A stretch of 64,000 nucleotides of DNA. It comes from Anaerolineales bacterium (GTDB lineage Bacteria > Chloroflexota > Anaerolineae > Anaerolineales > Villigracilaceae). Below the pieces are notes generated by a model. It ran no database searches, was not told where the DNA came from, and saw nothing but the letters and a program-made list of their open reading frames with translations. The position numbers were made by a program, and so were the translations under genes. The first letter of the stretch is position 1. Every line of letters starts with the position of its first letter. This document shows positions 1-64,000 of the stretch, one piece after another. Location of the stretch: the NCBI GenBank assembly GCA_035699125.1, contig DASSBC010000078.1:13603-77602 (forward strand), written 5' to 3'.

Positions 1-918
1 GAAATAAGAAAAATGCAACAAGACTGCCCCCGTCGTAAACCATAGTCCTCCTCTCTCATAAAAGAATCGATACAGTGAAATGTTTGATGTAATAAGAAAT
101 CCTATTACCGCAACAACTCCGATCCAGGCAAAAGGAAACCATGCAGCGAGTATGAAAGAAAATATAAGACCCCAAACACACAGAGCACTAAGACGGCTTT
201 TCCAATCCAGATTAAGGTCAGCTGGTAAACAGGATGTAGAATAAATCAATCGTGTCCATGGAATCGCACGATCCAGGATATCCGTGCGCAACAGGCTCTG
301 TAGAGTCCAGCGTTTCAGATGTGTCACTTGGACATCCGAACATAAGTAGATACGATATCCGGCGGCTTTGAGCCTGACCCCAAGCTCTATATCTTCTATT
401 GATGGTCGTGAATAACTCGAAGCAAATCCTCCGAGGCGGAGGAATACATCCGTGCGAATGGCGCCGATACCCGTCCAAAAGCTAGACGCCTCTTTCTGGC
501 TCTGGTGATGAACAAAATGGTGCAGTAAGTTCTTATACAAAGAAACCCAGTTGCGATGAGGAGGATGATCATCATAGGAGCCAAACAGAGCATGGATTTC
601 AGGATGTTCTGTAAAGTAATCCTCGACTAATGCCAATGTGTTAGTATGAACCATAACGTCAGCGTCCAGGAAGAGTAAAACATCTCCTTGTGATTGCGCT
701 GCCCCTAGGTTTCGAGCCCGAGCAGGTCCAATTGGATGGTGATTTTGGCTAACCACGACAGTGCCAAATTTTGCTGCCAATTGAGCAGATCTATCGGTGG
801 AAGCATCGTCAATAATGATCAGTTCATCCGGCAGTCGCGTTGAATGCATCAATGCCTCAAGACATTTCTGCAGATCATCTCCTCCGTTGTGAACTGGAAT
901 AACAACTGACAATCGCAC
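1..918 (-). CDS. Family 2 glycosyltransferase (3' end runs off the left edge of the window)
   Basis: Not in the supplied ORF track because it has no stop inside the window. Hand translation of the reverse strand from GTG at 918-916 gives VRLSVVIPVHNGGDDLQKCLEALMHSTRLPDELIIIDDASTDRS...GDVLLFLDADV..., the GT-A/GT2 N-terminal signature with a DxD-type LDAD. The frame stays open for all 306 codons down to position 1. AAGGAG lies about 8 nt upstream of the GTG. Track ORFs 218..478 and 396..593 are other frames of this gene. Confidence 0.85.
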   Translation of the reverse strand, partial: MRLSVVIPVHNGGDDLQKCLEALMHSTRLPDELIIIDDASTDRSAQLAAKFGTVVVSQNHHPIGPARARNLGAAQSQGDVLLFLDADVMVHTNTLALVEDYFTEHPEIHALFGSYDDHPPHRNWVSLYKNLLHHFVHHQSQKEASSFWTGIGAIRTDVFLRLGGFASSYSRPSIEDIELGVRLKAAGYRIYLCSDVQVTHLKRWTLQSLLRTDILDRAIPWTRLIYSTSCLPADLNLDWKSRLSALCVWGLIFSFILAAWFPFAWIGVVAVIGFLITSNISLYRFFYERGGLWFTTGAVLLHFSYF

Positions 919-955
919 GAAAGTATTCTCCTTCAGTTACGGTTTCTCTTCGAAG

Positions 956-2206
956 CTAAACATGCTTAAGCAAAGGCACCAAACCTGCTACCTCTCCGGA
1001 ATTGCGGCTGAGAACTTGTTGATAAACATTCACAAGTTGAGAAGCAATCGATGTCCAGCTATGAAAGGTTCTGACGTATGCGACTCCAGCCTCACCAGTC
1101 TTTTGCTGAAGCTCTCGATTTTCAATCAGTTGCAATACCGCCTGGGCAAAGCCATCTGTGTCGTCAGAAACAAAAATATCTTTTCCTGGTTGTGCCTGAA
1201 GCGCCGAAAGAGCCTGGCGGGTGGTCACGACCGGGGTCCCGGTTGACATTGCCTCCAATATCTTGTTTTGAATGCCTGCTCCGTACAACAGCGGAACTAC
1301 AGAGACTGTTGCACGCCAGAGGAAGGGGCGAATGTCATCTATAGTTCCCGTCACGGTAATCAGAGGGTTGCGCGCCATTTTTTTTATCGTTGGAGTAGGA
1401 TCCTTACCCACAATATACAGACGCGCTGCAGGGCGACCTTCCCAAATCCGCGGCATGATCTCGTCCACCAGATATTTCGCCATTGAAACATTCGCGTGAT
1501 AACTCATCTTCCCGCTAAAAACGATTGTCTCAGGATCTCGTTGAACGTCAGCACTAGGATGGAAGTACTCTAAATCGACCCCGTTAGGTAGGACAGAAAT
1601 CTCTGCGGGACTATTTCCCGAAGAGACAAGCCCACGCAAAGCTTTCTGATCAGAGGGTGATGTAACAAGCACATGGTCGAACCGGCAAGCTAAATCTCCT
1701 TCCGCTCTTCTGGTTCGGCTAAGCTCCAAGCGAGTCATGAATTTGCCAAAGAAACTGCGACTCTGCTTCGCCGCCTGTTGAAACAGATGACTAATACAGT
1801 CAACACTATCCCAGACAATTGGCATGTTCGGCATTCTCGATTTCAGGAAAAGCCCAAAGCGTGAGCCTCGTAAGTGTTCAATATGTACGATGTCAAATTC
1901 GTCTCGAGAAGCACGCTGGACGATCTCTTGAGCCATCGCAGGCTGCCAGCTGTACACAGATTGAAGTGGTTTCCTTGAGGGAAGAGCAACGGCGCTATTC
2001 ACTATTGAACGCCAAACAGGCTGGGTGTAAAAATACACTTCACGACAATAGTTCTTGAGGCTTTGTGCGTCAATCCATTCCTCCTTATTTGATCCAAGCG
2101 TGAAGACTGTAACTTCATGACCTAAAGAAACCAGTTGAAGAATCAAGTTGTACGAACGGGTTCGGATTCGATTTGGAGCATAAGGAACAACATAGGCGAT
2201 TCGCAT
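956..2206 (-). CDS. GT4-family (GT-B fold) glycosyltransferase
   Basis: 416-aa ORF. N-terminal MRIAYVVPYAP Rossmann start. C-terminal GT4 donor-binding region ...VPLLYGAGIQNKILEAMSTGTPVVTT.... Confidence 0.85.
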   Translation of the reverse strand: MRIAYVVPYAPNRIRTRSYNLILQLVSLGHEVTVFTLGSNKEEWIDAQSLKNYCREVYFYTQPVWRSIVNSAVALPSRKPLQSVYSWQPAMAQEIVQRASRDEFDIVHIEHLRGSRFGLFLKSRMPNMPIVWDSVDCISHLFQQAAKQSRSFFGKFMTRLELSRTRRAEGDLACRFDHVLVTSPSDQKALRGLVSSGNSPAEISVLPNGVDLEYFHPSADVQRDPETIVFSGKMSYHANVSMAKYLVDEIMPRIWEGRPAARLYIVGKDPTPTIKKMARNPLITVTGTIDDIRPFLWRATVSVVPLLYGAGIQNKILEAMSTGTPVVTTRQALSALQAQPGKDIFVSDDTDGFAQAVLQLIENRELQQKTGEAGVAYVRTFHSWTSIASQLVNVYQQVLSRNSGEVAGLVPLLKHV

Positions 2207-2340
2207 GCTCAGATCCTGGGTAAACTATCGATAATCATTGTGGAGTGGGGAATAACCCATGACTGCCGTACCAGTAAATCTATAATATGAGTGAGAATGT
2301 CTTTGATTCTCATCAACGAAAATATCTGTTTGGAACAAAG

Positions 2341-4146
2341 TTACTTGGACGATGTTTTAAACTGGGAAACCATCATGGAGGCGTTCTCAGACAAGTCGAT
2401 GCGGCCTTGTGTTTCCCACCACCATATGTAAACTTCCATCTCATGATGCGCCTCCGGGATCTGGTCCAGCAACTTCTGAGCCTTGTCCAGGTCCCCGAGC
2501 CAGACGTAACAATATCCCAAGCTTTTAATAATGCCTCGATGGTTAGGCGCCTCCTGATAGGCTGTTTCGAGATTCGCTGCAGCTGTTATAAAATCCTGGC
2601 GCAGCATGGAGATTAGGCCAAGGCGGTAATTCGCTGTCTGATTATGGGGCTCGTATTTAACCGCAAATTGAAGAGTGGTACCTGCCACCTCTAAGCGAGG
2701 CACAATTTCCGAAGTTGCCCATTGACTTGTCGGGAAATCCTTAAGCTCTACCTGCGACATCTGGACTGCACCCAAGTTCGCGTACCAAAGCGGTATGATC
2801 TTATTCAGATTTAGCGCCAGCATGACAATGACAGCCAGGAGGAACCCAATGACAACTCGAGTCGATGATGAAATGAGCTTAGGCTGTTGGAAAACTTGCT
2901 CAGCGGAACCGCTGCTGTTCAACACCCCTGGCATCGCTATCCCAAGCGGATAAAAAAGAAGCGCGGTTCCATTCCCGCTGTAAAGATAATCATAAAATAC
3001 CCCGTGCACGATCGTAACGATCAGCGCTCCCAGTCCCAGCCATCTGAATAATCGCAGATCATCTGGCGGTTCGTTTACGATGGACCGGGCAACGAAGAAT
3101 ATACTGCCTATATATAGAATGACTAAAATCGAACCAGCTACAACTCCTTGTTCGATGGCAACGTCGAGGAATAGATTGTAACTGTTTGGAAAATAGAAGT
3201 AGGGGATTACTAGCATATACTGGGAATAAAGGCCCGGAAAAGAGGCTAGTCCGGCACCGGTAATGGGATAATCCTCTAAGAAATAGGCTCCTCGCCCAAG
3301 TAATCCTGCGCGCGAGTTCTGTCCGTAAACGCCGTCCGTCGAACCAAGATCGTCACTCGCCGGTCCGAGATATGCCAAAGCAATCAACATGACCAGATAA
3401 CCAACTACCAGAAAGGGGAACAGGGCTCTGACTCGAACATTTGCTTCTGAGGATGTCGAGACTCTCCAAATAACCCAGAGTCCCACAGCGCCCACACCGA
3501 TAAACTCGATCGTACGCGAAAGTGTGAACACAAACACTAACGCAACCATTCCGATGCCTGATATGAGGAATAATTTCATCACAGTGGACACAAAGCCAGA
3601 GGACCTCCGGCTAGTATTCCACAGCCAATAAAAAGCAAATATGGCACTGATGAGAATTAGTCCCAATACATCGTCGTAATGAATGGCGGGCCAATCGACA
3701 TGCGGTCTGTGCTCCATCCACCAGTTGGCGAACCTGCCACCACCGCCTTCAAAATCATACGTGAGACAGAAGTACAGGGATAGGGTGAGTGCCAAACAAA
3801 AAGCGAGAAAAGATAAGAAGCCGAGATTTTGTCTGGGTTGGGCACTCAATGCGTAGTAGAGCAGGATTGCGCTCATAATAAGCCCAAACTTGATCCACGC
3901 GGCGGATTTATCATAAGCGGCCCAACCGCCTACCCAGGCTGTAATGATGAAGATCGCGATCAGCCAATCGAAGGGGGTGCGCTGGAAAGCAAGATTTCCT
4001 GCGAGAGATCTGAATACCCATGGCATTAACGCAATTAGGCTGAACCAGATTCCGAGCCGTGGAATTAACATCCAGACTGCTGTACTCATGATCACCAAGA
4101 GCAGATCAATGAGAGCAAACCAACGATTTTCAACGAGCTGGCGCAA
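2341..4146 (-). CDS. Wzy/O-antigen-ligase-like polytopic membrane protein with C-terminal TPR repeats
   Basis: 601 aa with many hydrophobic helices. Wzy_C-type loop motif NSYNLFLDVAIEQGVVAG. The soluble C-terminal part has TPR-like repeats (ANYRLGLISMLRQDF..., SLGYCYVWLGDLDKAQKLL). Confidence 0.75.
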   Translation of the reverse strand: MRQLVENRWFALIDLLLVIMSTAVWMLIPRLGIWFSLIALMPWVFRSLAGNLAFQRTPFDWLIAIFIITAWVGGWAAYDKSAAWIKFGLIMSAILLYYALSAQPRQNLGFLSFLAFCLALTLSLYFCLTYDFEGGGGRFANWWMEHRPHVDWPAIHYDDVLGLILISAIFAFYWLWNTSRRSSGFVSTVMKLFLISGIGMVALVFVFTLSRTIEFIGVGAVGLWVIWRVSTSSEANVRVRALFPFLVVGYLVMLIALAYLGPASDDLGSTDGVYGQNSRAGLLGRGAYFLEDYPITGAGLASFPGLYSQYMLVIPYFYFPNSYNLFLDVAIEQGVVAGSILVILYIGSIFFVARSIVNEPPDDLRLFRWLGLGALIVTIVHGVFYDYLYSGNGTALLFYPLGIAMPGVLNSSGSAEQVFQQPKLISSSTRVVIGFLLAVIVMLALNLNKIIPLWYANLGAVQMSQVELKDFPTSQWATSEIVPRLEVAGTTLQFAVKYEPHNQTANYRLGLISMLRQDFITAAANLETAYQEAPNHRGIIKSLGYCYVWLGDLDKAQKLLDQIPEAHHEMEVYIWWWETQGRIDLSENASMMVSQFKTSSK

Positions 4147-4178
4147 GAATTAGGACTCCCGTTCTGTCGCGAACATTC

Positions 4179-5849
4179 CTACCCGGCTCCACCAATCGGC
4201 GCGCCTTCGTCTGAAGCTGCCCACCAGAGGTGCTGGAGTCCGACATTCAGCGCGGTCTTCATCGTTGACCAGTCATATAGCAGCATCTTTAAGTAGGTGA
4301 ATGCCGGGCCGGGCCGCAACGCCCATTCACGGAATGCTCGCTTTTGCCAATAAAGCAATCGCTCTGCCGGCAAATTTGGATAATCCAGAACCGTCCCTTT
4401 ATCCATATCCACTTGCTCCCAGCGGGTGCCCGGGCGGAACCAATTATTCTCTACAACTTCAAAGAAGAATGGCGTTCCGGGATATGGTGCAGCGACATGG
4501 AACAGGGCTATATCAAGTGGCAGCTTCTTGGCGAAATCGATCGTCTCACGGATTGTCTCTTCCGTTTCGCCAGGCAAACCGATGATAAAGTAGCCCCAGT
4601 TCATGATGCCCGCTTTCTTTGCCCAATGAAGAGCACGATGGGCTTTATCGGGATAGGCACCTTTTTTGGCATGCTTGAGAATCTGTTCATTGCCGCTCTC
4701 GATTCCCCACGAGATCAGACGGCAGCCAGCCTTGCCCATCAGCATCAGCATTTCCTCATCGACAAAGTCCACGCGGCTATTGCTAGTCCAGTGGATGTCG
4801 ATTTTCTCTTCGATCATCAGCTTGCAGAGTTCAATCACCTGGTCGCGGCTGACTGTGAACAAGTCGGAATACATGTGGATGTTGTGGATGCCCAATTTCT
4901 TCAGGTACCACAATTCTTCCATGATCAATTTCGGTGAGCGCAAGCGGGTGGAATACTGGTAGCTCACATGCTTGATGCAGTACGTACAGCCAGCCGGGCA
5001 ACCTCGGCTCGTGACGATGAAGGTGAACGGGCCCTTAATCAACGGCATTTTGTAGGATTGGAGAGGTAACAGCTCGTGCATCGGTATGGGCATGTCATCC
5101 AAATCTGCTACGAACGGACGTGGAAAGTTCAGGATGATCTCGCCATCTTTGCGCCAAGCAATGCCCTTGATGCCATGCATATTGACCGTGCCGTCTTCAT
5201 GGAAAGACGGCTTGTACATCGGGTCATGCTTATCAAAGATTTTCTTGACCTCAGGAGAGCGTTGATCGATCTTGTTTTCCAGATGATCTAACAGGTCGCG
5301 AATCGTGAGATCTGGCTCGCCAACGAGGGCAAAATCCAGGCTGGGATAGGGGCGCATTGTCTCGACCGGGATGGGTGTGATGTGGGTTCCGAAGGCAATC
5401 GTCTGGGCCCCGCGCGCATGTGCCAGGAAACAGCCATAGATGTCATTCTCAAGAGTGGGCGCAGTAAGTTGGGTAAGGTAATACTTCGGCTGATACTTAT
5501 TCAGCAGTTTGGTGAATTCGGGCCAACTCATGCGTTCTGCGTTACAGTCCACCACCTTGACCTTATAGACGGGGTGTAGCAGAGCAGCCATTTGTACCAG
5601 GGAGACCTGAGGCCAGACCATGTTCTCACGGGTGCGACGCCCCACTCGATGCTGGGTGCGAATCCATAGCCCACCGTCCGGCGTGGGAGGATTGACGAGC
5701 ATAATATCTACTGCGTCCTCAGAGCGAGGAGCGGAAAGAAGGCCCTTTCGTACGATAGCATCGGCATTGGGAAAATTCGCTCGATGCAGCTTCGGAATTA
5801 ATCGGCTTCCAAGATTCACAGATGAAGATTGATTTGATGGCATTTTCAT
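4179..5849 (-). CDS. B12-binding-domain (class B) radical SAM protein
   Basis: 556 aa. Radical SAM cluster motif SRGCPAGCTYC (CxxxCxxC), preceded by an N-terminal Rossmann-like cobalamin-binding-type domain (DIMLVNPP...YKVKVVDCNAE). Confidence 0.8.
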   Translation of the reverse strand: MKMPSNQSSSVNLGSRLIPKLHRANFPNADAIVRKGLLSAPRSEDAVDIMLVNPPTPDGGLWIRTQHRVGRRTRENMVWPQVSLVQMAALLHPVYKVKVVDCNAERMSWPEFTKLLNKYQPKYYLTQLTAPTLENDIYGCFLAHARGAQTIAFGTHITPIPVETMRPYPSLDFALVGEPDLTIRDLLDHLENKIDQRSPEVKKIFDKHDPMYKPSFHEDGTVNMHGIKGIAWRKDGEIILNFPRPFVADLDDMPIPMHELLPLQSYKMPLIKGPFTFIVTSRGCPAGCTYCIKHVSYQYSTRLRSPKLIMEELWYLKKLGIHNIHMYSDLFTVSRDQVIELCKLMIEEKIDIHWTSNSRVDFVDEEMLMLMGKAGCRLISWGIESGNEQILKHAKKGAYPDKAHRALHWAKKAGIMNWGYFIIGLPGETEETIRETIDFAKKLPLDIALFHVAAPYPGTPFFFEVVENNWFRPGTRWEQVDMDKGTVLDYPNLPAERLLYWQKRAFREWALRPGPAFTYLKMLLYDWSTMKTALNVGLQHLWWAASDEGAPIGGAG

Positions 5850-5882
5850 TACTCTTTTCTCTATAAATGTAACGAATAGTAA

Positions 5883-7079
5883 TTAGCGTAAACCCATGTC
5901 GTACTTCGTAAGTAGATCCCTTTGACTTAATTCTTCCAAGATTCGAAGTAATAACCAGTAAATAACCAGTTGAATACCAGCCAAAAACAGTAAAGCGCTA
6001 CTCAACAAATAAAACCACAGCCGCCCAATTTCCCATCCTTGTACACCCAACACTAGAGAGATCATAGCTATACCGATCCCAAGCAAGGTCGAAATCATCC
6101 CAACCCAGCCAAAGTGCATATCCAGAGGGGTCTTGAAGATGGGTTTACCAAATAATCCCTGCCTAATGGGCCTTTTGTAGAAAAGCGATACAAGGTAATT
6201 GAATGTAACACCCAGGGCAAACAGGTTAATGCCCGCAATTGAAGAAATCAATGCCAGAAATAGCGCTGCAATCCCCCAAGGTCCAAGAGTCGTTATGCCC
6301 TGGAGTCTGGCTATGAAAACACCAAGGAATACAAGTAGAGCAATTCCAACTCCAAGCGAACCGATCATGCCCAAAATCCTGACAGGGTTATAAGACAGCA
6401 CTGTCCAAACCATACTTTGCAAGAAAATACGGCCATCTCGAATGACACTCAGCTTCGACCGACCGACACGCTCGCTGTACGGAATTGGGACTTCCCCGAT
6501 ATTGATACCTTCATGTAATGCACGCGTGCTCATCACGGGAGTCAGGTTCAACCCATCAGGCAGAGGATAAATTTGTTCAAGGATCTCTCGCTTGAAGACG
6601 CGCATACCGCTGGCGCTATCCGTTACCTTCTGATGACTCAACACTGTGAGCAGTCTGGCGAAAAAGAGATTGCCCACCCGCCGGGTTAGCGGCATCTTAC
6701 TTTCTTCACCAGCCATGCGTGATCCAATGACCAGATCCATTCCGTTCATCGCGGCGCGGCACAAATGTGGGAAGTACTCCGGTGGATATGTGCCGTCGGC
6801 ATCCAGAAATCCAATCAATTGTCCCGTCGCCTTGGAAAAGCCAGTTTTAAGAGCCGCACCATATCCCTTGTTGCGCGGGTGGCAAATTAGATTCACACCT
6901 GGTATGTTCGAAGCCACCTCAGCAGTTCGGTCTCTTGAGCCATCATCTACAATCAGTAGTTCAAGTTGGTCTATACCGGCTTTCTTGAGATCGGGTGCCA
7001 CCGAAAGTACGCGGCAGGCAATCTCAGCGATGCCTTTTTCTTCATTGTATGCGGGGATAACTACAGATAACACAGTCAT
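5883..7079 (-). CDS. Membrane-bound GT2, polyprenyl-phosphate sugar synthase type (GtrB/ArnC/DPM1-like)
   Basis: MTVLSVVIPAYNEE, VDDGSRDRT and FLDADG (DxD), then a C-terminal region of about four hydrophobic helices. The track ORF extends to 7106, but the ATG at 7079-7077 is preceded by GGATGGAAG and gives the usual short GT2 N-terminus. Confidence 0.8.
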   Translation of the reverse strand: MTVLSVVIPAYNEEKGIAEIACRVLSVAPDLKKAGIDQLELLIVDDGSRDRTAEVASNIPGVNLICHPRNKGYGAALKTGFSKATGQLIGFLDADGTYPPEYFPHLCRAAMNGMDLVIGSRMAGEESKMPLTRRVGNLFFARLLTVLSHQKVTDSASGMRVFKREILEQIYPLPDGLNLTPVMSTRALHEGINIGEVPIPYSERVGRSKLSVIRDGRIFLQSMVWTVLSYNPVRILGMIGSLGVGIALLVFLGVFIARLQGITTLGPWGIAALFLALISSIAGINLFALGVTFNYLVSLFYKRPIRQGLFGKPIFKTPLDMHFGWVGMISTLLGIGIAMISLVLGVQGWEIGRLWFYLLSSALLFLAGIQLVIYWLLLRILEELSQRDLLTKYDMGLR

Positions 7080-7320
7080 TAACTTCCATCCTTGATTGAG
7101 AGCCAAATTCGAGGATCAGCCTCGTTGAAACAGGGGTCAATATCCTTACAGTTCTTCGGCAATGCCGTCTGCAATCGTATGCAGGACCTGGACAGTGGTA
7201 CCAACCTTTCCTGGAAAACCATGTCTGTGTAATTGCTCCATCCCCAACTACGTATCATCTGCTTTGTGAAGCCGGCATACTCACCAGCCCAACACATTCG
7301 AGTCGAGTAAGAGCAATGCA

Positions 7321-7350
7321 TTTTCAATACCTTAGGCACGACAGTATAAT
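7321..7350 (+). promoter_or_regulatory. Candidate sigma70-type promoter giving a leaderless gmhB transcript
   Basis: Perfect TATAAT at 7345-7350, only 6 nt before the gmhB ATG (7357). No purine-rich Shine-Dalgarno in between. Weak -35-like TTTTCA/TTTCAA lies 17-18 nt upstream. Confidence 0.35.
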
Positions 7351-7356
7351 GACCCT

Positions 7357-7914
7357 ATGTTTCCAGCCATTTTTCTTGATCGTGATGGTGTACTAATTGA
7401 AAACAGGTCGGATTACGTTCGGGATTGGTCGCAGGTAAAGATTATTCCCGAAGCAATTCATGCCTTGTCACTCCCATCAGTAAAAAACTATAAAATCGTA
7501 ATTGTCACCAATCAGTCAGCAGTAGGGCGAGGGCTCCTCCTGCCAGCGGACGCTGATGAAATCAATCACCGACTGGTAAAGCTGATTCGACAGCATGGCG
7601 GTAAAGTTGACAGTGTCTACATGTGTGTACATAAGCCTGATGATGATTGCTTTTGCCGAAAGCCAAGACCGGGATTATTACTGCAGGCAACCAAAGAGTT
7701 ATCTTTAGATCTGCAACGCTCATGGATGATTGGAGATGCATGGAGCGATCTGCAGGCTGGGCATCGAGCTGGCGTACAACATGCCATCCTTTTAAGAACG
7801 GGACGCGGCGCAGAACAGTTATTACAGCCTCGTCCAGAAGAGCTCAATGACCATTTGATTTTCAATAACCTACCTACAGCATTTGATACAATTTTTGCAA
7901 CGAGCGATGAATAG
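7357..7914 (+). CDS. gmhB: D-glycero-D-manno-heptose 1,7-bisphosphate phosphatase (HAD family)
   Basis: FLDRDGVLIE (DxD nucleophile motif), VTNQSAVGRG, zinc-finger-type CVHKPDDDCFCRKPRPG, MIGDAWSDLQAG. 185 aa. Confidence 0.85.
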   Translation: MFPAIFLDRDGVLIENRSDYVRDWSQVKIIPEAIHALSLPSVKNYKIVIVTNQSAVGRGLLLPADADEINHRLVKLIRQHGGKVDSVYMCVHKPDDDCFCRKPRPGLLLQATKELSLDLQRSWMIGDAWSDLQAGHRAGVQHAILLRTGRGAEQLLQPRPEELNDHLIFNNLPTAFDTIFATSDE

Positions 7915-7925
7915 GCAGTCCGAAG

Positions 7926-8546
7926 CTAACAAGAATCACTGAAAAGCTCAGCAGGTACCTGGGCAATAGGGGCTGAGACATTCGCTTCAGTTTGAACCTG
8001 AGCTTTAATCGACCTTACAATTAGATGTTCGAGCATCAGATGAATATCCTCTACATGTTCAATAATCTTGCTGTTGACATGAATATTGATATTCGCCAAT
8101 TGCCCCAAAAGCCCCCCATCAAAACCCGTAAACCCGATGACCGTTGCATCATATCGGTGGGCTGCTTCCACGGCTTTAATGACGTTCTTAGAATTTCCAC
8201 TGGCTGAAATCGCAATAACAATATCGCCAGGTCTTACTAAACTAGCCAACTGCTCCGAAAATACATTCTCATAACCTTCATCATTGGCTAGGGCGGAGAA
8301 CATTGCCATGTTATCGGTGAGCCCAATCACACGAAAATGTGGCAGACCTGCTTGACGTGTATTTTTTGCCAAGTCACAGGCAAAATGAGAAGCCGTTGAG
8401 GCCGAGCCACCGTTCCCTAGAATGAACACCTGGCTACCCTTCGTCCGGGTTTGCTGCAATAAGTCAATAACTTCAGCAATTAATTGATGGGGAAGCTGAT
8501 CCATGGTGAGTTGTAATGTTGATATGTATTCTTGGATGAATTCCAT
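7926..8546 (-). CDS. gmhA: Phosphoheptose (sedoheptulose-7-phosphate) isomerase, SIS domain
   Basis: 206 aa. VFILGNGGSASTASHFACDL and ...VIAISASGNSKNV... SIS motifs. Adjacent to hddA and gmhB. Confidence 0.85.
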   Translation of the reverse strand: MEFIQEYISTLQLTMDQLPHQLIAEVIDLLQQTRTKGSQVFILGNGGSASTASHFACDLAKNTRQAGLPHFRVIGLTDNMAMFSALANDEGYENVFSEQLASLVRPGDIVIAISASGNSKNVIKAVEAAHRYDATVIGFTGFDGGLLGQLANINIHVNSKIIEHVEDIHLMLEHLIVRSIKAQVQTEANVSAPIAQVPAELFSDSC

Positions 8547-8568
8547 TATAGTTTGTCCTTGATCAAGC

Positions 8569-9549
8569 TTAGAAACGTCGATAATTGAAGATCACTTTCG
8601 TCCCATCGGCTTCCAGTCGAAAAGGAAGCTCCTGTAAGCCACGTAATGCCGTCCGAACTCTATTTTGATACTCGAACGGCACGTACAGCAGGAGAAATCC
8701 CCCGCCGCCCGCCCCCGCGATCTTTCCTCCGATCGCCCCCGCGTTGCGCGCCGCCTCGTACAACTCATTAATCCGTCCATTGCTGATTGTGCCCGCGAGA
8801 CGCTTTTTCAATTCCCAAGATTGATGGAGCAAGACGCCTAGCGCCTCAAAATTCTCCTTTTCGATCGCATAACGAGCTTCGCACGCCATTTCTTTGATTT
8901 CCCGCAATTCACTTAGGTGGTCTTTAAGGTTACTGACTTGTTCCCGAAGAACAGTGGAGGAATCACGACTCACGCCAGTAAAGAACAGCATAAAATTGCT
9001 ATTCAAGACCCGTTCCGCTTCAGGTGAGAGTCTGACTTTTTCTACTGTGACAGTTCCATCTGGCAAAAACTCAAAAAAACGGATTCCGCCATAAGCAGCG
9101 ATATACTGATCTTGAATACCGATTGGCTTCTTTAGCGTCTCAATTTCTATTGTGCAAGCCTCACGCGCCAGTCTTTCCGCAGGGATTATCTCTCCCAGAT
9201 AGGCATACATGGCATGTAAAGCGCCAACTGTCACAGTACTGGACGAGCCCAGTCCTGAGCCTTCTGAGGGAATATCTCCCATGGTTGTTATCTCGACCCC
9301 ACGGTCAATTCTGGTAGTGCGGAGAGACTCACGAATTAACTCATGATGGATCTGATCCACCTCATCTACCATCTCGGTCTGTGTATAGCCTATACGCAGC
9401 TTGCTATCAAAGCGTTGCTTAATGGTTACGAAAATATATTTATCAATAGCAGAACTTAAGACGCATCCACCCTCTTGCGTAAAGAATGCGCGGAAATCAG
9501 TACCTCCCCCGAAAAAACTGATCCGTAATGGTGTCTGAACGATGATCAA
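8569..9549 (-). CDS. hddA: GHMP-family sugar kinase, D-glycero-alpha-D-manno-heptose-7-phosphate kinase-like
   Basis: 326 aa. N-terminal [17 protein letters not shown] motif [16 protein letters not shown], motif [14 protein letters not shown]. Genomic context with gmhA/gmhB. Confidence 0.7.
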
Positions 9550-9601
9550 GCTGCTCTCTCCAAAATTCTCAATCGATGATCGATGCGCCGAATTTTACGA
9601 A

Positions 9602-11110
9602 CTAATACGCACCCTTTGCTCTGAGCACAGCCGGGAATGTCTGGAACAAAAGCTGAAAATCAAGCCATAGGCTCCAGTTACGGACATAATACATATCCAG
9701 ACGAACACGGTCTTCGTAAGAAATATCGGAACGCCCACTGACTTGCCACAGCCCGGTAATTCCAGGCAGGACGGTGAGCAGATTCATAACAAACTGCTTA
9801 TACATGGGCGCCTCTTCGGGAGAAATCATTCGAGGGCCAACTAATGACATGTCACGCTTGAGCACATTGAACAGTTGAGGGAGTTCATCTAAGCTATACT
9901 TCCGTAAAAAAGCCCCAATTGGTGTAATTCGAGGATCGTTCTTTAACTTATGGTTTCTTTGCAATTCACGTTTCAGCTCGGGGTGTTGATCCAAGATTTC
10001 ATCACCATTAATCACCATTGTGCGAAATTTCAAAGCATAGAACTGTTTGCCATTCAAACCCATCACCAGTCTTCTGTGTAAAACCGGCCCCGGGGAACTG
10101 CGCTTTATGCAAAAGGCAATAAATAGAAGAAAAGGAGAAAGAATAAGGAGACTGATAATTGTCACTAGGTAATCGACGATAAACTTCATCGTACTTTCAA
10201 TATCCGCCAGGCGAACTTTATTCACATAGACTAACGGAACGTAAGCGAACTCATTTATGGTCAAGCCAGTTGTCAGAATCTCATACAATCCTGATGACAT
10301 CCGAATATTGACCTTGCCAGACACTCCGTATGTTCTAAAAATATCGAGTAAGTAATCGCGAGTAGAAAATGCACTGGAAGCCAATATTATTTCACCAATA
10401 TTGTAATGCTCGATGATCTCACCCAATTTTTCAACTGAGCCCAAACAGGGTAGACCATGGAACAAGAGAGAAGTGATAGGCTCCTTTTTATCGACAAAAC
10501 CAACAATGTGCAAACCTGACGTTTCCCAGCGAAGCAGTTGTTCTGCTAGCCAGCGCCCTTCCTGGTTAGCTCCCACAATGACAGCGGGTGTGAGAAAATA
10601 GCCGCGTTTGCGAAGATGATACGTATATCTCCTTAATCCGAACCGTGCACCAGCCACAAGGAGAAAGGTCACTGCCCAGGTCAATAACAACCAACCTCGA
10701 GCAATAATCAAGTTTGGTTCGAGGAAGCCAGCAAGGACGATCAGTAGGAAACCTTCACTTGCAGAAGTGAAAACCTTTGAATATTCACGCGTTCCGCCCA
10801 GCAGGTTATCTTTGACATAAAGTCCGTTGAATGCGAAAATCACAAGCCAAACTAAGGGTACGGTATAGAGCAGAAAGCGATATTTCGCAAACGAAACTGT
10901 CAAATGTGGATCGAAGTCTTGAACGAACAATTCAAATCGAAGGTAATAAGCGATCCAGAATGCGACAAAAGTCATAATTACATCGGACGTAATCAAACTG
11001 ATGACATAAAGCCGCCACTGTATTGTGGGAGAAATGATTGAATTTGCGTCTTTGATCTTCTTGGATGCTGCAGCAATAGAGGAACGTTCAATTTGAGTTT
11101 GAATACTCAT
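9602..11110 (-). CDS. Polyprenyl-phosphate glycosyl-1-phosphate transferase (WbaP / EPS initiating sugar transferase type)
   Basis: 502 aa. N-terminal TM helices, a central Rossmann-like segment ([10 protein letters not shown]), and a C-terminal bacterial sugar transferase domain ([38 protein letters not shown]). Confidence 0.85.
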
Positions 11111-12574
11111 AAATAATCACCCGCTTAAGGACATTAATATAGTGTTTGTAAAATTATTAATGGGTAATGTGCAGGAGCAATGCTCCGCCATTCAGACATT
11201 CGTTTCGAATGCTAAGTGAGGCTGTGATGGGCCGAAAGTCTTGCTCGATGTAGCTGGCAGGAGGCACTATGTTGTCTAAAACTAGAACTGCCAGGTAGTT
11301 CAAAACGTATCTTCCGACTTTGGGGCAACTCTAAAGCAAACGTATTCGATCAGAGTTTGGTAATCAGCAATCAAACCTTGCCTTTTTGAGGCTTGCTATG
11401 CAGAATACTCCGTAAAACTGCGATGAATAAGATGAGATAAATATGTCCTTATAATCTGCTTATGGTCGTATAAGCAGGGCCATAACTTGATCACAGAGAG
11501 CCGCAAAAGATTACAGTTGATTTAAGTGCATCAGCAATATCTAATATAGATAACAAGTTTATATGTGATTTACTTGTGCAAGACGGGTGGTTCTCAAAAA
11601 GGTTACGTATCTATGGCGAACAAACGATCTTTATTGAGCGAAGGGTAAGTTAGTAAATGCCTGCTCGAGAACAAAACCAATCCGCCAAATCCGGCACACG
11701 GTACCATTCGCCTTCCTCATTTCGTCGCTTCACCCCCTAACTAGTAAATGCTTCCAAATCGCGCCAACCGGTCATGAGCCGGTCAAGTGGAAAAATTCCA
11801 ACCGGAAATCTCATCTTTACCGTTGACCATCCTTTGCTTTTCTCTGGTTATGAGCAGGGAATGTGCTGTTGTTTGTATCCCCCATCATGACCTGACTTTA
11901 CCCGAGCTATGATCAGGCAGGAGGCCCTACTTGTCTACATAAATTTGGATTCTTTCAGCCTGTTACAGTTATATGTTAATTGACCCCGTTTTCAAAGCCT
12001 GCTATTATATTTGAAGCAGGGCTCTTCTTTGTTTCGTTGCGACTATTGGAATGAAAGACACTCAAGATTCAAGATATAGATCAGCCACAGTTCATTTCGT
12101 TATATTTATTTGGACGTCTGTAACCATTTTAGAAAACAGCCGTCATGACGAAGATTATATAAGCATTTGTGCAGATGCTTTGTGATAGACAAACAGGCTG
12201 GATTTCTGGAATCTAAACAAGTAGGTATCCGCTCGGACGGCATTTTCATTTTCATGTCGTAATGGCGGAGCGCGCTCGCATGAACAAATATGGTTGTCTA
12301 CTGTGGAGGAATCACGGCAACATCGCTATCTAGAGTAAAAATCCTTATATGCACAATTGGAGCATCTGATTGTCCCTGCAGAGTTTGCTCCAAACTCTTT
12401 ACACAGTGATCAAAGTGCAGGGGATAAACTTACTTAACAAGGAATACTGGCTGCACTAGACACAGCTACAAGTATCAGCCAGTTGAAAACATGCACTTTT
12501 GGTAGAACACTTTTAGTCCAGTCCTACGTAGGGATGCGCTAAAAGAAAATTATCTCAAGCAGGAGTGGTAAGAA
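11111..12574. promoter_or_regulatory. About 1.46 kb AT-rich ORF-free divergent intergenic region between the two arms of the locus
   Basis: No ORF of 60 aa or more on any frame in the track. Lies between the divergently transcribed WbaP-type gene (start 11110, minus) and the carbamoyltransferase operon (start 12575, plus). Contains repeated motifs and hairpins (see findings). Confidence 0.6.
11996..12035 (+). terminator. Candidate intrinsic terminator or attenuator inside the long intergenic region
   Basis: AGCCTGCT (11996-12003) pairs with AGCAG(G)GCT (12015-12023): 8 bp with a one-G bulge and an 11-nt loop. Followed by T-rich CTTCTTTGTTT. Confidence 0.3.
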
Positions 12575-12805
12575 ATGGAAACGTTACGCAAAGGATGGCA
12601 AGCCTGGAAGAAGATCGGGCAATTCATTGGTGATCAAATTGGCAGGGTGGTCTTGAGTATCTTTTACTTTACTTTGTTCATGCCCTTTGGTTTGGGCGTG
12701 CGCTGGTTCGGGGATCCACTGGCGATCCGTCCGCGTGGCAGCTCGAAATGGCTAGAACGCACCTCACATGACCTGACTATCGAAGATACACGGAGGCTCT
12801 ACTAA
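12575..12805 (+). CDS. Small membrane protein translationally coupled to the carbamoyltransferase
   Basis: 76 aa. One or two hydrophobic segments (VVLSIFYFTLFMPFGLGV). AGGAG lies 9 nt upstream. Its stop overlaps the next start (TAATG at 12803-12807). Confidence 0.5.
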   Translation: METLRKGWQAWKKIGQFIGDQIGRVVLSIFYFTLFMPFGLGVRWFGDPLAIRPRGSSKWLERTSHDLTIEDTRRLY

Positions 12806-14595
12806 TGTACATCCTGGGTATATCTTGTTACTATCACGACGCGGCGGCGGCTTTATTACAAGACGGTATGTTAGTAGCCGCTGCTGAAGAAGAGCGCTTT
12901 ACTCGAGTAAAGCATGACTACAACTTCCCAACACAAGCTATAGATTTTTGCTTGCGCCAAGCCGGGATTACAGCTCAGGACTTGGACTATGTGGTCTTCT
13001 ACGAGAAGCCCCTGCAGAAGTTCGAGCGAATCTTGCTGACATCACTGCAAACTTTTCCCCAGTCGTGGGGCGTATTCCGCGAGTCAATGATCACCTGGTT
13101 CAATGATAAGCTGTGGATCAAGGGACACATTCTCACCACGCTGAATATTCCAGATGAGAAACTGCTTTTCGTAGAACACCATTTGAGTCACGCTGCCAGC
13201 GCCGTTTTCTGTTCTCCCTATGATGAAGCAGCCGTTCTAACTATTGATGGCGTTGGCGAATGGACCACAGCGACCATAGGAAAGGCCACAGCCGATTGGG
13301 ATGGGCGAGGACAGAACCGTATCGACCTGTTTGGAGAAGTGAAATTTCCCCACTCTCTCGGACTTCTGTATTCAGCTTTCACTGCATTTTTGGGATTCCA
13401 GGTGAACGAGGGCGAATACAAAGTTATGGGCATGGCTCCTTATGGCAAGCCCACACGGGTGGAAGACGTCTACAAGCTCTTCGAAGTCGGTGACGATGGT
13501 AGTTTCCGCCTGAACATGGAATACTTTTCCTTCCATCATTCCACATCCAAAACCTTCAACGGGAAGTTTGCCAACCTATTTGGGGAACCGCGAGTGCACG
13601 AGTCAGATTTTTACACGCCTACCACCCACCCCAAGAAAGATCATCCTCAGTGGGATGAAGCTACCGCGAAGAAGAATCAGCACTACGCGAATATTGCCGC
13701 CAGCATTCAGTACGTCACCGAAGAGACCGTGCTGAAAATGGCGAACTATGCCCACCAACGTACTGGTCTGAAGAAGTTGTGCATGGCCGGGGGCGTGGCA
13801 CTTAACTCGGTTGCTAATGGCCGAATCCTGCGCGAAACACCCTTTGAGGATGTCTATATCCAGCCCGCAGCAGGAGATTCTGGGGGAGCAGTCGGCGCAG
13901 CTCTGTATGTCTATCATGTCCTGTTGGGCAAACCCAGGAAGTTCGTCATGGAGCACGCCTATTGGGGACAGGCATATACGGCGCAGGAAACAAAAACTGC
14001 CATTGAAGCCACCGGCCGCTCTTACCAATTGATCGAAGATCCCGAGCGCAGGGCGCAGATGATGGTAGAGGATATGCTGGCAGGCAAGGTGATCGGTCTT
14101 TTTCAAGATCGCTTTGAATGGGGACCTCGGGCACTGGGGAACCGATCCATCCTCGCTGATCCTCGCAGCGCTGAGATGAAGAATATTGTTAATGCCCGCA
14201 TCAAGTTTCGTGAGCCTTTCCGTCCCTTTGCCCCCGTAATTTTGGAGGAACGCGCCCAGGAATTTTATGCTGGCACAGGGGACCCTGCCCGCAATTATCC
14301 TCTGCGCTATATGCTGATGGTCTGTCCAACCCGAGACGGATGTGGAGAACACATCCAGGCGGTAACCCATGAAGGAGGTACTGGACGCGTACAAAGCGTA
14401 CAGCGTGAAAGTAATCCGTTGTATTACCGGGCTATCGAATTATTTGGTCAGGCGACTGGAGTACCCGTCTTATTAAACACAAGCTTCAACTTGCGCGGCG
14501 AGCCAATTGTCACTACACCTGCCAATGCACTAAACACATTTGGCAATAGTGATATCGATACGTTGTACGTAAACGATTTTGTTGTTAGGAAATAG
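12805..14595 (+). CDS. Carbamoyltransferase (NodU/CmcH family)
   Basis: 596 aa. Characteristic N-terminus MYILGISCYYHDAAAALLQDG, HHLSHAASA, AGGVALNSVANG, and a C-terminal YrdC-like/carbamoyl-AMP part (...LLNTSFNLRGEPIV...). Confidence 0.9.
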   Translation: MYILGISCYYHDAAAALLQDGMLVAAAEEERFTRVKHDYNFPTQAIDFCLRQAGITAQDLDYVVFYEKPLQKFERILLTSLQTFPQSWGVFRESMITWFNDKLWIKGHILTTLNIPDEKLLFVEHHLSHAASAVFCSPYDEAAVLTIDGVGEWTTATIGKATADWDGRGQNRIDLFGEVKFPHSLGLLYSAFTAFLGFQVNEGEYKVMGMAPYGKPTRVEDVYKLFEVGDDGSFRLNMEYFSFHHSTSKTFNGKFANLFGEPRVHESDFYTPTTHPKKDHPQWDEATAKKNQHYANIAASIQYVTEETVLKMANYAHQRTGLKKLCMAGGVALNSVANGRILRETPFEDVYIQPAAGDSGGAVGAALYVYHVLLGKPRKFVMEHAYWGQAYTAQETKTAIEATGRSYQLIEDPERRAQMMVEDMLAGKVIGLFQDRFEWGPRALGNRSILADPRSAEMKNIVNARIKFREPFRPFAPVILEERAQEFYAGTGDPARNYPLRYMLMVCPTRDGCGEHIQAVTHEGGTGRVQSVQRESNPLYYRAIELFGQATGVPVLLNTSFNLRGEPIVTTPANALNTFGNSDIDTLYVNDFVVRK

Positions 14596-14679
14596 GTTTT
14601 TTTGGGGGGCGTTTCCGTGAATCTTTCGATTGATCGTTATTAGAGCAAAATCATAGACGAACAGAAAGGATATACTAAG

Positions 14680-14862
14680 ATGAAGAGTTTTATTCGCAGC
14701 ATGACATCCAACTTCGGTGTGGTCAATGAATTATTAGCATTTTTGTGGAAACGCAAGCTCTGGTGGCTGGTTCCCATGGTAGCAGTTTTGTTACTTTTCG
14801 GTTTGCTCTTGATTTTTGCCTCCGCTTCTGGCGTAGGTCCGTTCATCTACACTCTTTTCTAA
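14680..14862 (+). CDS. Tiny single-pass membrane protein of the type found next to carbamoyltransferases (DUF5989/SxtK-like, from memory)
   Basis: 60 aa. ...LLAFLWKRKLWWLVPMVAVLLLFGLLLIFASASGVGPFIYTLF. The KxWWL...PFIYTLF C-terminus matches my recollection of that family. Confidence 0.6.
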   Translation: MKSFIRSMTSNFGVVNELLAFLWKRKLWWLVPMVAVLLLFGLLLIFASASGVGPFIYTLF

Positions 14863-14920
14863 ACCTAAAGAAGGGCATCTACATTACCCTGACTTTCAGC
14901 CTAAGTTAGCTTCCTATCTA

Positions 14921-14956
14921 GCAAGGTGAGGATGGCGATGGCCATCCTCACCTTGC
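14921..14956 (+). terminator. Perfect 16-bp hairpin downstream of the carbamoyltransferase trio
   Basis: GCAAGGTGAGGATGGC (14921-14936), loop GATG, GCCATCCTCACCTTGC (14941-14956). No U-tract follows. Confidence 0.5.
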
Positions 14957-15099
14957 ACGCCCACACCTTCAATCTGCGCGATCATGTCTCAAGGTACGAG
15001 TACCCTAATGGAACTTGCCAGCAAGTCTCGCGTGCACGTTTACAACACACTAACCGATGACACGTGGCGGACTCAGACACTTACTTCAACTCATCAACC

Positions 15100-16671
15100 A
15101 TGAATAACCATAAGGCCCTACAGCAATTGCTGGTTCAATCGGCACAAAATTTCCCTGATCGGATTGCAGTTGAGGAGACTGATCAAGGTGCAATTACATA
15201 CCACGACCTTAACCAGCTTTCTGATCGGCTCAGGGACCAACTTATCCATCTGGGTATTCGCCCAGGCGACAGGGTAGGGATTTATTTGCGGAAGTCGATT
15301 GATGCAGTGGCTTCTATTTTTGGCACCTTAAAAGCGGGGGCAGCGTATGTGCCTGTAGATCCGGGCGCTCCTCCTGCCCGAAATGCCTATATATTTAGCG
15401 ACTGTACAGTCAAAGCCATCATCATCGAAAACCGATTCGTGGAAAAGCTTTGTGCAGAATTTGCGAACCAGAATGAGCTTCCCGCGCTCATTGTCTTAAA
15501 TGGAACAGGTGGCGGACGTCACCTGAAAAGTGCATTGGAACAAGCGAATATGGATTACCCGGTGCATCTTAATTCTTTTGAGCTCTCTTCGGATAATCTT
15601 GCTTATATCCTTTACACATCCGGTTCCACAGGCAAGCCAAAGGGGGTCATGCTATCTCATCAGAATGCACTCAGCTTCGTCAACTGGTGTTCGGAAGTGT
15701 TTGAACCCAATGAGGTCGACCGATTCTCATCGCATGCGCCGTTCCACTTTGACCTTTCTATTCTGGATATTTATGTCTCTATAAAGCATGGGGCGACACT
15801 GGTGTTGGTAGAGGAAGAAGTCGGTAAAGATCCGACTCGCCTCGCACAGCTAATTTCAGAGAAAAGGATCACAGTTTGGTATTCCACGCCCTCCATCTTG
15901 AGCTTTCTGGCTCAATATGGAAAACTAGACCATTATATATTTTCCAACTTGCGGCTGGTTTTATTCGCTGGTGAAGTTTTTCCAATCAAACATCTTCGGA
16001 TGCTGAAAGATCTTCTTCCCTTGCCTAGGTACTTCAATTTGTATGGACCAACCGAGACCAACGTATGCACTTATTATGAAATTCCTGCAACACTCTCAGT
16101 GGACCACACGAAACCGTTTCCGATTGGGAAAGCTTGTACTCATTACAGGAACATGATTAGGGTCGTAGATGAACAGGGACAGGATGTTGAGATTGGACAA
16201 ATGGGAGAATTAATAGCTACTGGTCCGGGTGTCATGCAAGGGTATTGGAATCTTCCGGAAAGGACAGCCAGTGCTTTTCTCGTCGATTCCTCCGGACAGC
16301 GCTGGTATAAAACTGGGGATCTCGTAGTTCAGGATGAAAATGGTGATTATCTCTATATCAGCCGACGTGATCGGATGGTCAAGAAACGTGGGTACAGAAT
16401 TGAGTTGGGTGAAATCGAAGCGGGGTTGTACAAGCACCCTGAGGTTAAGGAAGCAGCGGTCATCGCTTTATCGAACGATGAAAATGGGGTACAGATCAAG
16501 GCGTTTCTAAGTTTCAAGAACGGGCTAAATCTTTCCCGGATCGAGCTGAAGCGATTCTGTGCGGAAAATTTACTGACTTATATGGTTCCCGATTTCTTCT
16601 CTTTTCTGGATAGCCTGCCCAAAACTTCGACAGATAAAATCGATTATCAAAAGCTGAAAACACTAGACTAA
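15100..16671 (+). CDS. Stand-alone adenylating enzyme, DltA-like (amino acid/carrier-protein ligase)
   Basis: AMP-binding core LAYILYTSGSTGKPKGV, FHFDLSILDIY (A4-type FD motif), NLYGPTETNV, YKTGD, PKTSTDKID (A10 Lys). The track ORF starts at GTG 15064. The ATG at 15100 (MNNHKALQQLL...) gives the usual length. Confidence 0.85.
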   Translation: MNNHKALQQLLVQSAQNFPDRIAVEETDQGAITYHDLNQLSDRLRDQLIHLGIRPGDRVGIYLRKSIDAVASIFGTLKAGAAYVPVDPGAPPARNAYIFSDCTVKAIIIENRFVEKLCAEFANQNELPALIVLNGTGGGRHLKSALEQANMDYPVHLNSFELSSDNLAYILYTSGSTGKPKGVMLSHQNALSFVNWCSEVFEPNEVDRFSSHAPFHFDLSILDIYVSIKHGATLVLVEEEVGKDPTRLAQLISEKRITVWYSTPSILSFLAQYGKLDHYIFSNLRLVLFAGEVFPIKHLRMLKDLLPLPRYFNLYGPTETNVCTYYEIPATLSVDHTKPFPIGKACTHYRNMIRVVDEQGQDVEIGQMGELIATGPGVMQGYWNLPERTASAFLVDSSGQRWYKTGDLVVQDENGDYLYISRRDRMVKKRGYRIELGEIEAGLYKHPEVKEAAVIALSNDENGVQIKAFLSFKNGLNLSRIELKRFCAENLLTYMVPDFFSFLDSLPKTSTDKIDYQKLKTLD

Positions 16672-16731
16672 ATTGGTAATAAAAACTCATCAGTCAGGCT
16701 TTTGTGAGTCTGAATTACAGAGAGGCTCAGC

Positions 16732-18090
16732 ATGAAGCCATTCATAGATTTTTCACAACTTCGGCTGCGCCCACTGCTCATCATCAGCGAGTTGCTGCTT
16801 ATCGCTTCTCTGGCGTTTGTGGCTTCCCAACGCGAATTGATGTTGGTTTTTGTTCTACTCGTAGGTGTGGGAGTCGTTTTGGCTTTCCTACGCTGGCCGT
16901 CCCTGGGGCTCATTGTCGCCTCTGTAGCCGGGATGATTATTCCCTTCGTGGGTCCCAGCGGGTTAAACGTGACTATGGTCTTAATCGCCCTGCTGCTTGG
17001 CCTTTGGCTGCTGGCTATGATAGCTCGTCAGCATCAAATCCAGATCGCCCCTTCACGTACTGTACGACCGCTCCTGGCTTTCCTTGGTATAGCCGCCTTT
17101 TCGTTTGGACTTGGTCAGTTGCCCTGGTTGACTTTCGCCCTCCATGCGCCTCTGGGGGCCCAGCTTGGAGGTCTATCGATTATCGTGCTTTCTGTAGCTA
17201 CTTTCTTATTGATGGCAAACCAGATGCATGACCTGAGCTGGTTGAGTAGGTTGACCTGGGCATTTCTGGCTGTTGGTGCGTTGTCCCTTTTTTTTCGGTC
17301 GATGCTACCAGCGTTGGGACTACCTACACTGCCCTTGTTTCAGCCAGTTGGTACCGTCTTTTATGTCTGGCTAGTAGCGATGGCTTTCAGCCAAGCTGTC
17401 CTCAACAAGGATTTGCATCCGGGCTGGCGACTGTCTCTCGGTGGGTTGGTACTTGTGGTGCTTTACGTTTTGTTTGTTTTGAAATTTGCCGACAAATCAG
17501 GTTGGTTATCGGTGTTTATCTGTATGGCTGCTATCATTGTAGCTCGCTCCTGGCGTGCTGGCTTGGCTTTGGCTCCGATCGCAGTCCTTGCAGCATTGTA
17601 TCTGTGGTCGGGACTCATCTCTACAGATGAATATAGTATCTCAACGCGCTTTGATGCTTGGTTGATCATGGCACAGATTATTAGAATTAGTCCGCTATGG
17701 GGACTGGGCTTTGCAAATTACTATTGGTATACACCCCTCTTTCCAATCAGGGGTTATGCGGTCAGTTTCAATTCTCATAATAACTATGTGGACATCCTAG
17801 CCCAGACGGGGCTGGTGGGACTGGTCTGCTTATTATGGCTCTTTTGCGAGCTAGGGTGGCTGGGCTGGCAGCTACGAAAACATGCACCGGCTGGCTTTGC
17901 TCAAGCTTACGTCTACGGTGCTTTGGGTGGACTGGCTGGGATGGTGGTGGCTGGAATGTTGGGGGATTGGATACTACCCTTTTTTTATAACATTGGCCTG
18001 AACGGATTCCGCTCCAGTATGTTTGGCTGGCTTTTCCTCGGCGGGTTGGTGAGCCTAGAGCAGATGGTAATATCACGGAGGTCGAGGTAA
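16732..18090 (+). CDS. Wzy/O-antigen-ligase-like polytopic membrane protein
   Basis: 452 aa, about 10-12 hydrophobic helices. Wzy_C-type motif FNSHNNYVDILAQTGLVGL. Track ORF 16704..17231 is an overlapping alternative frame. Confidence 0.7.
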   Translation: MKPFIDFSQLRLRPLLIISELLLIASLAFVASQRELMLVFVLLVGVGVVLAFLRWPSLGLIVASVAGMIIPFVGPSGLNVTMVLIALLLGLWLLAMIARQHQIQIAPSRTVRPLLAFLGIAAFSFGLGQLPWLTFALHAPLGAQLGGLSIIVLSVATFLLMANQMHDLSWLSRLTWAFLAVGALSLFFRSMLPALGLPTLPLFQPVGTVFYVWLVAMAFSQAVLNKDLHPGWRLSLGGLVLVVLYVLFVLKFADKSGWLSVFICMAAIIVARSWRAGLALAPIAVLAALYLWSGLISTDEYSISTRFDAWLIMAQIIRISPLWGLGFANYYWYTPLFPIRGYAVSFNSHNNYVDILAQTGLVGLVCLLWLFCELGWLGWQLRKHAPAGFAQAYVYGALGGLAGMVVAGMLGDWILPFFYNIGLNGFRSSMFGWLFLGGLVSLEQMVISRRSR

Positions 18091-18106
18091 TGATGGGAGC
18101 GGCATA

Positions 18107-18352
18107 ATGATGTTGAATTCCCAACAACCGAATGTTATTGTGATTATCCTCGATGTCGTTTGAGCCAAGAACACCTCAGTCTACGGCCATTCGATGGGAA
18201 CTACCCGTTACCTGGATGAATTTGCCGCTGAAAACGTTCTCTTTAAACGAGCATTTTCACCTGCCACATGGACCATTCCGACCCACGCCTCCATGTTAAC
18301 CGGTCTCTACCGCCTTCAGCTGGGAGAATTCCAAGAAGTAAAACCGATATGA
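18107..18352 (+). pseudogene. Remnant of a sulfatase-like (alkaline phosphatase superfamily) gene: N-terminal ~80 codons with an in-frame TGA
   Basis: Hand translation gives MMLNSQQPNVIVIILDVV*AKNTSVYGHSMGTTRYLDEFAAENVLFKRAFSPATWTIPTHASMLTGLY..., which matches the sulfatase-family N-terminus (compare the intact paralogue at 43029: RPNVILLTIDTLRVDRLGCYG...). TGA at 18161-18163 sits where that paralogue has Arg. The frame ends at 18350-18352, far short of a full-length (~450 aa) enzyme. Confidence 0.6.
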
Positions 18353-19908
18353 GAAATTTTTATTATGCTGCTCATTTCCTGATTCTCATACTATTCGGCA
18401 TCAGCGTGATTTTCTATTTCAACTTTACGGCTGAGGATGCTTACATTACTTATCGGTATGCAGAAAATTGGGTCACCACTGGCTCCCTGGTTTACAATGA
18501 GGGCGAACCAATCAATGCGATGACTTCACCACTACATGCTGTACTTTCTGCAGCATTGTTTTTCGTGACTAGCAATACCGTTCTAAGTAACAAAGTACTA
18601 TCTTTGCTCCTTTTGCTACTTTCGGCATTTTTGGTTTGGCGTCGATATAGAGAACATCTTCATTTACAAGTATTAGCCATTCTACTGTTGATGCCTCCCT
18701 GTGTATTGCTGTGGACATTTGGAGGGCTGGAAACCCCCATACTTCTTTTTCTAGCAACTCTTACAGTGACTTTAGCCCTTTACTCAATCCCATTCGGGTT
18801 TAATTCTCTTTACGTGATATTTTTTCTGGCTGGTTTGGCATTTCTTACCCGTTATGATTCAATATTCTTCTTCCTGCCTGTACTCCTTTATGCGAGTTCG
18901 AAAACACAATCCATAAAGCATGTTGCTTTTGCTGTAAGCATAGCGGCAATTTTGCCCCTCGCTTGGTTATTTGTTAGTGTCTATTATTATGGTGATCTTC
19001 TCCCAACTTCATTTTATGTTAAGACTCCAAAAGGAAATTTAGGTACTTTATTTTTTAACGGGATGTATATCGCTTCTTATCTTATATATATTGGAGTCAT
19101 TCCCGTAGCAGCGACGTTATTTGCCACGCTAATACCAAAACATAAAAGGATTGACGTTTTATATCAGCACTTCAAAAGCCTTTGGTGGCTTTATACAGCG
19201 CTAATACTAATGATTTTATATGGGTTGACGATGGCAACCCATCACATGATGTTTTCTTTCCGCTTCTTTGTTCCGTATATACCTTCGACGGTGATACTTG
19301 TGGTGGACCTCTTTCGCCGTGCATCTGAGACCAGAGGAACAGACCTGTCAACAGGAAGGCCAGCGTACCTATTCTCAGGCTTTCTTCTGTGCCTGCTGAT
19401 GTTTCAACTCTATCAAAATATATACACTTATAATCATTCCCTCAATGGGATCTCCTCGATCGGAGAATACAGGGCTCTTGGCATTCGTGACTATGGCAGT
19501 TTCATGCAGATTCTGAAGCAGGAGGCCGTGGATATTCAGAATCATTGGGATGAACATGGCAATAGCGCTCGTCGCCCACGTATCATTACCTATGCAGCAG
19601 GGATTTTGCCTTATACGTACCGAGAATCATACATTTATGAGAAGTTGGTCTCGTATCGCCACTGCTATGAACGCTATCATCAGGCGTTATATGCAGACTA
19701 TATTCATATCCTTGCACCCAGACAGGGCCAGATAAATCAGCAGCTACCGAGACCAGAAGATAGCTATTTTCTCGTGTCATCATACGAGATGTTTTTTGAC
19801 GGATCGATACAACAATTCCTTGTTTATTACAATCCAAAACCTGAGGCACATAACCTGAGTGCCCGGATCAACGAGCCTTGCGAAGTGGAGAGCAGGGCCG
19901 GAAACTAA
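18349..19908 (+). CDS. Polytopic membrane protein, GT-C-fold glycosyltransferase-like
   Basis: About 12 hydrophobic helices. Acidic first-loop motif FTAEDAYITYRYAENW...GEPINAMTSPLH, the position where GT-C enzymes carry their D/E-D motif. C-terminal soluble part. The track ORF starts at 18268, but those 27 codons are an out-of-frame reading of the sulfatase remnant. ATG 18349 (MRNFYYAAHFL) overlaps the remnant stop as ATGA. Confidence 0.6.
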   Translation: MRNFYYAAHFLILILFGISVIFYFNFTAEDAYITYRYAENWVTTGSLVYNEGEPINAMTSPLHAVLSAALFFVTSNTVLSNKVLSLLLLLLSAFLVWRRYREHLHLQVLAILLLMPPCVLLWTFGGLETPILLFLATLTVTLALYSIPFGFNSLYVIFFLAGLAFLTRYDSIFFFLPVLLYASSKTQSIKHVAFAVSIAAILPLAWLFVSVYYYGDLLPTSFYVKTPKGNLGTLFFNGMYIASYLIYIGVIPVAATLFATLIPKHKRIDVLYQHFKSLWWLYTALILMILYGLTMATHHMMFSFRFFVPYIPSTVILVVDLFRRASETRGTDLSTGRPAYLFSGFLLCLLMFQLYQNIYTYNHSLNGISSIGEYRALGIRDYGSFMQILKQEAVDIQNHWDEHGNSARRPRIITYAAGILPYTYRESYIYEKLVSYRHCYERYHQALYADYIHILAPRQGQINQQLPRPEDSYFLVSSYEMFFDGSIQQFLVYYNPKPEAHNLSARINEPCEVESRAGN

Positions 19909-19936
19909 CGGAACCTGGAAAAGACCTTCTGTGGAA

Positions 19937-22645
19937 ATGGTAATGAGATTAAGATTGCGACAATTTGGATGGATTCTCAGGTTGGTGACATTATGCGTTG
20001 CCAGTGCCTTGTTTATCGTGTCCATCCCACCATCATGGGCATTTGCACAGTCTACGAGTGATTCCTGGACCGAGCCCGTAAACCTTTCCCATTCAGGTAT
20101 TGCTACAAACCCAAACATCGTGGCAGCTTCTGATGGCTTGGTACACGTCGTATGGCAGGATGATTTAGGGGAATACATGTACTCACAGTTTGATGGTGAT
20201 CAGTGGAGTACACCTGAGATGACCGGACTGAATCGTGTGTTCAGGCTCCCTGGCCCTGAAGAGCCAGTTGACCCGTTTCAAATAGCGAACTATACCGGTC
20301 CGAATCCACTGTTCATCAAGGGTTCTGACGAGCGTATTTTCGCCTTCTGGATCAACCCTGAAGGTAGAGTGTATGTCAGCAACGTGGATAACCAAAGTTT
20401 TAAAGATGATGTGGCGTGGGGTTCTGGGCGTCTTATAACGCCGGGAGCAGCCTATTTTGCCGCAGCCGTCGACGCGTTCGGCACATTGCATGTGGCTTTT
20501 TTGCAGACAGAGGACAACGCTGACAATCCGCCAGGTATTTACTATACGCAGTCTATTAATAATGGCGGAGGCTGGACTAAACCTGTTCGTCTGTATGAAT
20601 CTCCTTATCTCCGCACACTCGACCGAGGTGAGGCGCATCTCAGCATTGCCACAGCCGAGACAAAGGACACACCGCGCGTGTATGTTGCTTGGGATAACCG
20701 GCCTCGTAAGCAGGTATTACTGACGCAATCCGCGGACGGAGGGCAGACTTGGGAAGAACCAGAGCTCGTCGCGGGTCCAGCGCCAAACTCTGGGTTGTCG
20801 GGACCATTCAATGTCCAAGTGGGTACCTTTAAGAACAGCATTATGCTTGTCTGGCAGAATGGTCAGCCAGAAGGCCCTTGCGCCCAGTTCTACAAGTTCT
20901 CTAGAGATGCGGGCAAAACTTGGAACGAATCACAACCCATGCTCGAGGATCTGTTGGGCTGCGCGCAGTCTAATGAATTTTTAACAGGATTGCAGAACGG
21001 CTCCGAAGACCCGTTATTTCTACTGACTGAATCGAAAAACCAGGTTGTCCTGATGGCATGGGACGGTCGCCAATGGAGCCAGCCGCAGACACAACAAATA
21101 CTATCCGGATTTGAAGAGCCGGAGATTTACACCGAGGTTGTTTACAGTTGCCGTCGTGCCTCTATGTTAGAAAAGCAACTATACGTCGTTGGGTGCGACG
21201 AAGGAGGAAGCGGTGATGTCTGGGTGACTTCCCGGGACCTGGGTTCGAATGCTTCCTGGTTTTCGCAACCAGCTTGGAGTCCGCCATCCCCCATTACCAG
21301 TGAAAACTCCGAGATGGAAGCGGTTAAGCTGGTGAACACAGACGATGGCTCATTTCATGCTTTTTTTAGTAAGCATCAGGATTTGTCAATTTATTATACG
21401 TACTGGGATGGCGAGTTATGGTCGCGTATAACTCCGGTACTGGAACTTCCAGAAGGGGAAGCTGGCTTGCCAGCCATAACAACAGGATCAGGTAATGAGT
21501 TGTTCCTCTTCGTTCCCAACAATCGAGGCGCTGTTTACTTTAGCCGGGCAACTAGCGGCAATGCAGCTACTGAATCCGGCTGGTCTTCGCCCACCCGACT
21601 CGAAATAGGCCATGACGGAGAGATTGGTGCAGTAGATGTCGCCGAGGATGCCGTTGGGTCACTCTATCTGGCTTACTCTGTTCCATTGAATGAAGCGCGC
21701 GGCATCTATCTCGCGCAATCAATGGACAATGGAGCATCTTGGTCAGAGCCAATCCAAGTTTTCAACGGGGCTACAGCAGGTTTCGATCTTGTCGGCGCGC
21801 CTTCTTTATCGGTGTCGGATAACGGCATCTTCCATATCGTGTGGAAAGAGCAAACCGTGCAAGGCGATGGAGTTCCACAATCTCTTTCTCTTTTTTACAC
21901 TCGATCCGAGGATGGTGGGCATACCTTCAGCGAGCCGGAGCTGCTTCTTGAAGAACCGGCGGCTTGGCAACAGATTGTGACCGATGGCAAAGGTAATCTG
22001 CACCTACTTTGGCAGTGGCAGGACATGAGGACAACGGTCTGGGATCAAGTCTCTTTAGATGGTGGGCGCTCATGGCAGGTTGCACAGGGATTACCGGTCG
22101 AAGGGTTGGCAGTATCCATTATGGCAGATCCTGCTGGCCAGTTACATGTACTCCATGCAGGTTCGGGCTCTCTGGGACATTGGCTTTGGGACGGGAGTCG
22201 CTGGGAGAGTGAAGAACCTCTTAATTGGAATCTGGCTTCGCAACCTGGAGAGGCAACACAATTATTGGCGGCTACTGTCAACAAACAAGGAAAGGTGGTG
22301 GTTGTCCTGGCAGTCCCGACGGGAGCAGAAAACGCGGCAGAGCAGATCCTTCTTTATTCTACACACATGCTCAAGCTTACCAGCCAACAGCCCGCGGCCC
22401 AAGACTCCCCCACTGAGACACTGTTACCGCCCACACTGACTCCGGCAACATCCACTCCTGAGCGTTTACCAACCTCAATTAGCACCTTTGAGATGGAGCC
22501 AACCAGCGCTCAGGGCAAAACGGATCCTAACGACATCAACCAGCCCGTATCACCCTTCGCGATGGCCCTGCTACCGGTCGCGCTTCTGCTGCTCAGTGTC
22601 TTGGGTATTATGATCAGACGAGTCACACGGGCACAGGATTCATAG
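19937..22645 (+). CDS. Secreted BNR/Asp-box repeat beta-propeller protein (sialidase-like fold), C-terminally membrane anchored
   Basis: Signal peptide MVMRLRLRQFGWILRLVTLCVASALFIVSIPPSWAFA. Six Asp-boxes (SINNGGGW, SADGGQTW, SRDAGKTW, SMDNGASW, SEDGGHTF, SLDGGRSW). Pro/Thr-rich linker, terminal TM helix and basic tail. The track start at 19859 overlaps the previous gene; ATG 19937 is preferred. Confidence 0.8.
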   Translation: MVMRLRLRQFGWILRLVTLCVASALFIVSIPPSWAFAQSTSDSWTEPVNLSHSGIATNPNIVAASDGLVHVVWQDDLGEYMYSQFDGDQWSTPEMTGLNRVFRLPGPEEPVDPFQIANYTGPNPLFIKGSDERIFAFWINPEGRVYVSNVDNQSFKDDVAWGSGRLITPGAAYFAAAVDAFGTLHVAFLQTEDNADNPPGIYYTQSINNGGGWTKPVRLYESPYLRTLDRGEAHLSIATAETKDTPRVYVAWDNRPRKQVLLTQSADGGQTWEEPELVAGPAPNSGLSGPFNVQVGTFKNSIMLVWQNGQPEGPCAQFYKFSRDAGKTWNESQPMLEDLLGCAQSNEFLTGLQNGSEDPLFLLTESKNQVVLMAWDGRQWSQPQTQQILSGFEEPEIYTEVVYSCRRASMLEKQLYVVGCDEGGSGDVWVTSRDLGSNASWFSQPAWSPPSPITSENSEMEAVKLVNTDDGSFHAFFSKHQDLSIYYTYWDGELWSRITPVLELPEGEAGLPAITTGSGNELFLFVPNNRGAVYFSRATSGNAATESGWSSPTRLEIGHDGEIGAVDVAEDAVGSLYLAYSVPLNEARGIYLAQSMDNGASWSEPIQVFNGATAGFDLVGAPSLSVSDNGIFHIVWKEQTVQGDGVPQSLSLFYTRSEDGGHTFSEPELLLEEPAAWQQIVTDGKGNLHLLWQWQDMRTTVWDQVSLDGGRSWQVAQGLPVEGLAVSIMADPAGQLHVLHAGSGSLGHWLWDGSRWESEEPLNWNLASQPGEATQLLAATVNKQGKVVVVLAVPTGAENAAEQILLYSTHMLKLTSQQPAAQDSPTETLLPPTLTPATSTPERLPTSISTFEMEPTSAQGKTDPNDINQPVSPFAMALLPVALLLLSVLGIMIRRVTRAQDS

Positions 22646-22713
22646 ACGCAGGTACCTTCTTAATTGACTGCTACAGATTTCTCGCCCCAGAGAAACATAA
22701 CATAGTGATAATC

Positions 22714-23790
22714 ATGAAAATTAGCAATCGCGGGTTACTAATTAATGTATCCCTTTTCATCTTTTCTACCATTTTTGCTCTCGTTCTAAGTGAAATAGGA
22801 CTGCGGCTTACGGGGTTTAGCCCACTGTATGTTAGTCCGGAACGAGATCGTTTTTGGAAATATGATTCCTTGTTAGGGTGGGCGCATGAAGCTGGTCAAG
22901 ACGGGATCTTTGAAACGCCACAATTCCGTACCTTTGTGCGGATTAATGATAAGGGTTTGCGCGACCGCTCGCACTCGTATGAGCGTCAGAATGATACTGA
23001 GCGCATCTTAGTGCTTGGTGATTCCTTTGCATGGGGCTATGGTGTAGAAGAAGAAGAGCGATTCTCCCAACTGCTGGAAAAATTACTCGATGCTGAAGTG
23101 ATCAATGCTGGTGTCTCGGGTTACAGCACGGATCAGGAATTGCTTTGGTATAAGAACGAAGGCATCAAATACGAAACGGATCTTGTCATAGTAGTGTTCG
23201 CCGGCAACGATATAGGCGATAATGAGAAACAACTTGTCAATAACATCTACTATAAGCCGCAATTTGTGATCGACGAAGGTGGGTTAGTCCTTACAAATTA
23301 TCCGGTCCCTAAAACCAGTCCACAAGGAAGATTCATATACTCTCTCTCAAAGCGATCGGCCCTCGCCTATTTTCTCACTCAAAGATATTTTGACATAGTT
23401 ACTTTATATCGCAAGACAAAAGTAGATGCAGACCACGTCAACGTACCGGGATCCGGTGTACAGCCTGAAAAAAAACCTTTTGAACTGACAATTGCCCTCA
23501 TGCATGAAATGAGACAGACCGCTGAGTCCAGGGGTGCAAAATTTCTGATCGTTGCCACGGATAGTTGGTGGAATTATCCATCTAAAGAAAATTACGAAAA
23601 CTTTCTCACCACAATGCGAAGTGAAGGATTTCTGGTTTTGGATGTTGAATCGATGCCAGGTTTTTCTTCCGAAGACATGCTGATTCCAGATGATGGTCAT
23701 TGGAATCAATCCGGCCATAAATTTGTGGCAGCAAAGATTAAAGACTTTATCGAGGTTAATCAGCTGCTTATCCAGGTGAATTCTAAGTAA
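22714..23790 (+). CDS. Membrane-anchored SGNH/GDSL-like hydrolase or acyltransferase
   Basis: N-terminal TM anchor. Block I ILVLGDSFAWGYGV, block III VFAGNDIGD, block V PDDGHWNQSGH. Confidence 0.75.
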   Translation: MKISNRGLLINVSLFIFSTIFALVLSEIGLRLTGFSPLYVSPERDRFWKYDSLLGWAHEAGQDGIFETPQFRTFVRINDKGLRDRSHSYERQNDTERILVLGDSFAWGYGVEEEERFSQLLEKLLDAEVINAGVSGYSTDQELLWYKNEGIKYETDLVIVVFAGNDIGDNEKQLVNNIYYKPQFVIDEGGLVLTNYPVPKTSPQGRFIYSLSKRSALAYFLTQRYFDIVTLYRKTKVDADHVNVPGSGVQPEKKPFELTIALMHEMRQTAESRGAKFLIVATDSWWNYPSKENYENFLTTMRSEGFLVLDVESMPGFSSEDMLIPDDGHWNQSGHKFVAAKIKDFIEVNQLLIQVNSK

Positions 23791-23942
23791 CAGGATTGCA
23801 CCGGGACGACGATGGGATGGACCGAGAGATCTAAGAATTCAGCCTCTTGCAGAGCATTATTATGGAGATAGTCAGCCAGCTTGGGCATTAGGCATAAATT
23901 TACTTTGTGAATCTTCTAATTAAGAAGATGAATGGAGAAACA

Positions 23943-24194
23943 ATGACAATACAAGATATTAAGGAAGTGATTCGGGTTTACATTCTCGAAGAGTTCCTCC
24001 CTGGGGAAAACCCGGCGGAGCTGACGGACTCGACCCCTCTGATTACTGGAGGAATCCTCGACTCGCTTGCCACGATAAAGCTGGTGGCGTTTCTTGAAGA
24101 GCGGTTTCATATCCAGATCCAAGCGCATGAGACGATGGTCGACTATCTAAACACCATCTCCGACATTGCGCAATTAGTCAGCTCCAAGCTATAA
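23943..24194 (+). CDS. Acyl/peptidyl carrier protein, DltC-like
   Basis: 83 aa from the ATG preceded by GGAGAAACA. Phosphopantetheine attachment motif GGILDSLATIKLVAFLEERF. The track ORF starts further upstream at GTG 23907. Confidence 0.8.
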   Translation: MTIQDIKEVIRVYILEEFLPGENPAELTDSTPLITGGILDSLATIKLVAFLEERFHIQIQAHETMVDYLNTISDIAQLVSSKL

Positions 24195-24203
24195 AGGGGA
24201 TCG

Positions 24204-27113
24204 TTGCTCGTGGAACGCATTCTATTTGGAAGTTATCGGTGGAACAAACTTCTACCTGCCGCTCTGATTTTGAGTGGCGCAAGCATCACAGCTATAGCCC
24301 TAGCTGCTGATCTTCTAAATCTCGGCGGCCCGCGCGGTATCGGCCCCAATCAAGTTTCCTTGGCTCTGAGCGGATTTGCCGTATTGCTTGCTGGTATAGT
24401 CCTGATCTCATCCGTAAATTGGCGCTACATTGCCGAGTGGTCGCTCGTGATTGCCGCAGCGGTGGCTGTAGCCTTTGCCTCCGACCTACTGGTGATCAAC
24501 GGCCTGCCGGAATTTGCAGCCAAGCATGTAGTGCTGGCATCAATCGGGTTCAGCCTTTTTCTAACTGTCGCGGTTCCTGCAGACTCTGACAAAAAGAGGA
24601 GCCTCGACGAGTGGCTCAGTGTGTTCGCTACGGACCGAGTCAGGGTGATTCAGTTTCTGAGCGTGACAGTTCAACTCGGAATTCTGGTCCTGGTGATGCG
24701 CCAATTCCAGTTGGAAAACCAGGCGTTTTATCTAAGCATCGCACCCCTCACCTTTTACGGCTTTCTGATCCACTTTTTCCTTCCCGATCACTACCGCATG
24801 CCGTTTTTCCTGCTTCTCTCAATTCTAGCCATTATTGGCATACTGGGCCTTGTGCCGGCTGTCTGGTTGCTAGGGATAGGGCTCGGGCTGATTGGAATTT
24901 GTCACCTCCCGATTCTCTATCCCGCCAGGCTAATAGTGCTGCTTTCGATCACAGTTCTACTGGTCGCGTTACGGGTGAATTGGATTCCGTTCCCTGCTCT
25001 TAACGTGATCTGGCCGGTCTTGGCCTCGATGTTTATGTTCCGGTTAATCATCTACGTCTACGATCTCAAGCACGGCAAGACGAAGCCGACCATCACAAGC
25101 ACTCTATCCTATTTCTTTTTACTGCCTAATGTCGTTTTTCCTTTCTTTCCCGTTGTAGACTATAGTACCTTTCGTCGGACGTACTACGACGACGACCAAT
25201 TCCGGATCTACCAGAAAGGGCTGCAATGGATGCTGCGCGGGGTGATTCAGCTCATCGTATATCGCTTGGTCAATTATTACCTTATGGTTGCCCCGGAGTC
25301 CGTCACCAATACCCCTGAGTTGATTCGCTATGTCATTTCCAATTTTGCTCTCTATATTCGGATTTCAGGCCAATTTCATCTGATCATCGGTCTGTTACAC
25401 CTGTTCGGTTTCAACTTGCCGGAAACACATCACCTGTACTTCATGGCCTCCAGCTTCACGGATTTGTGGCGCCGCATTAATATCTATTGGAAAGACTTTA
25501 TGTTAAAGGTATTTTATTACCCCACTTACTTCAGAATCCGGAGGTGGGGCGCCAAGAGCAGCCTTATCTTTGCAACCTTCTTTGTATTTTTCCTGACTTG
25601 GTTTTTTCATGCGTATCAGTGGTTCTGGCTGCGGGGCACATTCCTTTTCACTGCGCCAGATATGGTGTTCTGGTTTATTCTGGCATGTTTGGTAGTGGTC
25701 AATACCCTATATGAGGTCCAGCGTGGTCGAAAACGCACCTTAGGACAGCGATCCATGACCTTTGGAGATATTATTGCTCTGGCACTCCAAACAGCTGGTA
25801 CCTTCATCGCCATGGCTGTGCTGTGGTCGCTATGGAGCAGCGAGTCACTCCGGGATTGGATTGCTTTGATCTCGGTAGTGGGAATTAGCCCACAAAATAT
25901 TGCAACATTACTCCTGGTCTTCCTGATGATTACAGTGGTGTTCGGCCTAGTGACCTGGCTAAGAGTTCGCGCTGAAACGAGCGAAGGAGCGAATACAAAG
26001 GCCTCTTACTTTTTTAGGACCGCGACCACGACCGGGGGTGCTGTCCTCTTGCTATTCCTCCTCGGAAACCCCGTTGTGTATGGTCAATTCGGCAGCAAGG
26101 CTCAGGGGCTGATTAGCGATCTGACAGTGAATCGGCTGAGCGACCGAGAAGCCGCACTTCTCCAGCGCGGCTACTATGAGGATCTTATCGGCGTGAATCG
26201 GTTTAACTCTCAGCTCTGGGAGATTTATAACAAGCGGCCTTCCGACTGGGTCGCGATTCGAGATACCCCGGCGATCCGGTTTACGAACGATAACCTTATT
26301 CTAGAACTTGCCCCCTCGACGACGATCGACTTCAACGGTACTCAGCTGAGTACCAATCGTTGGGGCATGCGTGACCGGGATTACGAGCAGATCCCTCCAC
26401 CGGACACATATCGGATCGCCCTGACCGGACCATCGTTCGTAATGGGATATGGTGTTGCCGATGACGAAGGCTTCGACCCCCTGTTAGAAGATCATCTGAA
26501 TGAGGTAAATGCTGGGAATCCATATGCCAAATATGAAATTCTTAACTTCGCCGTTCCCGGCTATTCCGCCATTCAGGATCTGATGGTTCTAGAACAAAAG
26601 GTACTATTGTTTCAACCAAACGCCATATTCTTTATGGCTCATCAGCGTGAAGAGGAGGCAGCAGTGATGTACCTTGCCGACCGAATCTCGGCTGGTGCCG
26701 AGCTCCCTTATCCAGAACTTCTGGAGCTCGCACGTCGCGCAGGGGCTGAGCCAGGAGCGTCAAAAGAAGAGATAGCACGGCGTCTTACTCCCTTTGGCTC
26801 CGAGATTCTCGCATGGACCTACCGCCGTGTTGTGGATGTTTCTCACGACTATGATATGGTGCCTGTATGGATTTTCATGCCGACCCTGGAGTTCCCACTA
26901 CAGGAAGATAAAGTGGACGGCTTGGTCCGCCTGGCCGAGGAGTCTGGTTTTGTAGTTCTCGATCTTTCCCATGCCTACGACGGTCAAGACCCGGAGTCGA
27001 TCGTGGTTGCCTACTGGGACAAGCATCCGAATGCCAAGGGACATATGCTGATTGCGGAGGACCTATATCTTAAACTCCGGGAAAAACAAGCGGAGATTCA
27101 TCTTTTCCAATAG
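24204..27113 (+). CDS. MBOAT-family membrane O-acyltransferase (DltB/AlgI-like) fused to a C-terminal SGNH-like domain
   Basis: 969 aa. Long polytopic region with the MBOAT-type segment FTDLWRRINIYWKDFMLKVFYYP and a later conserved-His candidate FFLTWFFHAYQW. The C-terminal ~330 aa soluble domain has YRIALTGPSFVMGYGV (GDS-like block I) and YWDKHPNAKGH (block V-like). Confidence 0.8.
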   Translation: MLVERILFGSYRWNKLLPAALILSGASITAIALAADLLNLGGPRGIGPNQVSLALSGFAVLLAGIVLISSVNWRYIAEWSLVIAAAVAVAFASDLLVINGLPEFAAKHVVLASIGFSLFLTVAVPADSDKKRSLDEWLSVFATDRVRVIQFLSVTVQLGILVLVMRQFQLENQAFYLSIAPLTFYGFLIHFFLPDHYRMPFFLLLSILAIIGILGLVPAVWLLGIGLGLIGICHLPILYPARLIVLLSITVLLVALRVNWIPFPALNVIWPVLASMFMFRLIIYVYDLKHGKTKPTITSTLSYFFLLPNVVFPFFPVVDYSTFRRTYYDDDQFRIYQKGLQWMLRGVIQLIVYRLVNYYLMVAPESVTNTPELIRYVISNFALYIRISGQFHLIIGLLHLFGFNLPETHHLYFMASSFTDLWRRINIYWKDFMLKVFYYPTYFRIRRWGAKSSLIFATFFVFFLTWFFHAYQWFWLRGTFLFTAPDMVFWFILACLVVVNTLYEVQRGRKRTLGQRSMTFGDIIALALQTAGTFIAMAVLWSLWSSESLRDWIALISVVGISPQNIATLLLVFLMITVVFGLVTWLRVRAETSEGANTKASYFFRTATTTGGAVLLLFLLGNPVVYGQFGSKAQGLISDLTVNRLSDREAALLQRGYYEDLIGVNRFNSQLWEIYNKRPSDWVAIRDTPAIRFTNDNLILELAPSTTIDFNGTQLSTNRWGMRDRDYEQIPPPDTYRIALTGPSFVMGYGVADDEGFDPLLEDHLNEVNAGNPYAKYEILNFAVPGYSAIQDLMVLEQKVLLFQPNAIFFMAHQREEEAAVMYLADRISAGAELPYPELLELARRAGAEPGASKEEIARRLTPFGSEILAWTYRRVVDVSHDYDMVPVWIFMPTLEFPLQEDKVDGLVRLAEESGFVVLDLSHAYDGQDPESIVVAYWDKHPNAKGHMLIAEDLYLKLREKQAEIHLFQ

Positions 27114-27124
27114 AGGGCAATAAG

Positions 27125-28381
27125 ATGAACGAACAACATGTAAAACAGAGAGCTTTTGTATCTGTGCTCGGAAACGTTGTTCTAGCCTTAATAGGGCTGA
27201 CGGTTGCACTCGGATCGGTAGAATTCCTGATGAGGACTTTTCCCAATTGGATCCCACCCGAGATAAGAGTGAATCCGCCAGCACGTCGTGTACATGCCTT
27301 CATAGATGAAACCTATGACTTAAGGCATTCTGACGGCGATCTGTTTTATCATATGCGGGGGAGTATTATACCTATTTCGCCCGATCATGATAAGGTGATC
27401 GCCCGTATACATATGATCACCGACGCCCACGGTTTTCGCAATTCTCCTCCGGAAAAAGCGACTTATCGCGTTGTTGCACTAGGCGACTCGTTCACCAGAG
27501 CTAGTGGCTCCGCGTTCTCCTGGACTCAAAAACTGGCCGAAAGTATGGGGAGTGATGTGCTCAACCTTGCGGACGTGGGTTTTGGACCACAGGATGAGTT
27601 AAAAGTATTACAACAGTATGGCGTGAAAAAGCAGCCGCAATGGGTGATCACAGCATATTTTGAGGGAAATGATTTATATGATGCCGCGGCGTATGAACAA
27701 GCGACGCCGTTCATCTTGCTCCGGTTTGGAAGATACATAGTAGATCGGAGTCTAGAAGCCTGGCATGAGACGAGCCAGGATGGGACTCAGGCTAAGGCAG
27801 CCCCAAACTTCCGCTATCCAATTCCGCTCACAATTAATGACAACGAGCTTGAGATGGCTTTTTTCTCGTACTATATCTCTTGGCTGTCTGCTGACCGGGA
27901 AGCAATCAAATTATCAAAAAATTACCACTTAACGACCGAGACAATGTTGCAAATGCAGGAGTTGAGTAAAACATCGAACGCTCATTTTCTGTTGGTCTAT
28001 GTGCCGTCGAAGGAACATGTTTATCTGCCATATTTGAAGAATGCCGATATTCTAGAACGCGTTTTTACAGACGTGCCTCGGATAGGAATGGACCAAGAAG
28101 GTTATCTACAATTCATGAAAGAAAGAGCAACGCCGGAACTCACCCGCCAGCACATGAATGATCAGGCTATGCTACTGGCTGACTTTGCGGTGGAGCATCA
28201 TTTATTCTTTCTTGACTTGACAAAAGCCTTTCAAGAAAAAGCAGGCGCAGGTGCAGAATTGTATTACCCTTTCGACACCCATTGGAACCAGATCGGGCAC
28301 AATTTGGCTGCTGAAACAATCTACAAGTACATTCAAACTAAACTCCACGGATATAGAAATGAAAATTTTGTGCCTAATTAA
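27125..28381 (+). CDS. Membrane-anchored SGNH-like protein of the AlgX/AlgJ/DltD type
   Basis: N-terminal TM anchor. VVALGDSFTRASG, YFEGNDLYD, and YYPFDTHWNQIGH (the DTHW motif typical of AlgJ/AlgX-type O-acyltransferases). Confidence 0.7.
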   Translation: MNEQHVKQRAFVSVLGNVVLALIGLTVALGSVEFLMRTFPNWIPPEIRVNPPARRVHAFIDETYDLRHSDGDLFYHMRGSIIPISPDHDKVIARIHMITDAHGFRNSPPEKATYRVVALGDSFTRASGSAFSWTQKLAESMGSDVLNLADVGFGPQDELKVLQQYGVKKQPQWVITAYFEGNDLYDAAAYEQATPFILLRFGRYIVDRSLEAWHETSQDGTQAKAAPNFRYPIPLTINDNELEMAFFSYYISWLSADREAIKLSKNYHLTTETMLQMQELSKTSNAHFLLVYVPSKEHVYLPYLKNADILERVFTDVPRIGMDQEGYLQFMKERATPELTRQHMNDQAMLLADFAVEHHLFFLDLTKAFQEKAGAGAELYYPFDTHWNQIGHNLAAETIYKYIQTKLHGYRNENFVPN

Positions 28382-29408
28382 TAACGAGGTAAAGCCAGAT
28401 GACCGGTGGCTGTGGAATTATCTGCCCTCGAATACAGACGAGGTGGATTTTGTGGTCGCCACCGGGGCGATAGATCGGTTTAAAAAATGGGGAAAACTCT
28501 TTACCTATTATCCAGCTTTTATGCGGGCAGGGTTCCATGCCTTTCGCAAAACCCGAAAAACCCCGTATGATTTAGTAATAGCCTGGGGAGGTCAAAATGG
28601 ATTTACGTATGCCTTCCTGAGAAGTATGTTCGGTCAGAAGACCCCGCCGCTGATCATCCTATCCTTCAATCTTCAGGGCGTGCTCAGCCACTTCCTTAGT
28701 TTGGCGCGATTTGGAATGCGTTCAGTCTCACGGGTGGTCGTCTTTACGCCTTCTGAAGTCGAGAAATACCGGCGAATGCTATCTCTCCCTCCCGAGGCGA
28801 TTTCCTACTGTCCTCATGGCTGGTATGACCCGATGCGCTGGTATGTTCCAGGGGAAACGAAGGAAGCAGCCGCCCTAGCCGGGAATGGAAGATTCGTTTT
28901 CACTTCTGGCCGTTCCTATAGAGACTACGAGACTCTGGCTCGTGCGGTTGAGGGAACCGAGGCGTGTGTTAAAGTTAGCAGCCGCCCGTTTAATATAGGC
29001 GGAGTAAAACTGCCCGGGAACATGGAATCCCTAGGATGGCTCGATTATCGGGTGGCACAGGACTACATGTATGAATCCAGTTTTTATGTGGTCCCCCTTC
29101 AGGGTATCGATTTCGCCGGCGGCGACAGCAGTCTTCTCCAGGCGATGAGCTTCGGCAAGGCAGTGGTGGCGACGCGCGCACCCAGTACAGAAACCTATCT
29201 TGAACACGGTAAGACCGGGCTGCTTGTGGAACCAGGCGATATAGAAGGAATGCGGCAGGCAATCCTTCATTTGTGGCGAAATCCAGACGAAGCCATAAGG
29301 ATGGGTAAAGAGGCAAGGCAACATTTTGAAGAGAATCACACGATGGATAAACTGGCACAACGCGTTTACGATGTCGCCCTCGAGGTCTATCGTGCTCAAC
29401 GTGGTTAG
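28359..29408 (+). CDS. GT4-family glycosyltransferase
   Basis: MKILCLINNE start. C-terminal ...GGDSSLLQAMSFGKAVVATRAPSTETYLEHGKTGLLVEPGD.... The track start at 28251 overlaps the previous gene by 131 nt; ATG 28359 overlaps it by 23 nt. Confidence 0.8.
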   Translation: MKILCLINNEVKPDDRWLWNYLPSNTDEVDFVVATGAIDRFKKWGKLFTYYPAFMRAGFHAFRKTRKTPYDLVIAWGGQNGFTYAFLRSMFGQKTPPLIILSFNLQGVLSHFLSLARFGMRSVSRVVVFTPSEVEKYRRMLSLPPEAISYCPHGWYDPMRWYVPGETKEAAALAGNGRFVFTSGRSYRDYETLARAVEGTEACVKVSSRPFNIGGVKLPGNMESLGWLDYRVAQDYMYESSFYVVPLQGIDFAGGDSSLLQAMSFGKAVVATRAPSTETYLEHGKTGLLVEPGDIEGMRQAILHLWRNPDEAIRMGKEARQHFEENHTMDKLAQRVYDVALEVYRAQRG

Positions 29409-30663
29409 TGCCAAGAACAAGCAGCTGCTGATCTGCATCCTGGTCCTGGCTGTGCTGATCCGCATACCGATTGCCGTCTTGATGGGAGATCAGATCACTG
29501 TTTTACCTGGTATTCAGGACCAGGTGTCTTATGATGCCTTGGCACGAAGTTTATTGGATGGACGAGGCTACAGTTTTACAGAAAAGTGGTATCCATTCAC
29601 GCCGGCTGATACGCCCACAGCTCACTGGTCTTTCCTTTATCCATTGTACCTGGCCGGAGTTTATGCAGTTACAGGACATCATCCCCTGGCTGCCAGGCTC
29701 CTCCAAGCGGTTGTGGGCGGCGCATTGCTGTGTTTACTTGTTTACAGAATAGGCCGTCGGGTGGCAAATGAAGAAACCGGGCTGGTTGGCGCTGGTCTGG
29801 CTGCAGTCTATGGATACTTTGTTTATTACAATGCAGCCTTAATGACAGAGACATTCTTCATTGTACTGATACTGCTAGCACTTCATCTAAGTTTAGAAAT
29901 CAAAGAAAGTCCTACACTGCTACGTTGGATCGGGCTTGGCATTTCGTTAGGCTTGGCGGGCTTACTCAGGCAGACAATACTTCTTTTCATTCCGTTTCTG
30001 CTGTTTTGGTTGTTTTTGGAGCTAAGAAACCGAGTCACTCACTGGTCACACTTTTCCATCCCGCTTGTCATCACCCTTCTCTTGATTGCCCCGTGGACTC
30101 TGCGCAACTATCTGGTATATCGCGAATTTCTTCTCTTGAATTCCAATGCCGGTTATGCTCTCTTTGCTTCCAACAACCCGAACCTCGGAACAGATTGGAA
30201 TAATGATGTAGTCGTAGTGCCAGTGCCTGGGGAGTTGCAAGGGCAAAATGAAGCGCAGCTCGATCGAGCCCTGACACGACGAGCGGTCGAATTCATCCGT
30301 GCAGACCCGGAACGTTATCTGCGGCTGACCCTCGATAAAACCCTTGAGTTTTTCTGGTTTTGGCCTTCTTCTGACTCAAGCCGAATCAGCAATCTGAACC
30401 GGGTGCTTTCTTTTGGCTTATACTTGCCGTTCATGCTTTTCGGGCTGTATATATCCCTCTCACGCTGGCGCAGCTTTGTAGTTCTGTATTTATTCATTTT
30501 TATACATACCACAATCCACCTGCTCTCCTGGCCTGCAGCAAGATATCGCCTAAGTGTTGACGCCGTGTCAATGGTCTTTGCCGGATTGGCCGTGCTTGAG
30601 CTTGCAAAACAATGGAAAAGCTGGCGTCGCGAGCTTCCCTTAACAGATAAACTCAGTTTTTGA
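29371..30663 (+). CDS. GT-C-fold glycosyltransferase, ArnT/PMT (GT39/GT83)-like
   Basis: Polytopic protein. First-loop motif IQDQVSYDALARSLLDGRGYSF, typical of PMT_2/ArnT-like proteins. The start is uncertain (ATG 29371, GTG 29392 or 29401; the track uses 29326). Confidence 0.7.
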   Translation: MSPSRSIVLNVVSAKNKQLLICILVLAVLIRIPIAVLMGDQITVLPGIQDQVSYDALARSLLDGRGYSFTEKWYPFTPADTPTAHWSFLYPLYLAGVYAVTGHHPLAARLLQAVVGGALLCLLVYRIGRRVANEETGLVGAGLAAVYGYFVYYNAALMTETFFIVLILLALHLSLEIKESPTLLRWIGLGISLGLAGLLRQTILLFIPFLLFWLFLELRNRVTHWSHFSIPLVITLLLIAPWTLRNYLVYREFLLLNSNAGYALFASNNPNLGTDWNNDVVVVPVPGELQGQNEAQLDRALTRRAVEFIRADPERYLRLTLDKTLEFFWFWPSSDSSRISNLNRVLSFGLYLPFMLFGLYISLSRWRSFVVLYLFIFIHTTIHLLSWPAARYRLSVDAVSMVFAGLAVLELAKQWKSWRRELPLTDKLSF

Positions 30664-30686
30664 AAAACATCGGTATCCAAGCGGAC

Positions 30687-31805
30687 ATGTCTTCAATCAC
30701 CACATCAACCACAGCCAAACCGCCGACCTTGAGCAAACGGTCAGAAAAATTGCTTACGATCATGCTAGCGTTTCTGAGCCCACTGTTGCTCATCGGCTTG
30801 CTTGAAAGTGCAGCGTATCTATGGGAGCGAAACCAGGCAAACAGCCTGTATGCCTGGGAGCTGGTTGCTTCACGCCGTATGGTCTGGGTGCAATATCCCG
30901 AACCAGGCGCTGGTTACACACTAATGAAGCCCGGCAGCCATTATGAATGGCAGCACATTTCTGTGGACATTAATTCTCGCGGCTTGCGCGGGCCAGAAAC
31001 AAGCTATGAAAAATCACCATCTACCTTTCGCATTCTCAATTTAGGCGATTCAGTCGTTATGGGTTGGGGAGTTCGAGAAGAAGATACGTACGGCCAGCAA
31101 CTGGAATCACTCCTGAATGAGACAGGCAGCGATAACATGCGATTCGAGGTTATCAATGCAGGGGTCCCTGGCTGGAGTCTTGACAATGCACTGGCATACC
31201 TCCAAGCCGAAGGCCTCAAGTATGAGCCAGACCTCGTAGTGCTGGATGTGACGATTGCCAACGACATCAACGGTAAAAGTGCCTTGCTGGCAGGTAATGA
31301 ACCCAAGTCACTTCGATGGCTAAGTGACCATACCTACTTCTGGCCTTTCTTACAAAGTCAAATGTCGTGGGCGAAGGCGCGCGCCGAAGGCAGAGACCGG
31401 GTCGACACAATTGATCCACCCACCAATCCGGCTAAGTACTTTCCCTTAGATCCGCAATCAGACCGGTGGACCGAACGCTGGAACACAATATTGGAAATCC
31501 ACCAACTGGCGACAGAGAACAATGCTCGTTTCGTATTGACCCTATTCCCACTGGAATTCCAGGCCTTGGACAAGACTTATTCGACGCTTCCCCAAGAGTT
31601 ATTTATGGGCAGGGCGGCTGAAGCTGGTATCCCGGCTGTGGATCTGCTGCCCGCCTTTCAACAGGCATGCAAAGAAAAGTCGGGCGGCGCCTGCCAACTG
31701 GAAGATCGTTACTTGTTTGCGGACGTCTGGATGCACCCCTCAGCCTACGGGAATCGTCTGACGGCGAATGAGCTCGAGCAAGTAGTTAAGGGATTGTTGC
31801 CATAG
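30687..31805 (+). CDS. Membrane-anchored SGNH/GDSL-like hydrolase or acyltransferase
   Basis: TM anchor LLTIMLAFLSPLLLIGLL. Block I ILNLGDSVVMGWGV, NAGVPGW, block III DVTIANDING, block V-like ADVWMHPSAYGN. Confidence 0.7.
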   Translation: MSSITTSTTAKPPTLSKRSEKLLTIMLAFLSPLLLIGLLESAAYLWERNQANSLYAWELVASRRMVWVQYPEPGAGYTLMKPGSHYEWQHISVDINSRGLRGPETSYEKSPSTFRILNLGDSVVMGWGVREEDTYGQQLESLLNETGSDNMRFEVINAGVPGWSLDNALAYLQAEGLKYEPDLVVLDVTIANDINGKSALLAGNEPKSLRWLSDHTYFWPFLQSQMSWAKARAEGRDRVDTIDPPTNPAKYFPLDPQSDRWTERWNTILEIHQLATENNARFVLTLFPLEFQALDKTYSTLPQELFMGRAAEAGIPAVDLLPAFQQACKEKSGGACQLEDRYLFADVWMHPSAYGNRLTANELEQVVKGLLP

Positions 31806-31833
31806 CTGGCTAAATTTGACAGAGGATCATTAG

Positions 31834-32979
31834 ATGGATTTTTCCTGGACAGAAGAACAACTTAAATATAAACAGGCAGTAATCGAGTTTGCCCAAAATG
31901 AATTGAATGAAGGGCTAATCGAACGCGACCGGCAGGGTGAGCTCGCGCGTGAGAATTGGAAGAAGTGCGCCAAAATGGGACTCCTCGGTCTGGCTATCCC
32001 GGAGCAGTACGGCGGCAGCGAGTCCGACATCCTAACCACGATGCTGGTTATGGAGGGTTTGGGCTATGGCTGCCGCGACAACGGGCTTATCTTTGCCATG
32101 AATGCGCAAATGTGGAGCGTCCAACATCCGATTCTTGCTTTTGGCACAGAAGCTCAGAAACAGAAATATCTCCCCGGCATGTGCAGCGGGGACTTGATCG
32201 GTGCACACGGCATGTCTGAACCCGACTCCGGTTCAGATGCCTACAGCTTGCATACACGGGCTAAGCGCACCAATGATGGATATGTCCTCAACGGGACGAA
32301 GATGTTTGTGAGCAATGCGCCCTTTGCTGATGTGTCTCTGGTCTTTGCCACGGTAAACCCGGAGAAGGGTATCGGAGGGGTCACTGCCTTTCTAGTGGAT
32401 AAGGGGACACCGGGTTTTCGAGTTAGCCAGAGTATCGAAAAGATGGGACTGCGCACCTCTCCGATGGGCGAGCTAATTTTGGAGGACTGTTTCGTGCCAA
32501 TGGAGAGCCGCCTGGGACCGGAAGGCGCGGGGCCCGCCATTTTTAATAGCTCGATGGAGTGGGAACGCAGCTGCATCCTGGGCAGCCACATTGGAGCGAT
32601 GGAACACCAACTCGAAGAAGCGATTCGGTACGCCCGGCAGCGCTCGCAGTTCGGCCAGAAGATCGGGAAGTTTCAGTCCGTTGCCAATCGCATTGCCGAC
32701 ATGAAACTCAGGCTGGAAACAGCGCGGTTACTTCTCTATAAGGTTGCCTGGCTCAAGCAGATGGGAAAACCAGCAGTTATGGAAGCTGCACTGGCCAAGC
32801 TGTATCTAAGCGAGTCTTTTGTCCAATCCAGCCTGGACGCGATCCGAACATACGGCGGGTATGGGTACATGACAGAACTGGAAGTAGAGCGTGACTTGCG
32901 AGACGCGGTTGGAGGGCTGCTCTACTCAGGCACATCCGATATCCAGCGCATGATCATTGCACGTTGGTTAGGGTTATAG
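31834..32979 (+). CDS. Acyl-CoA dehydrogenase-family flavoprotein
   Basis: 381 aa. GMSEPDSGSDA, ...GGYGYMTELEVERDLRDA..., C-terminal LLYSGTSDIQRMIIARWL. Confidence 0.85.
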   Translation: MDFSWTEEQLKYKQAVIEFAQNELNEGLIERDRQGELARENWKKCAKMGLLGLAIPEQYGGSESDILTTMLVMEGLGYGCRDNGLIFAMNAQMWSVQHPILAFGTEAQKQKYLPGMCSGDLIGAHGMSEPDSGSDAYSLHTRAKRTNDGYVLNGTKMFVSNAPFADVSLVFATVNPEKGIGGVTAFLVDKGTPGFRVSQSIEKMGLRTSPMGELILEDCFVPMESRLGPEGAGPAIFNSSMEWERSCILGSHIGAMEHQLEEAIRYARQRSQFGQKIGKFQSVANRIADMKLRLETARLLLYKVAWLKQMGKPAVMEAALAKLYLSESFVQSSLDAIRTYGGYGYMTELEVERDLRDAVGGLLYSGTSDIQRMIIARWLGL

Positions 32980-32980
32980 T

Positions 32981-34462
32981 ATGAGCCGAAACTTCATTTT
33001 TTACGCTCTTGTCATCGCCATTTTTGGCTCGCTGTTGTGGTTTGTGTTCGATCAGGGCGCAAAGCTCGATGTCATCCAATCTCCTCCAACAGTCACAGGG
33101 GAAACTGGGGAGGCTATGGATGGGCAGAATCCTGATACGATCACAACTTCTCAGCCTAGCGTAATTATCGCGTTCATTAGAGACTTGTTGGCAAACTTGG
33201 AGCACCCGCTTAGTCTGCTCTTGAGCCAAATTGTCATTATAGTAATACTTTCGAGGCTTCTTGCCTCCGTTATGGGCAAAATCGGCCAGCCAATGGTGAT
33301 CGGTGAAATTATCGCTGGGATTTTGCTTGGACCTTCCGTCCTGGGCTACTTCTGGCCAGGGGTGAGTAATTTCATATTTCAGGCCGGGTCCCTGCCAAAC
33401 TTAAACTTTCTGAGCCAATTGGGACTGATTCTCTTCATGTTTATCATCGGTCTGGAATTGGATATCCATCTGTTAAGACGTAAAGCGCACACAGCTGTCG
33501 TTGTCAGCCATGCCAGTATTATTATCCCCTTTACGATGGGTGTGAGCCTGGCTTACTTCCTGTATGTTCGCTTTGCCCCAGAGCATATCTCGTTTCTGGC
33601 CTTTGGTTTATTTATGGGCATTGCAATGAGTATCACCGCGTTCCCCGTGCTGGCTCGTATCCTGCATGAGCGCGGCCTGACCAAGACGGCGCTGGGTAGC
33701 CTTGCCATCACTTGCGCGGCCGCCGACGACGTCACCGCGTGGTGTATCCTGGCAGCCGTGATCGCTATTGTTCAAGCCGGGAGTTTTGTCAGCGCTGTAT
33801 TTACAGTTGTCCTCTCCATAGTGTATGTCATCACTATGTTGAAGCTGGTGCGGCCCTGGTTGGAACAACGAGAGACTCAATATGCAAGCACTGAGAGCCT
33901 GAACAGGACGTTCGCTGTCATTTCTTTCGTCGTCTTGTTTCTATCCGCTCTCACGACCGAAGTGATCGGCATTCATGCCTTATTTGGCGCATTCCTGGCG
34001 GGCGCGAGCATGCCGGCACATGCAGGTTTCAGAAAATTATTGGCGTCGAGGATTGAAGATGTTAGCCTGGTGATCCTGTTGCCACTGTTTTTTGCGTTTA
34101 CCGGGCTCAAGACTCAAATTGGGTTGTTGCATGACGGACTAACCTGGCTTGTCTGTGGGCTGATTATCGCCGTGGCAGTCGTAGGCAAGTTTGGCGGCAG
34201 CTTGCTGGCAGCCAAGTTTACCGGTCAATCGTGGTCTGATTCATTTGCCATCGGGGTGCTAATGAACACGCGCGGGCTCATGGAGCTGATCGTGTTAAAC
34301 ATTGGTTATGACTTGGGCGTGCTCTCGCCGACCGTCTTTACGATGATGGTCCTGATGGCACTCGTCACAACCTTTATGACCGCTCCCGCGTTGTACTGGA
34401 TTGAACGTTTCCGCTGGAAATCAGAATCGGTGAGTGCAAAGTCGTTGCCGGAAAGACTCTAA
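32981..34462 (+). CDS. Cation:proton antiporter, CPA2 (Kef/NapA-like) family
   Basis: 493 aa, about 12 TM helices. QPMVIGEIIAGILLGPSVLG and ...FIIGLELD..., typical of Na+/H+ exchanger family proteins. The ATG begins 1 nt after the dehydrogenase stop. Confidence 0.85.
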   Translation: MSRNFIFYALVIAIFGSLLWFVFDQGAKLDVIQSPPTVTGETGEAMDGQNPDTITTSQPSVIIAFIRDLLANLEHPLSLLLSQIVIIVILSRLLASVMGKIGQPMVIGEIIAGILLGPSVLGYFWPGVSNFIFQAGSLPNLNFLSQLGLILFMFIIGLELDIHLLRRKAHTAVVVSHASIIIPFTMGVSLAYFLYVRFAPEHISFLAFGLFMGIAMSITAFPVLARILHERGLTKTALGSLAITCAAADDVTAWCILAAVIAIVQAGSFVSAVFTVVLSIVYVITMLKLVRPWLEQRETQYASTESLNRTFAVISFVVLFLSALTTEVIGIHALFGAFLAGASMPAHAGFRKLLASRIEDVSLVILLPLFFAFTGLKTQIGLLHDGLTWLVCGLIIAVAVVGKFGGSLLAAKFTGQSWSDSFAIGVLMNTRGLMELIVLNIGYDLGVLSPTVFTMMVLMALVTTFMTAPALYWIERFRWKSESVSAKSLPERL

Positions 34463-34504
34463 AGCATCAATTCGGCTCATCAATAAAATGGAGGTATATA
34501 TACT

Positions 34505-35821
34505 ATGTACGATGTCATTATTATAGGTGGAGGTCCAGCAGGATCGACGTTGGGATCTTACCTGTCAAAGGCTGGGATCAAGAATCTGATCTTGGATGGA
34601 CATAACCATCCACGTCCCCATGTGGGCGAGTCGCTGGTGCTTTCCACCATGAGAGTCTTCGGCGAGCTCGGGCTGATCGACAAAATGGATCAGGCAGGAT
34701 TTCCCAAGAAATTTGGCGCTTCGTGGCGCGATTTCAACGGGAAGGAGCAGGCATTGCACTTCTCGGAATTTCGCCAGGAAGGTATCGAGCGTGATCATAC
34801 CTATCACGTGGACCGGTCAAAATTTGACCTGATACTGCTCAAGCACGCCGAGAGTTTGGGTTCTGAGGTTCACCAGGGCGTGCAGGTGAAGCGTGTCAAC
34901 TTTGTTGACGATCAAGCCATCGGGGTCCGGGCAAAGTTCGCCGGACAGGAGATCGACATCCCCGCTAAAATTGTCGTGGATGCCAGCGGCCGGCAAACGC
35001 TTCTGGGACGTCAGTTGAATCTGAAACAGAACGACAAGATTTTCAACCAGTACGCGGTCCATGCTTGGTTCGAAAATGTGGCACGCGGCGAAGACCCGAA
35101 AACAGCCGACTATATCCATATCTACTTCCTGCCCGTCAAGCGAGGCTGGGCATGGCAGATCCCCATTACAGACACGATCACGTCCGTGGGCGTAGTAGCC
35201 GAGCGCGAAGTCTTTCAACAGTTTAAGACTGAGTCGGAGCGCTACTTCAATACCTATGTTCAATCCAACAAGGGCCTCGCACAGGCGATGGCCAATGCGG
35301 TGCGCCTCAACGATTTCAAAACGGAAGGTGATTACAGCTATATCTTGGACAAGTTCTGTGGCAACGGTTTCCTGATGGTTGGTGATGCCGCCCGTTTTGT
35401 CGACCCAATCTTCTCCTCGGGAGTCAGCGTCGCTATGCACAGCGCTCGGTTTGCCGCGCAAACCATTCAGGCGGCATTGGAGTCGGGCGACCTTAGCGAA
35501 GCGGCATTCAAACCTTACGAGACCACGCTGCGATCCGGCGTGAATATCTGGTACGAATTCATCCGCCTTTACTATAAACTGCTCCCCCTCTTTACACTCT
35601 TTATCCAGAGTGAATACCGGGTGGAGATCTTGCGCCTGCTACAAGGCGAGGTCTTCAATCGAGAGGATGTACGCGTACTAAACGTGATGCGCCGTTACAT
35701 CGAGGTGGTCGAGAACAACGAGGGACACGTGTTCCGCGGGCAGCTCAGCGACATTCCAATCGATGACATCTTGAAACAGGTCGAAAACGATTCGAAGGCT
35801 GAGCAACAAATCGAAGCTTAA
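34505..35821 (+). CDS. FAD-dependent oxidoreductase with flavin-dependent halogenase signature motifs
   Basis: MYDVIIIGGGPAGS (GxGxxG), HVGESL, AGFPKKFGASW (candidate catalytic Lys), GWAWQIPI (WxWxIP), GDAARFVDPIFSSGV (FxxPxxSxG). Confidence 0.75.
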   Translation: MYDVIIIGGGPAGSTLGSYLSKAGIKNLILDGHNHPRPHVGESLVLSTMRVFGELGLIDKMDQAGFPKKFGASWRDFNGKEQALHFSEFRQEGIERDHTYHVDRSKFDLILLKHAESLGSEVHQGVQVKRVNFVDDQAIGVRAKFAGQEIDIPAKIVVDASGRQTLLGRQLNLKQNDKIFNQYAVHAWFENVARGEDPKTADYIHIYFLPVKRGWAWQIPITDTITSVGVVAEREVFQQFKTESERYFNTYVQSNKGLAQAMANAVRLNDFKTEGDYSYILDKFCGNGFLMVGDAARFVDPIFSSGVSVAMHSARFAAQTIQAALESGDLSEAAFKPYETTLRSGVNIWYEFIRLYYKLLPLFTLFIQSEYRVEILRLLQGEVFNREDVRVLNVMRRYIEVVENNEGHVFRGQLSDIPIDDILKQVENDSKAEQQIEA

Positions 35822-35850
35822 AAAGAATTTTACCAACCTGAGGAGTATCC

Positions 35851-36531
35851 ATGCCGCATGTGATTGTCTTTGACTTGATGGGAACCCTGTTGGACCTCCG
35901 GGCTATGGATTCGCACTTCGAGCGTTTCTTCGGAGATGCCGACGTACGAAAAGAGTGGTGGAGTCAAACCTTGCAGTTAGCGATGGCAGCTGTGGTCACG
36001 AACGCCTACGAAGACTTTGCAGTCTGTGCAGATACAGGGCTAGAAATCACAGCCCGACGCTACAAGGTCTCCATGCTAGGCGAAGAGAAAAACCTGATCC
36101 TGGGCACACTGCAAAAGCTGCGACCCTTTCCCGAGGTCGCTCAGAGTCTCCAGCGCTTGCGTGATGCCGGATTAAGGCTCGCCGTGTTGACGAATTCGAC
36201 GGCAAAGACAGCCGAAGCGCAGCTGGCTTTCGCTGGGCTGCGTGATCAGTTCGAACAGGTAATCTCGGGCGACGAGATCCAGTGCTTTAAGCCGGCGCCT
36301 GAAGTCTATCAATTGGCTGCCAATCAGCTGAATGTGGAGCCGGGACAAATGCGACTGGTTTCCACCCACGATTGGGACCTGACAGGCGCACTACGAGCCG
36401 GGTGCGCGGCAGCATTTGTCGCCCGGCCGGGCCAGGTCATGAATCCCTTTGGTCCGCAGCCGGATGTCAGAGGGGCAGATTTAGCCGATGTCGCCGACAA
36501 AATTTTGGCAATCGAGCTCGAGCAAAGTTAA
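35851..36531 (+). CDS. HAD-superfamily hydrolase, type II haloacid dehalogenase-like
   Basis: 226 aa. VIVFDLMGTLLDL (nucleophile Asp, no Asp at +2), VLTNST, FKPAPEVYQLA, VSTHDWDLTGA. Confidence 0.7.
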   Translation: MPHVIVFDLMGTLLDLRAMDSHFERFFGDADVRKEWWSQTLQLAMAAVVTNAYEDFAVCADTGLEITARRYKVSMLGEEKNLILGTLQKLRPFPEVAQSLQRLRDAGLRLAVLTNSTAKTAEAQLAFAGLRDQFEQVISGDEIQCFKPAPEVYQLAANQLNVEPGQMRLVSTHDWDLTGALRAGCAAAFVARPGQVMNPFGPQPDVRGADLADVADKILAIELEQS

Positions 36532-36543
36532 GATTATTTGACT

Positions 36544-37395
36544 ATGAAAGATAATGCACTGACAATCCCATCCAACCTACCCCGTACTCGCCGGGAAGCC
36601 TCCAAGGGCTGGGCATGGCCCAAATTCCGTGAGTTATGGGAGTATAGAGAACTGCTCTTTTTCTTCGTCTGGCGCGACATCAAAGTACGCTACAAGCAGA
36701 CCGTACTGGGTGCAGCCTGGGCTATCATCCAGCCTTTTTTCACCATGGTCATCTTCAGCCTGTTTTTTGGTCGACTGGCACAAGTCCCATCAGATGGACT
36801 GCCCTATCCGATCTTCAGCTATGCTGCCTTGGTCCCCTGGACGTTCTTCGCCACTGCGCTCACGCAAGCGTCTAACAGCCTGGTGCTTAGTGCAAATATG
36901 GTGAAGAAGATCTATTTCCCTCGCCTGACCTTACCTATTGCAACGGTGCTGGCGGGTGTCGTTGACTTTGTGCTGGCATTTGTCGTGCTAATGGGTATGA
37001 TGCTCTTTTACGGCCTGACGCCCACGATCAATGTGCTCTGGTTGCCCCTTTTCTTGCTGCTGGCTCTTGTCACTTCCTTGGGAGTCTCGCTCTGGCTCTC
37101 CGCCATGAACGTCCAGTTCCGCGATGTTCACTATACCATCCCTTTTCTGACCCAGGCATGGTTATTTGTCACGCCGATTGCCTATCCCAGCAGCTTGCTC
37201 TCAGAGCCCTGGCGAACCCTGTACGGGCTGAACCCAATGGCCGGTGTCGTCGAAGGGTTTCGCTGGGCGTTGCTGGGCACAGATACCGCGCCAGGGCCTA
37301 TGACACTCGTCTCCGCTGTGGTTGCGTTGATCTTGTTCGTCGGTGGTGCGTTTTACTTCCGGCGCATGGAACAAAATTTTGCAGATGTACTGTAG
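36544..37395 (+). CDS. ABC-2 type polysaccharide/polyol-phosphate export permease (Wzm/TagG-like)
   Basis: About 283 aa, six hydrophobic helices. Typical N-terminal ...LWEYRELLFFFVWRDIKVRYKQTVLGAAWAIIQP.... The track start at TTG 36538 is two codons upstream of the ATG. Confidence 0.8.
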   Translation: MKDNALTIPSNLPRTRREASKGWAWPKFRELWEYRELLFFFVWRDIKVRYKQTVLGAAWAIIQPFFTMVIFSLFFGRLAQVPSDGLPYPIFSYAALVPWTFFATALTQASNSLVLSANMVKKIYFPRLTLPIATVLAGVVDFVLAFVVLMGMMLFYGLTPTINVLWLPLFLLLALVTSLGVSLWLSAMNVQFRDVHYTIPFLTQAWLFVTPIAYPSSLLSEPWRTLYGLNPMAGVVEGFRWALLGTDTAPGPMTLVSAVVALILFVGGAFYFRRMEQNFADVL

Positions 37396-37404
37396 GGAAA
37401 GTCG

Positions 37405-38667
37405 ATGAGCAATCTAGCGATTGAAGTTGCCAGACTGGGCAAAGAGTACCATATTGGCGGCCCGCAAAAGAGTTACCACCGCCTAACCGATCAACTGGCG
37501 GATGTAGTTGCGGCCCCCTTCCGGCGCGCAGGTAAGCTTATGCGCGGCCAGGCAAACGGGGCGGCCGAGCTCAATGAAAGGATATGGGCTATCAAGGATA
37601 TTTCCTTCCAGATCAAAACAGGTGAGGTAGTGGGTATTATTGGACGCAACGGTGCGGGCAAAAGCACGCTGCTCAAAATTCTGTCTGGCATCACCGATCC
37701 CTCGGAAGGCTATGCCGACCTCTATGGCCGGGTTGGCTCCTTATTGGAAGTGGGCACAGGCTTTCACCCGGAACTCACCGGACGCGAAAATATTTTCCTG
37801 TACGGAGCCATTCTCGGGATGAAAAAGGCAGAGATCGAGCGCAAGTTGGATGAGATCGTAGCCTTTGCAGAAGTTGATAAATTTCTCGATACACCGGTCA
37901 AGCATTACTCGAGTGGCATGTATGTGCGCCTGGCTTTTTCGGTGGCAGCTCACCTCGAACCAGAGATCCTGCTCGTAGATGAGGTACTGGCTGTGGGCGA
38001 CATGGCGTTCCAGCGTAAATGCCTGGGTAAGATGGACGACGTAGCCCAGGAAGGGCGCACGGTGGTGTTCGTCAGCCATAACATGGGCCTGCTACAACAG
38101 TTGTGCGAGCGCGGCATCTTCCTCCAGAAGGGCACCGTTCACACCGATGGATCCATTGCCGAGGCTGTCGATGCTTATCTGCAAACCCTTGAGCAGACGA
38201 AAACGCTGGATCTTTCCGAACGCACAGACCGAAAGGGGTTGGGAAACGTCAGGCTCGTCGCCGCAAATGTGACCAATGGCTCGTCAGCAATCTTGAGAAC
38301 CGGACGCCCGGCGCGCTTTATTTTTCAAGTCGATTCCCTTGCCCCCGGTTTAGCCTGCAATTTCCATGTTTACGATACTATTGGTCAGCCCGTGACGAGC
38401 TTCCAGAGTCGGGTACATGGTCCGGAAGACTCAAGCGATTCTGGAAATGGTCTAAGGTTCGTATGCGAGCTGGATGAGTTGCTGCTTCTACCGGGTCGCT
38501 ATCGTGTGGATGTGGCAATTATCGGCGACAATCGTCTGCAAGATTTCATCGAAGCTGCCACAGTTTTCGAAGTTGCAGAAGGCGACGTTCGTGGCCGCCC
38601 GGTCCAGCCGGACGGAAAGTTCAGCGTTAGCATGTCGCATCGCTGGACGCTGCCTACCGATCGCTGA
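37405..38667 (+). CDS. ABC polysaccharide export ATP-binding protein (Wzt/TagH-like) with extra C-terminal domain
   Basis: Walker A GRNGAGKSTLLK, signature YSSGMYVRLAF, Walker B ILLVDEVLAVGD, plus about 170 extra C-terminal residues (beta-rich; a Wzt_C-like position). Confidence 0.9.
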   Translation: MSNLAIEVARLGKEYHIGGPQKSYHRLTDQLADVVAAPFRRAGKLMRGQANGAAELNERIWAIKDISFQIKTGEVVGIIGRNGAGKSTLLKILSGITDPSEGYADLYGRVGSLLEVGTGFHPELTGRENIFLYGAILGMKKAEIERKLDEIVAFAEVDKFLDTPVKHYSSGMYVRLAFSVAAHLEPEILLVDEVLAVGDMAFQRKCLGKMDDVAQEGRTVVFVSHNMGLLQQLCERGIFLQKGTVHTDGSIAEAVDAYLQTLEQTKTLDLSERTDRKGLGNVRLVAANVTNGSSAILRTGRPARFIFQVDSLAPGLACNFHVYDTIGQPVTSFQSRVHGPEDSSDSGNGLRFVCELDELLLLPGRYRVDVAIIGDNRLQDFIEAATVFEVAEGDVRGRPVQPDGKFSVSMSHRWTLPTDR

Positions 38668-38690
38668 GGCATTCGCGCTGAGCTAGGGTT

Positions 38691-39995
38691 ATGAATAGAC
38701 TAAGAATACATCGCAAAGAGACATTTTATTTGGGCATCATTCTGATTGCCGTCGGAATTTTGCTGCGCTGGTTGATCGAACGAACACTTGTATCCGATGG
38801 TCAAATCGAGTCTTCGCTTTACAGGGACTCAATTTTTGTCTTTCAAATTCTGGTGATCGTGGTTGGGGCATTCTTAGTTCTGCGGCAGCCAGCGATCAGA
38901 CCTCCCAAAAGGAGTGAGATCGTTCTGGTATTGTTCAGCACACTCATGACGTTCCTTTTGCTAGAGATGATGTCCAGAGTGTGGCTGAACTACCTGGCTA
39001 CACCAGATCAGTATGATCGCTATGTTTTGTTTACAAGCCTCGACTCCAGCGAATACGCCTGGATGCCTCATCCGTACCTCGGTTATTACCCAAACCCAAA
39101 TTACAGGAAGGGACAAACGTCTCATAACTCATTAGGCTACCGCAGTGATGAATTTCCTTTGGAAAAACCAGACGGTGTGTATCGTATTGTAGCTCTAGGT
39201 GGATCTTCCACTTATGATGTTAGCATCAAGGATAATCAAAAGACGTTCACGGCCCAACTCGAGAAGCTGCTCAAGGATGAATACGGGTATCAGAACGTGC
39301 AGGTTATCAACGCTGGAGTCCCGGGCTACAACTCTTGGGAGATCCTGGCAAACCTCGAATTTCGTGTGTTGGATCTTGATCCGGACCTGGTCATCATTTA
39401 TGAAAATACCAACGATGTTCATGCCCGCCTAGTCCTACCCGCTGCATATCAAAGTGACGATTTGGGCAGGCGCCAGGCGTGGCAAGTCCCCGATGTGGCA
39501 CTCTGGGAGCACAGCGCGTTGCTGAGGATTTTGAGCAGGTCCTTGAACATCACACGCCAGGTGTCCGTCGATGATTTTGCCAGCGCGCCCACGTATGTAA
39601 GCTGGCCATTTGAATCTCGCCTGGAGGAATTCGATCTAGATCCAGCGGAAATCTTAAGGAAAAATCCTCCAGTCTATTTCCGCCGAAATTTGGAAAACAT
39701 GATCGCGGTCGCCAAAGAACACGATGTAAAGATTCTGTTTTCGACCTGGGCGTATTCACCGTATCTTCATGATTACGCATCCGAGGATTATTACCAGGAA
39801 GGGTTTCGGGAGAATAATGATGTCGTTAGGGAGGTGGCCTCGAGCCATGCCATTCCCCTCTTCGATTTTGTAGAGGTGATGCCGAAAGACGCCAAATATT
39901 GGGCCGATGGACGCCATGTCAATGAGGCTGGTGCTTTGGTGAAGGCCAGGCTTTTTGCCGAGTTCGTTGACGCCCAAGGATTGATTGAGAAGTAA
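38691..39995 (+). CDS. Membrane-anchored SGNH-like protein (divergent block I)
   Basis: Two N-terminal hydrophobic helices. IVALGGSSTYD (GGS in place of GDS), NAGVPGYNSWE, IIYENTNDVH, WADGRHVNEAG (DxxH). Confidence 0.6.
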   Translation: MNRLRIHRKETFYLGIILIAVGILLRWLIERTLVSDGQIESSLYRDSIFVFQILVIVVGAFLVLRQPAIRPPKRSEIVLVLFSTLMTFLLLEMMSRVWLNYLATPDQYDRYVLFTSLDSSEYAWMPHPYLGYYPNPNYRKGQTSHNSLGYRSDEFPLEKPDGVYRIVALGGSSTYDVSIKDNQKTFTAQLEKLLKDEYGYQNVQVINAGVPGYNSWEILANLEFRVLDLDPDLVIIYENTNDVHARLVLPAAYQSDDLGRRQAWQVPDVALWEHSALLRILSRSLNITRQVSVDDFASAPTYVSWPFESRLEEFDLDPAEILRKNPPVYFRRNLENMIAVAKEHDVKILFSTWAYSPYLHDYASEDYYQEGFRENNDVVREVASSHAIPLFDFVEVMPKDAKYWADGRHVNEAGALVKARLFAEFVDAQGLIEK

Positions 39996-40086
39996 TCCAC
40001 GCCGGCTTCCTACTCAGTTCACGTCGCATACGTGAACAAGCCAGGGTGTCTTCTCGACCAGACGAATGGTGAGGAGGACTTAACGT

Positions 40087-41547
40087 ATGAAAATCATGCA
40101 GGTTAAGACAAGCCGGGTAAAAGTCGGGGCGCTATTCATGATCGTAACGTTGGCAGCAAGCGTTTCATGCCAGCCGACCACAGTCACTGTTACCCAGGAG
40201 GTCACCCGCGAAGTGGAAGTGACAGTCTTAGTGACTCAGCCAGCTGGGCAAGAACCCAATCAGAAGACAAAAGAACCATCGGCCTCGGCCGGCGAAACGG
40301 TCATGCCCCAAAAAACAAAAGAGGCGCCAATTCAACTAGTCCTGCCAGCAACTGAGCATGTGGGCATTGCACCATACCCTGACGCTCCGCTCTGCCCGGA
40401 CACGGGAGAAGCGCATGACCACAGCCTGTTTCATACCCTCTGGGATAACACGCGTGGCTGCCACTATGACCATGAACACGGTCAGGATCCTTTTACATCG
40501 GAGGTCGCGGCGGCCTTTCCTGGCTTCGATTTGCGGGCGCTGATCGGTGGCGTAGGAGTTGGGCATACCAATCCCTCCTCGCCGATGGAAAATACACACA
40601 AGCACGGTGGCTTCAAGTGGGATGTGACACTTTCTCACTCTGTGGGCTGCGTTGGCGGTGAGGGCTATCCGACAGGTGTGGATGCTATGGCAATTCAATA
40701 CCATGCCTTTGGGGATTACTCCATCGAGTTCGAGTCGCGCACCCATAGTGCAGTCGGACTCTTGCGCCAATGCCAGGCAGGCAATCCCACCGACTTCGGT
40801 TATGTGTTCGTCAACCAGTTGCAGGACTATGGCCAACGTGTAGCACCTTATCAGGGCAGTGTCCTCCCCTATCCAGACACACCCAATCCTGCGTATGAAG
40901 GCGCCCGCGCGCCTTACTTTAGTGTGACCTGTTTTGGGACCACATCATTCTGTAACAAGTTCCCTTCCTTAGAGGCCTTCTTAAGCCAGGACAACAGCGC
41001 CTCTTCGACGTGGGTTTCGGATCCTGGCAAGCTGACCGACTCCGGCTCGCATCTCTTTGCCCTGCTGTTCCGGGTGCGGGACAACTATCAAATCCTGGAT
41101 GACAGCGATCAGACCTATCCCTTTACCTTTGCCTGGTTATGCTCGGCGGATGGGGGCAAGAGCTATAGCGCGAAGCCCGGCTGCCCTTACAATAATACGA
41201 CCACGCGTGTGCATGAGGTGATGGGTGAGATTCCTCTCGACTGGGATAACTTGGCCGGGTTCGATACTGATCCTAGACATGGCCGGATCACCGCCGAGGG
41301 GTACGTGACTCGCTTTGGCGATCTCAATCAATCTTGCGCCGCACCCGGCACGGACTGCCACCCTATCAAGCTCGTACAGGCATTTACCGGCCAGTATGCT
41401 TCCCGATTTTCTCTAGTGCCCGGTGAGAAGGCCAGTTTCTCGGCGGCAAACCTGCCGGAACGAGATATCTACTTCTGCAACGGTGTTCCATGCTCGGAGA
41501 GTGACCCAGGTGCGGTGTCCTCGGGCTGGATTGGGCCGAGCAACTAA
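40087..41547 (+). CDS. Secreted Cys/His-rich protein of unknown function
   Basis: 486 aa. Strong SD (GAGGAGGA, 8 nt upstream). Signal peptide ending ...LAASVSC. Thr/Val/Glu-rich spacer, then a domain with 12 further Cys and His clusters (GEAHDHSLFH, GCHYDHEHG, NTHKHGGF). No family recognised. Confidence 0.6.
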   Translation: MKIMQVKTSRVKVGALFMIVTLAASVSCQPTTVTVTQEVTREVEVTVLVTQPAGQEPNQKTKEPSASAGETVMPQKTKEAPIQLVLPATEHVGIAPYPDAPLCPDTGEAHDHSLFHTLWDNTRGCHYDHEHGQDPFTSEVAAAFPGFDLRALIGGVGVGHTNPSSPMENTHKHGGFKWDVTLSHSVGCVGGEGYPTGVDAMAIQYHAFGDYSIEFESRTHSAVGLLRQCQAGNPTDFGYVFVNQLQDYGQRVAPYQGSVLPYPDTPNPAYEGARAPYFSVTCFGTTSFCNKFPSLEAFLSQDNSASSTWVSDPGKLTDSGSHLFALLFRVRDNYQILDDSDQTYPFTFAWLCSADGGKSYSAKPGCPYNNTTTRVHEVMGEIPLDWDNLAGFDTDPRHGRITAEGYVTRFGDLNQSCAAPGTDCHPIKLVQAFTGQYASRFSLVPGEKASFSAANLPERDIYFCNGVPCSESDPGAVSSGWIGPSN

Positions 41548-41576
41548 CCTTTGACAGACATCTTTATAGTTGACCT

Positions 41577-42905
41577 ATGACATCATCGCCTCGATTGAAT
41601 ATTGCTCACTTCTATCAGGAATCGAGCATCAAATTTCAGGAGCCTCAGGCTGCGCAAATTCATATTTATCACACCATGCACGGTTTGCAGCGCGCCGGTC
41701 ATGAGGTGTCACTCCTTGCCTTGCAGGGAAGACAAGTCCTCTGCACGCCGGATCTACAGGTGTTCAAAAACGATGAACGGGACGGCGGACACTACGGTCA
41801 GTTGGGATGGAGTGGAACCGCTGGATTTAAGGGGTTTGAGAGCGGAATCCGCCGCCTTCAGTCAGAATTGCATTTCCCTTACCTGGCACTGTTCGATAGT
41901 TACCGGATGGCAGAAGCCGGGAAGATTAACCTGAAGGGCTACGACCTTATTCATGAACGATTCAACTTGCTGGCTCTGGGGGGAGCATGGGCAAGCAAAA
42001 AGCTTGGTCTTCCGTTTGTCCTTGAGGTCAATGCCGATTTACTGGAACAGCGCAAGTTTAAAGGAATTCCAGAGCGAGGCCTGCGCCGTCTCTTCGCCAC
42101 CTGGGCGACTCGCGTGTGCTTTAAAACCGCGGCGCAGATTATCTGTATCTCTCCGCGGCTTAAGGAACACTTGCGCGACAAATGGGATGTCGACGAGAGC
42201 AAGTTAACCGTCCTGCCCTGCGCCGCCGATGTGGAAGCCTTCAAACCAAACTATAACTCTGAAGACGTCAGGAAACGTTTAGGTTTGTCGACGGAACCGA
42301 TAGTGATGTGGATAGGAGGGTTCTATCCCTGGCATGATCTGAGCCTTCTATTAGAAAGCTTCGCCCTAACCCTGCAGCGACGCCCGGATGCCAGGCTCGT
42401 CCTTGTGGGCGATGGTCAAACCAGATTAGCGGTGGAAAACACAGTCAAAAAAGCCGGGATGCAACACGCCGTGATCATGACGGGGAAAATTGCCCACTCT
42501 GAGATGCCAGATATGTTATCCATAGCCGACGTAGCTGTCGTCCCTTCGGCACCACTCACCGCTGGCATTGGAGGCACCGGAACGCCACTCAAGCTATTTG
42601 AATATATGGCAGCAGGCAAGGCGATTGTTGCCACGGCGCTCAATGAGGCTGCGGAAGTGATTCAGCATGGTCGTAATGGTATTTTGGTTGAGCCAGGCGA
42701 TGTCAATGCCTTTGCCGAGGCCACGCTGAAATTGATCAACAATCCAAACGAGCGTCGCTGCCTCAGTCATAACGCCCGTGAGCAAGCGGTCAAACAATTC
42801 TCCTGGGAACACTACACCAGGAGACTCGAGGAGATCTATTTCCGTGTAGTGAGAAATACCCCGTCTCGATCTCCAGTGGTAAACATATCGGGTAATGGCG
42901 ATTAG
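41577..42905 (+). CDS. GT4-family glycosyltransferase
   Basis: 442 aa. ...GTGTPLKLFEYMAAGKAIVATALNEAAEVIQHGRNGILVEPGD... GT4 C-terminal motif. Confidence 0.85.
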   Translation: MTSSPRLNIAHFYQESSIKFQEPQAAQIHIYHTMHGLQRAGHEVSLLALQGRQVLCTPDLQVFKNDERDGGHYGQLGWSGTAGFKGFESGIRRLQSELHFPYLALFDSYRMAEAGKINLKGYDLIHERFNLLALGGAWASKKLGLPFVLEVNADLLEQRKFKGIPERGLRRLFATWATRVCFKTAAQIICISPRLKEHLRDKWDVDESKLTVLPCAADVEAFKPNYNSEDVRKRLGLSTEPIVMWIGGFYPWHDLSLLLESFALTLQRRPDARLVLVGDGQTRLAVENTVKKAGMQHAVIMTGKIAHSEMPDMLSIADVAVVPSAPLTAGIGGTGTPLKLFEYMAAGKAIVATALNEAAEVIQHGRNGILVEPGDVNAFAEATLKLINNPNERRCLSHNAREQAVKQFSWEHYTRRLEEIYFRVVRNTPSRSPVVNISGNGD

Positions 42906-43028
42906 CTGGAATGGTGGGCAACTCCGATCTGCACAGTTTTGAGACTTGGACCGTCCCGGGTGTAACCTTTTCTTAATAAACCAAGTCTAGATATAACAAG
43001 CTCACAATCTTTCTGGCGATCCTAAGCG

Positions 43029-44408
43029 ATGAACAGACCCAATGTAATCCTTCTAACAATAGACACATTACGCGTCGATCGGCTTGGCTGTTATGGCAAT
43101 AAGGCGCATCTAACCCCCAACATAGACCGACTGGCACGTAATGGCATTCGATTTAACCAGGCGATCTCAGGTGGCTCCTGGACACAGGCTGCCTTTCCGG
43201 TCCTTTTAACCTCAAGCTATGCAGCCATGTACGGCGGCTGTCTTGGCCGCCTCGCCCCTGAACGACCATCACCCATTGAAACACTGGCTTCATCTGGCTA
43301 CACGACGGGTGGCTTCACAACAAATCTCCATCTCAGCCGCGCTACAGGCTATGATCGAGGTTTCCTGCACTTTGTTGAATTGGATCCTGGTGAAGTTGAC
43401 CCTCCATTACGGCGGATCAAAGGGGGCCAGCGCCTCTTGAAAATGGAGTTGACCCATTCTGTGCTACGTACGTTTGGTGTTCGCACGCGACCAGCGCGCC
43501 TGTACAGTCCCGCCACTGAAGTGACGGACAGTGTATGCCAATGGCTCGATCGGGTGGAGACGCCTTTCTTCGCCTGGGCTCATTACATGGACGTACACTG
43601 GCCCTACCACATGGAAGAAACGCTGGTCCACCCAAAAGAGATTGCCCGGGCATGGCAAGATATGTTAGATATGCATGGCCGATCGAACTTCGAAGGGCGG
43701 TCCGATCGAGATAAGCCTATCACACCCGCAGAGCGAGACCATTTCATCAATTTGTACGAGAACTCTTTGCAATACCTGGATCAGCAAATTGGACGGTTGA
43801 TCGATCATATCCAGAATTCGAGTTATGCCGACAACACTGTGGTAATTCTGGTAGCTGATCATGGGGAAGAGTTCCTCGACCATGGCCGTTGGGGCCATTG
43901 GGAAAGCAACCTGTTTGACGAAATCCTCAGGGTGCCCCTCATCATGTGGACTCCGAATGGGCTGCATGGCCAGGTCATACAGCAACAGGTACGCTTGCTG
44001 GATCTCATGCCGACGATTCTAGACCTTTGTGGCTGTCCCACTTCTAGTGGTCCGATGGGTACAAGCATGGCATCGCTTCTGCAACGGGGAAAATCGAAAT
44101 ATCAGGCAGAAGAAATAATCAGTGAGATGCGGCGCGATCCCTGGCACCGCGTCGCCGTACGAACCGAATCGTTCAAATACATCTGGGATAGTAAGCAGCC
44201 CGATCAGCCTGAGCTCTACAATCTACAAACCGATCCGCGTGAAAAACAAAATGTGCGTGATCGCTTTCCACGGGAAGTCAGCCATTTCCAGACCAGCGTA
44301 GACACGCACCGGCTCCAGGTGGCTGCGACAGAACCAGCAATCGCGGCTCCCAGGCTCAAGTTGGATGAGAACGTCGCCAAGCGGTTGCGTGATTTGGGTT
44401 ATTTATGA
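43029..44408 (+). CDS. Sulfatase-like hydrolase/transferase (alkaline phosphatase superfamily), non-canonical active site
   Basis: 459 aa. RPNVILLTIDTLRVDRLGCYG, ...VILVADHGEEFLDHGRWGH.... The position of the Cys/Ser-x-Pro-x-Arg formylglycine motif reads GGSWTQAAFPVLLTS. Confidence 0.75.
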   Translation: MNRPNVILLTIDTLRVDRLGCYGNKAHLTPNIDRLARNGIRFNQAISGGSWTQAAFPVLLTSSYAAMYGGCLGRLAPERPSPIETLASSGYTTGGFTTNLHLSRATGYDRGFLHFVELDPGEVDPPLRRIKGGQRLLKMELTHSVLRTFGVRTRPARLYSPATEVTDSVCQWLDRVETPFFAWAHYMDVHWPYHMEETLVHPKEIARAWQDMLDMHGRSNFEGRSDRDKPITPAERDHFINLYENSLQYLDQQIGRLIDHIQNSSYADNTVVILVADHGEEFLDHGRWGHWESNLFDEILRVPLIMWTPNGLHGQVIQQQVRLLDLMPTILDLCGCPTSSGPMGTSMASLLQRGKSKYQAEEIISEMRRDPWHRVAVRTESFKYIWDSKQPDQPELYNLQTDPREKQNVRDRFPREVSHFQTSVDTHRLQVAATEPAIAAPRLKLDENVAKRLRDLGYL

Positions 44409-44496
44409 GAATCCGTTCGCAAGGTATGCTGAAAAATGTTTTTACAGCGACGGTACTCTCGCAAGCGAGATTTCTGAGAATAATTAGGGTTTTACT

Positions 44497-45978
44497 GTGA
44501 ATAAACAGCAAATCGTCACTGCCTTATTGGCAATAGTACTGCTGTCCATTTTTTTAATCACACCAGCAAAGGCTCAGGACAGCGGTTGGTCTGAACCCTA
44601 TCGCCTATCAAGTCCAGCTGGAATGGCTAGTGAGGGCTACCTGGTTGCTGACCAATATGGCTATGTACATTGCTTCTGGAAAGAGACACTTTTTGAAGAC
44701 CAACGAACTATTATCAAATATGCGCGCTTCGACGGTGCAACATGGACCCAGCCAAATGATGTTTATGTTACGGACCTGGAAGTCCGAAACATATCAACTG
44801 TTGTGGATCAGCAGGGAATGTTGTATATCGCTTGGGCTGAGGGGCAAGGTAGTGCTGCCTATTACACCTATAAATACACTTATGCGCCGGCTAATAACGC
44901 ATTAGCAGCCCGGAGCTGGGCACCTCCCCTCCAAACCAGGCTACCCGCTAGAACTGTCTATTTGCGAGTGGATTCCAAAGGAGTTTTCCATATCCTATAT
45001 ATTAATCAAACAGAGGAATCTGGTGTTTACTATATACGCTCTGATGACAAGGGGATGACTTGGTCAGAGCCAGAATGGCTGGATCCAGATATTCTGCCAG
45101 ATCATATGCCCGATGGCCTAAATTTCGAGATTGATGAGAATGATGGACTACATGCAGCCTGGTGGTACGGCGGACTCGACCGATCCAGGCCCGACTGGGT
45201 TCGCTATGCCCATTCTCTCGACGGCGGACAAACCTGGTCATCACCGTTAACCCTTGATCGATATATCGAGGAAAGTGAACACAACCTGACGTCTGCCAGT
45301 CCTGTGATGATTGTTCAGGGGCAAACTGTGCATCTCATTTGGGCTGCCGGTAGTTTACCTTACCGCTACTATAGTTATTCAACCGATTCCGGGCAGACGT
45401 GGAGTGCACCAGTACAGATATTTGGAGAGTTGCACGGGCAAGCATTCGATGGTTTAGCCGTCGATCGGGCCGGCCGGGTGCATTTCTTTGGTCAGATCCG
45501 CTATCCACTTGCGATCTACCATAGTTATTTGGATCATGACCGCTGGAGCACACCCTCAATGGTCTACTTTGTTGATGAAGACGGTTCAGATGAGACGTTC
45601 GGAGGTCGAGTTCATGCTCACTTCACTCTGCCTGTGGTACGGGCCGGTAACCAACTCGTCCTCACCTTCACCGACCCGCCATCGGATCCTAATCGCCGGC
45701 TTTTTGCTATGTATCGCACTCTGGATGACATTCCGCCTCTTCAGAATGTACCAACGCCAGTTCCTACTGCGACACCCGTTCTCCTATCCAGCCCCACACC
45801 TGAGCAACCTACATCAATGCCAAGTCATACAGCAACAGTTCCACCGCTAGACCTGTCAGAAGACGAACCGCTAGAACGTACTCCTGCACCAGATCTTGCG
45901 ATTCGAGTGGCATTATTCCCAACTCTGGTCATACTCGGCGTTACATTTTTTTTCCAGCTATACAGACGCAGAGCTTAA
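44497..45978 (+). CDS. Secreted BNR/Asp-box repeat protein, C-terminally membrane anchored (shorter paralogue of 19937..22645)
   Basis: GTG start. Signal peptide ...LLSIFLITPAKAQ. Asp-boxes SDDKGMTW, SLDGGQTW, STDSGQTW. Pro/Thr linker, terminal TM helix, RRRA tail. Confidence 0.75.
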   Translation: MNKQQIVTALLAIVLLSIFLITPAKAQDSGWSEPYRLSSPAGMASEGYLVADQYGYVHCFWKETLFEDQRTIIKYARFDGATWTQPNDVYVTDLEVRNISTVVDQQGMLYIAWAEGQGSAAYYTYKYTYAPANNALAARSWAPPLQTRLPARTVYLRVDSKGVFHILYINQTEESGVYYIRSDDKGMTWSEPEWLDPDILPDHMPDGLNFEIDENDGLHAAWWYGGLDRSRPDWVRYAHSLDGGQTWSSPLTLDRYIEESEHNLTSASPVMIVQGQTVHLIWAAGSLPYRYYSYSTDSGQTWSAPVQIFGELHGQAFDGLAVDRAGRVHFFGQIRYPLAIYHSYLDHDRWSTPSMVYFVDEDGSDETFGGRVHAHFTLPVVRAGNQLVLTFTDPPSDPNRRLFAMYRTLDDIPPLQNVPTPVPTATPVLLSSPTPEQPTSMPSHTATVPPLDLSEDEPLERTPAPDLAIRVALFPTLVILGVTFFFQLYRRRA

Positions 45979-46017
45979 GAGCTTATATACTTTCGCCTTG
46001 AAAGCAGGAGTTTTCTG

Positions 46018-47619
46018 TTGCGTCAAATCATTCCATTCCGGCAAGCTGCATTCATCATCGTTATTTTAGCGATAGTGCAGTTCATCCTCCAGATGAGTCT
46101 CCTTGCGAAAGGCGAGGAGTATGCCGCAGTCTCGATGATCATCGATGATACCTATTACTATTTGCAGACTGCTTGGAATGCCAAAGTATTAGGCTTTGTT
46201 ACGTTTGATGGACTTCATGCGACAAACGGCGTGCAGTTGTTGTGGTTTGCCGTCATCTTCTTGCTCGCGATGCTGGTCAAAACGAAAGCCATTCTCTTAT
46301 TTACAACCCTCGCTGTGAGCTTTTTGCTAAATGGGTTTGGCTACTTGGTTATCTTAAAAATAGGAGCAGTTCTGAAGCAGCCAGTTCTGGCGCTGTTTAT
46401 GGCCAGCTTATGGGCGTTGCAAAGTCTTCCTTTTAGAATATATTCAATAGGCATGGAAAATTCATTACATGCTCTGGTATTCTGGTGTGTTATATGGCAA
46501 AGTGTAGAATTTCTTATTCGTGTTCAGAATAAGAATAAACCGAATTTCTGGGGTTTGACAATCGTTCTCGTTCTTAACGCATGGACACGCCTCGATTCGG
46601 CACTTCTCTCGACCATCTTGTTTGTCTTTTGTACAGGAATGCTTGTATATACGTATCGACAAGATATGCGGTTATTTTTTCAGAGGCATGGGAAAGCCAT
46701 AGCTGGATCGAGTATCTTGGCGGGTCTGGGCCTGATTGCTCAATTAACTGCTTTTCGGCTTATGGGGGATTCTTTTCTGCCAGTGTCCGCGTTGATCAAG
46801 ACAAGCGCTGTAGCTGGAGGATCAGAAGTCGAATCGATAGATAAGGCAGTCGAAGTCTTTCTATTGGGTATGCCTTCGATTCTTCAGGGTCGTTTTTCCC
46901 CTTTCCCACTCGTTTTGGTTGGAATTTCTGGCATTCTGCTTGTCATCCTCACAAGAGTGATCATAAGGGATTACTCAGATGAGATACGGGCCTTTTTGAA
47001 CCTTTGGTCATGCCTGTTGGTTGGCGAGATCGTCTATTATGTTTATGTTGCACTTTCCGGAGCGGAATATAGGCCTTATTTTGTCTGGTACCGTTCCCCT
47101 TCGTTTATTTTCTGGATTATTACGGGCTCTCTGTTGGCGCTATTCACCTTTACGCATAATAGGCTGGTTAAAAATCACACTCATCGTCTTAAATGGTTGC
47201 AAGTGGGCTTTAGCTTAGCCATCTTCACTGTCGCTACATATATGTTTGCGAGGGGCATAAACTTTACATCCAGATTATATGTTGCAAGATATGAGGCCGC
47301 CCTTTGGATTGCAGAGAATTTCCCGCCTGACGCTGTCTTTGCCGCATGGAATGCCGGTCAGCTTAGTTTTTTCTCGGATCGAACCTTTATCAACCTGGAT
47401 GGGTTAATCAACGATGTTGATTACTATGAGCGTGTCCTGCGCGGCTCAGTTCCACTAGCTGATTACCTCGCCCAAAATAAAGTTGACTATATCGTTGACT
47501 ATTCGATCTATGATACAGTCCCTAATTATCCCGTTATAAAAACGTTTCCACTTTACGATGAAACGGGGCGATCCATTCATATCTGGCAGGTCTCGTCACC
47601 TCTTTCTTCGGCTCCATGA
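46018..47619 (+). CDS. Polytopic membrane protein, GT-C-like (related to 18349..19908)
   Basis: TTG start with AGGAG 7 nt upstream. First-loop motif MIIDDTYYYLQTAWNAKVLGFVTFDG aligns by eye with AEDAYITYRYAENWVTTGSLVYNEG of 18349..19908. About 12 helices plus a C-terminal soluble part. Confidence 0.5.
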   Translation: MRQIIPFRQAAFIIVILAIVQFILQMSLLAKGEEYAAVSMIIDDTYYYLQTAWNAKVLGFVTFDGLHATNGVQLLWFAVIFLLAMLVKTKAILLFTTLAVSFLLNGFGYLVILKIGAVLKQPVLALFMASLWALQSLPFRIYSIGMENSLHALVFWCVIWQSVEFLIRVQNKNKPNFWGLTIVLVLNAWTRLDSALLSTILFVFCTGMLVYTYRQDMRLFFQRHGKAIAGSSILAGLGLIAQLTAFRLMGDSFLPVSALIKTSAVAGGSEVESIDKAVEVFLLGMPSILQGRFSPFPLVLVGISGILLVILTRVIIRDYSDEIRAFLNLWSCLLVGEIVYYVYVALSGAEYRPYFVWYRSPSFIFWIITGSLLALFTFTHNRLVKNHTHRLKWLQVGFSLAIFTVATYMFARGINFTSRLYVARYEAALWIAENFPPDAVFAAWNAGQLSFFSDRTFINLDGLINDVDYYERVLRGSVPLADYLAQNKVDYIVDYSIYDTVPNYPVIKTFPLYDETGRSIHIWQVSSPLSSAP

Positions 47620-47677
47620 TCAAGGTTTTGCTGAAAGCATCTCATGGATGTCTTTAGTCCGTCATCGTAGTTGCCTT

Positions 47678-47705
47678 GCGACGCATTTGCGTCGCCGCAT
47701 TTTAG
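47678..47705 (+). terminator. Candidate intrinsic terminator/attenuator upstream of the protease gene
   Basis: GC-rich 7-bp stem GCGACGC / GCGTCGC with loop ATTT (47678-47695), followed by CGCATTTTAG. Confidence 0.35.
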
Positions 47706-47727
47706 AACTCATAGAGGAGAACAAACA

Positions 47728-50088
47728 ATGAAGAATCGTGGACTGTTCAAGCTTCGCCTGATCTTTGGAGTCTTATTGCTAGTGATGACTCTTTCCACCG
47801 GCTGGTACAGCTCTGTGGAAGCGAGTCCCGGTGCCGTCCCGCCTGTCGCACCGAAGCATCAGACCAACACGGATGGCTTGCCGACTAACCAGATCATTAT
47901 CAAGTATCGAGCGGACGCGAATGCGACCGACGGCAATGGGCAGATTAAGACAGATAAGATGAATGCCCTCAAAACGGCGGGAGGCGTAACGCTGACTTAC
48001 AAACGAGGCATGTCTGGTGATGCACATGTAGTGAAATTGTCAACTCGTATGTCGCCAGCCTCAGTCGCAGCTATCGCCAGGAAACTCGCAGCACTGCCAG
48101 ATGTTGAATATGCCGAGCCCGATTACATGATGCGCCCCATGCTGGTTCCGAACGACCCTTCTTATACTGCGCAGTGGCATTACTATGGACCACAGGGGAT
48201 CAATGCGCCGGCCGCCTGGGATATTACAACTGGCTCGGCAGCTGTCCGGGTGGCTGTTATTGATACTGGGATTACTGACCATCCTGATCTCGCCGGACGT
48301 TGGGTAGGCGGCTATGACTTCATCGCGGATGTGCCCACCGCTAATGATGGGAATGGACGCGATAGTGACCCGCACGATCCGGGTGATTGGGTTACAGCGA
48401 ATATGTGTGGCTTGGGCGAGCCAGCTGAAAGCAGTAGTTGGCATGGTACGCATGTGGCTGGGACCATCGGTGCCGCCAGTAATAATGGGTTGGGCGTGGC
48501 TGGCATTAACTGGGTCTCGCCGATTGTGCCTGTGCGTGTACTGGGCCGTTGCGGTGGCTTCACTTCCGACATTGTGGATGGAATGCGCTGGGCTGCTGGG
48601 TTATCCGTGTCCGGAGTTCCAATAAATACCAATCCAGCTAAAGTGCTCAACCTGAGTCTGGGTGGCGGAGGCTCGTGCAGCGCTACATACCAAAACGCTA
48701 TCAACGCTATTAATGCTGCTGGGGCGATCATCGTTGTCTCGGCCGGCAACAGCAACGCCAACGCAGCCAACTTCACACCTGCCAGTTGCAACGGTGTAGT
48801 GACAGTTGCATCCACAGATCGGGACGGCAACCGGGCGTTTTACAGCAACTTTGGTACTGCCGTGGAAATCAGCGCACCGGGAGGTGAAACCAACACAAAC
48901 TCTCCCAGTCCCGCCCCGCAGAATGGCGTCTTATCTACCTTGAATAGTGGGCTGACAACGCCTGGCGCTGCGTCATACGCTTATTACCAGGGCACGAGTA
49001 TGGCGGCGCCACACATTACCGGTGTCTTGTCCCTGATGGTGTCGCTTGACCCGACACTCAACTTCACGCAAAGCCTTCAGATTCTCCAAAGCTCCGCGCG
49101 CGCTTTTCCAGTTGGCAGCAATTGCACCACCTCTACATGTGGCAGTGGAATCGTGGATGCAGCCGCCGCTCTGAATGCGGTGCTCAATCCTCCTCCAACT
49201 TCGACCGCTGGCCCTTCATCGACCGCCACTCGCACCAACACACCGGGCAGCGGGAAAGCTACACGCACCCCAACGCCCACTCGCACGCCCACCCCTACTC
49301 GGACACCAACAGCAACAGGGACAAATACTGCAACGGCTACAGCCACTGCCACCTTCACCGAGATCGGGCCGTCCCCCACGCACACTTTCACCGCAACAGC
49401 AACCCTGACGTTCACTCCAACACACACATTGACTTCCAGCAACACACCCGGTATCGACGATCTCATCTTTGCCGATGGGTTTGAGAGCGGCGATCTGGTG
49501 GCATGGACATCCAATATGGCGGACGGCGGCGACTTAAGTGTCAGCCCCAGCGCTGCACTTGTCGGAGGCCAGGGTCTGCAAGCTGTCATCGACGACAACA
49601 ATACTATTGTCGTTATCGATGACAGCCCGACTGCCGAAACACGATATCGAGCGCGCTTCTACTTCGATCCCAACTCAATCCCCATGGGGAATAACAATGC
49701 ACACTTGATCTTTCAAGGATTCTCCGGAAGTGGAAACACCCAGGTGCTCCAATTGGAGTTGCGCTTCCAGGCAGGAGGGTATCAGCTACGCGCGCTACTG
49801 GTAAATGATGCCAAAGGATGGACTTCAACAAACTGGATTCCCATAGGCGATGCTCCACACGCAATTGAGCTGGATTGGCGGGCAGCTACTGCTGCCGGGG
49901 CAAACAACGGCGGTCTAACGTTTTGGATTGACGGAGTCCAGCAAGCCGACTTGACCGGTGTGGACAATGATACACGTCGTATCGACCGGGTTTACCTGGG
50001 CGCGGCCAGCGGAATCGACAATGGCACACGTGGCGCCTACTACTTTGACGCTTTTGAGTCACGTCGCTTAACCTTTATTGGCCCGTAG
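47728..50088 (+). CDS. Secreted subtilisin-like (S8) serine protease with Thr/Pro linker and C-terminal jelly-roll-like domain
   Basis: SD GAGGAGA 7 nt upstream. Signal peptide. Catalytic triad contexts VAVIDTGI (Asp), [11 protein letters not shown] (His), [11 protein letters not shown] (Ser). TRTPTP x3 linker. About 230-aa C-terminal domain beginning [15 protein letters not shown]. The track start at 47671 (TTG) adds 19 codons. Confidence 0.9.
49261..49314 (+). repeat. Three tandem 18-nt units encoding (TRTPTP)x3 inside the protease linker
   Basis: acacgcaccccaacgccc / actcgcacgcccacccct / actcggacaccaacagca. The units are conserved at the peptide level and degenerate at third codon positions. 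Confidence 0.8.
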
Positions 50089-50113
50089 GGCTGATCGTCT
50101 CTCATATCACAAT

Positions 50114-50158
50114 TTCCCGATTCTGAGCGCGCTACGAAGGGGCGCTCAGAATCGGGAA
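50114..50158 (+). terminator. Perfect 17-bp hairpin downstream of the protease gene
   Basis: TTCCCGATTCTGAGCGC (50114-50130), 11-nt loop, GCGCTCAGAATCGGGAA (50142-50158). No U-tract follows. Confidence 0.5.
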
Positions 50159-50185
50159 TGTAAGTGCAGCGGAGCAACACGTTAA

Positions 50186-51451
50186 ATGCGGATTCTCTTT
50201 CTCTCGAACTTCTTTCCCCCAGCCCGTCCAGGCGGTTACACCCAATGGTGTCAGGAGGTAGCTGAACGCTTGGCTGGGCAGGGTCATACGATTGGAGTTC
50301 TGACCAGCCGCTATGAATTGGAGAAGGCGCCGGCGAGCGAGCAGAACATATTTCGTCTTCTCCACCTCGAAGGAGATCTTGCTTATTACCAACCGTTCCA
50401 TTTTTTCACCAGATGGAAGGAACAGCATAGCGAAAACCTGGCATTTCTGGAACAGGCCGTTACGGACTTCGCCCCAGATTTAATCTTTGTCTGGGGGATG
50501 TGGGCTCTTTCTAAAACACTACCAGCCTTGGCTGAAAAGCTATTACCCGGTCGCGTGGTTTATTACCTATCTGACTACTGGCCATCAGCTTTAGATATGC
50601 ACACTGCGTACTGGCAATCACCAACTCGACATGGTCCTATGCGAGTACCAAAACGAATTCTAGGCAAGGCTGCAATGTCAATGCTCGCTAAAGAAGGCCA
50701 ACCTGACCTGAAATTCGAGCACGTAATTTGCGTGAGTGCCAGGGTGCGCGAACTCCTCGTTGAGGCGGGTTTGCCTGTCCAGCATGCTCGTATCATCCAT
50801 GGTGGTACAGCTATAGGACGATTCTTGGACGTTCGCAAGCGAGAGTATTCATCCGGCTGTTTAAAGTTACTCTACGCTGGCCAATTGGTCCGTCATAAAG
50901 GCGTTCACACGGCTGTTGAGGCGATGGCGCGGTTGGTGAATCGGCGGAAAATCCACCAGGTCACCTTGACGCTTGTTGGGTCAGGTCATCCTGAGTACGA
51001 GTCCTATTTGCGGCAACTGGTTGAGAAAGAGCATTTGCAGGACTATGTGATATTCCACAAATCGGTTTCGAAAGACCAAATGCCAGCCATCTTACAGCAG
51101 TATGATGTTCTTATTTTTCCATCCATATACGAGGAACCTCTTGCCCGTATGACACAGGAGGCAATGGCTTCAGGTTTAGTGGTGGTTGGGACGACCACCG
51201 GTGGTACAACGGAAATATTGAAGGATGGCGAGACAGGGTTGACGTTTGCACCAGAAGATGCGGATGGTTTGACTGAACAAGTTACCCGGCTCTTCAACGA
51301 TTCAGGCTTGTGTTGCCGCCTTGCCCAAGCGGGTCGCCAGACCGTGTTGGAGAATTTTACGTTAGACAAAATGGTAAAAGAAATCGAAGATTTTCTTTTA
51401 GAGTGTTTCACCAGAAGTTCAAAGGTCCAGGGATTCGATCTCGAGAGATAA
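50186..51451 (+). CDS. GT4-family glycosyltransferase
   Basis: 421 aa. MRILFLSNFFPP start. ...EEPLARMTQEAMASGLVVVGTTTGGTTEILKDGETGLTF.... Confidence 0.85.
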   Translation: MRILFLSNFFPPARPGGYTQWCQEVAERLAGQGHTIGVLTSRYELEKAPASEQNIFRLLHLEGDLAYYQPFHFFTRWKEQHSENLAFLEQAVTDFAPDLIFVWGMWALSKTLPALAEKLLPGRVVYYLSDYWPSALDMHTAYWQSPTRHGPMRVPKRILGKAAMSMLAKEGQPDLKFEHVICVSARVRELLVEAGLPVQHARIIHGGTAIGRFLDVRKREYSSGCLKLLYAGQLVRHKGVHTAVEAMARLVNRRKIHQVTLTLVGSGHPEYESYLRQLVEKEHLQDYVIFHKSVSKDQMPAILQQYDVLIFPSIYEEPLARMTQEAMASGLVVVGTTTGGTTEILKDGETGLTFAPEDADGLTEQVTRLFNDSGLCCRLAQAGRQTVLENFTLDKMVKEIEDFLLECFTRSSKVQGFDLER

Positions 51452-51454
51452 AGA

Positions 51455-53803
51455 ATGCGGATTCTATTTCTTACCAACTTTTATCTGGTTCAAGAAACGG
51501 GAGGGGAAGATCAATCGTGCCAGCAAGTCGTCCAGGGCCTGATAGAGCGAGGGCATACGACGCTTGTTTTGACAAGCATGCATGGAACTGGCAATGTACC
51601 CGTGGAAACAGATGGAGTTTACCGATCCTTATACCTGGAGATGGACTTGGTCCCCTGGCGGCATAGTTTAACATTCTTTACTCGGCGAAAGGCAAGAGAG
51701 CAACATAATTTACGGTACCTGGAGCGAGTTCTAGAGGAGTTTTCCCCGGACATCGTCTTCATCTGGGGTATGTGGAACCTGCCCTGGTCGCTGGCTGCGT
51801 TAGCTGAGTCCAAATATCCCGATAAAGTCGTCTACCGATTTGCCACATACTGGCCCACTTTACCCAGCCAGCACGAATTATATTGGCGCGCGCCGGGACG
51901 TAGTTGGTATAGCAAATTAACCAAAAGGATATTGGGCAAAGTAGCGTTGGCACTCCTGGTCAGAGAGAATCAGCGTCCCCGGTTGAACTTTAAGCATGCG
52001 ATGTGTGTCAGTGCTACGACTCGAAAACGGCTGGTCGAAGCCGGAATCCCAGTGGCAAACGCGCGGGTCATCTATACGGGCATTGACCCTCAACGATATT
52101 TGAGCAAATCAGATAACCACAAACTCAGCGGCGACAATCCGGTTTTTAATTTACTGTACGCGGGTCGGTTGGTGGCTGAGAAGGGTGTAGGCACAGTCAT
52201 CCAGGCACTGGGAAAACTCATATTGGATCAGGGTATGCGAAATGTAAGATTGAGTTTAGCCGGATCTGGATCTACGGACTACCAAAGCTATTTACAACGT
52301 CTCGCGACTCAAGCCGGGCTGGATGAGTATGTGTCTTTTTTAGGACATGTGCAACCAGAAGAAATGCCCCGGTTACTACAGCAATGTGACGTGCTCTTGC
52401 TGCCCTCCACCTGGGAGGAGCCCTTCTCCAGGATGGTGTTAGAGGGGATGATCTCAGGCCTGGTCGTAATAGCAACTCCAACCGGCGGAACGATTGAGAT
52501 TCTGGAAGATGGTGAAAATGGATTGCTATTCACGCCTAATGATCCTGAAGATTTGGCAAGGAAGATTGTCAGACTCGTCGAGGATCCTATATTGCGTAAA
52601 AAGCTGGCTAACGCCGGCCGGCAAACCGTCATGGAGAGATTTACCATAACTAAAATGATGAATGAAATTGAAAATTACCTTCAGGAGGTTGCTCATCCGT
52701 CATCCGCCAAGATTGAGAGTCGGCCTGACGTTATGGAATTCATGCAAGCACCACCTACAGTTAGTGTTGTTATTCCCACCTACAACCACAAAGGAGCGCT
52801 CCGGGGAACACTGCAGTGGCTCGCCAAGCAAACCTACCCAAGCAATCGCTTCGAGGTAATCATTGTGGATGATGGCTCCACGGACGGGACGGAGGAGATT
52901 ACGGCGGAATCATTTCCCTTCGCTCTACGCTATATTCAGCAGAGCAATCAAGGTGACGCAGCAGCGCGTAACTTTGGTGTCCAACAGAGTCAGGCAGACA
53001 TACTGGTTTTCCTGGATGATGATATTTTGGTGGAGCCTGATTACTTAACCTACCTCATCCAGGCTCAAGCCATGGAGGAAGATCGGGTTGTGGTTGGGAC
53101 CTGGGATCTCTGGCCGACGAAAACATCTGGCACATCTTACTCCTCACAGGCTCTGTTGGATTCGGGCACTTACTACACCCGTTCTGGACTTTCTGAGAAC
53201 TCGAGTAATGGCTCAGACCATACTAATCAGGTAGTCGAACTGCCATTCCGAGACATCCACAGCAACAATATGGCTCTCAGGCGCGAAGCCTATTTTGAGA
53301 TTGGAATGATGCAGCCTCTGGAATTTTCGGGTTCCAGTATGTGGTGTGATCTCGAGTTTACTTATCGCGCTCATCGTCAAGGTTATAAATTTTTTCGAAG
53401 CACCAGGGCTGTTTGTTGGCACCGAGATCGTTCGGCCGACACTCTGGATGGGTTTAAGAAACGCATGAGAGTTGCTGCCTATCGCTCCGTAACGCTTTTC
53501 CAAAAACATCCTGAATTACTCGTTCATGTTCCTATGTTTTATGACAAAACGCCGATTAACTGGCAGCAGGATCCACCGCGCCTCATCGCCCGTAAATTGG
53601 TCCGCGCTCTCGTCTCTTCTCGACCGGCGCTGTGGAGCATGGAACGAATCGTAAGTACCCTGGAGAAGCACTACCCAGACTCTGGTATGCTTCCCATTCT
53701 CTACCGATATGTCATTGGCGGCTCTATCTTTCAGGGCTATCGGGAGGGACTGGGCGAATTCGGACAGGTACCTAATAACGATAAATCTGTTCTGCTAGCT
53801 TAG
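51455..53803 (+). CDS. Bifunctional GT4 (N-terminal) - GT2 (C-terminal) glycosyltransferase fusion
   Basis: 782 aa. The N-terminal ~400 aa are paralogous to 50186..51451 (MRILFLTNFY..., EEPFSRMVLEGMISGLVVIATPTGGTIEILEDGENGLLF). The C-terminal half carries VSVVIPTYNHKG...EVIIVDDGSTDGT...FLDDDI. Confidence 0.85.
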   Translation: MRILFLTNFYLVQETGGEDQSCQQVVQGLIERGHTTLVLTSMHGTGNVPVETDGVYRSLYLEMDLVPWRHSLTFFTRRKAREQHNLRYLERVLEEFSPDIVFIWGMWNLPWSLAALAESKYPDKVVYRFATYWPTLPSQHELYWRAPGRSWYSKLTKRILGKVALALLVRENQRPRLNFKHAMCVSATTRKRLVEAGIPVANARVIYTGIDPQRYLSKSDNHKLSGDNPVFNLLYAGRLVAEKGVGTVIQALGKLILDQGMRNVRLSLAGSGSTDYQSYLQRLATQAGLDEYVSFLGHVQPEEMPRLLQQCDVLLLPSTWEEPFSRMVLEGMISGLVVIATPTGGTIEILEDGENGLLFTPNDPEDLARKIVRLVEDPILRKKLANAGRQTVMERFTITKMMNEIENYLQEVAHPSSAKIESRPDVMEFMQAPPTVSVVIPTYNHKGALRGTLQWLAKQTYPSNRFEVIIVDDGSTDGTEEITAESFPFALRYIQQSNQGDAAARNFGVQQSQADILVFLDDDILVEPDYLTYLIQAQAMEEDRVVVGTWDLWPTKTSGTSYSSQALLDSGTYYTRSGLSENSSNGSDHTNQVVELPFRDIHSNNMALRREAYFEIGMMQPLEFSGSSMWCDLEFTYRAHRQGYKFFRSTRAVCWHRDRSADTLDGFKKRMRVAAYRSVTLFQKHPELLVHVPMFYDKTPINWQQDPPRLIARKLVRALVSSRPALWSMERIVSTLEKHYPDSGMLPILYRYVIGGSIFQGYREGLGEFGQVPNNDKSVLLA

Positions 53804-53882
53804 ATGACTGTCTATCCTTGCTGAGGCATGTGTAGTGTGTCATGCCAGTTGTGGCTTCGCAATACTATTGGACCCTAATATC

Positions 53883-54797
53883 ATGATACTTTCCATTATC
53901 ATTGTCAGTTGGAACACGCGCCAGGATCTGCTGCGCTGCCTTGCCTCGATCTGGGAAAATTCCCCGTCCTGTTCGTTCGAAGTAATCGTATTCGACAACG
54001 CTTCAAAAGACGGTACCCCGGAGGTAGTTTCTGCCGAGTATCCGCAAGTCCGCCTGACGGTTAGCCCTGAGAATTTGGGCTTTGCCCGGGCAAACAATCA
54101 GGCAGTCTCCCTCGCGCAAGGTCAGTTCTGGTTGTTGCTCAACCCGGATACCATCGTGCACCCTGGCGCACTCGATGCGCTTATGCGCTACTTGGCCGGG
54201 CATCCTCGTGTGGCAGGGGTTGGGCCTCGTCTGGTTAACCCAGATGGCTCCCTGCAAACATCTATTGAGCGCCTGCCCTCTCTCTTCCGCGAATGGTGGC
54301 GACTATTCCATCTTGATCGCCTCCATCCGGTTAGCCAGTACCCGCCGGCGGTCTTAGCATCGCAGGCGCCACAACAGGTGGAGGTCCTCAATGGTGCCTG
54401 TCTCCTGTTGCGCGCCGACGTTGTGCGACCAATGGGATTGTTTGACGACGATTACTTTGTCTATTCCGAAGAGATTGATTTGTGCGACCGCCTGCGCCAG
54501 GTGGGCTGGGAGCTTCACTGGCTGCCAGAGGCAGTCGTCACTCATGCCGTGGGCCGCAGTACCAGCCAGGTGGCTGACTCAATGTTCATCGAACTCTACC
54601 GAAACAAGATCAAGTTCTTCCGCAAGCGGCGCAGCGCTTTAGCCGGAATACTTTACAAATTTATTCTGTTTCAAGCCTCATTAGCGCGTTTTGCACTGGG
54701 TCACATAACCCGCGCCCTGCCAGCTTCTCGTCGGCGGGCCTGGGTTGAGGTCGCCCGGCAATATGGTCTCCTATTAAATACTTTGTCGAGCCTATAG
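53883..54797 (+). CDS. GT2-family glycosyltransferase
   Basis: MILSIIIVSWNTRQDLLRCL, EVIVFDNASKDGT, NLGFARANNQ, LLLNPDT. The track start at 53835 adds 16 codons. Confidence 0.85.
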   Translation: MILSIIIVSWNTRQDLLRCLASIWENSPSCSFEVIVFDNASKDGTPEVVSAEYPQVRLTVSPENLGFARANNQAVSLAQGQFWLLLNPDTIVHPGALDALMRYLAGHPRVAGVGPRLVNPDGSLQTSIERLPSLFREWWRLFHLDRLHPVSQYPPAVLASQAPQQVEVLNGACLLLRADVVRPMGLFDDDYFVYSEEIDLCDRLRQVGWELHWLPEAVVTHAVGRSTSQVADSMFIELYRNKIKFFRKRRSALAGILYKFILFQASLARFALGHITRALPASRRRAWVEVARQYGLLLNTLSSL

Positions 54798-54802
54798 CAG
54801 TT

Positions 54803-56023
54803 GTGAAAATTCTTTTTCTGACCCAAGTTTTGCCTTATCCGTTGGATGCAGGACCTAAAGTCCGTGCCTATTACACCCTGCGCCACCTTGCCAACAGAGG
54901 ACACGACATAACTTTAGTTTCGTTCGTGCGGAGTAACGATGAACCAGAGGCAATCGAGCATTTACGAAGCTATTGCAACCGTGTGGTTACCGTTCCGCTT
55001 CAACGAACACGCTGGCAGGATGGCCTGGCGCTCGGGCGCAGCCTCCTAACGGGAGAGCCCTTACTCATTGCACGCGATCACAGCGCGTTCATGTATCGGC
55101 AGATGCAGTCGCTCGTAGATGCACATCACTTTGATGCGATTCACGCGGATCAACTCTGGATGGCACCTTACGCCATGGCAGCACGGACAAGAGCTGAACG
55201 TCGGGGTGAGCAGCCGCGCCTGATCCTCGATCAACATAATGCCGTATTCCTGATCCCGCGCCGGCTGGCAGCCCAGGCGCGCAACCCGATTGCACGATTA
55301 GGCTATCATCGCGAAAGCGCTCGGATGGCCGCCTACGAGGCTCATACCTGCCTTGCATTCGACCGGGTTGTGACCGTGACTGATGAGGATCAGCGTTACC
55401 TGCTGCAACTGTACCGGAATGGCCACAAGCCGAATTTTGCAGGCGTCATCCCCATTTGTTTGGATCTTGAGTCGATTGCGGTTGTGCGCCCCTCGCCTAC
55501 ATTGGGCGAGATTTTGTTCATCGGTGGGATGCACTGGCCCCCTAACGCTGACGGTGTGGAATGGTTTACGCACCAGGTGCTGCCTTTGATACGAGCACGC
55601 GTTCCGGGGGCTCACTTCACAGCTGTGGGAAAACAGCCGCCCCACTCTCTACAGACCGAGGTGCTGGATGGCAGCATCCACTTGCCTGGCTATGTGGCTG
55701 ATCTTCAACCCTATTGGAGTCGCAGCAGTGTCTTTGTCGTTCCACTACGAGCAGGTGGGGGCATGCGGGTGAAAATTCTGGACGCCTGGGCGTCAGGTGT
55801 GCCAGTCGTTTCCACGATTGTGGGAGCCGAGGGGCTGGCTTGTTCTCCGGGAGATAATATTCTTTTGGCTGATTCAGCGGAAGAATTCGCCCAGGCTGTC
55901 CTCCAATTACTGACGGACCAAACACTAGCTGAGCGCCTTACTCAAGCCGGCCGCGCAACTTTCGAGCAGTATTACAACTGGCGAACAGTCTACACTGCCT
56001 GGGACGAAGTCTATAGTGGGTAG
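54803..56023 (+). CDS. GT4-family glycosyltransferase
   Basis: 406 aa, GTG start. ...VVPLRAGGGMRVKILDAWASGVPVVSTIVGAEGL.... Confidence 0.85.
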   Translation: MKILFLTQVLPYPLDAGPKVRAYYTLRHLANRGHDITLVSFVRSNDEPEAIEHLRSYCNRVVTVPLQRTRWQDGLALGRSLLTGEPLLIARDHSAFMYRQMQSLVDAHHFDAIHADQLWMAPYAMAARTRAERRGEQPRLILDQHNAVFLIPRRLAAQARNPIARLGYHRESARMAAYEAHTCLAFDRVVTVTDEDQRYLLQLYRNGHKPNFAGVIPICLDLESIAVVRPSPTLGEILFIGGMHWPPNADGVEWFTHQVLPLIRARVPGAHFTAVGKQPPHSLQTEVLDGSIHLPGYVADLQPYWSRSSVFVVPLRAGGGMRVKILDAWASGVPVVSTIVGAEGLACSPGDNILLADSAEEFAQAVLQLLTDQTLAERLTQAGRATFEQYYNWRTVYTAWDEVYSG

Positions 56024-56318
56024 AGAAACAAGGATCAAGCCAGCAAACAGGTTTTTGGGGGTTTTCTGAGATGCACGGAAGCTAAATCCGCCCCGAAGTA
56101 TCGGGAATTGACTTTGTTAAACTTTCTAATTTTCTGTTACAAAATTGAGATTGTTGCGTCATGACTATAATCCATTGGCTCGACAGCACAGGAGAACAGG
56201 AGATGTGCAGCCCATTGAAAGTGGGTGTTTTACCGGTTCGTCTCATGTGTGGACTATCATGTATCAACAAGATTGAAGAAGTTTACAACAACTATTATTA
56301 GCTGATGCAGAGAAACTT

Positions 56319-58013
56319 ATGGAACTGAACAAATATACCTTTCCATTGCGCAAATGGTGGTGGTTAGTGGTTGCCTCCACTTTGATAGCTGCTATTTTCA
56401 GCTCTCTGAGTGTTATGCGCCAGCCTGCGGTTTACCAGGCCCGCACGACGCTCATGATCGGCGCGACAATCAATAATCCTAACCCATCCAGCAATGACAT
56501 ACTTCTGGGCCAACAATTGGCCGCAGCTTACGCCGATCTTGGTAATCGAGAATTGGTTCGCAACGCAACGAGGAATGCCCTCGGGCTGAGTCAATTGCCA
56601 GAGTACATCGCTCAGGCATTACCCAATACCCAATTGATTGTGATCACCGTCAATGACATTGATCCGCTACGCGCTCAAACAGTTGCCAACGAATTAGCCG
56701 CTCAACTGATCCTTCTAAGCCCTGTCAGCAGCCAGTCTGAGGAACGAGGGCGGCAAGATTTCATTCACCAGCGCTTGAACAATCTCGAGGCACAGATTGA
56801 AGAAACCGAAGCTGAAATCGAAAAACTGCAGGAAGAACTGGCTGAAACGTTCAGCGCTCAGCAAATTAATGACAAAGAAAACCAGATTTCCTCCTTACAA
56901 TCAAAGCTGAGCGGTATGGAAAATAATTATGGTTTACTACTCTCTAATACACAACAAGGGGCGGTGAATACGCTAACGATCATTGCATCTGCTGAATTAC
57001 CATCCGATCCCATCGGGTCCATGAAAGGATTGACCATTCTGCTGGCGACAGTCGCTGGATTTGTTTTGGCAGCCGGTACAGCCTATCTGCTCGAGTATCT
57101 AGATGACACCTTGAAGTCCCCCAGCGATGTGATGCGCCTATTTTCAGCTCCTATTCTCGGTCGTATTTTTGAGCAGGAGGATAGGATGTATGAAAACCGA
57201 CTCTATGATGGGGATAATTCAAACCATCCGCTAACCGAACCATTCCGTGCCTTAAGGACGGAACTTGATTTAGCAGAAATGGGACAACGCCTGAAGACAA
57301 TTCTTATCACGAGCCCGGATAGCGGGGATGGAAAAACCTCGGTGGCTGTAAACCTGGCATTGTCCATGGCGCAAAGAGGAAAAAAGGTGTTCCTGCTCGA
57401 CGCTGACTTGCGCAAGCCAAAAATCCATAAACTTTTCAACTTGCCTAACGATGAGGGTCTGGCTGACGTGGTGTTTGCCCGCGCTGTCTTCGATTGGAGG
57501 GCTGGAATTAAGGAAGTCAGGCAAATAGCGGTGCTTACTGCCGGTAACACGCCTCCTGACCCCGCTGAGCTCTTGAGCTCGGAGAAAATGGAGCTATTCC
57601 TGTCTGAGTTGGAAGAACTCGCCGATGTTGTTATCATTGATGGGCCACCCTTGTTCGTCCCTGATGCGATGATCCTTGCCTCCAAGGTGGATGGGGTTCT
57701 ACTGGTGGTCAGACCTGCTCATACGCGCCAGTCTTTAGCGAAAGCCTCTATGGAGCATATCAAGATGGTGGGAGCCAAGGTGGTTGGAGTAGTTCTTAAT
57801 CGCATCCCTCTCCGCGGCGCAGATTTTTACGCTGGCAAGAGCTATCTCTATACTTACAGCAGCAGCTATGGGAATGAGCACGCAGGTAATGAAAAAAAGT
57901 TCTCAGGATCTATTTTCTTTGTAGATTTAGAGAAATTTATGGAAACCCTCTCACCTCATGCCAATAGAGTCACCAACTTTATTAAGCATCTTCGAAGTCG
58001 TTTTCAAACGTAG
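56319..58013 (+). CDS. Polysaccharide co-polymerase (Wzz domain) fused to BY-type tyrosine kinase (Wzc/CapAB-like)
   Basis: 564 aa. N-terminal TM, a coiled-coil periplasmic-type domain and a second TM. Walker A ITSPDSGDGKTSVAVNLA, Walker A' LLDADLRKP, Walker B VIIDGPP. C-terminal Tyr cluster YAGKSYLYTYSSSYG. Confidence 0.85.
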   Translation: MELNKYTFPLRKWWWLVVASTLIAAIFSSLSVMRQPAVYQARTTLMIGATINNPNPSSNDILLGQQLAAAYADLGNRELVRNATRNALGLSQLPEYIAQALPNTQLIVITVNDIDPLRAQTVANELAAQLILLSPVSSQSEERGRQDFIHQRLNNLEAQIEETEAEIEKLQEELAETFSAQQINDKENQISSLQSKLSGMENNYGLLLSNTQQGAVNTLTIIASAELPSDPIGSMKGLTILLATVAGFVLAAGTAYLLEYLDDTLKSPSDVMRLFSAPILGRIFEQEDRMYENRLYDGDNSNHPLTEPFRALRTELDLAEMGQRLKTILITSPDSGDGKTSVAVNLALSMAQRGKKVFLLDADLRKPKIHKLFNLPNDEGLADVVFARAVFDWRAGIKEVRQIAVLTAGNTPPDPAELLSSEKMELFLSELEELADVVIIDGPPLFVPDAMILASKVDGVLLVVRPAHTRQSLAKASMEHIKMVGAKVVGVVLNRIPLRGADFYAGKSYLYTYSSSYGNEHAGNEKKFSGSIFFVDLEKFMETLSPHANRVTNFIKHLRSRFQT

Positions 58014-58048
58014 CCCTCGTGGCGCTTTCACTGATTTGATTTTTACCT

Positions 58049-58080
58049 AGGCAAGGACTATTAACCTTGCCTGGTTTTTT
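58049..58080 (+). terminator. Rho-independent terminator after the Wzc-like gene
   Basis: AGGCAAGG (58049-58056), loop ACTATTAA, CCTTGCCT (58065-58072), followed by GGTTTTTT. Confidence 0.7.
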
Positions 58081-58209
58081 AATGAATCTCCGCGCTCAAA
58101 TATTTCCATTCAAGATAGAGCAGACGGGCACTTAGGCTGTAACATTACCGCCAGAGGATTTCATCTTTGGATTACAGAGACAATTGTTATCGATTGGCAA
58201 GCTCAATAC

Positions 58210-58575
58210 TTAATCGGATTGCACCTTGCCAGATAACGTGTGAGTGTCGGGATCGTAGCGCCCGCGCATTTCGTCGCTGAGGGTGCCTTCCCAGAGAGGC
58301 ACACCGGAGAGATACGCTGCTCTGGCGATCATATGCGCTGATACAGGCGTCGTAGAAAACGTGAAGATTACAATTGCGAGCGCGCGTACCCCGATGTCAA
58401 AGTCGCTGAAGGCAAGGGCGACCCCCAGCATAATCAGACCGACGCCCAGCGTCGCCGATTTCGTGCTACTATGCATCCGCGTGAGTACATCCGGCATGCG
58501 TACCATCCCGATGGCTGCCAGCAGCATGAAAACAGCACCCAACAGGAGCAGGATTAGACTTATGCCTTCGGCCAT
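58210..58575 (-). CDS. mnhG: Mrp/Mnh antiporter subunit G
   Basis: 121 aa. ...AAIGMVRMPDVLTRMHSSTKSATLGVGLIMLG..., typical MnhG motif. Last gene of the operon. Confidence 0.85.
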   Translation of the reverse strand: MAEGISLILLLLGAVFMLLAAIGMVRMPDVLTRMHSSTKSATLGVGLIMLGVALAFSDFDIGVRALAIVIFTFSTTPVSAHMIARAAYLSGVPLWEGTLSDEMRGRYDPDTHTLSGKVQSD

Positions 58576-58835
58576 GGTAATTCTCCTTTTTCAACATAGT
58601 AGGCAAACGCGACTGTGCCGAGAAACCCGATGAGCGCCAGGACGATTGCCACGTCGAGGAAAATGGGCTGCTGTGTGGCAACCGCATAGACGGCAATGAT
58701 CCCGACAGACAGGGATCCCATCATATCCAACGCCACCACGCGCGCGGGCAGGCTCGGACCGCGTACCAGCCGCACGAAAGTCAAAAACATGGCGAGAATC
58801 AATATGCCCAGAGTGATTTCAATCAGAATGTTCAT
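58560..58835 (-). CDS. mnhF: Mrp/Mnh antiporter subunit F
   Basis: 91 aa. ...FVRLVRGPSLPARVVALDMMG.... Overlaps mnhG by 16 nt. Confidence 0.85.
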   Translation of the reverse strand: MNILIEITLGILILAMFLTFVRLVRGPSLPARVVALDMMGSLSVGIIAVYAVATQQPIFLDVAIVLALIGFLGTVAFAYYVEKGELPWPKA

Positions 58836-58836
58836 C

Positions 58837-59331
58837 TCAACCTTTCTTGATCTTAGTTCCGCGCAGCAGCCTCAGGATGCGGCGCTCCCCACCCTGTTTG
58901 ATCTCCCGCCTCATCGCATCGGCATCCGGCGCATACATGACATGGACGAACATCACGCTCCGGTCACTGGAAATATCCAGAACGACAGAGCCTGGCGTGA
59001 GATTAATAAAATAGGTAAGCGCCATAATCTCCGCATCGGTTCGCGCTGCGAGGGGAATACCAATCACCCGCGGCTGCATATGAAAGCCGGGGGTCAACAC
59101 ATCATACGCTACACGCAGATTGGCCAGGAGAAGTTCCCACAGGAAAAAGAGCACAAAGCGGATCACCTGCCAAACCTTCACAAAGTAATCAGAGGGTTCC
59201 AGGGCACGCCGTATCACGAACAGCGCTCCATACCCCAGGACAAACCCAGTCAATAAATTCGACGGCTGGAAATTCCCCGTGAGCGCCCCCCAGGACAGCG
59301 CAAGCACGATGTTCAGGAAGAAGGGACTCAC
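58837..59331 (-). CDS. mnhE: Mrp/Mnh antiporter subunit E
   Basis: About 164 aa from GTG 59331-59329, which overlaps the mnhD stop as [25 protein letters not shown]... is a typical MnhE N-terminus. The track ORF (to 59550) is an upstream extension lying inside mnhD. Confidence 0.8.
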
Positions 59332-60833
59332 GGACCGCCTCCCATCACCGCCTGGATGTAGATCGATGGATTCATCAACTGCTCGCCAGCCTGCAGAGCG
59401 AACCTGAACAGGGGTCCTGCTCCGAGCCCGATCAGCACTGTGAGCCCGGCGAGGAAAGCAATCGGATACAACCAGGCGCGGACATTCAGCCCGAACGGTA
59501 GCGTGTCCACCTCGGACAGCATCCCCGGTTTCCAGAATGCCTCCGCCCACAGCTTGAGCATCGAAAAAAGCGTAAGAATGCTCACGCCCAGCGCGATTGC
59601 CACTAACACGTATTGTTGAGTCTCTAGTCCGGCGCGCACCAGACTCAACTTGGCAAAGAAGCCGGAGAGTGGCGGAATGCCGACCAGCGACATTGACGGG
59701 ACGAGGAATAACAACGCCAGAATCGGGTGCGCACGGTATAAACCGCCGAGTTTCTTCAATTCCGGCGTCCCTCCCAGTCGCTCCACCACACCGCTCACCA
59801 AGAAGAGGTTAGTCTTCGCGATGATGTGGTGGGCGGTGTAGAACACCGCACCCGCTAGAGCGAGCGGTGTGAACAAGCCAAGCCCCATGATCATATAGCC
59901 AATATGGCTGATGATCAGAAAGGACAAGACACGTCGGAACTCGTTCTGCGCTGCCGCGCCTACCACCCCACTGACCATCGTCAGAGCCGCGACAGCCAGG
60001 AGCAGGCTGTGGGTGTATCCGGTATCCTGTAGAAAGATCAGCGTAAAGACTCGGATCAACGCATAGACGCCCACCTTGGTCAGCAACCCGGCAAAGAGCG
60101 CCGAGACCGCGGCTGGCGGTGTGTGATAGGAAGCAGGCAGCCAGAAGAACAGGGGGAAGACCGCGGCTTTGATCCCAAAGGCAACCATGAATAGCATAGC
60201 CACTGCGGTCACCAGGCCGGGCGACTGTGATGGGGGATTCACAGAAAACTTTTGCGCCAAGTCTGCCATATTGAGCGTGCCAGCCATCCCATACAACAGA
60301 CCCAGCGCGGAGAGGAACATCGCCGAGGACACCAGGTTGAGTGCCACATACTTGATCGCGCCTTCCATCTGACCACGGTCGCCTCCCAGCGCCATCAACA
60401 CGAAGGAAGCCATCAGCATGACTTCAAACCACACATAGAGGTTGAACAGGTCACCTGTCAGAAAAGCGCCACAAACACCCATCAACAGGAAGTGATACAG
60501 AGGATGATAGCCAAATTGCTCGCGCTGCCTGTCGATACTGACCAGCGCGTAGGCTGCGACAGCCATCCCGACGATGCCAGCGAGCAAAACCATCACAGCA
60601 CCAAACAGGTCCGCCACTAGCGGGATGCCATAAGGTGCCGGCCAGCCGCCCATTTGCGCTGCCTGGATCCCGTTCCGCCGAACATCGAAAACGAGGGCAA
60701 TGGAGGCAACAAGCAATGCGACTGTCCCCATCAGGCTCACTAGACGTTGTGTGTGCAGGGCATATCGAAAAAATAATGTTAGGATGCCCGTAAGCATGGG
60801 GATGATGATCGGTAAGAGGAGCAGTACATTCAT
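59328..60833 (-). CDS. mnhD: Mrp/Mnh antiporter subunit D (NuoM/N-like)
   Basis: 501 aa polytopic protein in the proton-conducting NuoL/M/N family (...[19 protein letters not shown]...). Confidence 0.9.
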
Positions 60834-60868
60834 AGCGGTCTAGATCTCAGGAAATTTTCGAAAAGCAT

Positions 60869-61216
60869 CTAAGCATCCGTAGTTTGCATTTGATCGAGGT
60901 CGTCGGTGCCTACGCTGCGATATGCCCGAAACGCCAGCGCCAGCGCAAAAGCGGTGACCCCAAAGCTGATCACGATGGCGGTGAGGATGAGTGCCTGCGG
61001 TATTGGATCGGCAAATGGCGGCTCGAGCACAGACTCATTCATACTGATCACGGGCGCCCTCCCCCGTGTCAGCCTGGCGACAGTAAAGATCAGCAGATTC
61101 GTCCCATGGCTCATCAGGGATAGACCGATAAGCAACTTCAACAGGCTGCGCCGAAGCAGCATGTAGATCCCTGCGGCAAATAGCCCCCCAATCACAAATG
61201 CCAATATGATTTCCAT
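60869..61216 (-). CDS. mnhC: Mrp/Mnh antiporter subunit C (NuoK-like)
   Basis: 115 aa, three helices. ...[17 protein letters not shown].... Confidence 0.85.
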
Positions 61217-61219
61217 GAT

Positions 61220-61636
61220 TTATTCGGTCTCCTCCAGAGCAAAAATAATGGATAATGTCACGCCGATCACAACTAGATACACGCCCAAATCAAAAAGCAC
61301 TGGAGTGCCCACATCGACAGCGGGAAAGCCCGGCAACCTGAGAGACCCCCACCTACTGGTAAGGAATGGATCGCCGGCGAATAGACTCAGTACGCCGCTA
61401 ACAAGAGCGGTCAGCAAGCCTGTGGCGATCAGCACATGAGTTTCCACGTGCAGTATCCGGCGGGCTTCTGCTGCACCAAACGCGATCGAGAAGAGAGCGA
61501 AGGGAACTGCCGCCACCAGGCCGCCTGCAAACCCGCCACCGGGTTGGTTATGTCCACGCCAGAACAGGAAGACAGAGAAGAGCAGTAGCAGCGGCGTCAG
61601 GTAGCGGGCTGTCGTTCGCAGGATAAGGGAGGTCAT
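61220..61636 (-). CDS. mnhB: Mrp/Mnh antiporter subunit B
   Basis: 138 aa. ...[21 protein letters not shown]..., typical MnhB motif. Overlaps mnhA by 4 nt. Confidence 0.85.
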
Positions 61637-63942
61637 TCGGCATCTCCTGTTTTGTCACTCTTGGAGGCCGCAGACAGCTTCAACAATACATACACTCCAA
61701 TCGCAGCAATACCCAGCACTGTGATCTCACCCATCGTATCGAACGCTCGGAAATCCACAAGGATCACATTGACGATGTTGCGCCCATGTCCCAACGGCAG
61801 GGCATTCTCAACAAAATAATCCGATATGCTCGGGTAGAACAAAACCCCCGTCGCCGAGAGCACCAGAGCAGTCATTAGACCCCCAGCCAGCAACGCGATC
61901 CCTATATCCCGAACTCTAGAGCGTCTGGAACTCAGTTGTGTAAACTGCGGCAGGTGGTAAAAAGCCAGGACGAACAAGATGACCGTGAGCGATTCAATCA
62001 GGAATTGAGTCATCGCCAGATCGGGCGCGCCGTACAGGATGTAGATCAAGGACACACCATACCCAACCACCCCCAGCGATGCAACTGCAGCGAGTCGGGA
62101 CTGGACAATGGTCGCTACGAGCGCTGCCGCCAGGATCAGGGCGCCAAGGGCTACTTCATAAAAACGGATGTCGGTCACGCCTCGCGGAAAATCCCATCCA
62201 TCACGAGTGAACAGGGTAAAGCCGACCAGCCCTGTAGCAACGACCATGAGTGTCATAATGTAATAGCGCAGGTATCCACTCTGGAACAGGCGCGTGAGCT
62301 CGCGAGCCAGCACATTGAATGCGCCCAGTGCCCGATCGTACAGGAAGGAGGGCCCCCAGGGCCAGACAAGGCGTAAAAGTCCAGAACGGAGTGGTTGACG
62401 CGCCGCGAACAATCCGGTGCCAACTGCCACCGTCGCAATACTAAGAAGGAAGGCTGGATTCACTCCATGCCACAACGCCAGCGTAAGGTCGGTCGGCTCG
62501 CCGATGGCTGCGGAAGCCGCGGGGCTGATCAGAGGCGCACTGATAATCGCGGGAAAGATACCGAAAAGCAGACTTAGCGTTGCCAAGATCAGAATGCCGG
62601 CCCACATGCTGGGGGGCGTCTCATGCGGAGACCTTGTGGTTTGTTTCCGTTCTCCCCAGAAGGGTCCCATGCCCGTGACTCCGGCGACGAAGACAAACGA
62701 TAGCCCCGCAAAGATGACAGCGCCAGTGATCCATGGACCAAATTCGAGCGCGACCTCGTATGACATTTCCTTAGAGATGAAACCAAACAAAGGAGGCAAG
62801 CCTGCCATCGAGAGCGCCGCGAGCCCTGCGCCAATGGCTGTGAGTTTCATCACCGGGAATAATCCGCCCAGCTGCATGATGTCGCGCGTGCCCGTCTCAT
62901 GATCTAATGCCCCGGCCACGAGGAAGAGCGCGCCTTTGTATAGGCCGTGTGCCAGCAGCAGCACAACCGCCGCCTGGAGTGCATGCGGCGAGCCGAGACC
63001 GATCAAAAGTGTCAGCATTCCCAGTGCGCTCACTGTGGAATAGGCGAGCAATCGTTTTAGATCCGTCTGCTGCAGCGCGAGATAGCCGCCGAGCAGCATC
63101 GTCGCCGCCCCGATTCCCCCAACCCCATAGAGCCACAGATCTGTCCCATTGAGCGCGGGCCCCAGGCGAGCCAGCAGGTACACACCGGCTTTCACCATCG
63201 TTGCCGAATGCAAATAGGTACTGACAGGTGTCGGCGCTTCCATAGCGTTCGGCAGCCAGAAGTGGAACGGGAACTGCGCAGATTTGGTAAACGCGGCCAG
63301 TAAAATCAATACGACAGCGGGCAGATAAAAAGGACTGGCACGTATCACATCGTCCTGCTTCAATAGTGTAGAAAATTCCAACGTTCCCCCGGCCTGCCCG
63401 AGAAGCAGAAGACCTGCCAGCAACACCAGCCCACCGCCAGCAGTGATGAGGAATGCCTGCTGCGCGGCAGCCCGGGCGGTTTCGCGTTCATGCTCAAAAC
63501 CAATGAGCATGTAAGAACTGATGCTGGTCAGCTCCCAAAACATAAATAACAGGAGCATGTTCTCCGCCAGGGCGAGTCCAAGCATAGACCCCATAAAGAC
63601 TAAGAGCCAGGCATAGAACTTCTCCAGATCGGGGTTTCCCCTTAGATAGCCTCCTGCATAGATCACGACCAGTGTCCCTACCCCGCTGATCAGGAGGGCG
63701 AAAAGCAGTCCCAGACCATCCGCACGAAATGAGAAAAACAGCCCGAGCTCCGGCGACCAGGGAATAGAAAATGCCGCCGGCTGCCCCTCAGCAGCAAGTG
63801 GCAAAAGACTGATCAAATACAGCGTCACCGCTGCTGGCAAGATCGCCAAAATCCAACCCGCCCCATTGCCTGCGCGCCGTACCAGCCAGGGCGCAGCAAA
63901 GGCAAGCCCAAGAACGGAGACAACTGCGAGAGCCAGGATCAT
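61633..63942 (-). CDS. mnhA: Mrp/Mnh antiporter subunit A (NuoL-like, with C-terminal MnhB-like extension)
   Basis: About 769 aa from the ATG at 63942, preceded by GAGGGGGA. ...[29 protein letters not shown].... The track ORF starts 14 codons upstream, at 63984. Confidence 0.9.
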
Positions 63943-64000
63943 GCTTTCCCCCTCGCCAGGAGCCGGGTTGAACCCACCAAACATAGGAACCGTCTCTCTG

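Follow-up and report, generated by a model that had tools for sequence, protein, structure and literature searches.

In the Dlt system (DltA/DltC/DltB/DltX/DltD), a small carrier protein is charged by an adenylating enzyme, and an MBOAT-fold protein works with an SGNH protein: the acyl group passes through a Tyr to the SGNH Ser and on to the polymer (PMC12148441). According to the same 2025 mechanistic paper, MBOAT/SGNH pathways apart from Dlt work without a carrier protein: in PatA/PatB, AlgI/AlgJ/AlgF/AlgX and WssH/WssI, an MBOAT and extracytoplasmic SGNH/AlgX-like proteins modify an exported polymer and are fed by acetyl-CoA (PMC12148441). OatA/OafA-type AT3-SGNH fusions carry a membrane acyl-translocating domain and an outer SGNH transferase in a single polypeptide. 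The type II NRPS pyrrole cassettes include PltF/PltL/PltE/PltA of pyoluteorin as well as Bmp1-4, RedM/O/W, PigI/G/A and Mpy. In the AnaC/AnaD/AnaB pathway to the anatoxin-a starter unit, AnaB stops at dehydroprolyl-ACP, which feeds a PKS, while clorobiocin and coumermycin CloN1-N7 esterify a carrier-bound pyrrole-2-carboxyl group to a sugar hydroxyl with the use of two carrier proteins.

We analyzed a 64,000-nucleotide stretch of an Anaerolineales contig (the window), in which the first-pass annotation had described a ligase, a carrier protein, an MBOAT and an SGNH protein as a dlt-like pathway. These four genes were real, since ORFs were found at all four positions, all on the + strand. Two genes that had been missed, one for a prolyl-carrier dehydrogenase and one for a halogenase of the pyrrolyl-carrier type, lay in the same array, and these narrowed the acyl group, previously regarded as an open question. 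The family identities of the ligase, carrier, MBOAT-SGNH fusion, dehydrogenase and halogenase were established, and the features were as follows.

7357-9549: heptose-type set (SIS, GHMP kinase, HAD)
12805-14595, +: NodU/CmcH-type carbamoyltransferase immediately upstream of the ligase (Carbam_trans_N E 1e-88, Carbam_trans_C E 4e-63)
15100-16671, +: stand-alone L-proline-type adenylation enzyme, PltF/RedM/AnaC class (Pfam, TIGR01733, PDB, specificity code)
22705-23790, +: membrane-anchored SGNH protein immediately upstream of the carrier gene (Lipase_GDSL_2 E 1.8e-11)
23943-24194, +: type II peptidyl/acyl carrier protein (PF00550, PDB matches, invariant Ser)
24204-27113, +: membrane acyltransferase with a divergent MBOAT fold and a fused SGNH domain predicted to be extracytoplasmic (AF2 model, Foldseek, hhalign, invariant columns)
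27125-28381, +: AlgX/AlgJ-like membrane-anchored SGNH protein, lineage-specific, previously called DltD-like (Pfam ALGX)
30660-31805, +: membrane-anchored SGNH protein, Chloroflexi companion of the module (Lipase_GDSL_2 E 2.6e-10)
31834-32979, +: FAD-dependent prolyl-carrier-protein dehydrogenase, acyl-CoA dehydrogenase fold (PDB matches, NCBIfam)
34505-35821, +: FADH2-dependent halogenase, pyrrolyl-S-carrier class, PltA/Mpy16-like (PDB matches, motifs)
36538-38667, +: Wzm/Wzt ABC transporter for the glycan presumed to be the acceptor (ABC2_membrane E 2.5e-19; ABC_tran and Wzt_C)

The reading that we favor, with moderate confidence, is that L-Pro on the carrier becomes a pyrrolyl-S-carrier, is halogenated in this locus, and is passed by the MBOAT through a Tyr loop and the SGNH Ser to an extracytoplasmic glycan. 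The data support that an acyl-export logic of carrier protein, MBOAT and SGNH domain is encoded here outside a teichoic-acid context. No published description of such a module was found in the literature searched, and PMC12148441 ties a carrier to Dlt only, in line with the earlier suggestion of an undescribed use of the MBOAT/carrier-protein route. The four core genes were found across many bacterial phyla, and our reading would place a proline-derived acyl group on a route known so far only for D-alanine on teichoic acids. Overall, the export logic proposed in the first-pass annotation was supported, as was its novelty within the literature searched, while the type of ligase, the open acyl group, the conserved gene set and the layout had to be revised.

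Ligase, carrier protein and tailoring enzymes

The ligase ORF spans 15064-16671, with an ATG at 15100 and an alternative GTG start at 15064. It matched Pfam AMP-binding (E 8.5e-88) and AMP-binding_C (E 5e-14) and scored 369.8 bits against the amino-acid adenylation domain TIGR01733 (cutoff 317.4), confirming an amino-acid-activating enzyme, not a fatty-acyl ligase; the FHFDLSILDIY motif with its Asp was present as noted. The label "DltA-like", on the other hand, had to be dropped. DltA equivalog models gave 295-308 bits, below their cutoffs of 476-560, and the best single-domain PDB match was PltF (6o6e, E 9.7e-99, 334.8 bits), more than 115 bits ahead of DltA (only 194-217 bits in the same comparison). 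Extraction of the specificity code, which had been recommended, established it as DLLYLALVCK, found without change in 50 of 57 aligned Pro-type ligases, the window protein counted in. The code agrees with the stand-alone L-Pro consensus L(L/F)YLALVC (PMC3874040), as it does in the type II NRPS pyrrole cassettes. Judged by its sequence, the protein is thus an adenylation enzyme of the stand-alone kind with a predicted specificity for L-proline, and is not DltA-like in this respect.

The carrier ORF covers 23907-24194 (candidate starts at 23928 and 23943) and stops 9 nt short of the MBOAT gene. It scored above the cutoff for PF00550 (23.7 against 20.8 bits), and the modifiable Ser expected within GILDSLA, the phosphopantetheine-attachment site encoded at 24063-24065, was invariant in 78/78 homologues. 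The top PDB matches were the PCP 2my5 (E 3.6e-9), PltL (E 2.4e-8) and 6cxt_A (E 1e-6), with DltC (6bug_A) trailing at E 2.6e-5. By these scores the carrier appears closest to type II PCPs including PltL, with DltC next; it also resembles an NCBIfam ACP family, and both of the latter likenesses set it apart from the type II NRPS pyrrole cassettes.

The best four PDB matches of the dehydrogenase, as of its Mesorhizobium orthologue, were prolyl-carrier dehydrogenases or complexes thereof, among them the prolyl-ACP dehydrogenase 4irn (E 6.4e-138, 463 bits), the L-prolyl-PCP dehydrogenase 5zw0 (E 8e-100, 338 bits) and 6cxt_B (E 6.6e-96). In NCBIfam it scored 447.9 bits with PigA and 409.3 bits with RedW, both under the equivalog cutoffs, a point against our reading. 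We take 4irn to be AnaB, which halts at the two-electron pyrroline product, and a four-electron oxidation is therefore not assured. The halogenase matched 5buk (E 6.6e-132), PltA 5dbj (E 3.6e-127) and 7fco (E 8e-127), and its GxGxxG, Lys and WxWxIP motifs were intact (GGGPAGS, FPKKFGA with the Lys, WAWQIP and FVDPIFSSG in the alignment). It is a Chloroflexi add-on to the core module and was absent from most members outside that phylum. In some Promineifilaceae it adjoins a second ligase/carrier pair, and so may not act on the MBOAT-linked carrier.

The best solved-structure matches thus fell into the same four enzyme classes as PltF/PltL/PltE/PltA. Unlike the pyrrole cassettes, however, the module has no KS, C domain or thioesterase to take the pyrrolyl group, and its sole conserved partner is the membrane MBOAT-SGNH protein. 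It differs from AnaC/AnaD/AnaB, despite the closeness of the dehydrogenase to 4irn, in having no PKS but a pyrrole-type halogenase.

[quoted passage not shown] The fold part of this claim stood, but detection by sequence profiles did not: with a threshold as loose as E<=10, Pfam MBOAT matched none of the 34 members of the family, NCBIfam gave no MBOAT match, and a PDB profile search did not find DltB. We attribute this to the strong divergence of the domain, by which it also differs from the Pat, Alg and Wss MBOATs that PF03062 recognizes. In a Foldseek search of the PDB with the AlphaFold2 model (pLDDT 88.6, pTM 0.82), DltB came first (6bug_C, E 1.3e-6; 8jem_A, target TM 0.66), followed by HHAT, and the C-terminal part matched SGNH esterases, establishing the two folds. 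Alignment with a canonical PF03062 MBOAT by hhalign (probability 73%, E 3e-5) placed the catalytic His on the WHG His. The first conserved MBOAT His is replaced by Asn (RRIN where the canonical sequence has RWH), which, like the divergence from the sequence profiles, counts against our reading. In the model, the protein nevertheless holds as an MBOAT at the fold level.

Residues 1-140 form additional TM helices seen in Chloroflexi members, and the MBOAT core (~141-545) contains the invariant H392, N426 and H469. Three more TM helices follow, then an invariant loop G656-Y-Y-E-x-L661, and finally the fused SGNH domain (~700-969) with the invariant S744, D939 and H941. This C-terminal domain had been overlooked. 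GYYExL was invariant across 93 sequences and falls in the model's sole segment with pLDDT <50, right after the last TM helix; under the topology assigned by the positive-inside rule, the SGNH domain would lie outside. The candidate shuttle motif differs from the canonical FxYxxF, which counts against our reading. The module further departs from Dlt in that its SGNH domain is fused to the MBOAT and no DltX microprotein is present; from OatA/OafA it differs in that the membrane domain has the MBOAT fold, not AT3, and that the predicted donor is a carrier protein.

The stand-alone gene 27125-28381 had been taken for DltD/AlgX-like. The AlgX half was confirmed (Pfam ALGX, E 2.9e-14, 53.8 bits, cutoff 26.5; DTHW motif present), but it is not a conserved member, with homologues only in three of 80 loci (L003, L007, L018), all from close relatives, and the fused domain is more likely to fill a DltD-like role. 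The window encodes three other anchored SGNH proteins besides this ALGX-domain protein. One of them, 30660-31805, has homologues (56-82% identity) in L001, L003 and L008-L015, where they separate the MBOAT gene from that of the dehydrogenase, and is a putative accessory of the module; 22705-23790 showed 68-73% identity in the closest Anaerolineales loci.

Co-occurrence of the module genes

Forty-one loci had 6 kb or more of flanking sequence on each side and were counted as informative. The carrier was found in 39 of them, adjoining the MBOAT gene, and the dehydrogenase in 38. Ligase, carrier and dehydrogenase all accompanied the MBOAT-SGNH gene in 33/41. Co-occurrence, a check proposed earlier, was therefore wide, and spanned Chloroflexota, Acidobacteriota, Proteobacteria (cultured Mesorhizobium among them) and Verrucomicrobiota. 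Ligase, carrier, MBOAT-SGNH fusion and dehydrogenase make up the conserved core. The "scattered" layout described before holds in the window's lineage but not elsewhere: in Proteobacteria, Acidobacteriota and Verrucomicrobiota the four genes form a tight operon, with intergenic distances of 0-70 nt in several phyla and no KS, C or TE domain, and locus L012 carries a contiguous CP-MBOAT-SGNH-ACAD-A-Hal-CP2 array with gaps <=66 nt. Unlike Dlt, the module has no teichoic-acid context and its hosts include diderm Proteobacteria and Chloroflexota. It is flanked by glycan genes in the window, in Promineifilaceae and in Mesorhizobium delmotii. In Accumulibacter, the operon stands alone amid unrelated c-di-GMP, lytic transglycosylase, epimerase and transposase genes, without glycosyltransferases; no alternative offloading enzyme is therefore available there, and the acceptor may be something other than a glycan specific to the locus.

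Proposed pathway and alternatives

We infer both the acyl product and the acceptor polymer of the module, and the steps would run in the following order. The A-enzyme (15100-16671) would activate L-Pro and load the holo-carrier (23943-24194). Oxidation of the prolyl-S-carrier by the FAD dehydrogenase (31834-32979) would come next, with pyrrole-2-carboxyl-S-carrier as the most likely product. The Chloroflexi lineage of the window would add a halogenation of the tethered pyrrole by its PltA/Mpy16-type enzyme (34505-35821); such remodeling, together with the L-Pro-type ligase, has no counterpart in Dlt. The MBOAT domain (24204-27113) would receive the carrier at its cytoplasmic side, and its invariant His469 may catalyze trans-membrane acyl transfer, probably to a Tyr of the outer-face GYYE(D/N)L loop. 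The acyl group would then be taken onto the Ser of the fused SGNH domain (Ser744/Asp939/His941), which would pass it on as an ester to a hydroxyl group of a polymer outside the cytoplasm; in this locus, the glycan made by the surrounding genes and exported by Wzm/Wzt is the most plausible acceptor. Pyrrolyl esterification of a sugar OH has a precedent in CloN1-N7, where the two carriers may be compared with the Promineifilaceae loci, but the CloN acyltransferases are soluble enzymes of the cytoplasm that act on an aminocoumarin, a small molecule, with no transmembrane relay to a polymer. The relay itself is adopted, by analogy with Dlt, from PMC12148441. Counting against this pathway, neither biochemical nor structural-chemistry evidence that any bacterial glycan carries pyrrole esters was found in the literature searched.

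The same relay could instead follow a two-electron oxidation, as with AnaB, and export a 1-pyrroline-5-carboxyl (dehydroprolyl) or plain prolyl ester with no aromatic pyrrole; the halogenase would then have some other substrate, or be active only in loci with a second carrier. The ranking of 4irn above 5zw0 (463 vs 338 bits, same order in Mesorhizobium) and the lack of a halogenase in most non-Chloroflexi members are in keeping with this variant. We nevertheless consider it unlikely, since a halogenase matching 5buk and PltA at E ~1e-130 lies in the same co-directional array (contiguous in L012), PltA-type halogenases require an aromatic pyrrolyl-S-carrier, and the PigA (448 bits) and RedW (409 bits) scores are high. 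Somewhat less probable again is that the locus glycan is not decorated, the SGNH domain being a hydrolase so that the system exports free (halo)pyrrole-2-carboxylate as a metabolite, or the acceptor being peptidoglycan, lipid, protein or another envelope component. The Accumulibacter neighborhood would fit, sequence does not distinguish SGNH transferases from hydrolases, and bacteria are known to release free pyrrole-2-carboxylic acid as an exometabolite (PMC12194822), but the module sits inside polysaccharide loci in three distant lineages, characterized bacterial MBOAT/SGNH pairs all acylate polymers (PMC12148441), and covalent-relay export of a small acid is without precedent.

An improbable alternative is that the neighbors are unrelated, with the Pro/pyrrole cassette priming an NRPS/PKS product encoded elsewhere and the MBOAT-SGNH protein acting as an ordinary acetyl-CoA-dependent O-acetyltransferase. 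To our knowledge, characterized pyrrolyl-S-carrier cassettes all hand their product to KS or C domains or to soluble acyltransferases, and most bacterial MBOAT/SGNH systems use acyl-CoA (PMC12148441). The domain search, however, found no KS, C or TE domains in the window, the compact four-gene operons likewise have none, and the four genes co-occur in 33 of 41 informative loci. A true Dlt analogue, exporting unmodified D-Ala or another small amino acid as a cationic aminoacyl ester, is more improbable still: the partial DltA-model scores (295-308 bits) are sizeable, and older GenBank records name the Mesorhizobium orthologues D-alanine--poly(phosphoribitol) ligase, but those scores are far under the cutoffs of 476 and 560, PltF leads, the code is exactly of the L-Pro stand-alone type, and a prolyl-carrier dehydrogenase is the operon partner in 38/41 informative loci.

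In our favored pathway the acceptor would be built by neighboring genes, and the heptose-type and Wzm/Wzt genes reported around the module were recovered at 7357-9549 (SIS/GHMP kinase/HAD) and 36538-38667. Pfam likewise bore out the genes between ligase and carrier as Wzy_C (weak), PMT_2/GT-C (weak), BNR and SGNH. The carbamoyltransferase at 12805-14595 probably provides a second glycan decoration, and in L007, L010 and L020 its homologues (77-80% identity) lie beside the paired carrier and ligase genes.

The gene array and its proline ligase

ORF calling and domain scans of the window identified a co-directional array on the + strand, running from 12805 to ~58013 and made up chiefly of polysaccharide genes. 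The first-pass annotation had picked out four of its ORFs as a Dlt-like set, and all four, with the motifs quoted for them, were recovered. No teichoic-acid genes were seen in the window; the surrounding genes fall into the GT, Wzm/Wzt, GT-C and heptose classes. A window protein has an identical counterpart in a JGI metagenome (sample 3300047676), and the nearest genomes were Anaerolineales MAGs.

Features of the array (window positions, strand, description)
2341-4146, - strand, upstream, TPR protein
4179-5849, - strand, upstream, radical SAM protein
5883-7106, - strand, upstream, GT2
Upstream, - strand, Bac_transf initiating transferase
Upstream, - strand, heptose-type set (GHMP kinase, SIS, HAD)
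12805-14595, + strand, NodU/CmcH-type carbamoyltransferase, directly upstream of the proline ligase
15064/15100-16671, + strand, AMP-binding ligase
Between the ligase and the BNR gene, + strand, Wzy_C protein (weak match)
After the Wzy_C protein, + strand, PMT_2/GT-C protein (weak match)
19859-22645, + strand, BNR protein of 928 aa
22705-23790, + strand, SGNH protein, before the carrier gene
23907/23943-24194, + strand, PP-binding carrier protein
24204-27113, + strand, 969-aa membrane protein
27125-28381, + strand, ALGX-domain SGNH protein
28251-29408, + strand, GT4 (listed ORF), followed by a GT-C gene
30660-31805, + strand, SGNH protein
31834-32979, + strand, acyl-CoA-dehydrogenase-fold protein
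32981-34462, + strand, Na+/H+ exchanger, between dehydrogenase and halogenase
34505-35821, + strand, FAD halogenase-like protein
Downstream of the halogenase, + strand, HAD protein, then Wzm/Wzt
38691-39995, + strand, another SGNH protein, past Wzm/Wzt
Distal array, + strand, several GT4/GT2 genes, sulfatase, second BNR, S8 protease and Wzz/kinase-like protein

We searched the ligase against all PDB sequences and found PltF (6o6e, 'L-proline--[L-prolyl-carrier protein] ligase') to be the best single-domain match, with an E-value of 9.7e-99 and 334.8 bits, while GrsA-A reached 230 bits and the DltA structures 194-217 bits. LgrA entries ranked above PltF only because two A-domains were summed. 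The ligase passed the generic amino-acid adenylation model and scored 294.9 bits against the DltA equivalog model TIGR01734 (cutoff 559.85) and 307.5 bits against NF003417 (cutoff 476). The ten specificity positions, mapped via the conserved motifs FDxS, TxPxS, AGE, NxYGPTE and the final Lys, gave the code DLLYLALVCK (D-LLYLALVC-K). Stand-alone L-Pro A-domains carry L(L/F)YLALVC and modular Pro domains VQ(Y/F)IAHVV (PMC3874040); the code of our ligase matched the stand-alone consensus exactly. It was identical in 50 of 57 aligned Pro-type ligases, comprising the window protein and homologues from all phyla, and the remainder differed at one position, with one sequence truncated ahead of the final Lys. 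The ligase had been described as DltA-like, a label that did not hold, since the DltA models stayed far under cutoff, PltF outranked DltA, and the code extracted as a check was the stand-alone L-Pro code. No literature match to the code string turned up in open-access PMC and bioRxiv.

The carrier protein was closest to type II PCPs (2my5, PltL) in the PDB ranking, followed by 6cxt_A and then by DltC, of which 6bug_A ranked sixth, behind the PCPs. Against the DltC equivalogs it scored 28.8 bits (NF003464, cutoff 68) and 18.9 bits (TIGR01688, cutoff 52.35), and is thus no DltC equivalog. The carrier Ser was invariant in 78 of 78 homologues. The carrier (23907-24194) also scored 120.2 bits on NF052616, 'ornithine lipid biosynthesis acyl carrier protein (ACP_for_OlsHI)', against a cutoff of 130; since the OlsH/OlsI paper discusses neither a carrier protein nor an MBOAT, we take this match as family resemblance only.

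Tailoring enzymes and the fused MBOAT-SGNH protein

Judging from sequence, two genes that the first-pass annotation had missed, encoding the dehydrogenase and the halogenase, would complete a pyrrole cassette. The top PDB match of the dehydrogenase was 4irn, 'prolyl-ACP dehydrogenase' (E 6.4e-138), followed by 5zw0/6af6, 'L-prolyl-[peptidyl-carrier protein] dehydrogenase' (about E 1e-99), and by 6cxt_B, which we take to be the Bmp3 dehydrogenase in a crystal structure that includes its carrier. The carrier chain of that structure, 6cxt_A, also matches the carrier protein of the window. The best NCBIfam models were PigA (447.9 bits, cutoff 500) and RedW (409.3 bits, cutoff 650); both scores lie under the equivalog cutoffs, indicating a family member and not an equivalog. 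The PDB and NCBIfam results thus give the array the ACAD-fold prolyl-carrier dehydrogenase of a type II NRPS pyrrole cassette. The halogenase (34505-35821) matched 5buk (E 6.6e-132), PltA 5dbj (E 3.6e-127) and 7fco. Its alignment to 5buk and PltA contained GGGPAGS, the Lys-bearing FPKKFGA, WAWQIP and FVDPIFSSG, so that the GxGxxG, catalytic Lys and WxWxIP of pyrrole-cassette FADH2 halogenases are all present. A KS domain, a C domain and a soluble pyrrolyl acyltransferase were absent from the 64-kb window and from the four-gene operons of other phyla.

In Pfam and NCBIfam the 969-aa protein matched only GDSL, and that weakly. None of 34 family members matched PF03062, the Pfam MBOAT model, even at E<=10, and hmmsearch of the family profile against PDB sequences returned noise, with no DltB and no MBOAT. 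An initial AlphaFold model, built on a shallow alignment of 34 sequences from close relatives, reached a pLDDT of 61.7 and was set aside. For the second alignment a Mesorhizobium homologue was also used as query and both hit sets were merged, giving 93 sequences including Proteobacteria; the resulting model of residues 140-969 had a pLDDT of 88.6 and a pTM of 0.82. Foldseek against the PDB ranked DltB first (6bug_C, E 1.3e-6; 8jem_A, target-normalised TM 0.66 over 430 columns) and HHAT next, all with a probability of 1.00, while the C-terminal third matched SGNH esterases, among them TesA, Axe2 and EstL5. We also ran hhalign of the family profile against a canonical PF03062 MBOAT found by chance in a Candidatus Accumulibacter locus (L056), and obtained 73% probability and an E-value of 3e-5 over 302 columns. 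This alignment paired LFGFNLPETHHLY..SSFTDFWRRINIYWKDF with LFGIVLPLNFNSPY..SISDFWRCWHMTLSRF and the invariant H469 with the His of WHG; SSFTDFWRRINIYWKDF stood opposite S.SDFWRCWHMTLSRF, with Asn replacing the first His of the FWxRWH-type motif. [quoted passage not shown]

The residues H392, N426, H469, S744, D939 and H941 and the motif G656-Y-Y-E-x-L661 were invariant among the 93 sequences. The protein thus combines, on the model, three features of a Dlt-type system, namely an MBOAT fold, a putative catalytic His (H469) and a paired SGNH domain, here fused, which retains an invariant Ser-Asp-His triad (S744/D939/H941) and an esterase-like fold. The acyl-shuttle Tyr motif, located on DltX or at the MBOAT C-terminus, has been defined as FxYxxF (PMC12148441), and this motif was absent. 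A low-pLDDT loop past the last TM helix carries GYYE(D/N)L, which is invariant. By the positive-inside rule the loops at 508-519 and 587-599 are cytoplasmic, which would put both the GYYExL loop and the SGNH domain on the extracytoplasmic side, a topology that we infer solely from that rule.

Distribution, proposed route and alternatives

One genome per GTDB species was scanned, which yielded 258 relatives, and the best 80 of these were retrieved together with 10 kb on each side. The set covers Anaerolineales, Promineifilaceae, Ardenticatenaceae, Acidobacteriota, Methylomirabilota, Burkholderiales, Rhodocyclaceae/Accumulibacter, Methylomonas, Pelomicrobium, Verrucomicrobiota and seven named, cultured Mesorhizobium species. 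Co-occurrence in related genomes, proposed as a check of the original set, was counted in the 41 loci with at least 6 kb of flank on both sides, counting the ligase at >=50% identity. Beside the MBOAT-SGNH gene we found the carrier in 39, the dehydrogenase in 38, the ligase in 33 and all three in 33 of the 41 loci; some loci outside the 33, such as L012 (Promineifilaceae) and L017, hold a ligase at 44-46% identity. The AlgX/DltD-like gene (27125-28381) assigned to the set is indeed present in the window but occurred in only 3 of the best 80 of 258 loci. Outside Chloroflexi the gene order was MBOAT-SGNH, carrier, ligase, dehydrogenase, with spacing near zero. In Accumulibacter unrelated genes lie on either side of these four, which therefore make up the minimal module. 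The Mesorhizobium delmotii operon shares its locus with Wzx, GT4, pyruvyl-transferase, methyltransferase and Bac_transf genes. Among the best 80 of 258 relatives the halogenase was restricted to Chloroflexi, and L012 has a contiguous array of carrier (CP), MBOAT-SGNH, SGNH, dehydrogenase (ACAD), ligase (A), halogenase (Hal) and second carrier (CP-MBOAT-SGNH-ACAD-A-Hal-CP2; L012:9657-18420). The family comprises 1,088 clusters at 50% identity (E<=1e-30), and the top 150 are all fusions of ~830-960 aa.

In the Dlt and PatA/PatB systems an acyl group passes from a cytoplasmic thioester donor to the MBOAT His, the Tyr of an outer-face shuttle motif, the SGNH Ser and finally the polymer, and MBOAT/SGNH pathways except Dlt work without a carrier protein (PMC12148441). 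We propose, at a little short of an even chance, that the module is a second, widespread carrier-dependent MBOAT pathway beside Dlt, placing pyrrole-2-carboxyl esters, halogenated in Chloroflexi, on extracytoplasmic polymers of diderms and monoderms. L-Pro would be loaded to give prolyl-S-carrier, which would be oxidised to pyrrolyl-S-carrier and, in this lineage, converted to halopyrrolyl-S-carrier, a single carrier presumably serving the halogenase. The acyl group would then move from the carrier through the MBOAT to the Tyr of GYYExL, a candidate only, and on through Ser744 to a glycan hydroxyl as the putative acceptor. Such a pathway resembles Dlt in its relay but differs from it in type II NRPS tailoring, in the fused architecture and in a predicted acyl chemistry that is new.

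The chemistry is the main uncertainty. Among solved dehydrogenases the closest is 4irn, presumably AnaB, which catalyses a two-electron oxidation, and a dehydroprolyl ester formed by two-electron oxidation only is hence a serious alternative, especially in halogenase-free lineages. The module could also act on an acceptor different from the glycan of this locus, or its SGNH domain could cleave the intermediate by hydrolysis and free the acid; the gene context of the module in Accumulibacter speaks for readings of this kind. A paper on pyrrole-2-carboxylic acid in Lysobacter (PMC12194822) carries no gene information. Functionally unrelated neighbours are unlikely given the operon structure, and true D-alanylation is unlikely given the specificity code and was rejected on that code together with the PDB ranking and the DltA model scores.

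If the pyrrole ester pathway is correct, the relay from carrier protein to MBOAT to SGNH would be no peculiarity of Gram-positive teichoic acids. To our knowledge, the acyl decorations of bacterial surface polymers known so far are acetyl, succinyl, D-alanyl and glycyl, which an aromatic, possibly halogenated, heterocycle would then join. It would constitute a chemically new class of cell-surface modification, and also the first type II NRPS chemistry sent across the membrane onto a polymer and not into a small molecule. Full-text searches of open-access PMC and bioRxiv only, where absence is not proof, found no paper tying MBOAT or DltB to prolyl or pyrrole chemistry. Public records label the proteins 'SGNH/GDSL hydrolase family protein', 'hypothetical', 'amino acid adenylation domain-containing protein' or 'acyl-CoA dehydrogenase family protein'; older ligase records read 'D-alanine--poly(phosphoribitol) ligase', and IMG gives DltB/AlgI COG names to some members. 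The annotation gap covers >1,000 clusters (50% identity) labelled only 'SGNH/GDSL hydrolase' or 'hypothetical', whose MBOAT domain goes undetected in Pfam and NCBIfam. The module is widespread, and since cultured Mesorhizobium carries the four-gene operon inside an EPS locus, the prediction is directly testable there by genetics and polymer chemistry, with a possible bearing on symbiosis, biofilm, or phage and antimicrobial resistance phenotypes.

Other genes of the module-bearing loci

Besides the fused domain, the window encodes four separate SGNH proteins (22705-23790, 27125-28381, 30660-31805 and 38691-39995), unusually many for one locus; three of the four have a hydrophobic N-terminus resembling a membrane anchor and DxHW(N)xxGH-like C-terminal motifs. 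As listed, the ORFs for the AlgX-like gene (27125-28381) and the GT4 (28251-29408) share 131 nt, and the GT4 start codon is probably later than the GTG at 28251. Three homologous loci (L007, L010, L020) have a homologue of the carbamoyltransferase (12805-14595; 77-80% identity) beside the carrier-ligase pair, which suggests carbamoyl as a second, possibly alternative, decoration of the same polymer. The Na+/H+ exchanger (32981-34462) starts 1 nt past the dehydrogenase, a position kept in L003 and L009 (79-85% identity). Two large ORFs of the glycan array, 40087-41547 (486 aa) and 46018-47619 (533 aa), had 0 Pfam matches at E<=0.01. A sulfatase-family protein (43029-44408) and a secreted S8 subtilase (47671-50088) lie amid glycosyltransferases; they may point to phospho- or sulfo-transfer, or to processing of proteins in connection with the envelope polymer.

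The canonical PF03062 MBOAT of the Accumulibacter locus (L056:20588-22144, E 3e-37) lies ~5 kb downstream of the module, with IS66 and DDE transposases and a DruA-like gene in between. A second carrier, 29-37% identical, was found in Promineifilaceae and some Anaerolineales loci (L012, L017, L019, L007, L010), and some two-carrier loci have a second Pro-type ligase, 43-46% identical, adjoining the halogenase, with the code DLFYLALVCK or, in L007, DLLYLALVCK. Clorobiocin biosynthesis uses a two-carrier shuttle. A second ligase/carrier pair of the Promineifilaceae type was not found in the window. Directly upstream of the L012 module (L012:783-8272) are homologues of the radical SAM (78% identity), GT2 (68%), TPR (31%) and BNR (30%) proteins of the window, perhaps as a glycan unit that is conserved in Chloroflexi and accompanies the module.

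What the first reader, a model, noticed from the sequence alone, without database searches (positions are those of the whole stretch)
31834..36531. Acyl-CoA-dehydrogenase / antiporter / halogenase-like / type II HAD block: possible tailoring of the carrier-bound acyl group
Four tightly packed genes (gaps of 1, 42 and 29 nt) sit inside the glycan operon, between an SGNH gene and the Wzm/Wzt exporter.

Together with the stand-alone adenylating enzyme (15100) and carrier protein (23943), the locus holds the same four enzyme classes that make (halo)pyrrolyl-2-carboxyl-S-carrier units in pyoluteorin (PltF/PltL/PltE/PltA), clorobiocin (CloN4/N5/N3) and prodiginine (RedM/O/W) pathways: an adenylating enzyme, a carrier protein, an ACAD-like flavoprotein and a flavin-dependent halogenase.

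The speculative hypothesis is that an aminoacyl-S-carrier intermediate is oxidised and/or halogenated, then handed to the MBOAT/SGNH enzymes to decorate the exported glycan. I do not know of a described halogenated or pyrrole-acylated bacterial surface polysaccharide made this way.
Basis: inference. Interest (0 to 1): 0.8.

Follow-up and report, generated by a model that had tools for sequence, protein, structure and literature searches.

The report
Halopyrrole tailoring arm of Dlt-like glycan acylation
In this soil or sediment Chloroflexi genome, a polysaccharide gene cluster carries the full enzyme set that turns proline into a (halogenated) pyrrole on a carrier protein, wired to a DltB-like membrane acyltransferase, so the cell probably decorates a surface sugar polymer with halopyrrole esters, a modification I found no description of.

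Summary
Four + strand genes lie at the stated coordinates with gaps of 1, 42 and 29 nt, between an SGNH gene and wzm/wzt, inside a 45-kb co-directional glycan locus.

- **ACAD.** Its best solved relatives are the prolyl-S-carrier dehydrogenases AnaB, PigA and Bmp3, and it keeps their catalytic Glu.
- **Flavoprotein.** It is a PltA/Mpy16-type halogenase with the Lys and WxWxIP motifs.
- **Adenylating enzyme (15100).** Its specificity code, DLLYLALVCK, is the published consensus for stand-alone L-proline enzymes.
- **Carrier protein.** It resembles PltL and DltC.
- **969-aa membrane protein next to the carrier.** It is a divergent MBOAT fused to an SGNH domain. DltB is the best structural match.

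The set A + carrier + ACAD + MBOAT-SGNH recurs in glycan loci of Chloroflexota, Cytophagia-type MAGs and a cultured Microvirga. The halogenase is optional. The CPA2 antiporter and the type II HAD occur, with one partial exception for CPA2, only where a PltA-type halogenase is present, and their roles are unknown.

Most likely function: Dlt-like transfer of (halo)pyrrole-2-carboxyl onto an exported glycan. No chemistry has been shown. I found no paper describing this.

The parts
15100..16671 (+). Stand-alone L-proline adenylating enzyme (PltF/RedM/AnaC type). It loads Pro onto the carrier protein.
   Evidence: Pfam AMP-binding and TIGR01733. The best single-domain PDB hit is PltF 6O6E, E 1e-98. 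The Stachelhaus code is DLLYLALVCK, which equals the published stand-alone L-Pro consensus L(L/F)YLALVC (PMC3874040). 119 of the 123 relatives aligned (120 database homologues plus three from related loci) carry the same code. JGI names some close homologues L-proline--[L-prolyl-carrier protein] ligase.
23943..24194 (+). 83-aa carrier protein with the phosphopantetheine serine in GGILDSL (Ser41).
   Evidence: Pfam PP-binding. PDB hits include PltL (E 3e-8), the Bmp1 carrier domain 6CXT_A and DltC 6BUG_A (E 3e-5). It is the only carrier in the window. It is 55-81% identical in loci of other lineages.
24204..27113 (+). 969-aa membrane protein: a divergent DltB-like MBOAT domain (about residues 150-640) fused to a C-terminal SGNH domain (about 690-965). 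Proposed to carry the acyl group from the carrier protein across the membrane.
   Evidence: No Pfam MBOAT hit. hhalign of a family profile against a Dlt-operon MBOAT gives probability 95%, E 3e-8. An AF2 model has pLDDT 86.8. Its best Foldseek matches are DltB 8JEM and 6BUG, then HHAT and PORCN, then TesA-type SGNH folds. N426, H469 and H941 are invariant; S744 and D939 are nearly so.
22705..23790 (+). Membrane-anchored SGNH/AlgX-like protein (DltD/AlgJ-like candidate acyl relay).
   Evidence: Pfam Lipase_GDSL_2 and ALGX. An N-terminal hydrophobic anchor is visible in the translation.
27125..28381 (+). AlgX-like SGNH protein.
   Evidence: Pfam ALGX, E 3e-14.
30660..31805 (+). Membrane-anchored SGNH protein that sits directly upstream of the ACAD in the Anaerolineales-type loci examined.
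   Evidence: Pfam Lipase_GDSL_2. The SGNH-ACAD pair is conserved in L005, L007, L009, L016, L019-L026 and L036.
31834..32979 (+). ACAD-like flavoprotein: L-prolyl-S-carrier-protein dehydrogenase. It oxidises the tethered proline, probably to pyrrolyl-2-carboxyl.
   Evidence: PDB hits are AnaB, PigA and Bmp3. NCBIfam PigA scores 447.9 bits and RedW 409.3, both below their equivalog cut-offs. Glu244 in MEWER aligns with the same motif in AnaB. The C-terminal motif is YSGT, so there is no MCAD-type Glu. The catalytic Glu is described in PMC10849742.
32981..34462 (+). CPA2-family cation:proton antiporter. An accessory gene that travels with the halogenase; role unknown.
   Evidence: Pfam Na_H_Exchanger, E 1e-57, and TIGR00932. 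It is present in 11 of 17 loci with a PltA-type halogenase. It is present in only 1 of 11 loci without one, and that locus has a different halogenase.
34505..35821 (+). FADH2-dependent halogenase of the PltA/Mpy16 clade. It halogenates the carrier-tethered pyrrole.
   Evidence: PDB hits are Mpy16 (E 7e-132, 52.2% identity), PltA (E 4e-127, 48.4%) and ChlB4. Motifs found: GGGPAG at 8, FPKKFG at 66 (the catalytic Lys region, identical in PltA and Mpy16), WAWQIP at 215 and FVDPIFSSG at 298.
35851..36531 (+). Type II HAD (L-2-haloacid-dehalogenase family) protein. An accessory gene found only directly after the halogenase; role unknown.
   Evidence: TIGR01428, 165.9 bits against a cut-off of 125.4. 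The best PDB hit is the L-haloacid dehalogenase 2YML, E 2e-37. It has the Asp8 nucleophile in FDLMGT and no DxD phosphatase motif. It is present in 7 of 17 halogenase loci and 0 of 11 others.
36538..38667 (+). Wzm/Wzt ABC exporter for the glycan. Wzt has a C-terminal carbohydrate-binding domain.
   Evidence: Pfam ABC2_membrane, ABC_tran and Wzt_C.
38691..39995 (+). Further membrane SGNH protein downstream of the exporter.
   Evidence: Pfam Lipase_GDSL_2, E 1e-19.

Best explanation
The four genes are the tailoring arm of a Dlt-like, carrier-protein-dependent system that acylates a surface glycan.

Proposed steps:
1. The stand-alone A enzyme (15100) activates L-proline and loads it on the 83-aa carrier protein (23943). 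This follows from the specificity code and is a strong inference.
2. The ACAD-like flavoenzyme (31834) oxidises prolyl-S-carrier to pyrrolyl-2-carboxyl-S-carrier. The family placement is shown. Four-electron rather than two-electron oxidation is inferred.
3. The PltA/Mpy16-type halogenase (34505) uses FADH2, O2 and halide to halogenate the tethered pyrrole, probably at C4/C5 as PltA and Mpy16 do. This is inferred.
4. The acyl thioester is presented to the DltB-like MBOAT domain of the 969-aa protein encoded 10 nt after the carrier gene. The acyl group then crosses the membrane to that protein's own SGNH domain and to the four membrane-anchored SGNH/AlgX-like proteins.
5. These esterify a glycan that is built by the locus' glycosyltransferases and exported by Wzm/Wzt. 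Steps 4 and 5 are inferred by analogy with DltA-D, AlgI/J/X and PatA/B.

The halogenase is an optional module. Related loci make the same system without it. The CPA2 antiporter and the type II HAD are accessories of the halogenase with unknown roles. Ion, pH or halide homeostasis is a guess for the antiporter, and a dehalogenase-type hydrolase for the HAD.
For: **Enzyme identities**
- A-domain code DLLYLALVCK equals the stand-alone L-Pro consensus. PltF is its best stand-alone PDB match.
- The ACAD's nearest solved relatives are AnaB, PigA and Bmp3, and the catalytic Glu is kept.
- The halogenase is nearest Mpy16, PltA and ChlB4 and has all the halogenase motifs.
- The carrier protein resembles both PltL and DltC.

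**The membrane protein**
- hhalign gives 95% probability against the MBOAT of a Dlt-type operon.
- The high-confidence AF2 model best matches DltB and then other MBOATs. Its C-terminal domain matches SGNH esterases.
- N426 and H469 (MBOAT domain) and H941 (SGNH domain) are invariant; S744 and D939 are nearly invariant.

**Synteny**
- Five Anaerolineales MAGs keep SGNH-ACAD-CPA2-HAL-HAD-Wzm-Wzt.
- L016 keeps CP-A-MBOAT/SGNH-GT1-PMT2-SGNH-ACAD-HAL-Wzm-Wzt.
- L011-L013, two of them Cytophagia MAGs, keep A-CPA2-HAL-HAL-ACAD-Mem-CP-Mem-Mem. In L013 this lies next to GT2 and sulfotransferase genes.
- The Microvirga sp. VF16 megaplasmid keeps ACAD-A-CP divergent from the MBOAT/SGNH gene, next to GT, priming-transferase and BY-kinase genes.
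- In a metagenome scan, ACAD homologues of at least 49% identity sit with A and/or CP homologues wherever there is flank, and those of 45% or less do not.

**Operon structure.** All genes from 12805 to 58013 are co-directional, with no excess of promoter-like or terminator-like sites around the block.
Against: - No chemical or genetic data exist. The organism is an uncultured MAG.
- AnaB, the closest ACAD relative, performs only a two-electron oxidation according to my recollection of the anatoxin literature. The acyl group could therefore be dehydroprolyl rather than pyrrolyl.
- ChlB4, an equally close halogenase relative, acts on a non-pyrrole tethered aromatic acid.
- No flavin reductase or DltX-like peptide was identified. 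I did not search for either systematically.
- Pfam does not recognise the MBOAT domain. The equivalence of H469 to the catalytic His of DltB was not checked on a structural superposition.
- The acceptor is unknown.
- Many of the supporting loci are close relatives or truncated contigs, so the co-occurrence counts are not independent.
- The halogenase needs O2, while many Anaerolineales are anaerobes.
Confidence: 0.6

Rival explanations
1. The A, carrier, ACAD and halogenase make a free, diffusible halopyrrole (as Bmp1-4 make tetrabromopyrrole) or feed an unlinked natural-product pathway. One of the SGNH (TesA-like) proteins acts as a thioesterase. The position inside the glycan locus would then be incidental.
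For: The same four enzyme classes make small molecules in every characterised case (PltF/L/E/A, Bmp1-4). SGNH folds include the thioesterase TesA. L007 carries an extra A-CP-(C-T-TE)-halogenase insert that looks like a small NRPS pathway.
Against: The window has no PKS or NRPS partner and no alpha/beta-hydrolase thioesterase. The carrier gene abuts the DltB-like gene, and this linkage recurs in three phyla, each time with glycan genes. The SGNH proteins have N-terminal membrane anchors preceded by basic residues, which suggests extracytoplasmic domains (sequence; inference).
Confidence: 0.13
2. The Dlt-like machinery does transfer the (halo)pyrrolyl or dehydroprolyl group outward. The acceptor is not the Wzm/Wzt-exported polysaccharide but another envelope molecule, such as a glycolipid, a glycoprotein made by the PMT_2 enzymes, or peptidoglycan.
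For: Two PMT_2 (GT-C) genes and a Wzy_C/ligase-like gene lie in the locus. MBOAT/SGNH systems have diverse acceptors, including LTA, alginate, peptidoglycan and cellulose (established knowledge). The L011-L013 loci show no Wzm/Wzt within the flank.
Against: In the Anaerolineales loci examined, the ACAD and halogenase genes lie directly next to wzm/wzt. Wzt carries a glycan-binding C-terminal domain.
Confidence: 0.17
3. The ACAD performs only the AnaB-type two-electron oxidation. The group transferred is dehydroprolyl (pyrroline-carboxyl), and the halogenase acts on that or on a different substrate.
For: AnaB is the closest solved relative: 52.9% identity against 43.8% for PigA. Many loci have the ACAD without any halogenase.
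Against: The halogenase belongs to the clade that acts on aromatic acyl-S-carrier substrates. NCBIfam ranks the pyrrole-forming PigA and RedW models first. RedW, PltE and Bmp3 all carry out the four-electron oxidation with the same catalytic Glu (PMC10849742).
Confidence: 0.08
4. These are ordinary metabolism genes: a short or branched-chain acyl-CoA dehydrogenase, a geranylgeranyl-reductase-like flavoprotein, a housekeeping antiporter and a phosphatase, inserted by chance.
For: The generic Pfam names (ACAD, FAD_binding_3, Na_H_Exchanger, HAD) allow it. TIGR02032 GG-reductase matches the flavoprotein at 146.6 bits, below its cut-off of 158.8.
Against: The ACAD and halogenase placements argue against it. 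The halogenase motifs are present. The HAD lacks the DxD phosphatase motif and passes the haloacid-dehalogenase equivalog cut-off. The genes are linked to A/CP in many loci, whereas ordinary ACAD homologues of 45% identity or less are not.
Confidence: 0.02

Closest known systems
Thiotemplated (type II NRPS) halopyrrole formation: PltF/PltL/PltE/PltA (pyoluteorin), Mpy pathway (marinopyrrole), Bmp1-4, RedM/O/W, PigI/G/A, AnaC/D/B
   Same: It has a stand-alone Pro-specific A enzyme with the same specificity code. It has a small carrier protein. It has an ACAD-like prolyl-S-carrier dehydrogenase with the same catalytic Glu. It has a PltA/Mpy16-clade FADH2-dependent halogenase.
   Different: No PKS, NRPS or thioesterase takes the pyrrolyl group onward. 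Instead the carrier gene abuts a DltB-like MBOAT-SGNH gene inside a polysaccharide export locus. The halogenase lacks a 10+5-residue insertion that PltA, Mpy16 and ChlB4 share.
Dlt pathway (DltA, DltC, DltB, DltD): D-alanylation of teichoic acids
   Same: The logic is A enzyme, then carrier protein, then MBOAT, then SGNH-like extracytoplasmic transferase, then surface glycopolymer. DltB is the best structural match of the membrane domain. DltC is among the carrier's PDB hits. A Wzm/Wzt (TagGH-like) exporter is adjacent.
   Different: The amino acid is proline, and it is oxidised (and halogenated) while tethered. The MBOAT and an SGNH domain are fused in one 969-aa protein. The MBOAT domain is too divergent for Pfam PF03062 and has WRRIN where the Dlt-type MBOAT has WRRFH. 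No DltX was identified.
Clorobiocin / coumermycin CloN1-N7: pyrrolyl-2-carboxyl transfer to a sugar
   Same: A Pro-derived pyrrole-2-carboxyl thioester is transferred as an ester onto a sugar hydroxyl (established knowledge; CloN4 is cited as a stand-alone Pro A enzyme in PMC3874040).
   Different: There the acceptor is the noviose of a small cytoplasmic antibiotic, and transfer uses soluble CloN2 and CloN7. Here the predicted acceptor is an exported polymer and transfer goes through a membrane MBOAT-SGNH.
MBOAT + SGNH O-acetylation systems (AlgI/J/F/X alginate, PatA/PatB peptidoglycan, WssH/I cellulose)
   Same: A membrane MBOAT works with AlgX/SGNH-type periplasmic transferases. ALGX-domain proteins are present at 22705 and 27125.
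   Different: Those systems move acetyl from a cytoplasmic donor and have no dedicated A enzyme or carrier protein.
Fluorinase clusters (fl genes of Streptomyces cattleya and relatives)
   Same: A halogenating enzyme co-occurs with a conserved putative cation:H+ antiporter, flH (PMC9173684). This parallels the halogenase-CPA2 pairing seen here.
   Different: The halogenation chemistry is unrelated (SAM-dependent fluorinase). The function of the antiporter is not established there either.

Membership tests
Thiotemplated pyrrole pathway (PltF/L/E type) | Stand-alone A enzyme specific for L-proline | tested here: met
   The code is DLLYLALVCK. The published stand-alone L-Pro consensus is L(L/F)YLALVC. 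PltF is the best stand-alone PDB hit.
Thiotemplated pyrrole pathway (PltF/L/E type) | Discrete carrier protein with a phosphopantetheinyl serine | tested here: met
   PP-binding domain with a GGILDSL motif. PltL scores E 3e-8.
Thiotemplated pyrrole pathway (PltF/L/E type) | ACAD-fold prolyl-S-carrier dehydrogenase with the catalytic Glu at the AnaB/Bmp3 position | tested here: met
   AnaB, PigA and Bmp3 are the top PDB hits. The MEWER motif is identical to AnaB's. There is no YEGT Glu. The scores fall below the NCBIfam equivalog cut-offs for PigA (448 against 500) and RedW (409 against 650), so it is a family member and not an equivalog.
Thiotemplated pyrrole pathway (PltF/L/E type) | Four-electron oxidation giving pyrrolyl-2-carboxyl-S-carrier | not testable with these tools
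   This needs intact-protein MS of the carrier after the reaction.
Flavin-dependent halogenase, PltA/Mpy16 clade | GxGxxG, conserved catalytic Lys and WxWxIP motif | tested here: met
   GGGPAG at residue 8, FPKKFG at 66, WAWQIP at 215. Aligned with PltA and Mpy16.
Flavin-dependent halogenase, PltA/Mpy16 clade | Closer to carrier-tethered-substrate halogenases than to Trp halogenases, GG reductases or monooxygenases | tested here: met
   428-444 bits to Mpy16, PltA and ChlB4. About 200 bits to CndH, 178 to Bmp2 and 89 to a GG reductase.
Flavin-dependent halogenase, PltA/Mpy16 clade | Partner flavin reductase supplying FADH2 | not tested
   None was noticed among the Pfam-annotated genes of the window. 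No dedicated search was made. PltA-type clusters often lack one.
MBOAT (DltB-like) | MBOAT fold | tested here: met
   The AF2 model has pLDDT 86.8 and pTM 0.84. Foldseek top hits are DltB 8JEM and 6BUG (E about 1e-6, TMt 0.57-0.67), then HHAT and PORCN. hhalign gives 95% probability against a Dlt-operon MBOAT.
MBOAT (DltB-like) | Match to the Pfam MBOAT model PF03062 | tested here: not met
   None of 56 diverse family members hit PF03062 at E <= 0.01, and the window protein does not either. The family is a divergent relative that the model does not cover.
MBOAT (DltB-like) | Invariant catalytic His in the membrane core | tested here: inconclusive
   H469 (TWFFH) and N426 (WRRIN) are invariant in 56 sequences. 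H469 lies 43 residues after the WRR motif, where I recall the MBOAT WHG His to be. This was not verified by structural superposition.
Dlt-like carrier-dependent surface acylation | A enzyme, carrier, MBOAT and SGNH-type transferase encoded together next to a glycopolymer exporter | tested here: met
   The window has CP at 23943, MBOAT-SGNH at 24204, A at 15100 and wzm/wzt at 36538. The same set recurs in L013, L016, L017, L019, L020, L028, L044 and L045.
SGNH hydrolase/transferase (C-terminal domain of the 969-aa protein) | Ser nucleophile (block I) and Asp/His (block V) | tested here: met
   GPS744F and WD939KH941P. H941 is invariant; S744 and D939 are at least 90% conserved. 39 of 56 members hit Lipase_GDSL_2. 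The fold matches TesA and Axe2.
L-2-haloacid dehalogenase (HAD type II) | Score above the TIGR01428 equivalog cut-off; Asp nucleophile without the phosphatase DxD motif | tested here: met
   165.9 bits against 125.4. FD8LMGT. The best PDB hits are all L-haloacid dehalogenases.
L-2-haloacid dehalogenase (HAD type II) | Full set of catalytic and halide-binding residues | tested here: inconclusive
   By motif inspection, K147, Y153, S171 and D176 are kept. Two positions differ from my recollection of L-DEX: T114 for Ser and H173 for Asn. The His matches the DehRhb (2YML) His in the alignment, but that enzyme's partner Glu is Gly here. L-DEX numbering is from memory.
CPA2 cation:proton antiporter | Na_H_Exchanger transmembrane domain | tested here: met
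   PF00999, E 1e-57. TIGR00932 scores 156 bits, below its subfamily cut-off of 238. There is no KTN/RCK domain.

The most novel reading that the evidence does not exclude
A large, unrecognised family of DltB-like MBOAT-SGNH fusion enzymes takes acyl groups from dedicated carrier proteins and decorates bacterial surface glycans with proline-derived pyrrole esters. The family has at least 671 clusters at 50% identity with E <= 1e-30. In many Anaerolineales and some Cytophagia-type MAGs the pyrrole is halogenated first, giving halogenated polysaccharides. That would be a new class of polymeric natural organohalogen made by abundant soil, sediment and sludge bacteria. It would have a dedicated halogenase/CPA2/HAD accessory module.
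Probability: 0.4. Interest if true: 0.85.

Novelty: new variant of a known kind. Interest (0 to 1): 0.78.

Why it matters
If this is correct, two well-studied systems are joined in a way I did not find described in the papers searched. One is carrier-tethered halopyrrole biosynthesis, known only from small-molecule antibiotics and signals. The other is Dlt-type, carrier-dependent acylation of cell-surface polymers, known for D-alanine.

- It would add an aromatic, halogenated acyl group to the known chemistry of bacterial surface glycans.
- It would define a large, unannotated MBOAT-SGNH family.
- It would point to a biological source of polymer-bound organohalogen in environments where Chloroflexota are abundant. 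That bears on the origin of natural organochlorine and on substrates for organohalide respirers.
- It gives concrete handles for testing: a cultured Microvirga carrying the halogen-free version, and four soluble enzymes that can be reconstituted with standard carrier-protein mass spectrometry.

Tried and rejected
- **Sequence search of the 969-aa protein against the PDB.** Nothing was found, either alone or as a 29-sequence profile.
- **Pfam at E <= 10.** There was no MBOAT hit for this protein or three homologues.
- **First AF2 model from a shallow alignment.** It was poor (pLDDT 63), and Foldseek showed only the SGNH domain clearly. A diverse alignment from the representative search solved this.
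- **Full-text search for the exact code string DLLYLALVCK.** It found nothing. The consensus was found in words in PMC3874040.
- **The NCBIfam near-hit of the carrier to 'ACP_for_OlsHI'.** I followed it to the OlsH/OlsI paper and dropped it. That pathway uses a GH3-like enzyme and an alpha/beta hydrolase and has nothing in common with this locus.
- **The search for homologous proteins with the A enzyme.** It returned only close metagenomic relatives and no named reference enzymes, so no tree with PltF or RedM could be built.
- **Promoter and terminator scan of 28000-40500.** There was no enrichment over shuffles.
- **tblastn of the halogenase against plasmids.** It found only cyanobacterial homologues, with no link to this system examined.
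- **Literature searches.** Searches combining MBOAT, DltB, SGNH, pyrrole, halogenase and polysaccharide terms found no description of such a system. That library lacks most subscription-journal papers, so absence is weak evidence.
- **Rejected reading.** The idea that the block is ordinary beta-oxidation or isoprenoid-reductase genes was rejected.

Full report
**1. Observation**

The four ORFs exist exactly as described: 31834-32979 (381 aa), 32981-34462 (493 aa), 34505-35821 (438 aa) and 35851-36531 (226 aa). All are on the + strand and start with ATG, and the gaps are 1, 42 and 29 nt.

Pfam and NCBIfam give these assignments:
- a three-domain ACAD;
- a CPA2 Na+/H+-exchanger-type transporter;
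- a Trp_halogenase/FAD_binding_3 flavoprotein;
- a type II haloacid dehalogenase (TIGR01428, 165.9 bits against a cut-off of 125.4).

An SGNH gene lies upstream at 30660-31805. Wzm (36538-37395) and Wzt (37405-38667, with a Wzt_C domain) lie downstream.

Every gene from 12805 to 58013 is on the + strand. Together with the divergent genes at 956-11110 they form a polysaccharide locus. It contains:
- a priming sugar transferase and many GT2 and GT4 genes;
- two PMT_2 genes and a Wzy_C gene;
- a carbamoyltransferase, a sulfatase and BNR proteins;
- five SGNH/AlgX-type proteins and a BY-kinase-like protein.

There is no excess of promoter-like or terminator-like sites around the block.

**2. What the enzymes are**

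*ACAD.* Its three best solved relatives are all prolyl-S-carrier-protein dehydrogenases:
- AnaB 4IRN: E 6e-138, 52.9% identity over 380 ungapped columns;
- PigA 5ZW0: E 8e-100, 43.8% identity;
- 6CXT_B: E 7e-96. PMC10849742 identifies 6CXT as Bmp3.

Genuine acyl-CoA dehydrogenases begin at E 4e-84. The best NCBIfam models are PigA (447.9 bits) and RedW (409.3 bits). Both are below their equivalog cut-offs, so this is a family member and not an orthologue of either. The protein has MEWER with Glu244, identical to the aligned AnaB segment. It has YSGT where MCAD-type enzymes have YEGT. PMC10849742 describes this Glu as the catalytic base conserved in AnaB and Bmp3. It states that RedW, PltE and Bmp3 perform the four-electron oxidation to pyrrole.

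*Flavoprotein.* It matches Mpy16 5BUK (E 7e-132, 52.2% identity), PltA 5DBJ (E 4e-127, 48.4%) and ChlB4 7FCO (E 8e-127). It is far from CndH (about 200 bits), Bmp2 (178 bits) and a digeranylgeranyl-lipid reductase (89 bits). It carries GGGPAG, the FPKKFG lysine segment identical to PltA and Mpy16, WAWQIP (the WxWxIP motif) and FVDPIFSSG.

*Adenylating enzyme (ATG at 15100).* Its best stand-alone PDB match is PltF (6O6E, E 1e-98).
- I extracted its Stachelhaus code by aligning it to GrsA-PheA.
- I recalled the GrsA sequence from memory. It returned DAWTIAAICK at the canonical positions, which is the expected internal check.
- The code is DLLYLALVCK, and 119 of the 123 relatives aligned share it.
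- PMC3874040 gives L(L/F)YLALVC as the consensus of stand-alone L-proline A enzymes (PltF, RedM, CloN4, AnaC and others). It is distinct from the modular Pro code.

*Carrier protein (23943-24194).* It is the only carrier in the window. Its PDB hits include PltL (E 3e-8), the Bmp1 carrier domain and DltC (E 3e-5).

**3. The link to the glycan machinery**

The 969-aa protein starts 10 nt after the carrier gene. It has no Pfam MBOAT hit and no PDB sequence hit. Other evidence places it:
- A tblastn of its core found 'MBOAT family O-acyltransferase' genes. One lies in a dltD-MBOAT-AMP-ACP operon on a Klebsiella electrica plasmid.
- A search of 1.84 billion cluster representatives found 671 clusters at E <= 1e-30, mostly 830-970 aa.
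- A 56-sequence alignment of these (35-49% identity) has N426 (WRRIN), H469 (TWFFH) and H941 invariant. S744 and D939 are nearly invariant.
- Its profile matches the Klebsiella MBOAT with 95% probability, E 3e-8, over 175 columns.
- With this alignment AlphaFold2 gave pLDDT 86.8 and pTM 0.84.
- Foldseek's best PDB matches are DltB (8JEM, 6BUG; E about 1e-6, TMt 0.57-0.67), then HHAT and PORCN. TesA/Axe2-type SGNH esterases match the C-terminal domain.

The protein is therefore a divergent DltB-like MBOAT fused to an SGNH domain. In effect it is a DltB-DltD fusion.

**4. Conservation**

The source is an Anaerolineales (Chloroflexota) MAG lineage.

| Locus or loci | Organism or source | Arrangement |
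|---|---|---|
| L005-L009 | Five Anaerolineales/Chloroflexota MAGs | SGNH-ACAD-CPA2-HAL-HAD-Wzm-Wzt |
| L016 | 763-kb contig | CP-A-MBOAT/SGNH-GT1-PMT2-SGNH-ACAD-HAL-Wzm-Wzt; no CPA2, no HAD |
| L019 | Metagenome contig | ACAD-HAL-HAD |
| L020 | Metagenome contig | ACAD-CPA2, then a truncated halogenase homologue (93% identity) |
| P0033 locus | Metagenome contig | ACAD directly followed by Wzm; no halogenase |
| L011, L012 | Cytophagia MAGs | Shorter fragments of the L013 arrangement |
| L013 | Unclassified bin | A(65%)-CPA2(52%)-HAL(63%)-HAL(46%)-ACAD(55%)-Mem(49%)-CP(55%)-Mem-Mem, next to GT2, three sulfotransferases and an O-methyltransferase |
| L017 | Microvirga sp. VF16 (cultured), megaplasmid | ACAD(57%)-A(53%)-CP(62%) divergent from the MBOAT/SGNH gene (38%), among GT, priming-transferase and BY-kinase genes; no halogenase |

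In a metagenome scan anchored on the ACAD, homologues of at least 49% identity lie with A and/or CP homologues wherever flank is available. Homologues of 45% or less sit in ordinary multi-ACAD clusters without them.

Among 28 loci of at least 7 kb:
- 17 have a PltA-type halogenase. Of these, 11 have CPA2 and 7 have the HAD.
- Of the 11 without one, only L028 has a CPA2 (36% identity), and that locus has a different halogenase. None has the HAD.

These counts include close relatives and truncated contigs, so they are indicative only.

**5. Mechanism proposed**

The proposed path has these steps:
1. Proline is loaded on the carrier.
2. It is oxidised to pyrrolyl-2-carboxyl-S-carrier.
3. It is optionally halogenated. 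The active-site segments are nearly identical to those of the dichlorinating PltA and Mpy16, so C4/C5 is the likely position.
4. It is handed to the MBOAT domain and passed across the membrane to the fused SGNH domain and the anchored SGNH/AlgX proteins.
5. It is esterified onto the glycan that Wzm/Wzt export.

The enzyme identities and the gene linkage are shown. The oxidation state, the halide, the number of halogens, the direction of transfer and the acceptor are inferred by analogy with the Dlt, Alg and Pat systems.

The roles of CPA2 and the HAD are unexplained. The only parallel I found is the conserved putative cation:H+ antiporter flH in fluorinase clusters (PMC9173684). The HAD has the Asp nucleophile and no phosphatase DxD motif. 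It most resembles the DehRhb-type L-haloacid dehalogenase, keeps that enzyme's His and lacks its partner Glu. A pyrrole chloride is not an obvious substrate for such an enzyme.

**6. Comparison, novelty and caveats**

The system works like Dlt at the membrane and like the Plt, Mpy and Bmp pathways in the cytoplasm. It passes the membership tests for the thiotemplated pyrrole set, for PltA-type halogenases and for the MBOAT fold. It fails the Pfam MBOAT model.

Four literature searches found no description of a pyrrole-acylated or halogenated surface polysaccharide, or of an A/CP/ACAD/MBOAT-SGNH system. The library omits most subscription-journal papers.

I rate it a new variant of known kinds. 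My confidence is high that the cassette makes a (halo)pyrrolyl- or dehydroprolyl-S-carrier, and moderate that this group ends up on the exported glycan.

Main caveats:
- There are no experimental data.
- AnaB, the closest ACAD relative, stops after two electrons (my recollection).
- ChlB4, an equally close halogenase relative, acts on a non-pyrrole substrate.
- Flavin reductase and DltX were not searched for.
- The halogenase requires O2.

Noticed in passing
L007:12058-18117: One Anaerolinea MAG has an extra insert between the HAD and wzm. It holds a second Pro-type A enzyme (46% identity, code DLFYLALVCK), a second carrier protein, an 868-aa NRPS-like protein matching condensation and carrier/thioesterase regions, and a divergent halogenase (30% identity). 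L028 has a similar A2-halogenase-CP2 set.
   Followed up: partly
L013:6722-21264 (also L011, L012): The Bin_13 locus and the two Cytophagia MAG loci carry up to three tandem paralogues of the MBOAT-SGNH protein (45-50% identity to the window's). They also carry two PltA-type halogenases side by side. In L013 these lie next to three sulfotransferases and an O-methyltransferase.
   Followed up: partly
L017 (Microvirga sp. VF16 plasmid pMVF16-2, NZ_CP069356.1, 689417-730172): A cultured alphaproteobacterium has the halogenase-free version (ACAD, A, CP, MBOAT-SGNH) inside an EPS-like cluster. PLSDB lists no annotation for this stretch. It is a practical test organism.
   Followed up: partly
window 34505-35821: Compared with PltA, Mpy16 and ChlB4, the halogenase lacks two short segments of 10 and 5 residues, between its residues 75/76 and 81/82. 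All three solved relatives have them.
   Followed up: no
window 23907-24194: The carrier protein's best NCBIfam model is 'ornithine lipid biosynthesis acyl carrier protein' (ACP_for_OlsHI), at 120.2 bits against a cut-off of 130. No OlsH or OlsI homologue was noticed among the annotated genes of the locus. The likely true start is the ATG at 23943.
   Followed up: yes
window 7357-9549 and 4179-5849: The divergent arm of the locus encodes a SIS-domain isomerase, a HAD phosphatase and a GHMP kinase. This is a heptose- or sugar-phosphate-type precursor set. A 556-aa radical SAM protein lies next to glycosyltransferases.
   Followed up: no
window 43029-44408 and 47671-50088: A sulfatase-family gene and an 805-aa subtilase (Peptidase_S8) are embedded in the co-directional glycan operon. 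Two large ORFs without any Pfam match lie at 40087-41547 and 46018-47619.
   Followed up: no
L018:2518-3636 (Klebsiella electrica plasmid NZ_CP041250.1): An enterobacterial plasmid carries a compact Dlt-like operon (dltD, MBOAT, AMP-binding, ACP) flanked by IS elements. Its MBOAT has WRRFH but reads GAWNG at the site that the pairwise alignment places opposite TWFFH(469) of the window protein. This is the reverse of the Asn/His arrangement in the window's family.
   Followed up: no
window 24204-27113: The MBOAT-SGNH fusion family is large: 1615 clusters at 50% identity with E <= 1e-3 and 671 with E <= 1e-30. It is not covered by the Pfam MBOAT model. Most database members are labelled hypothetical, and a few are labelled AlgI or DltB.
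   Followed up: partly
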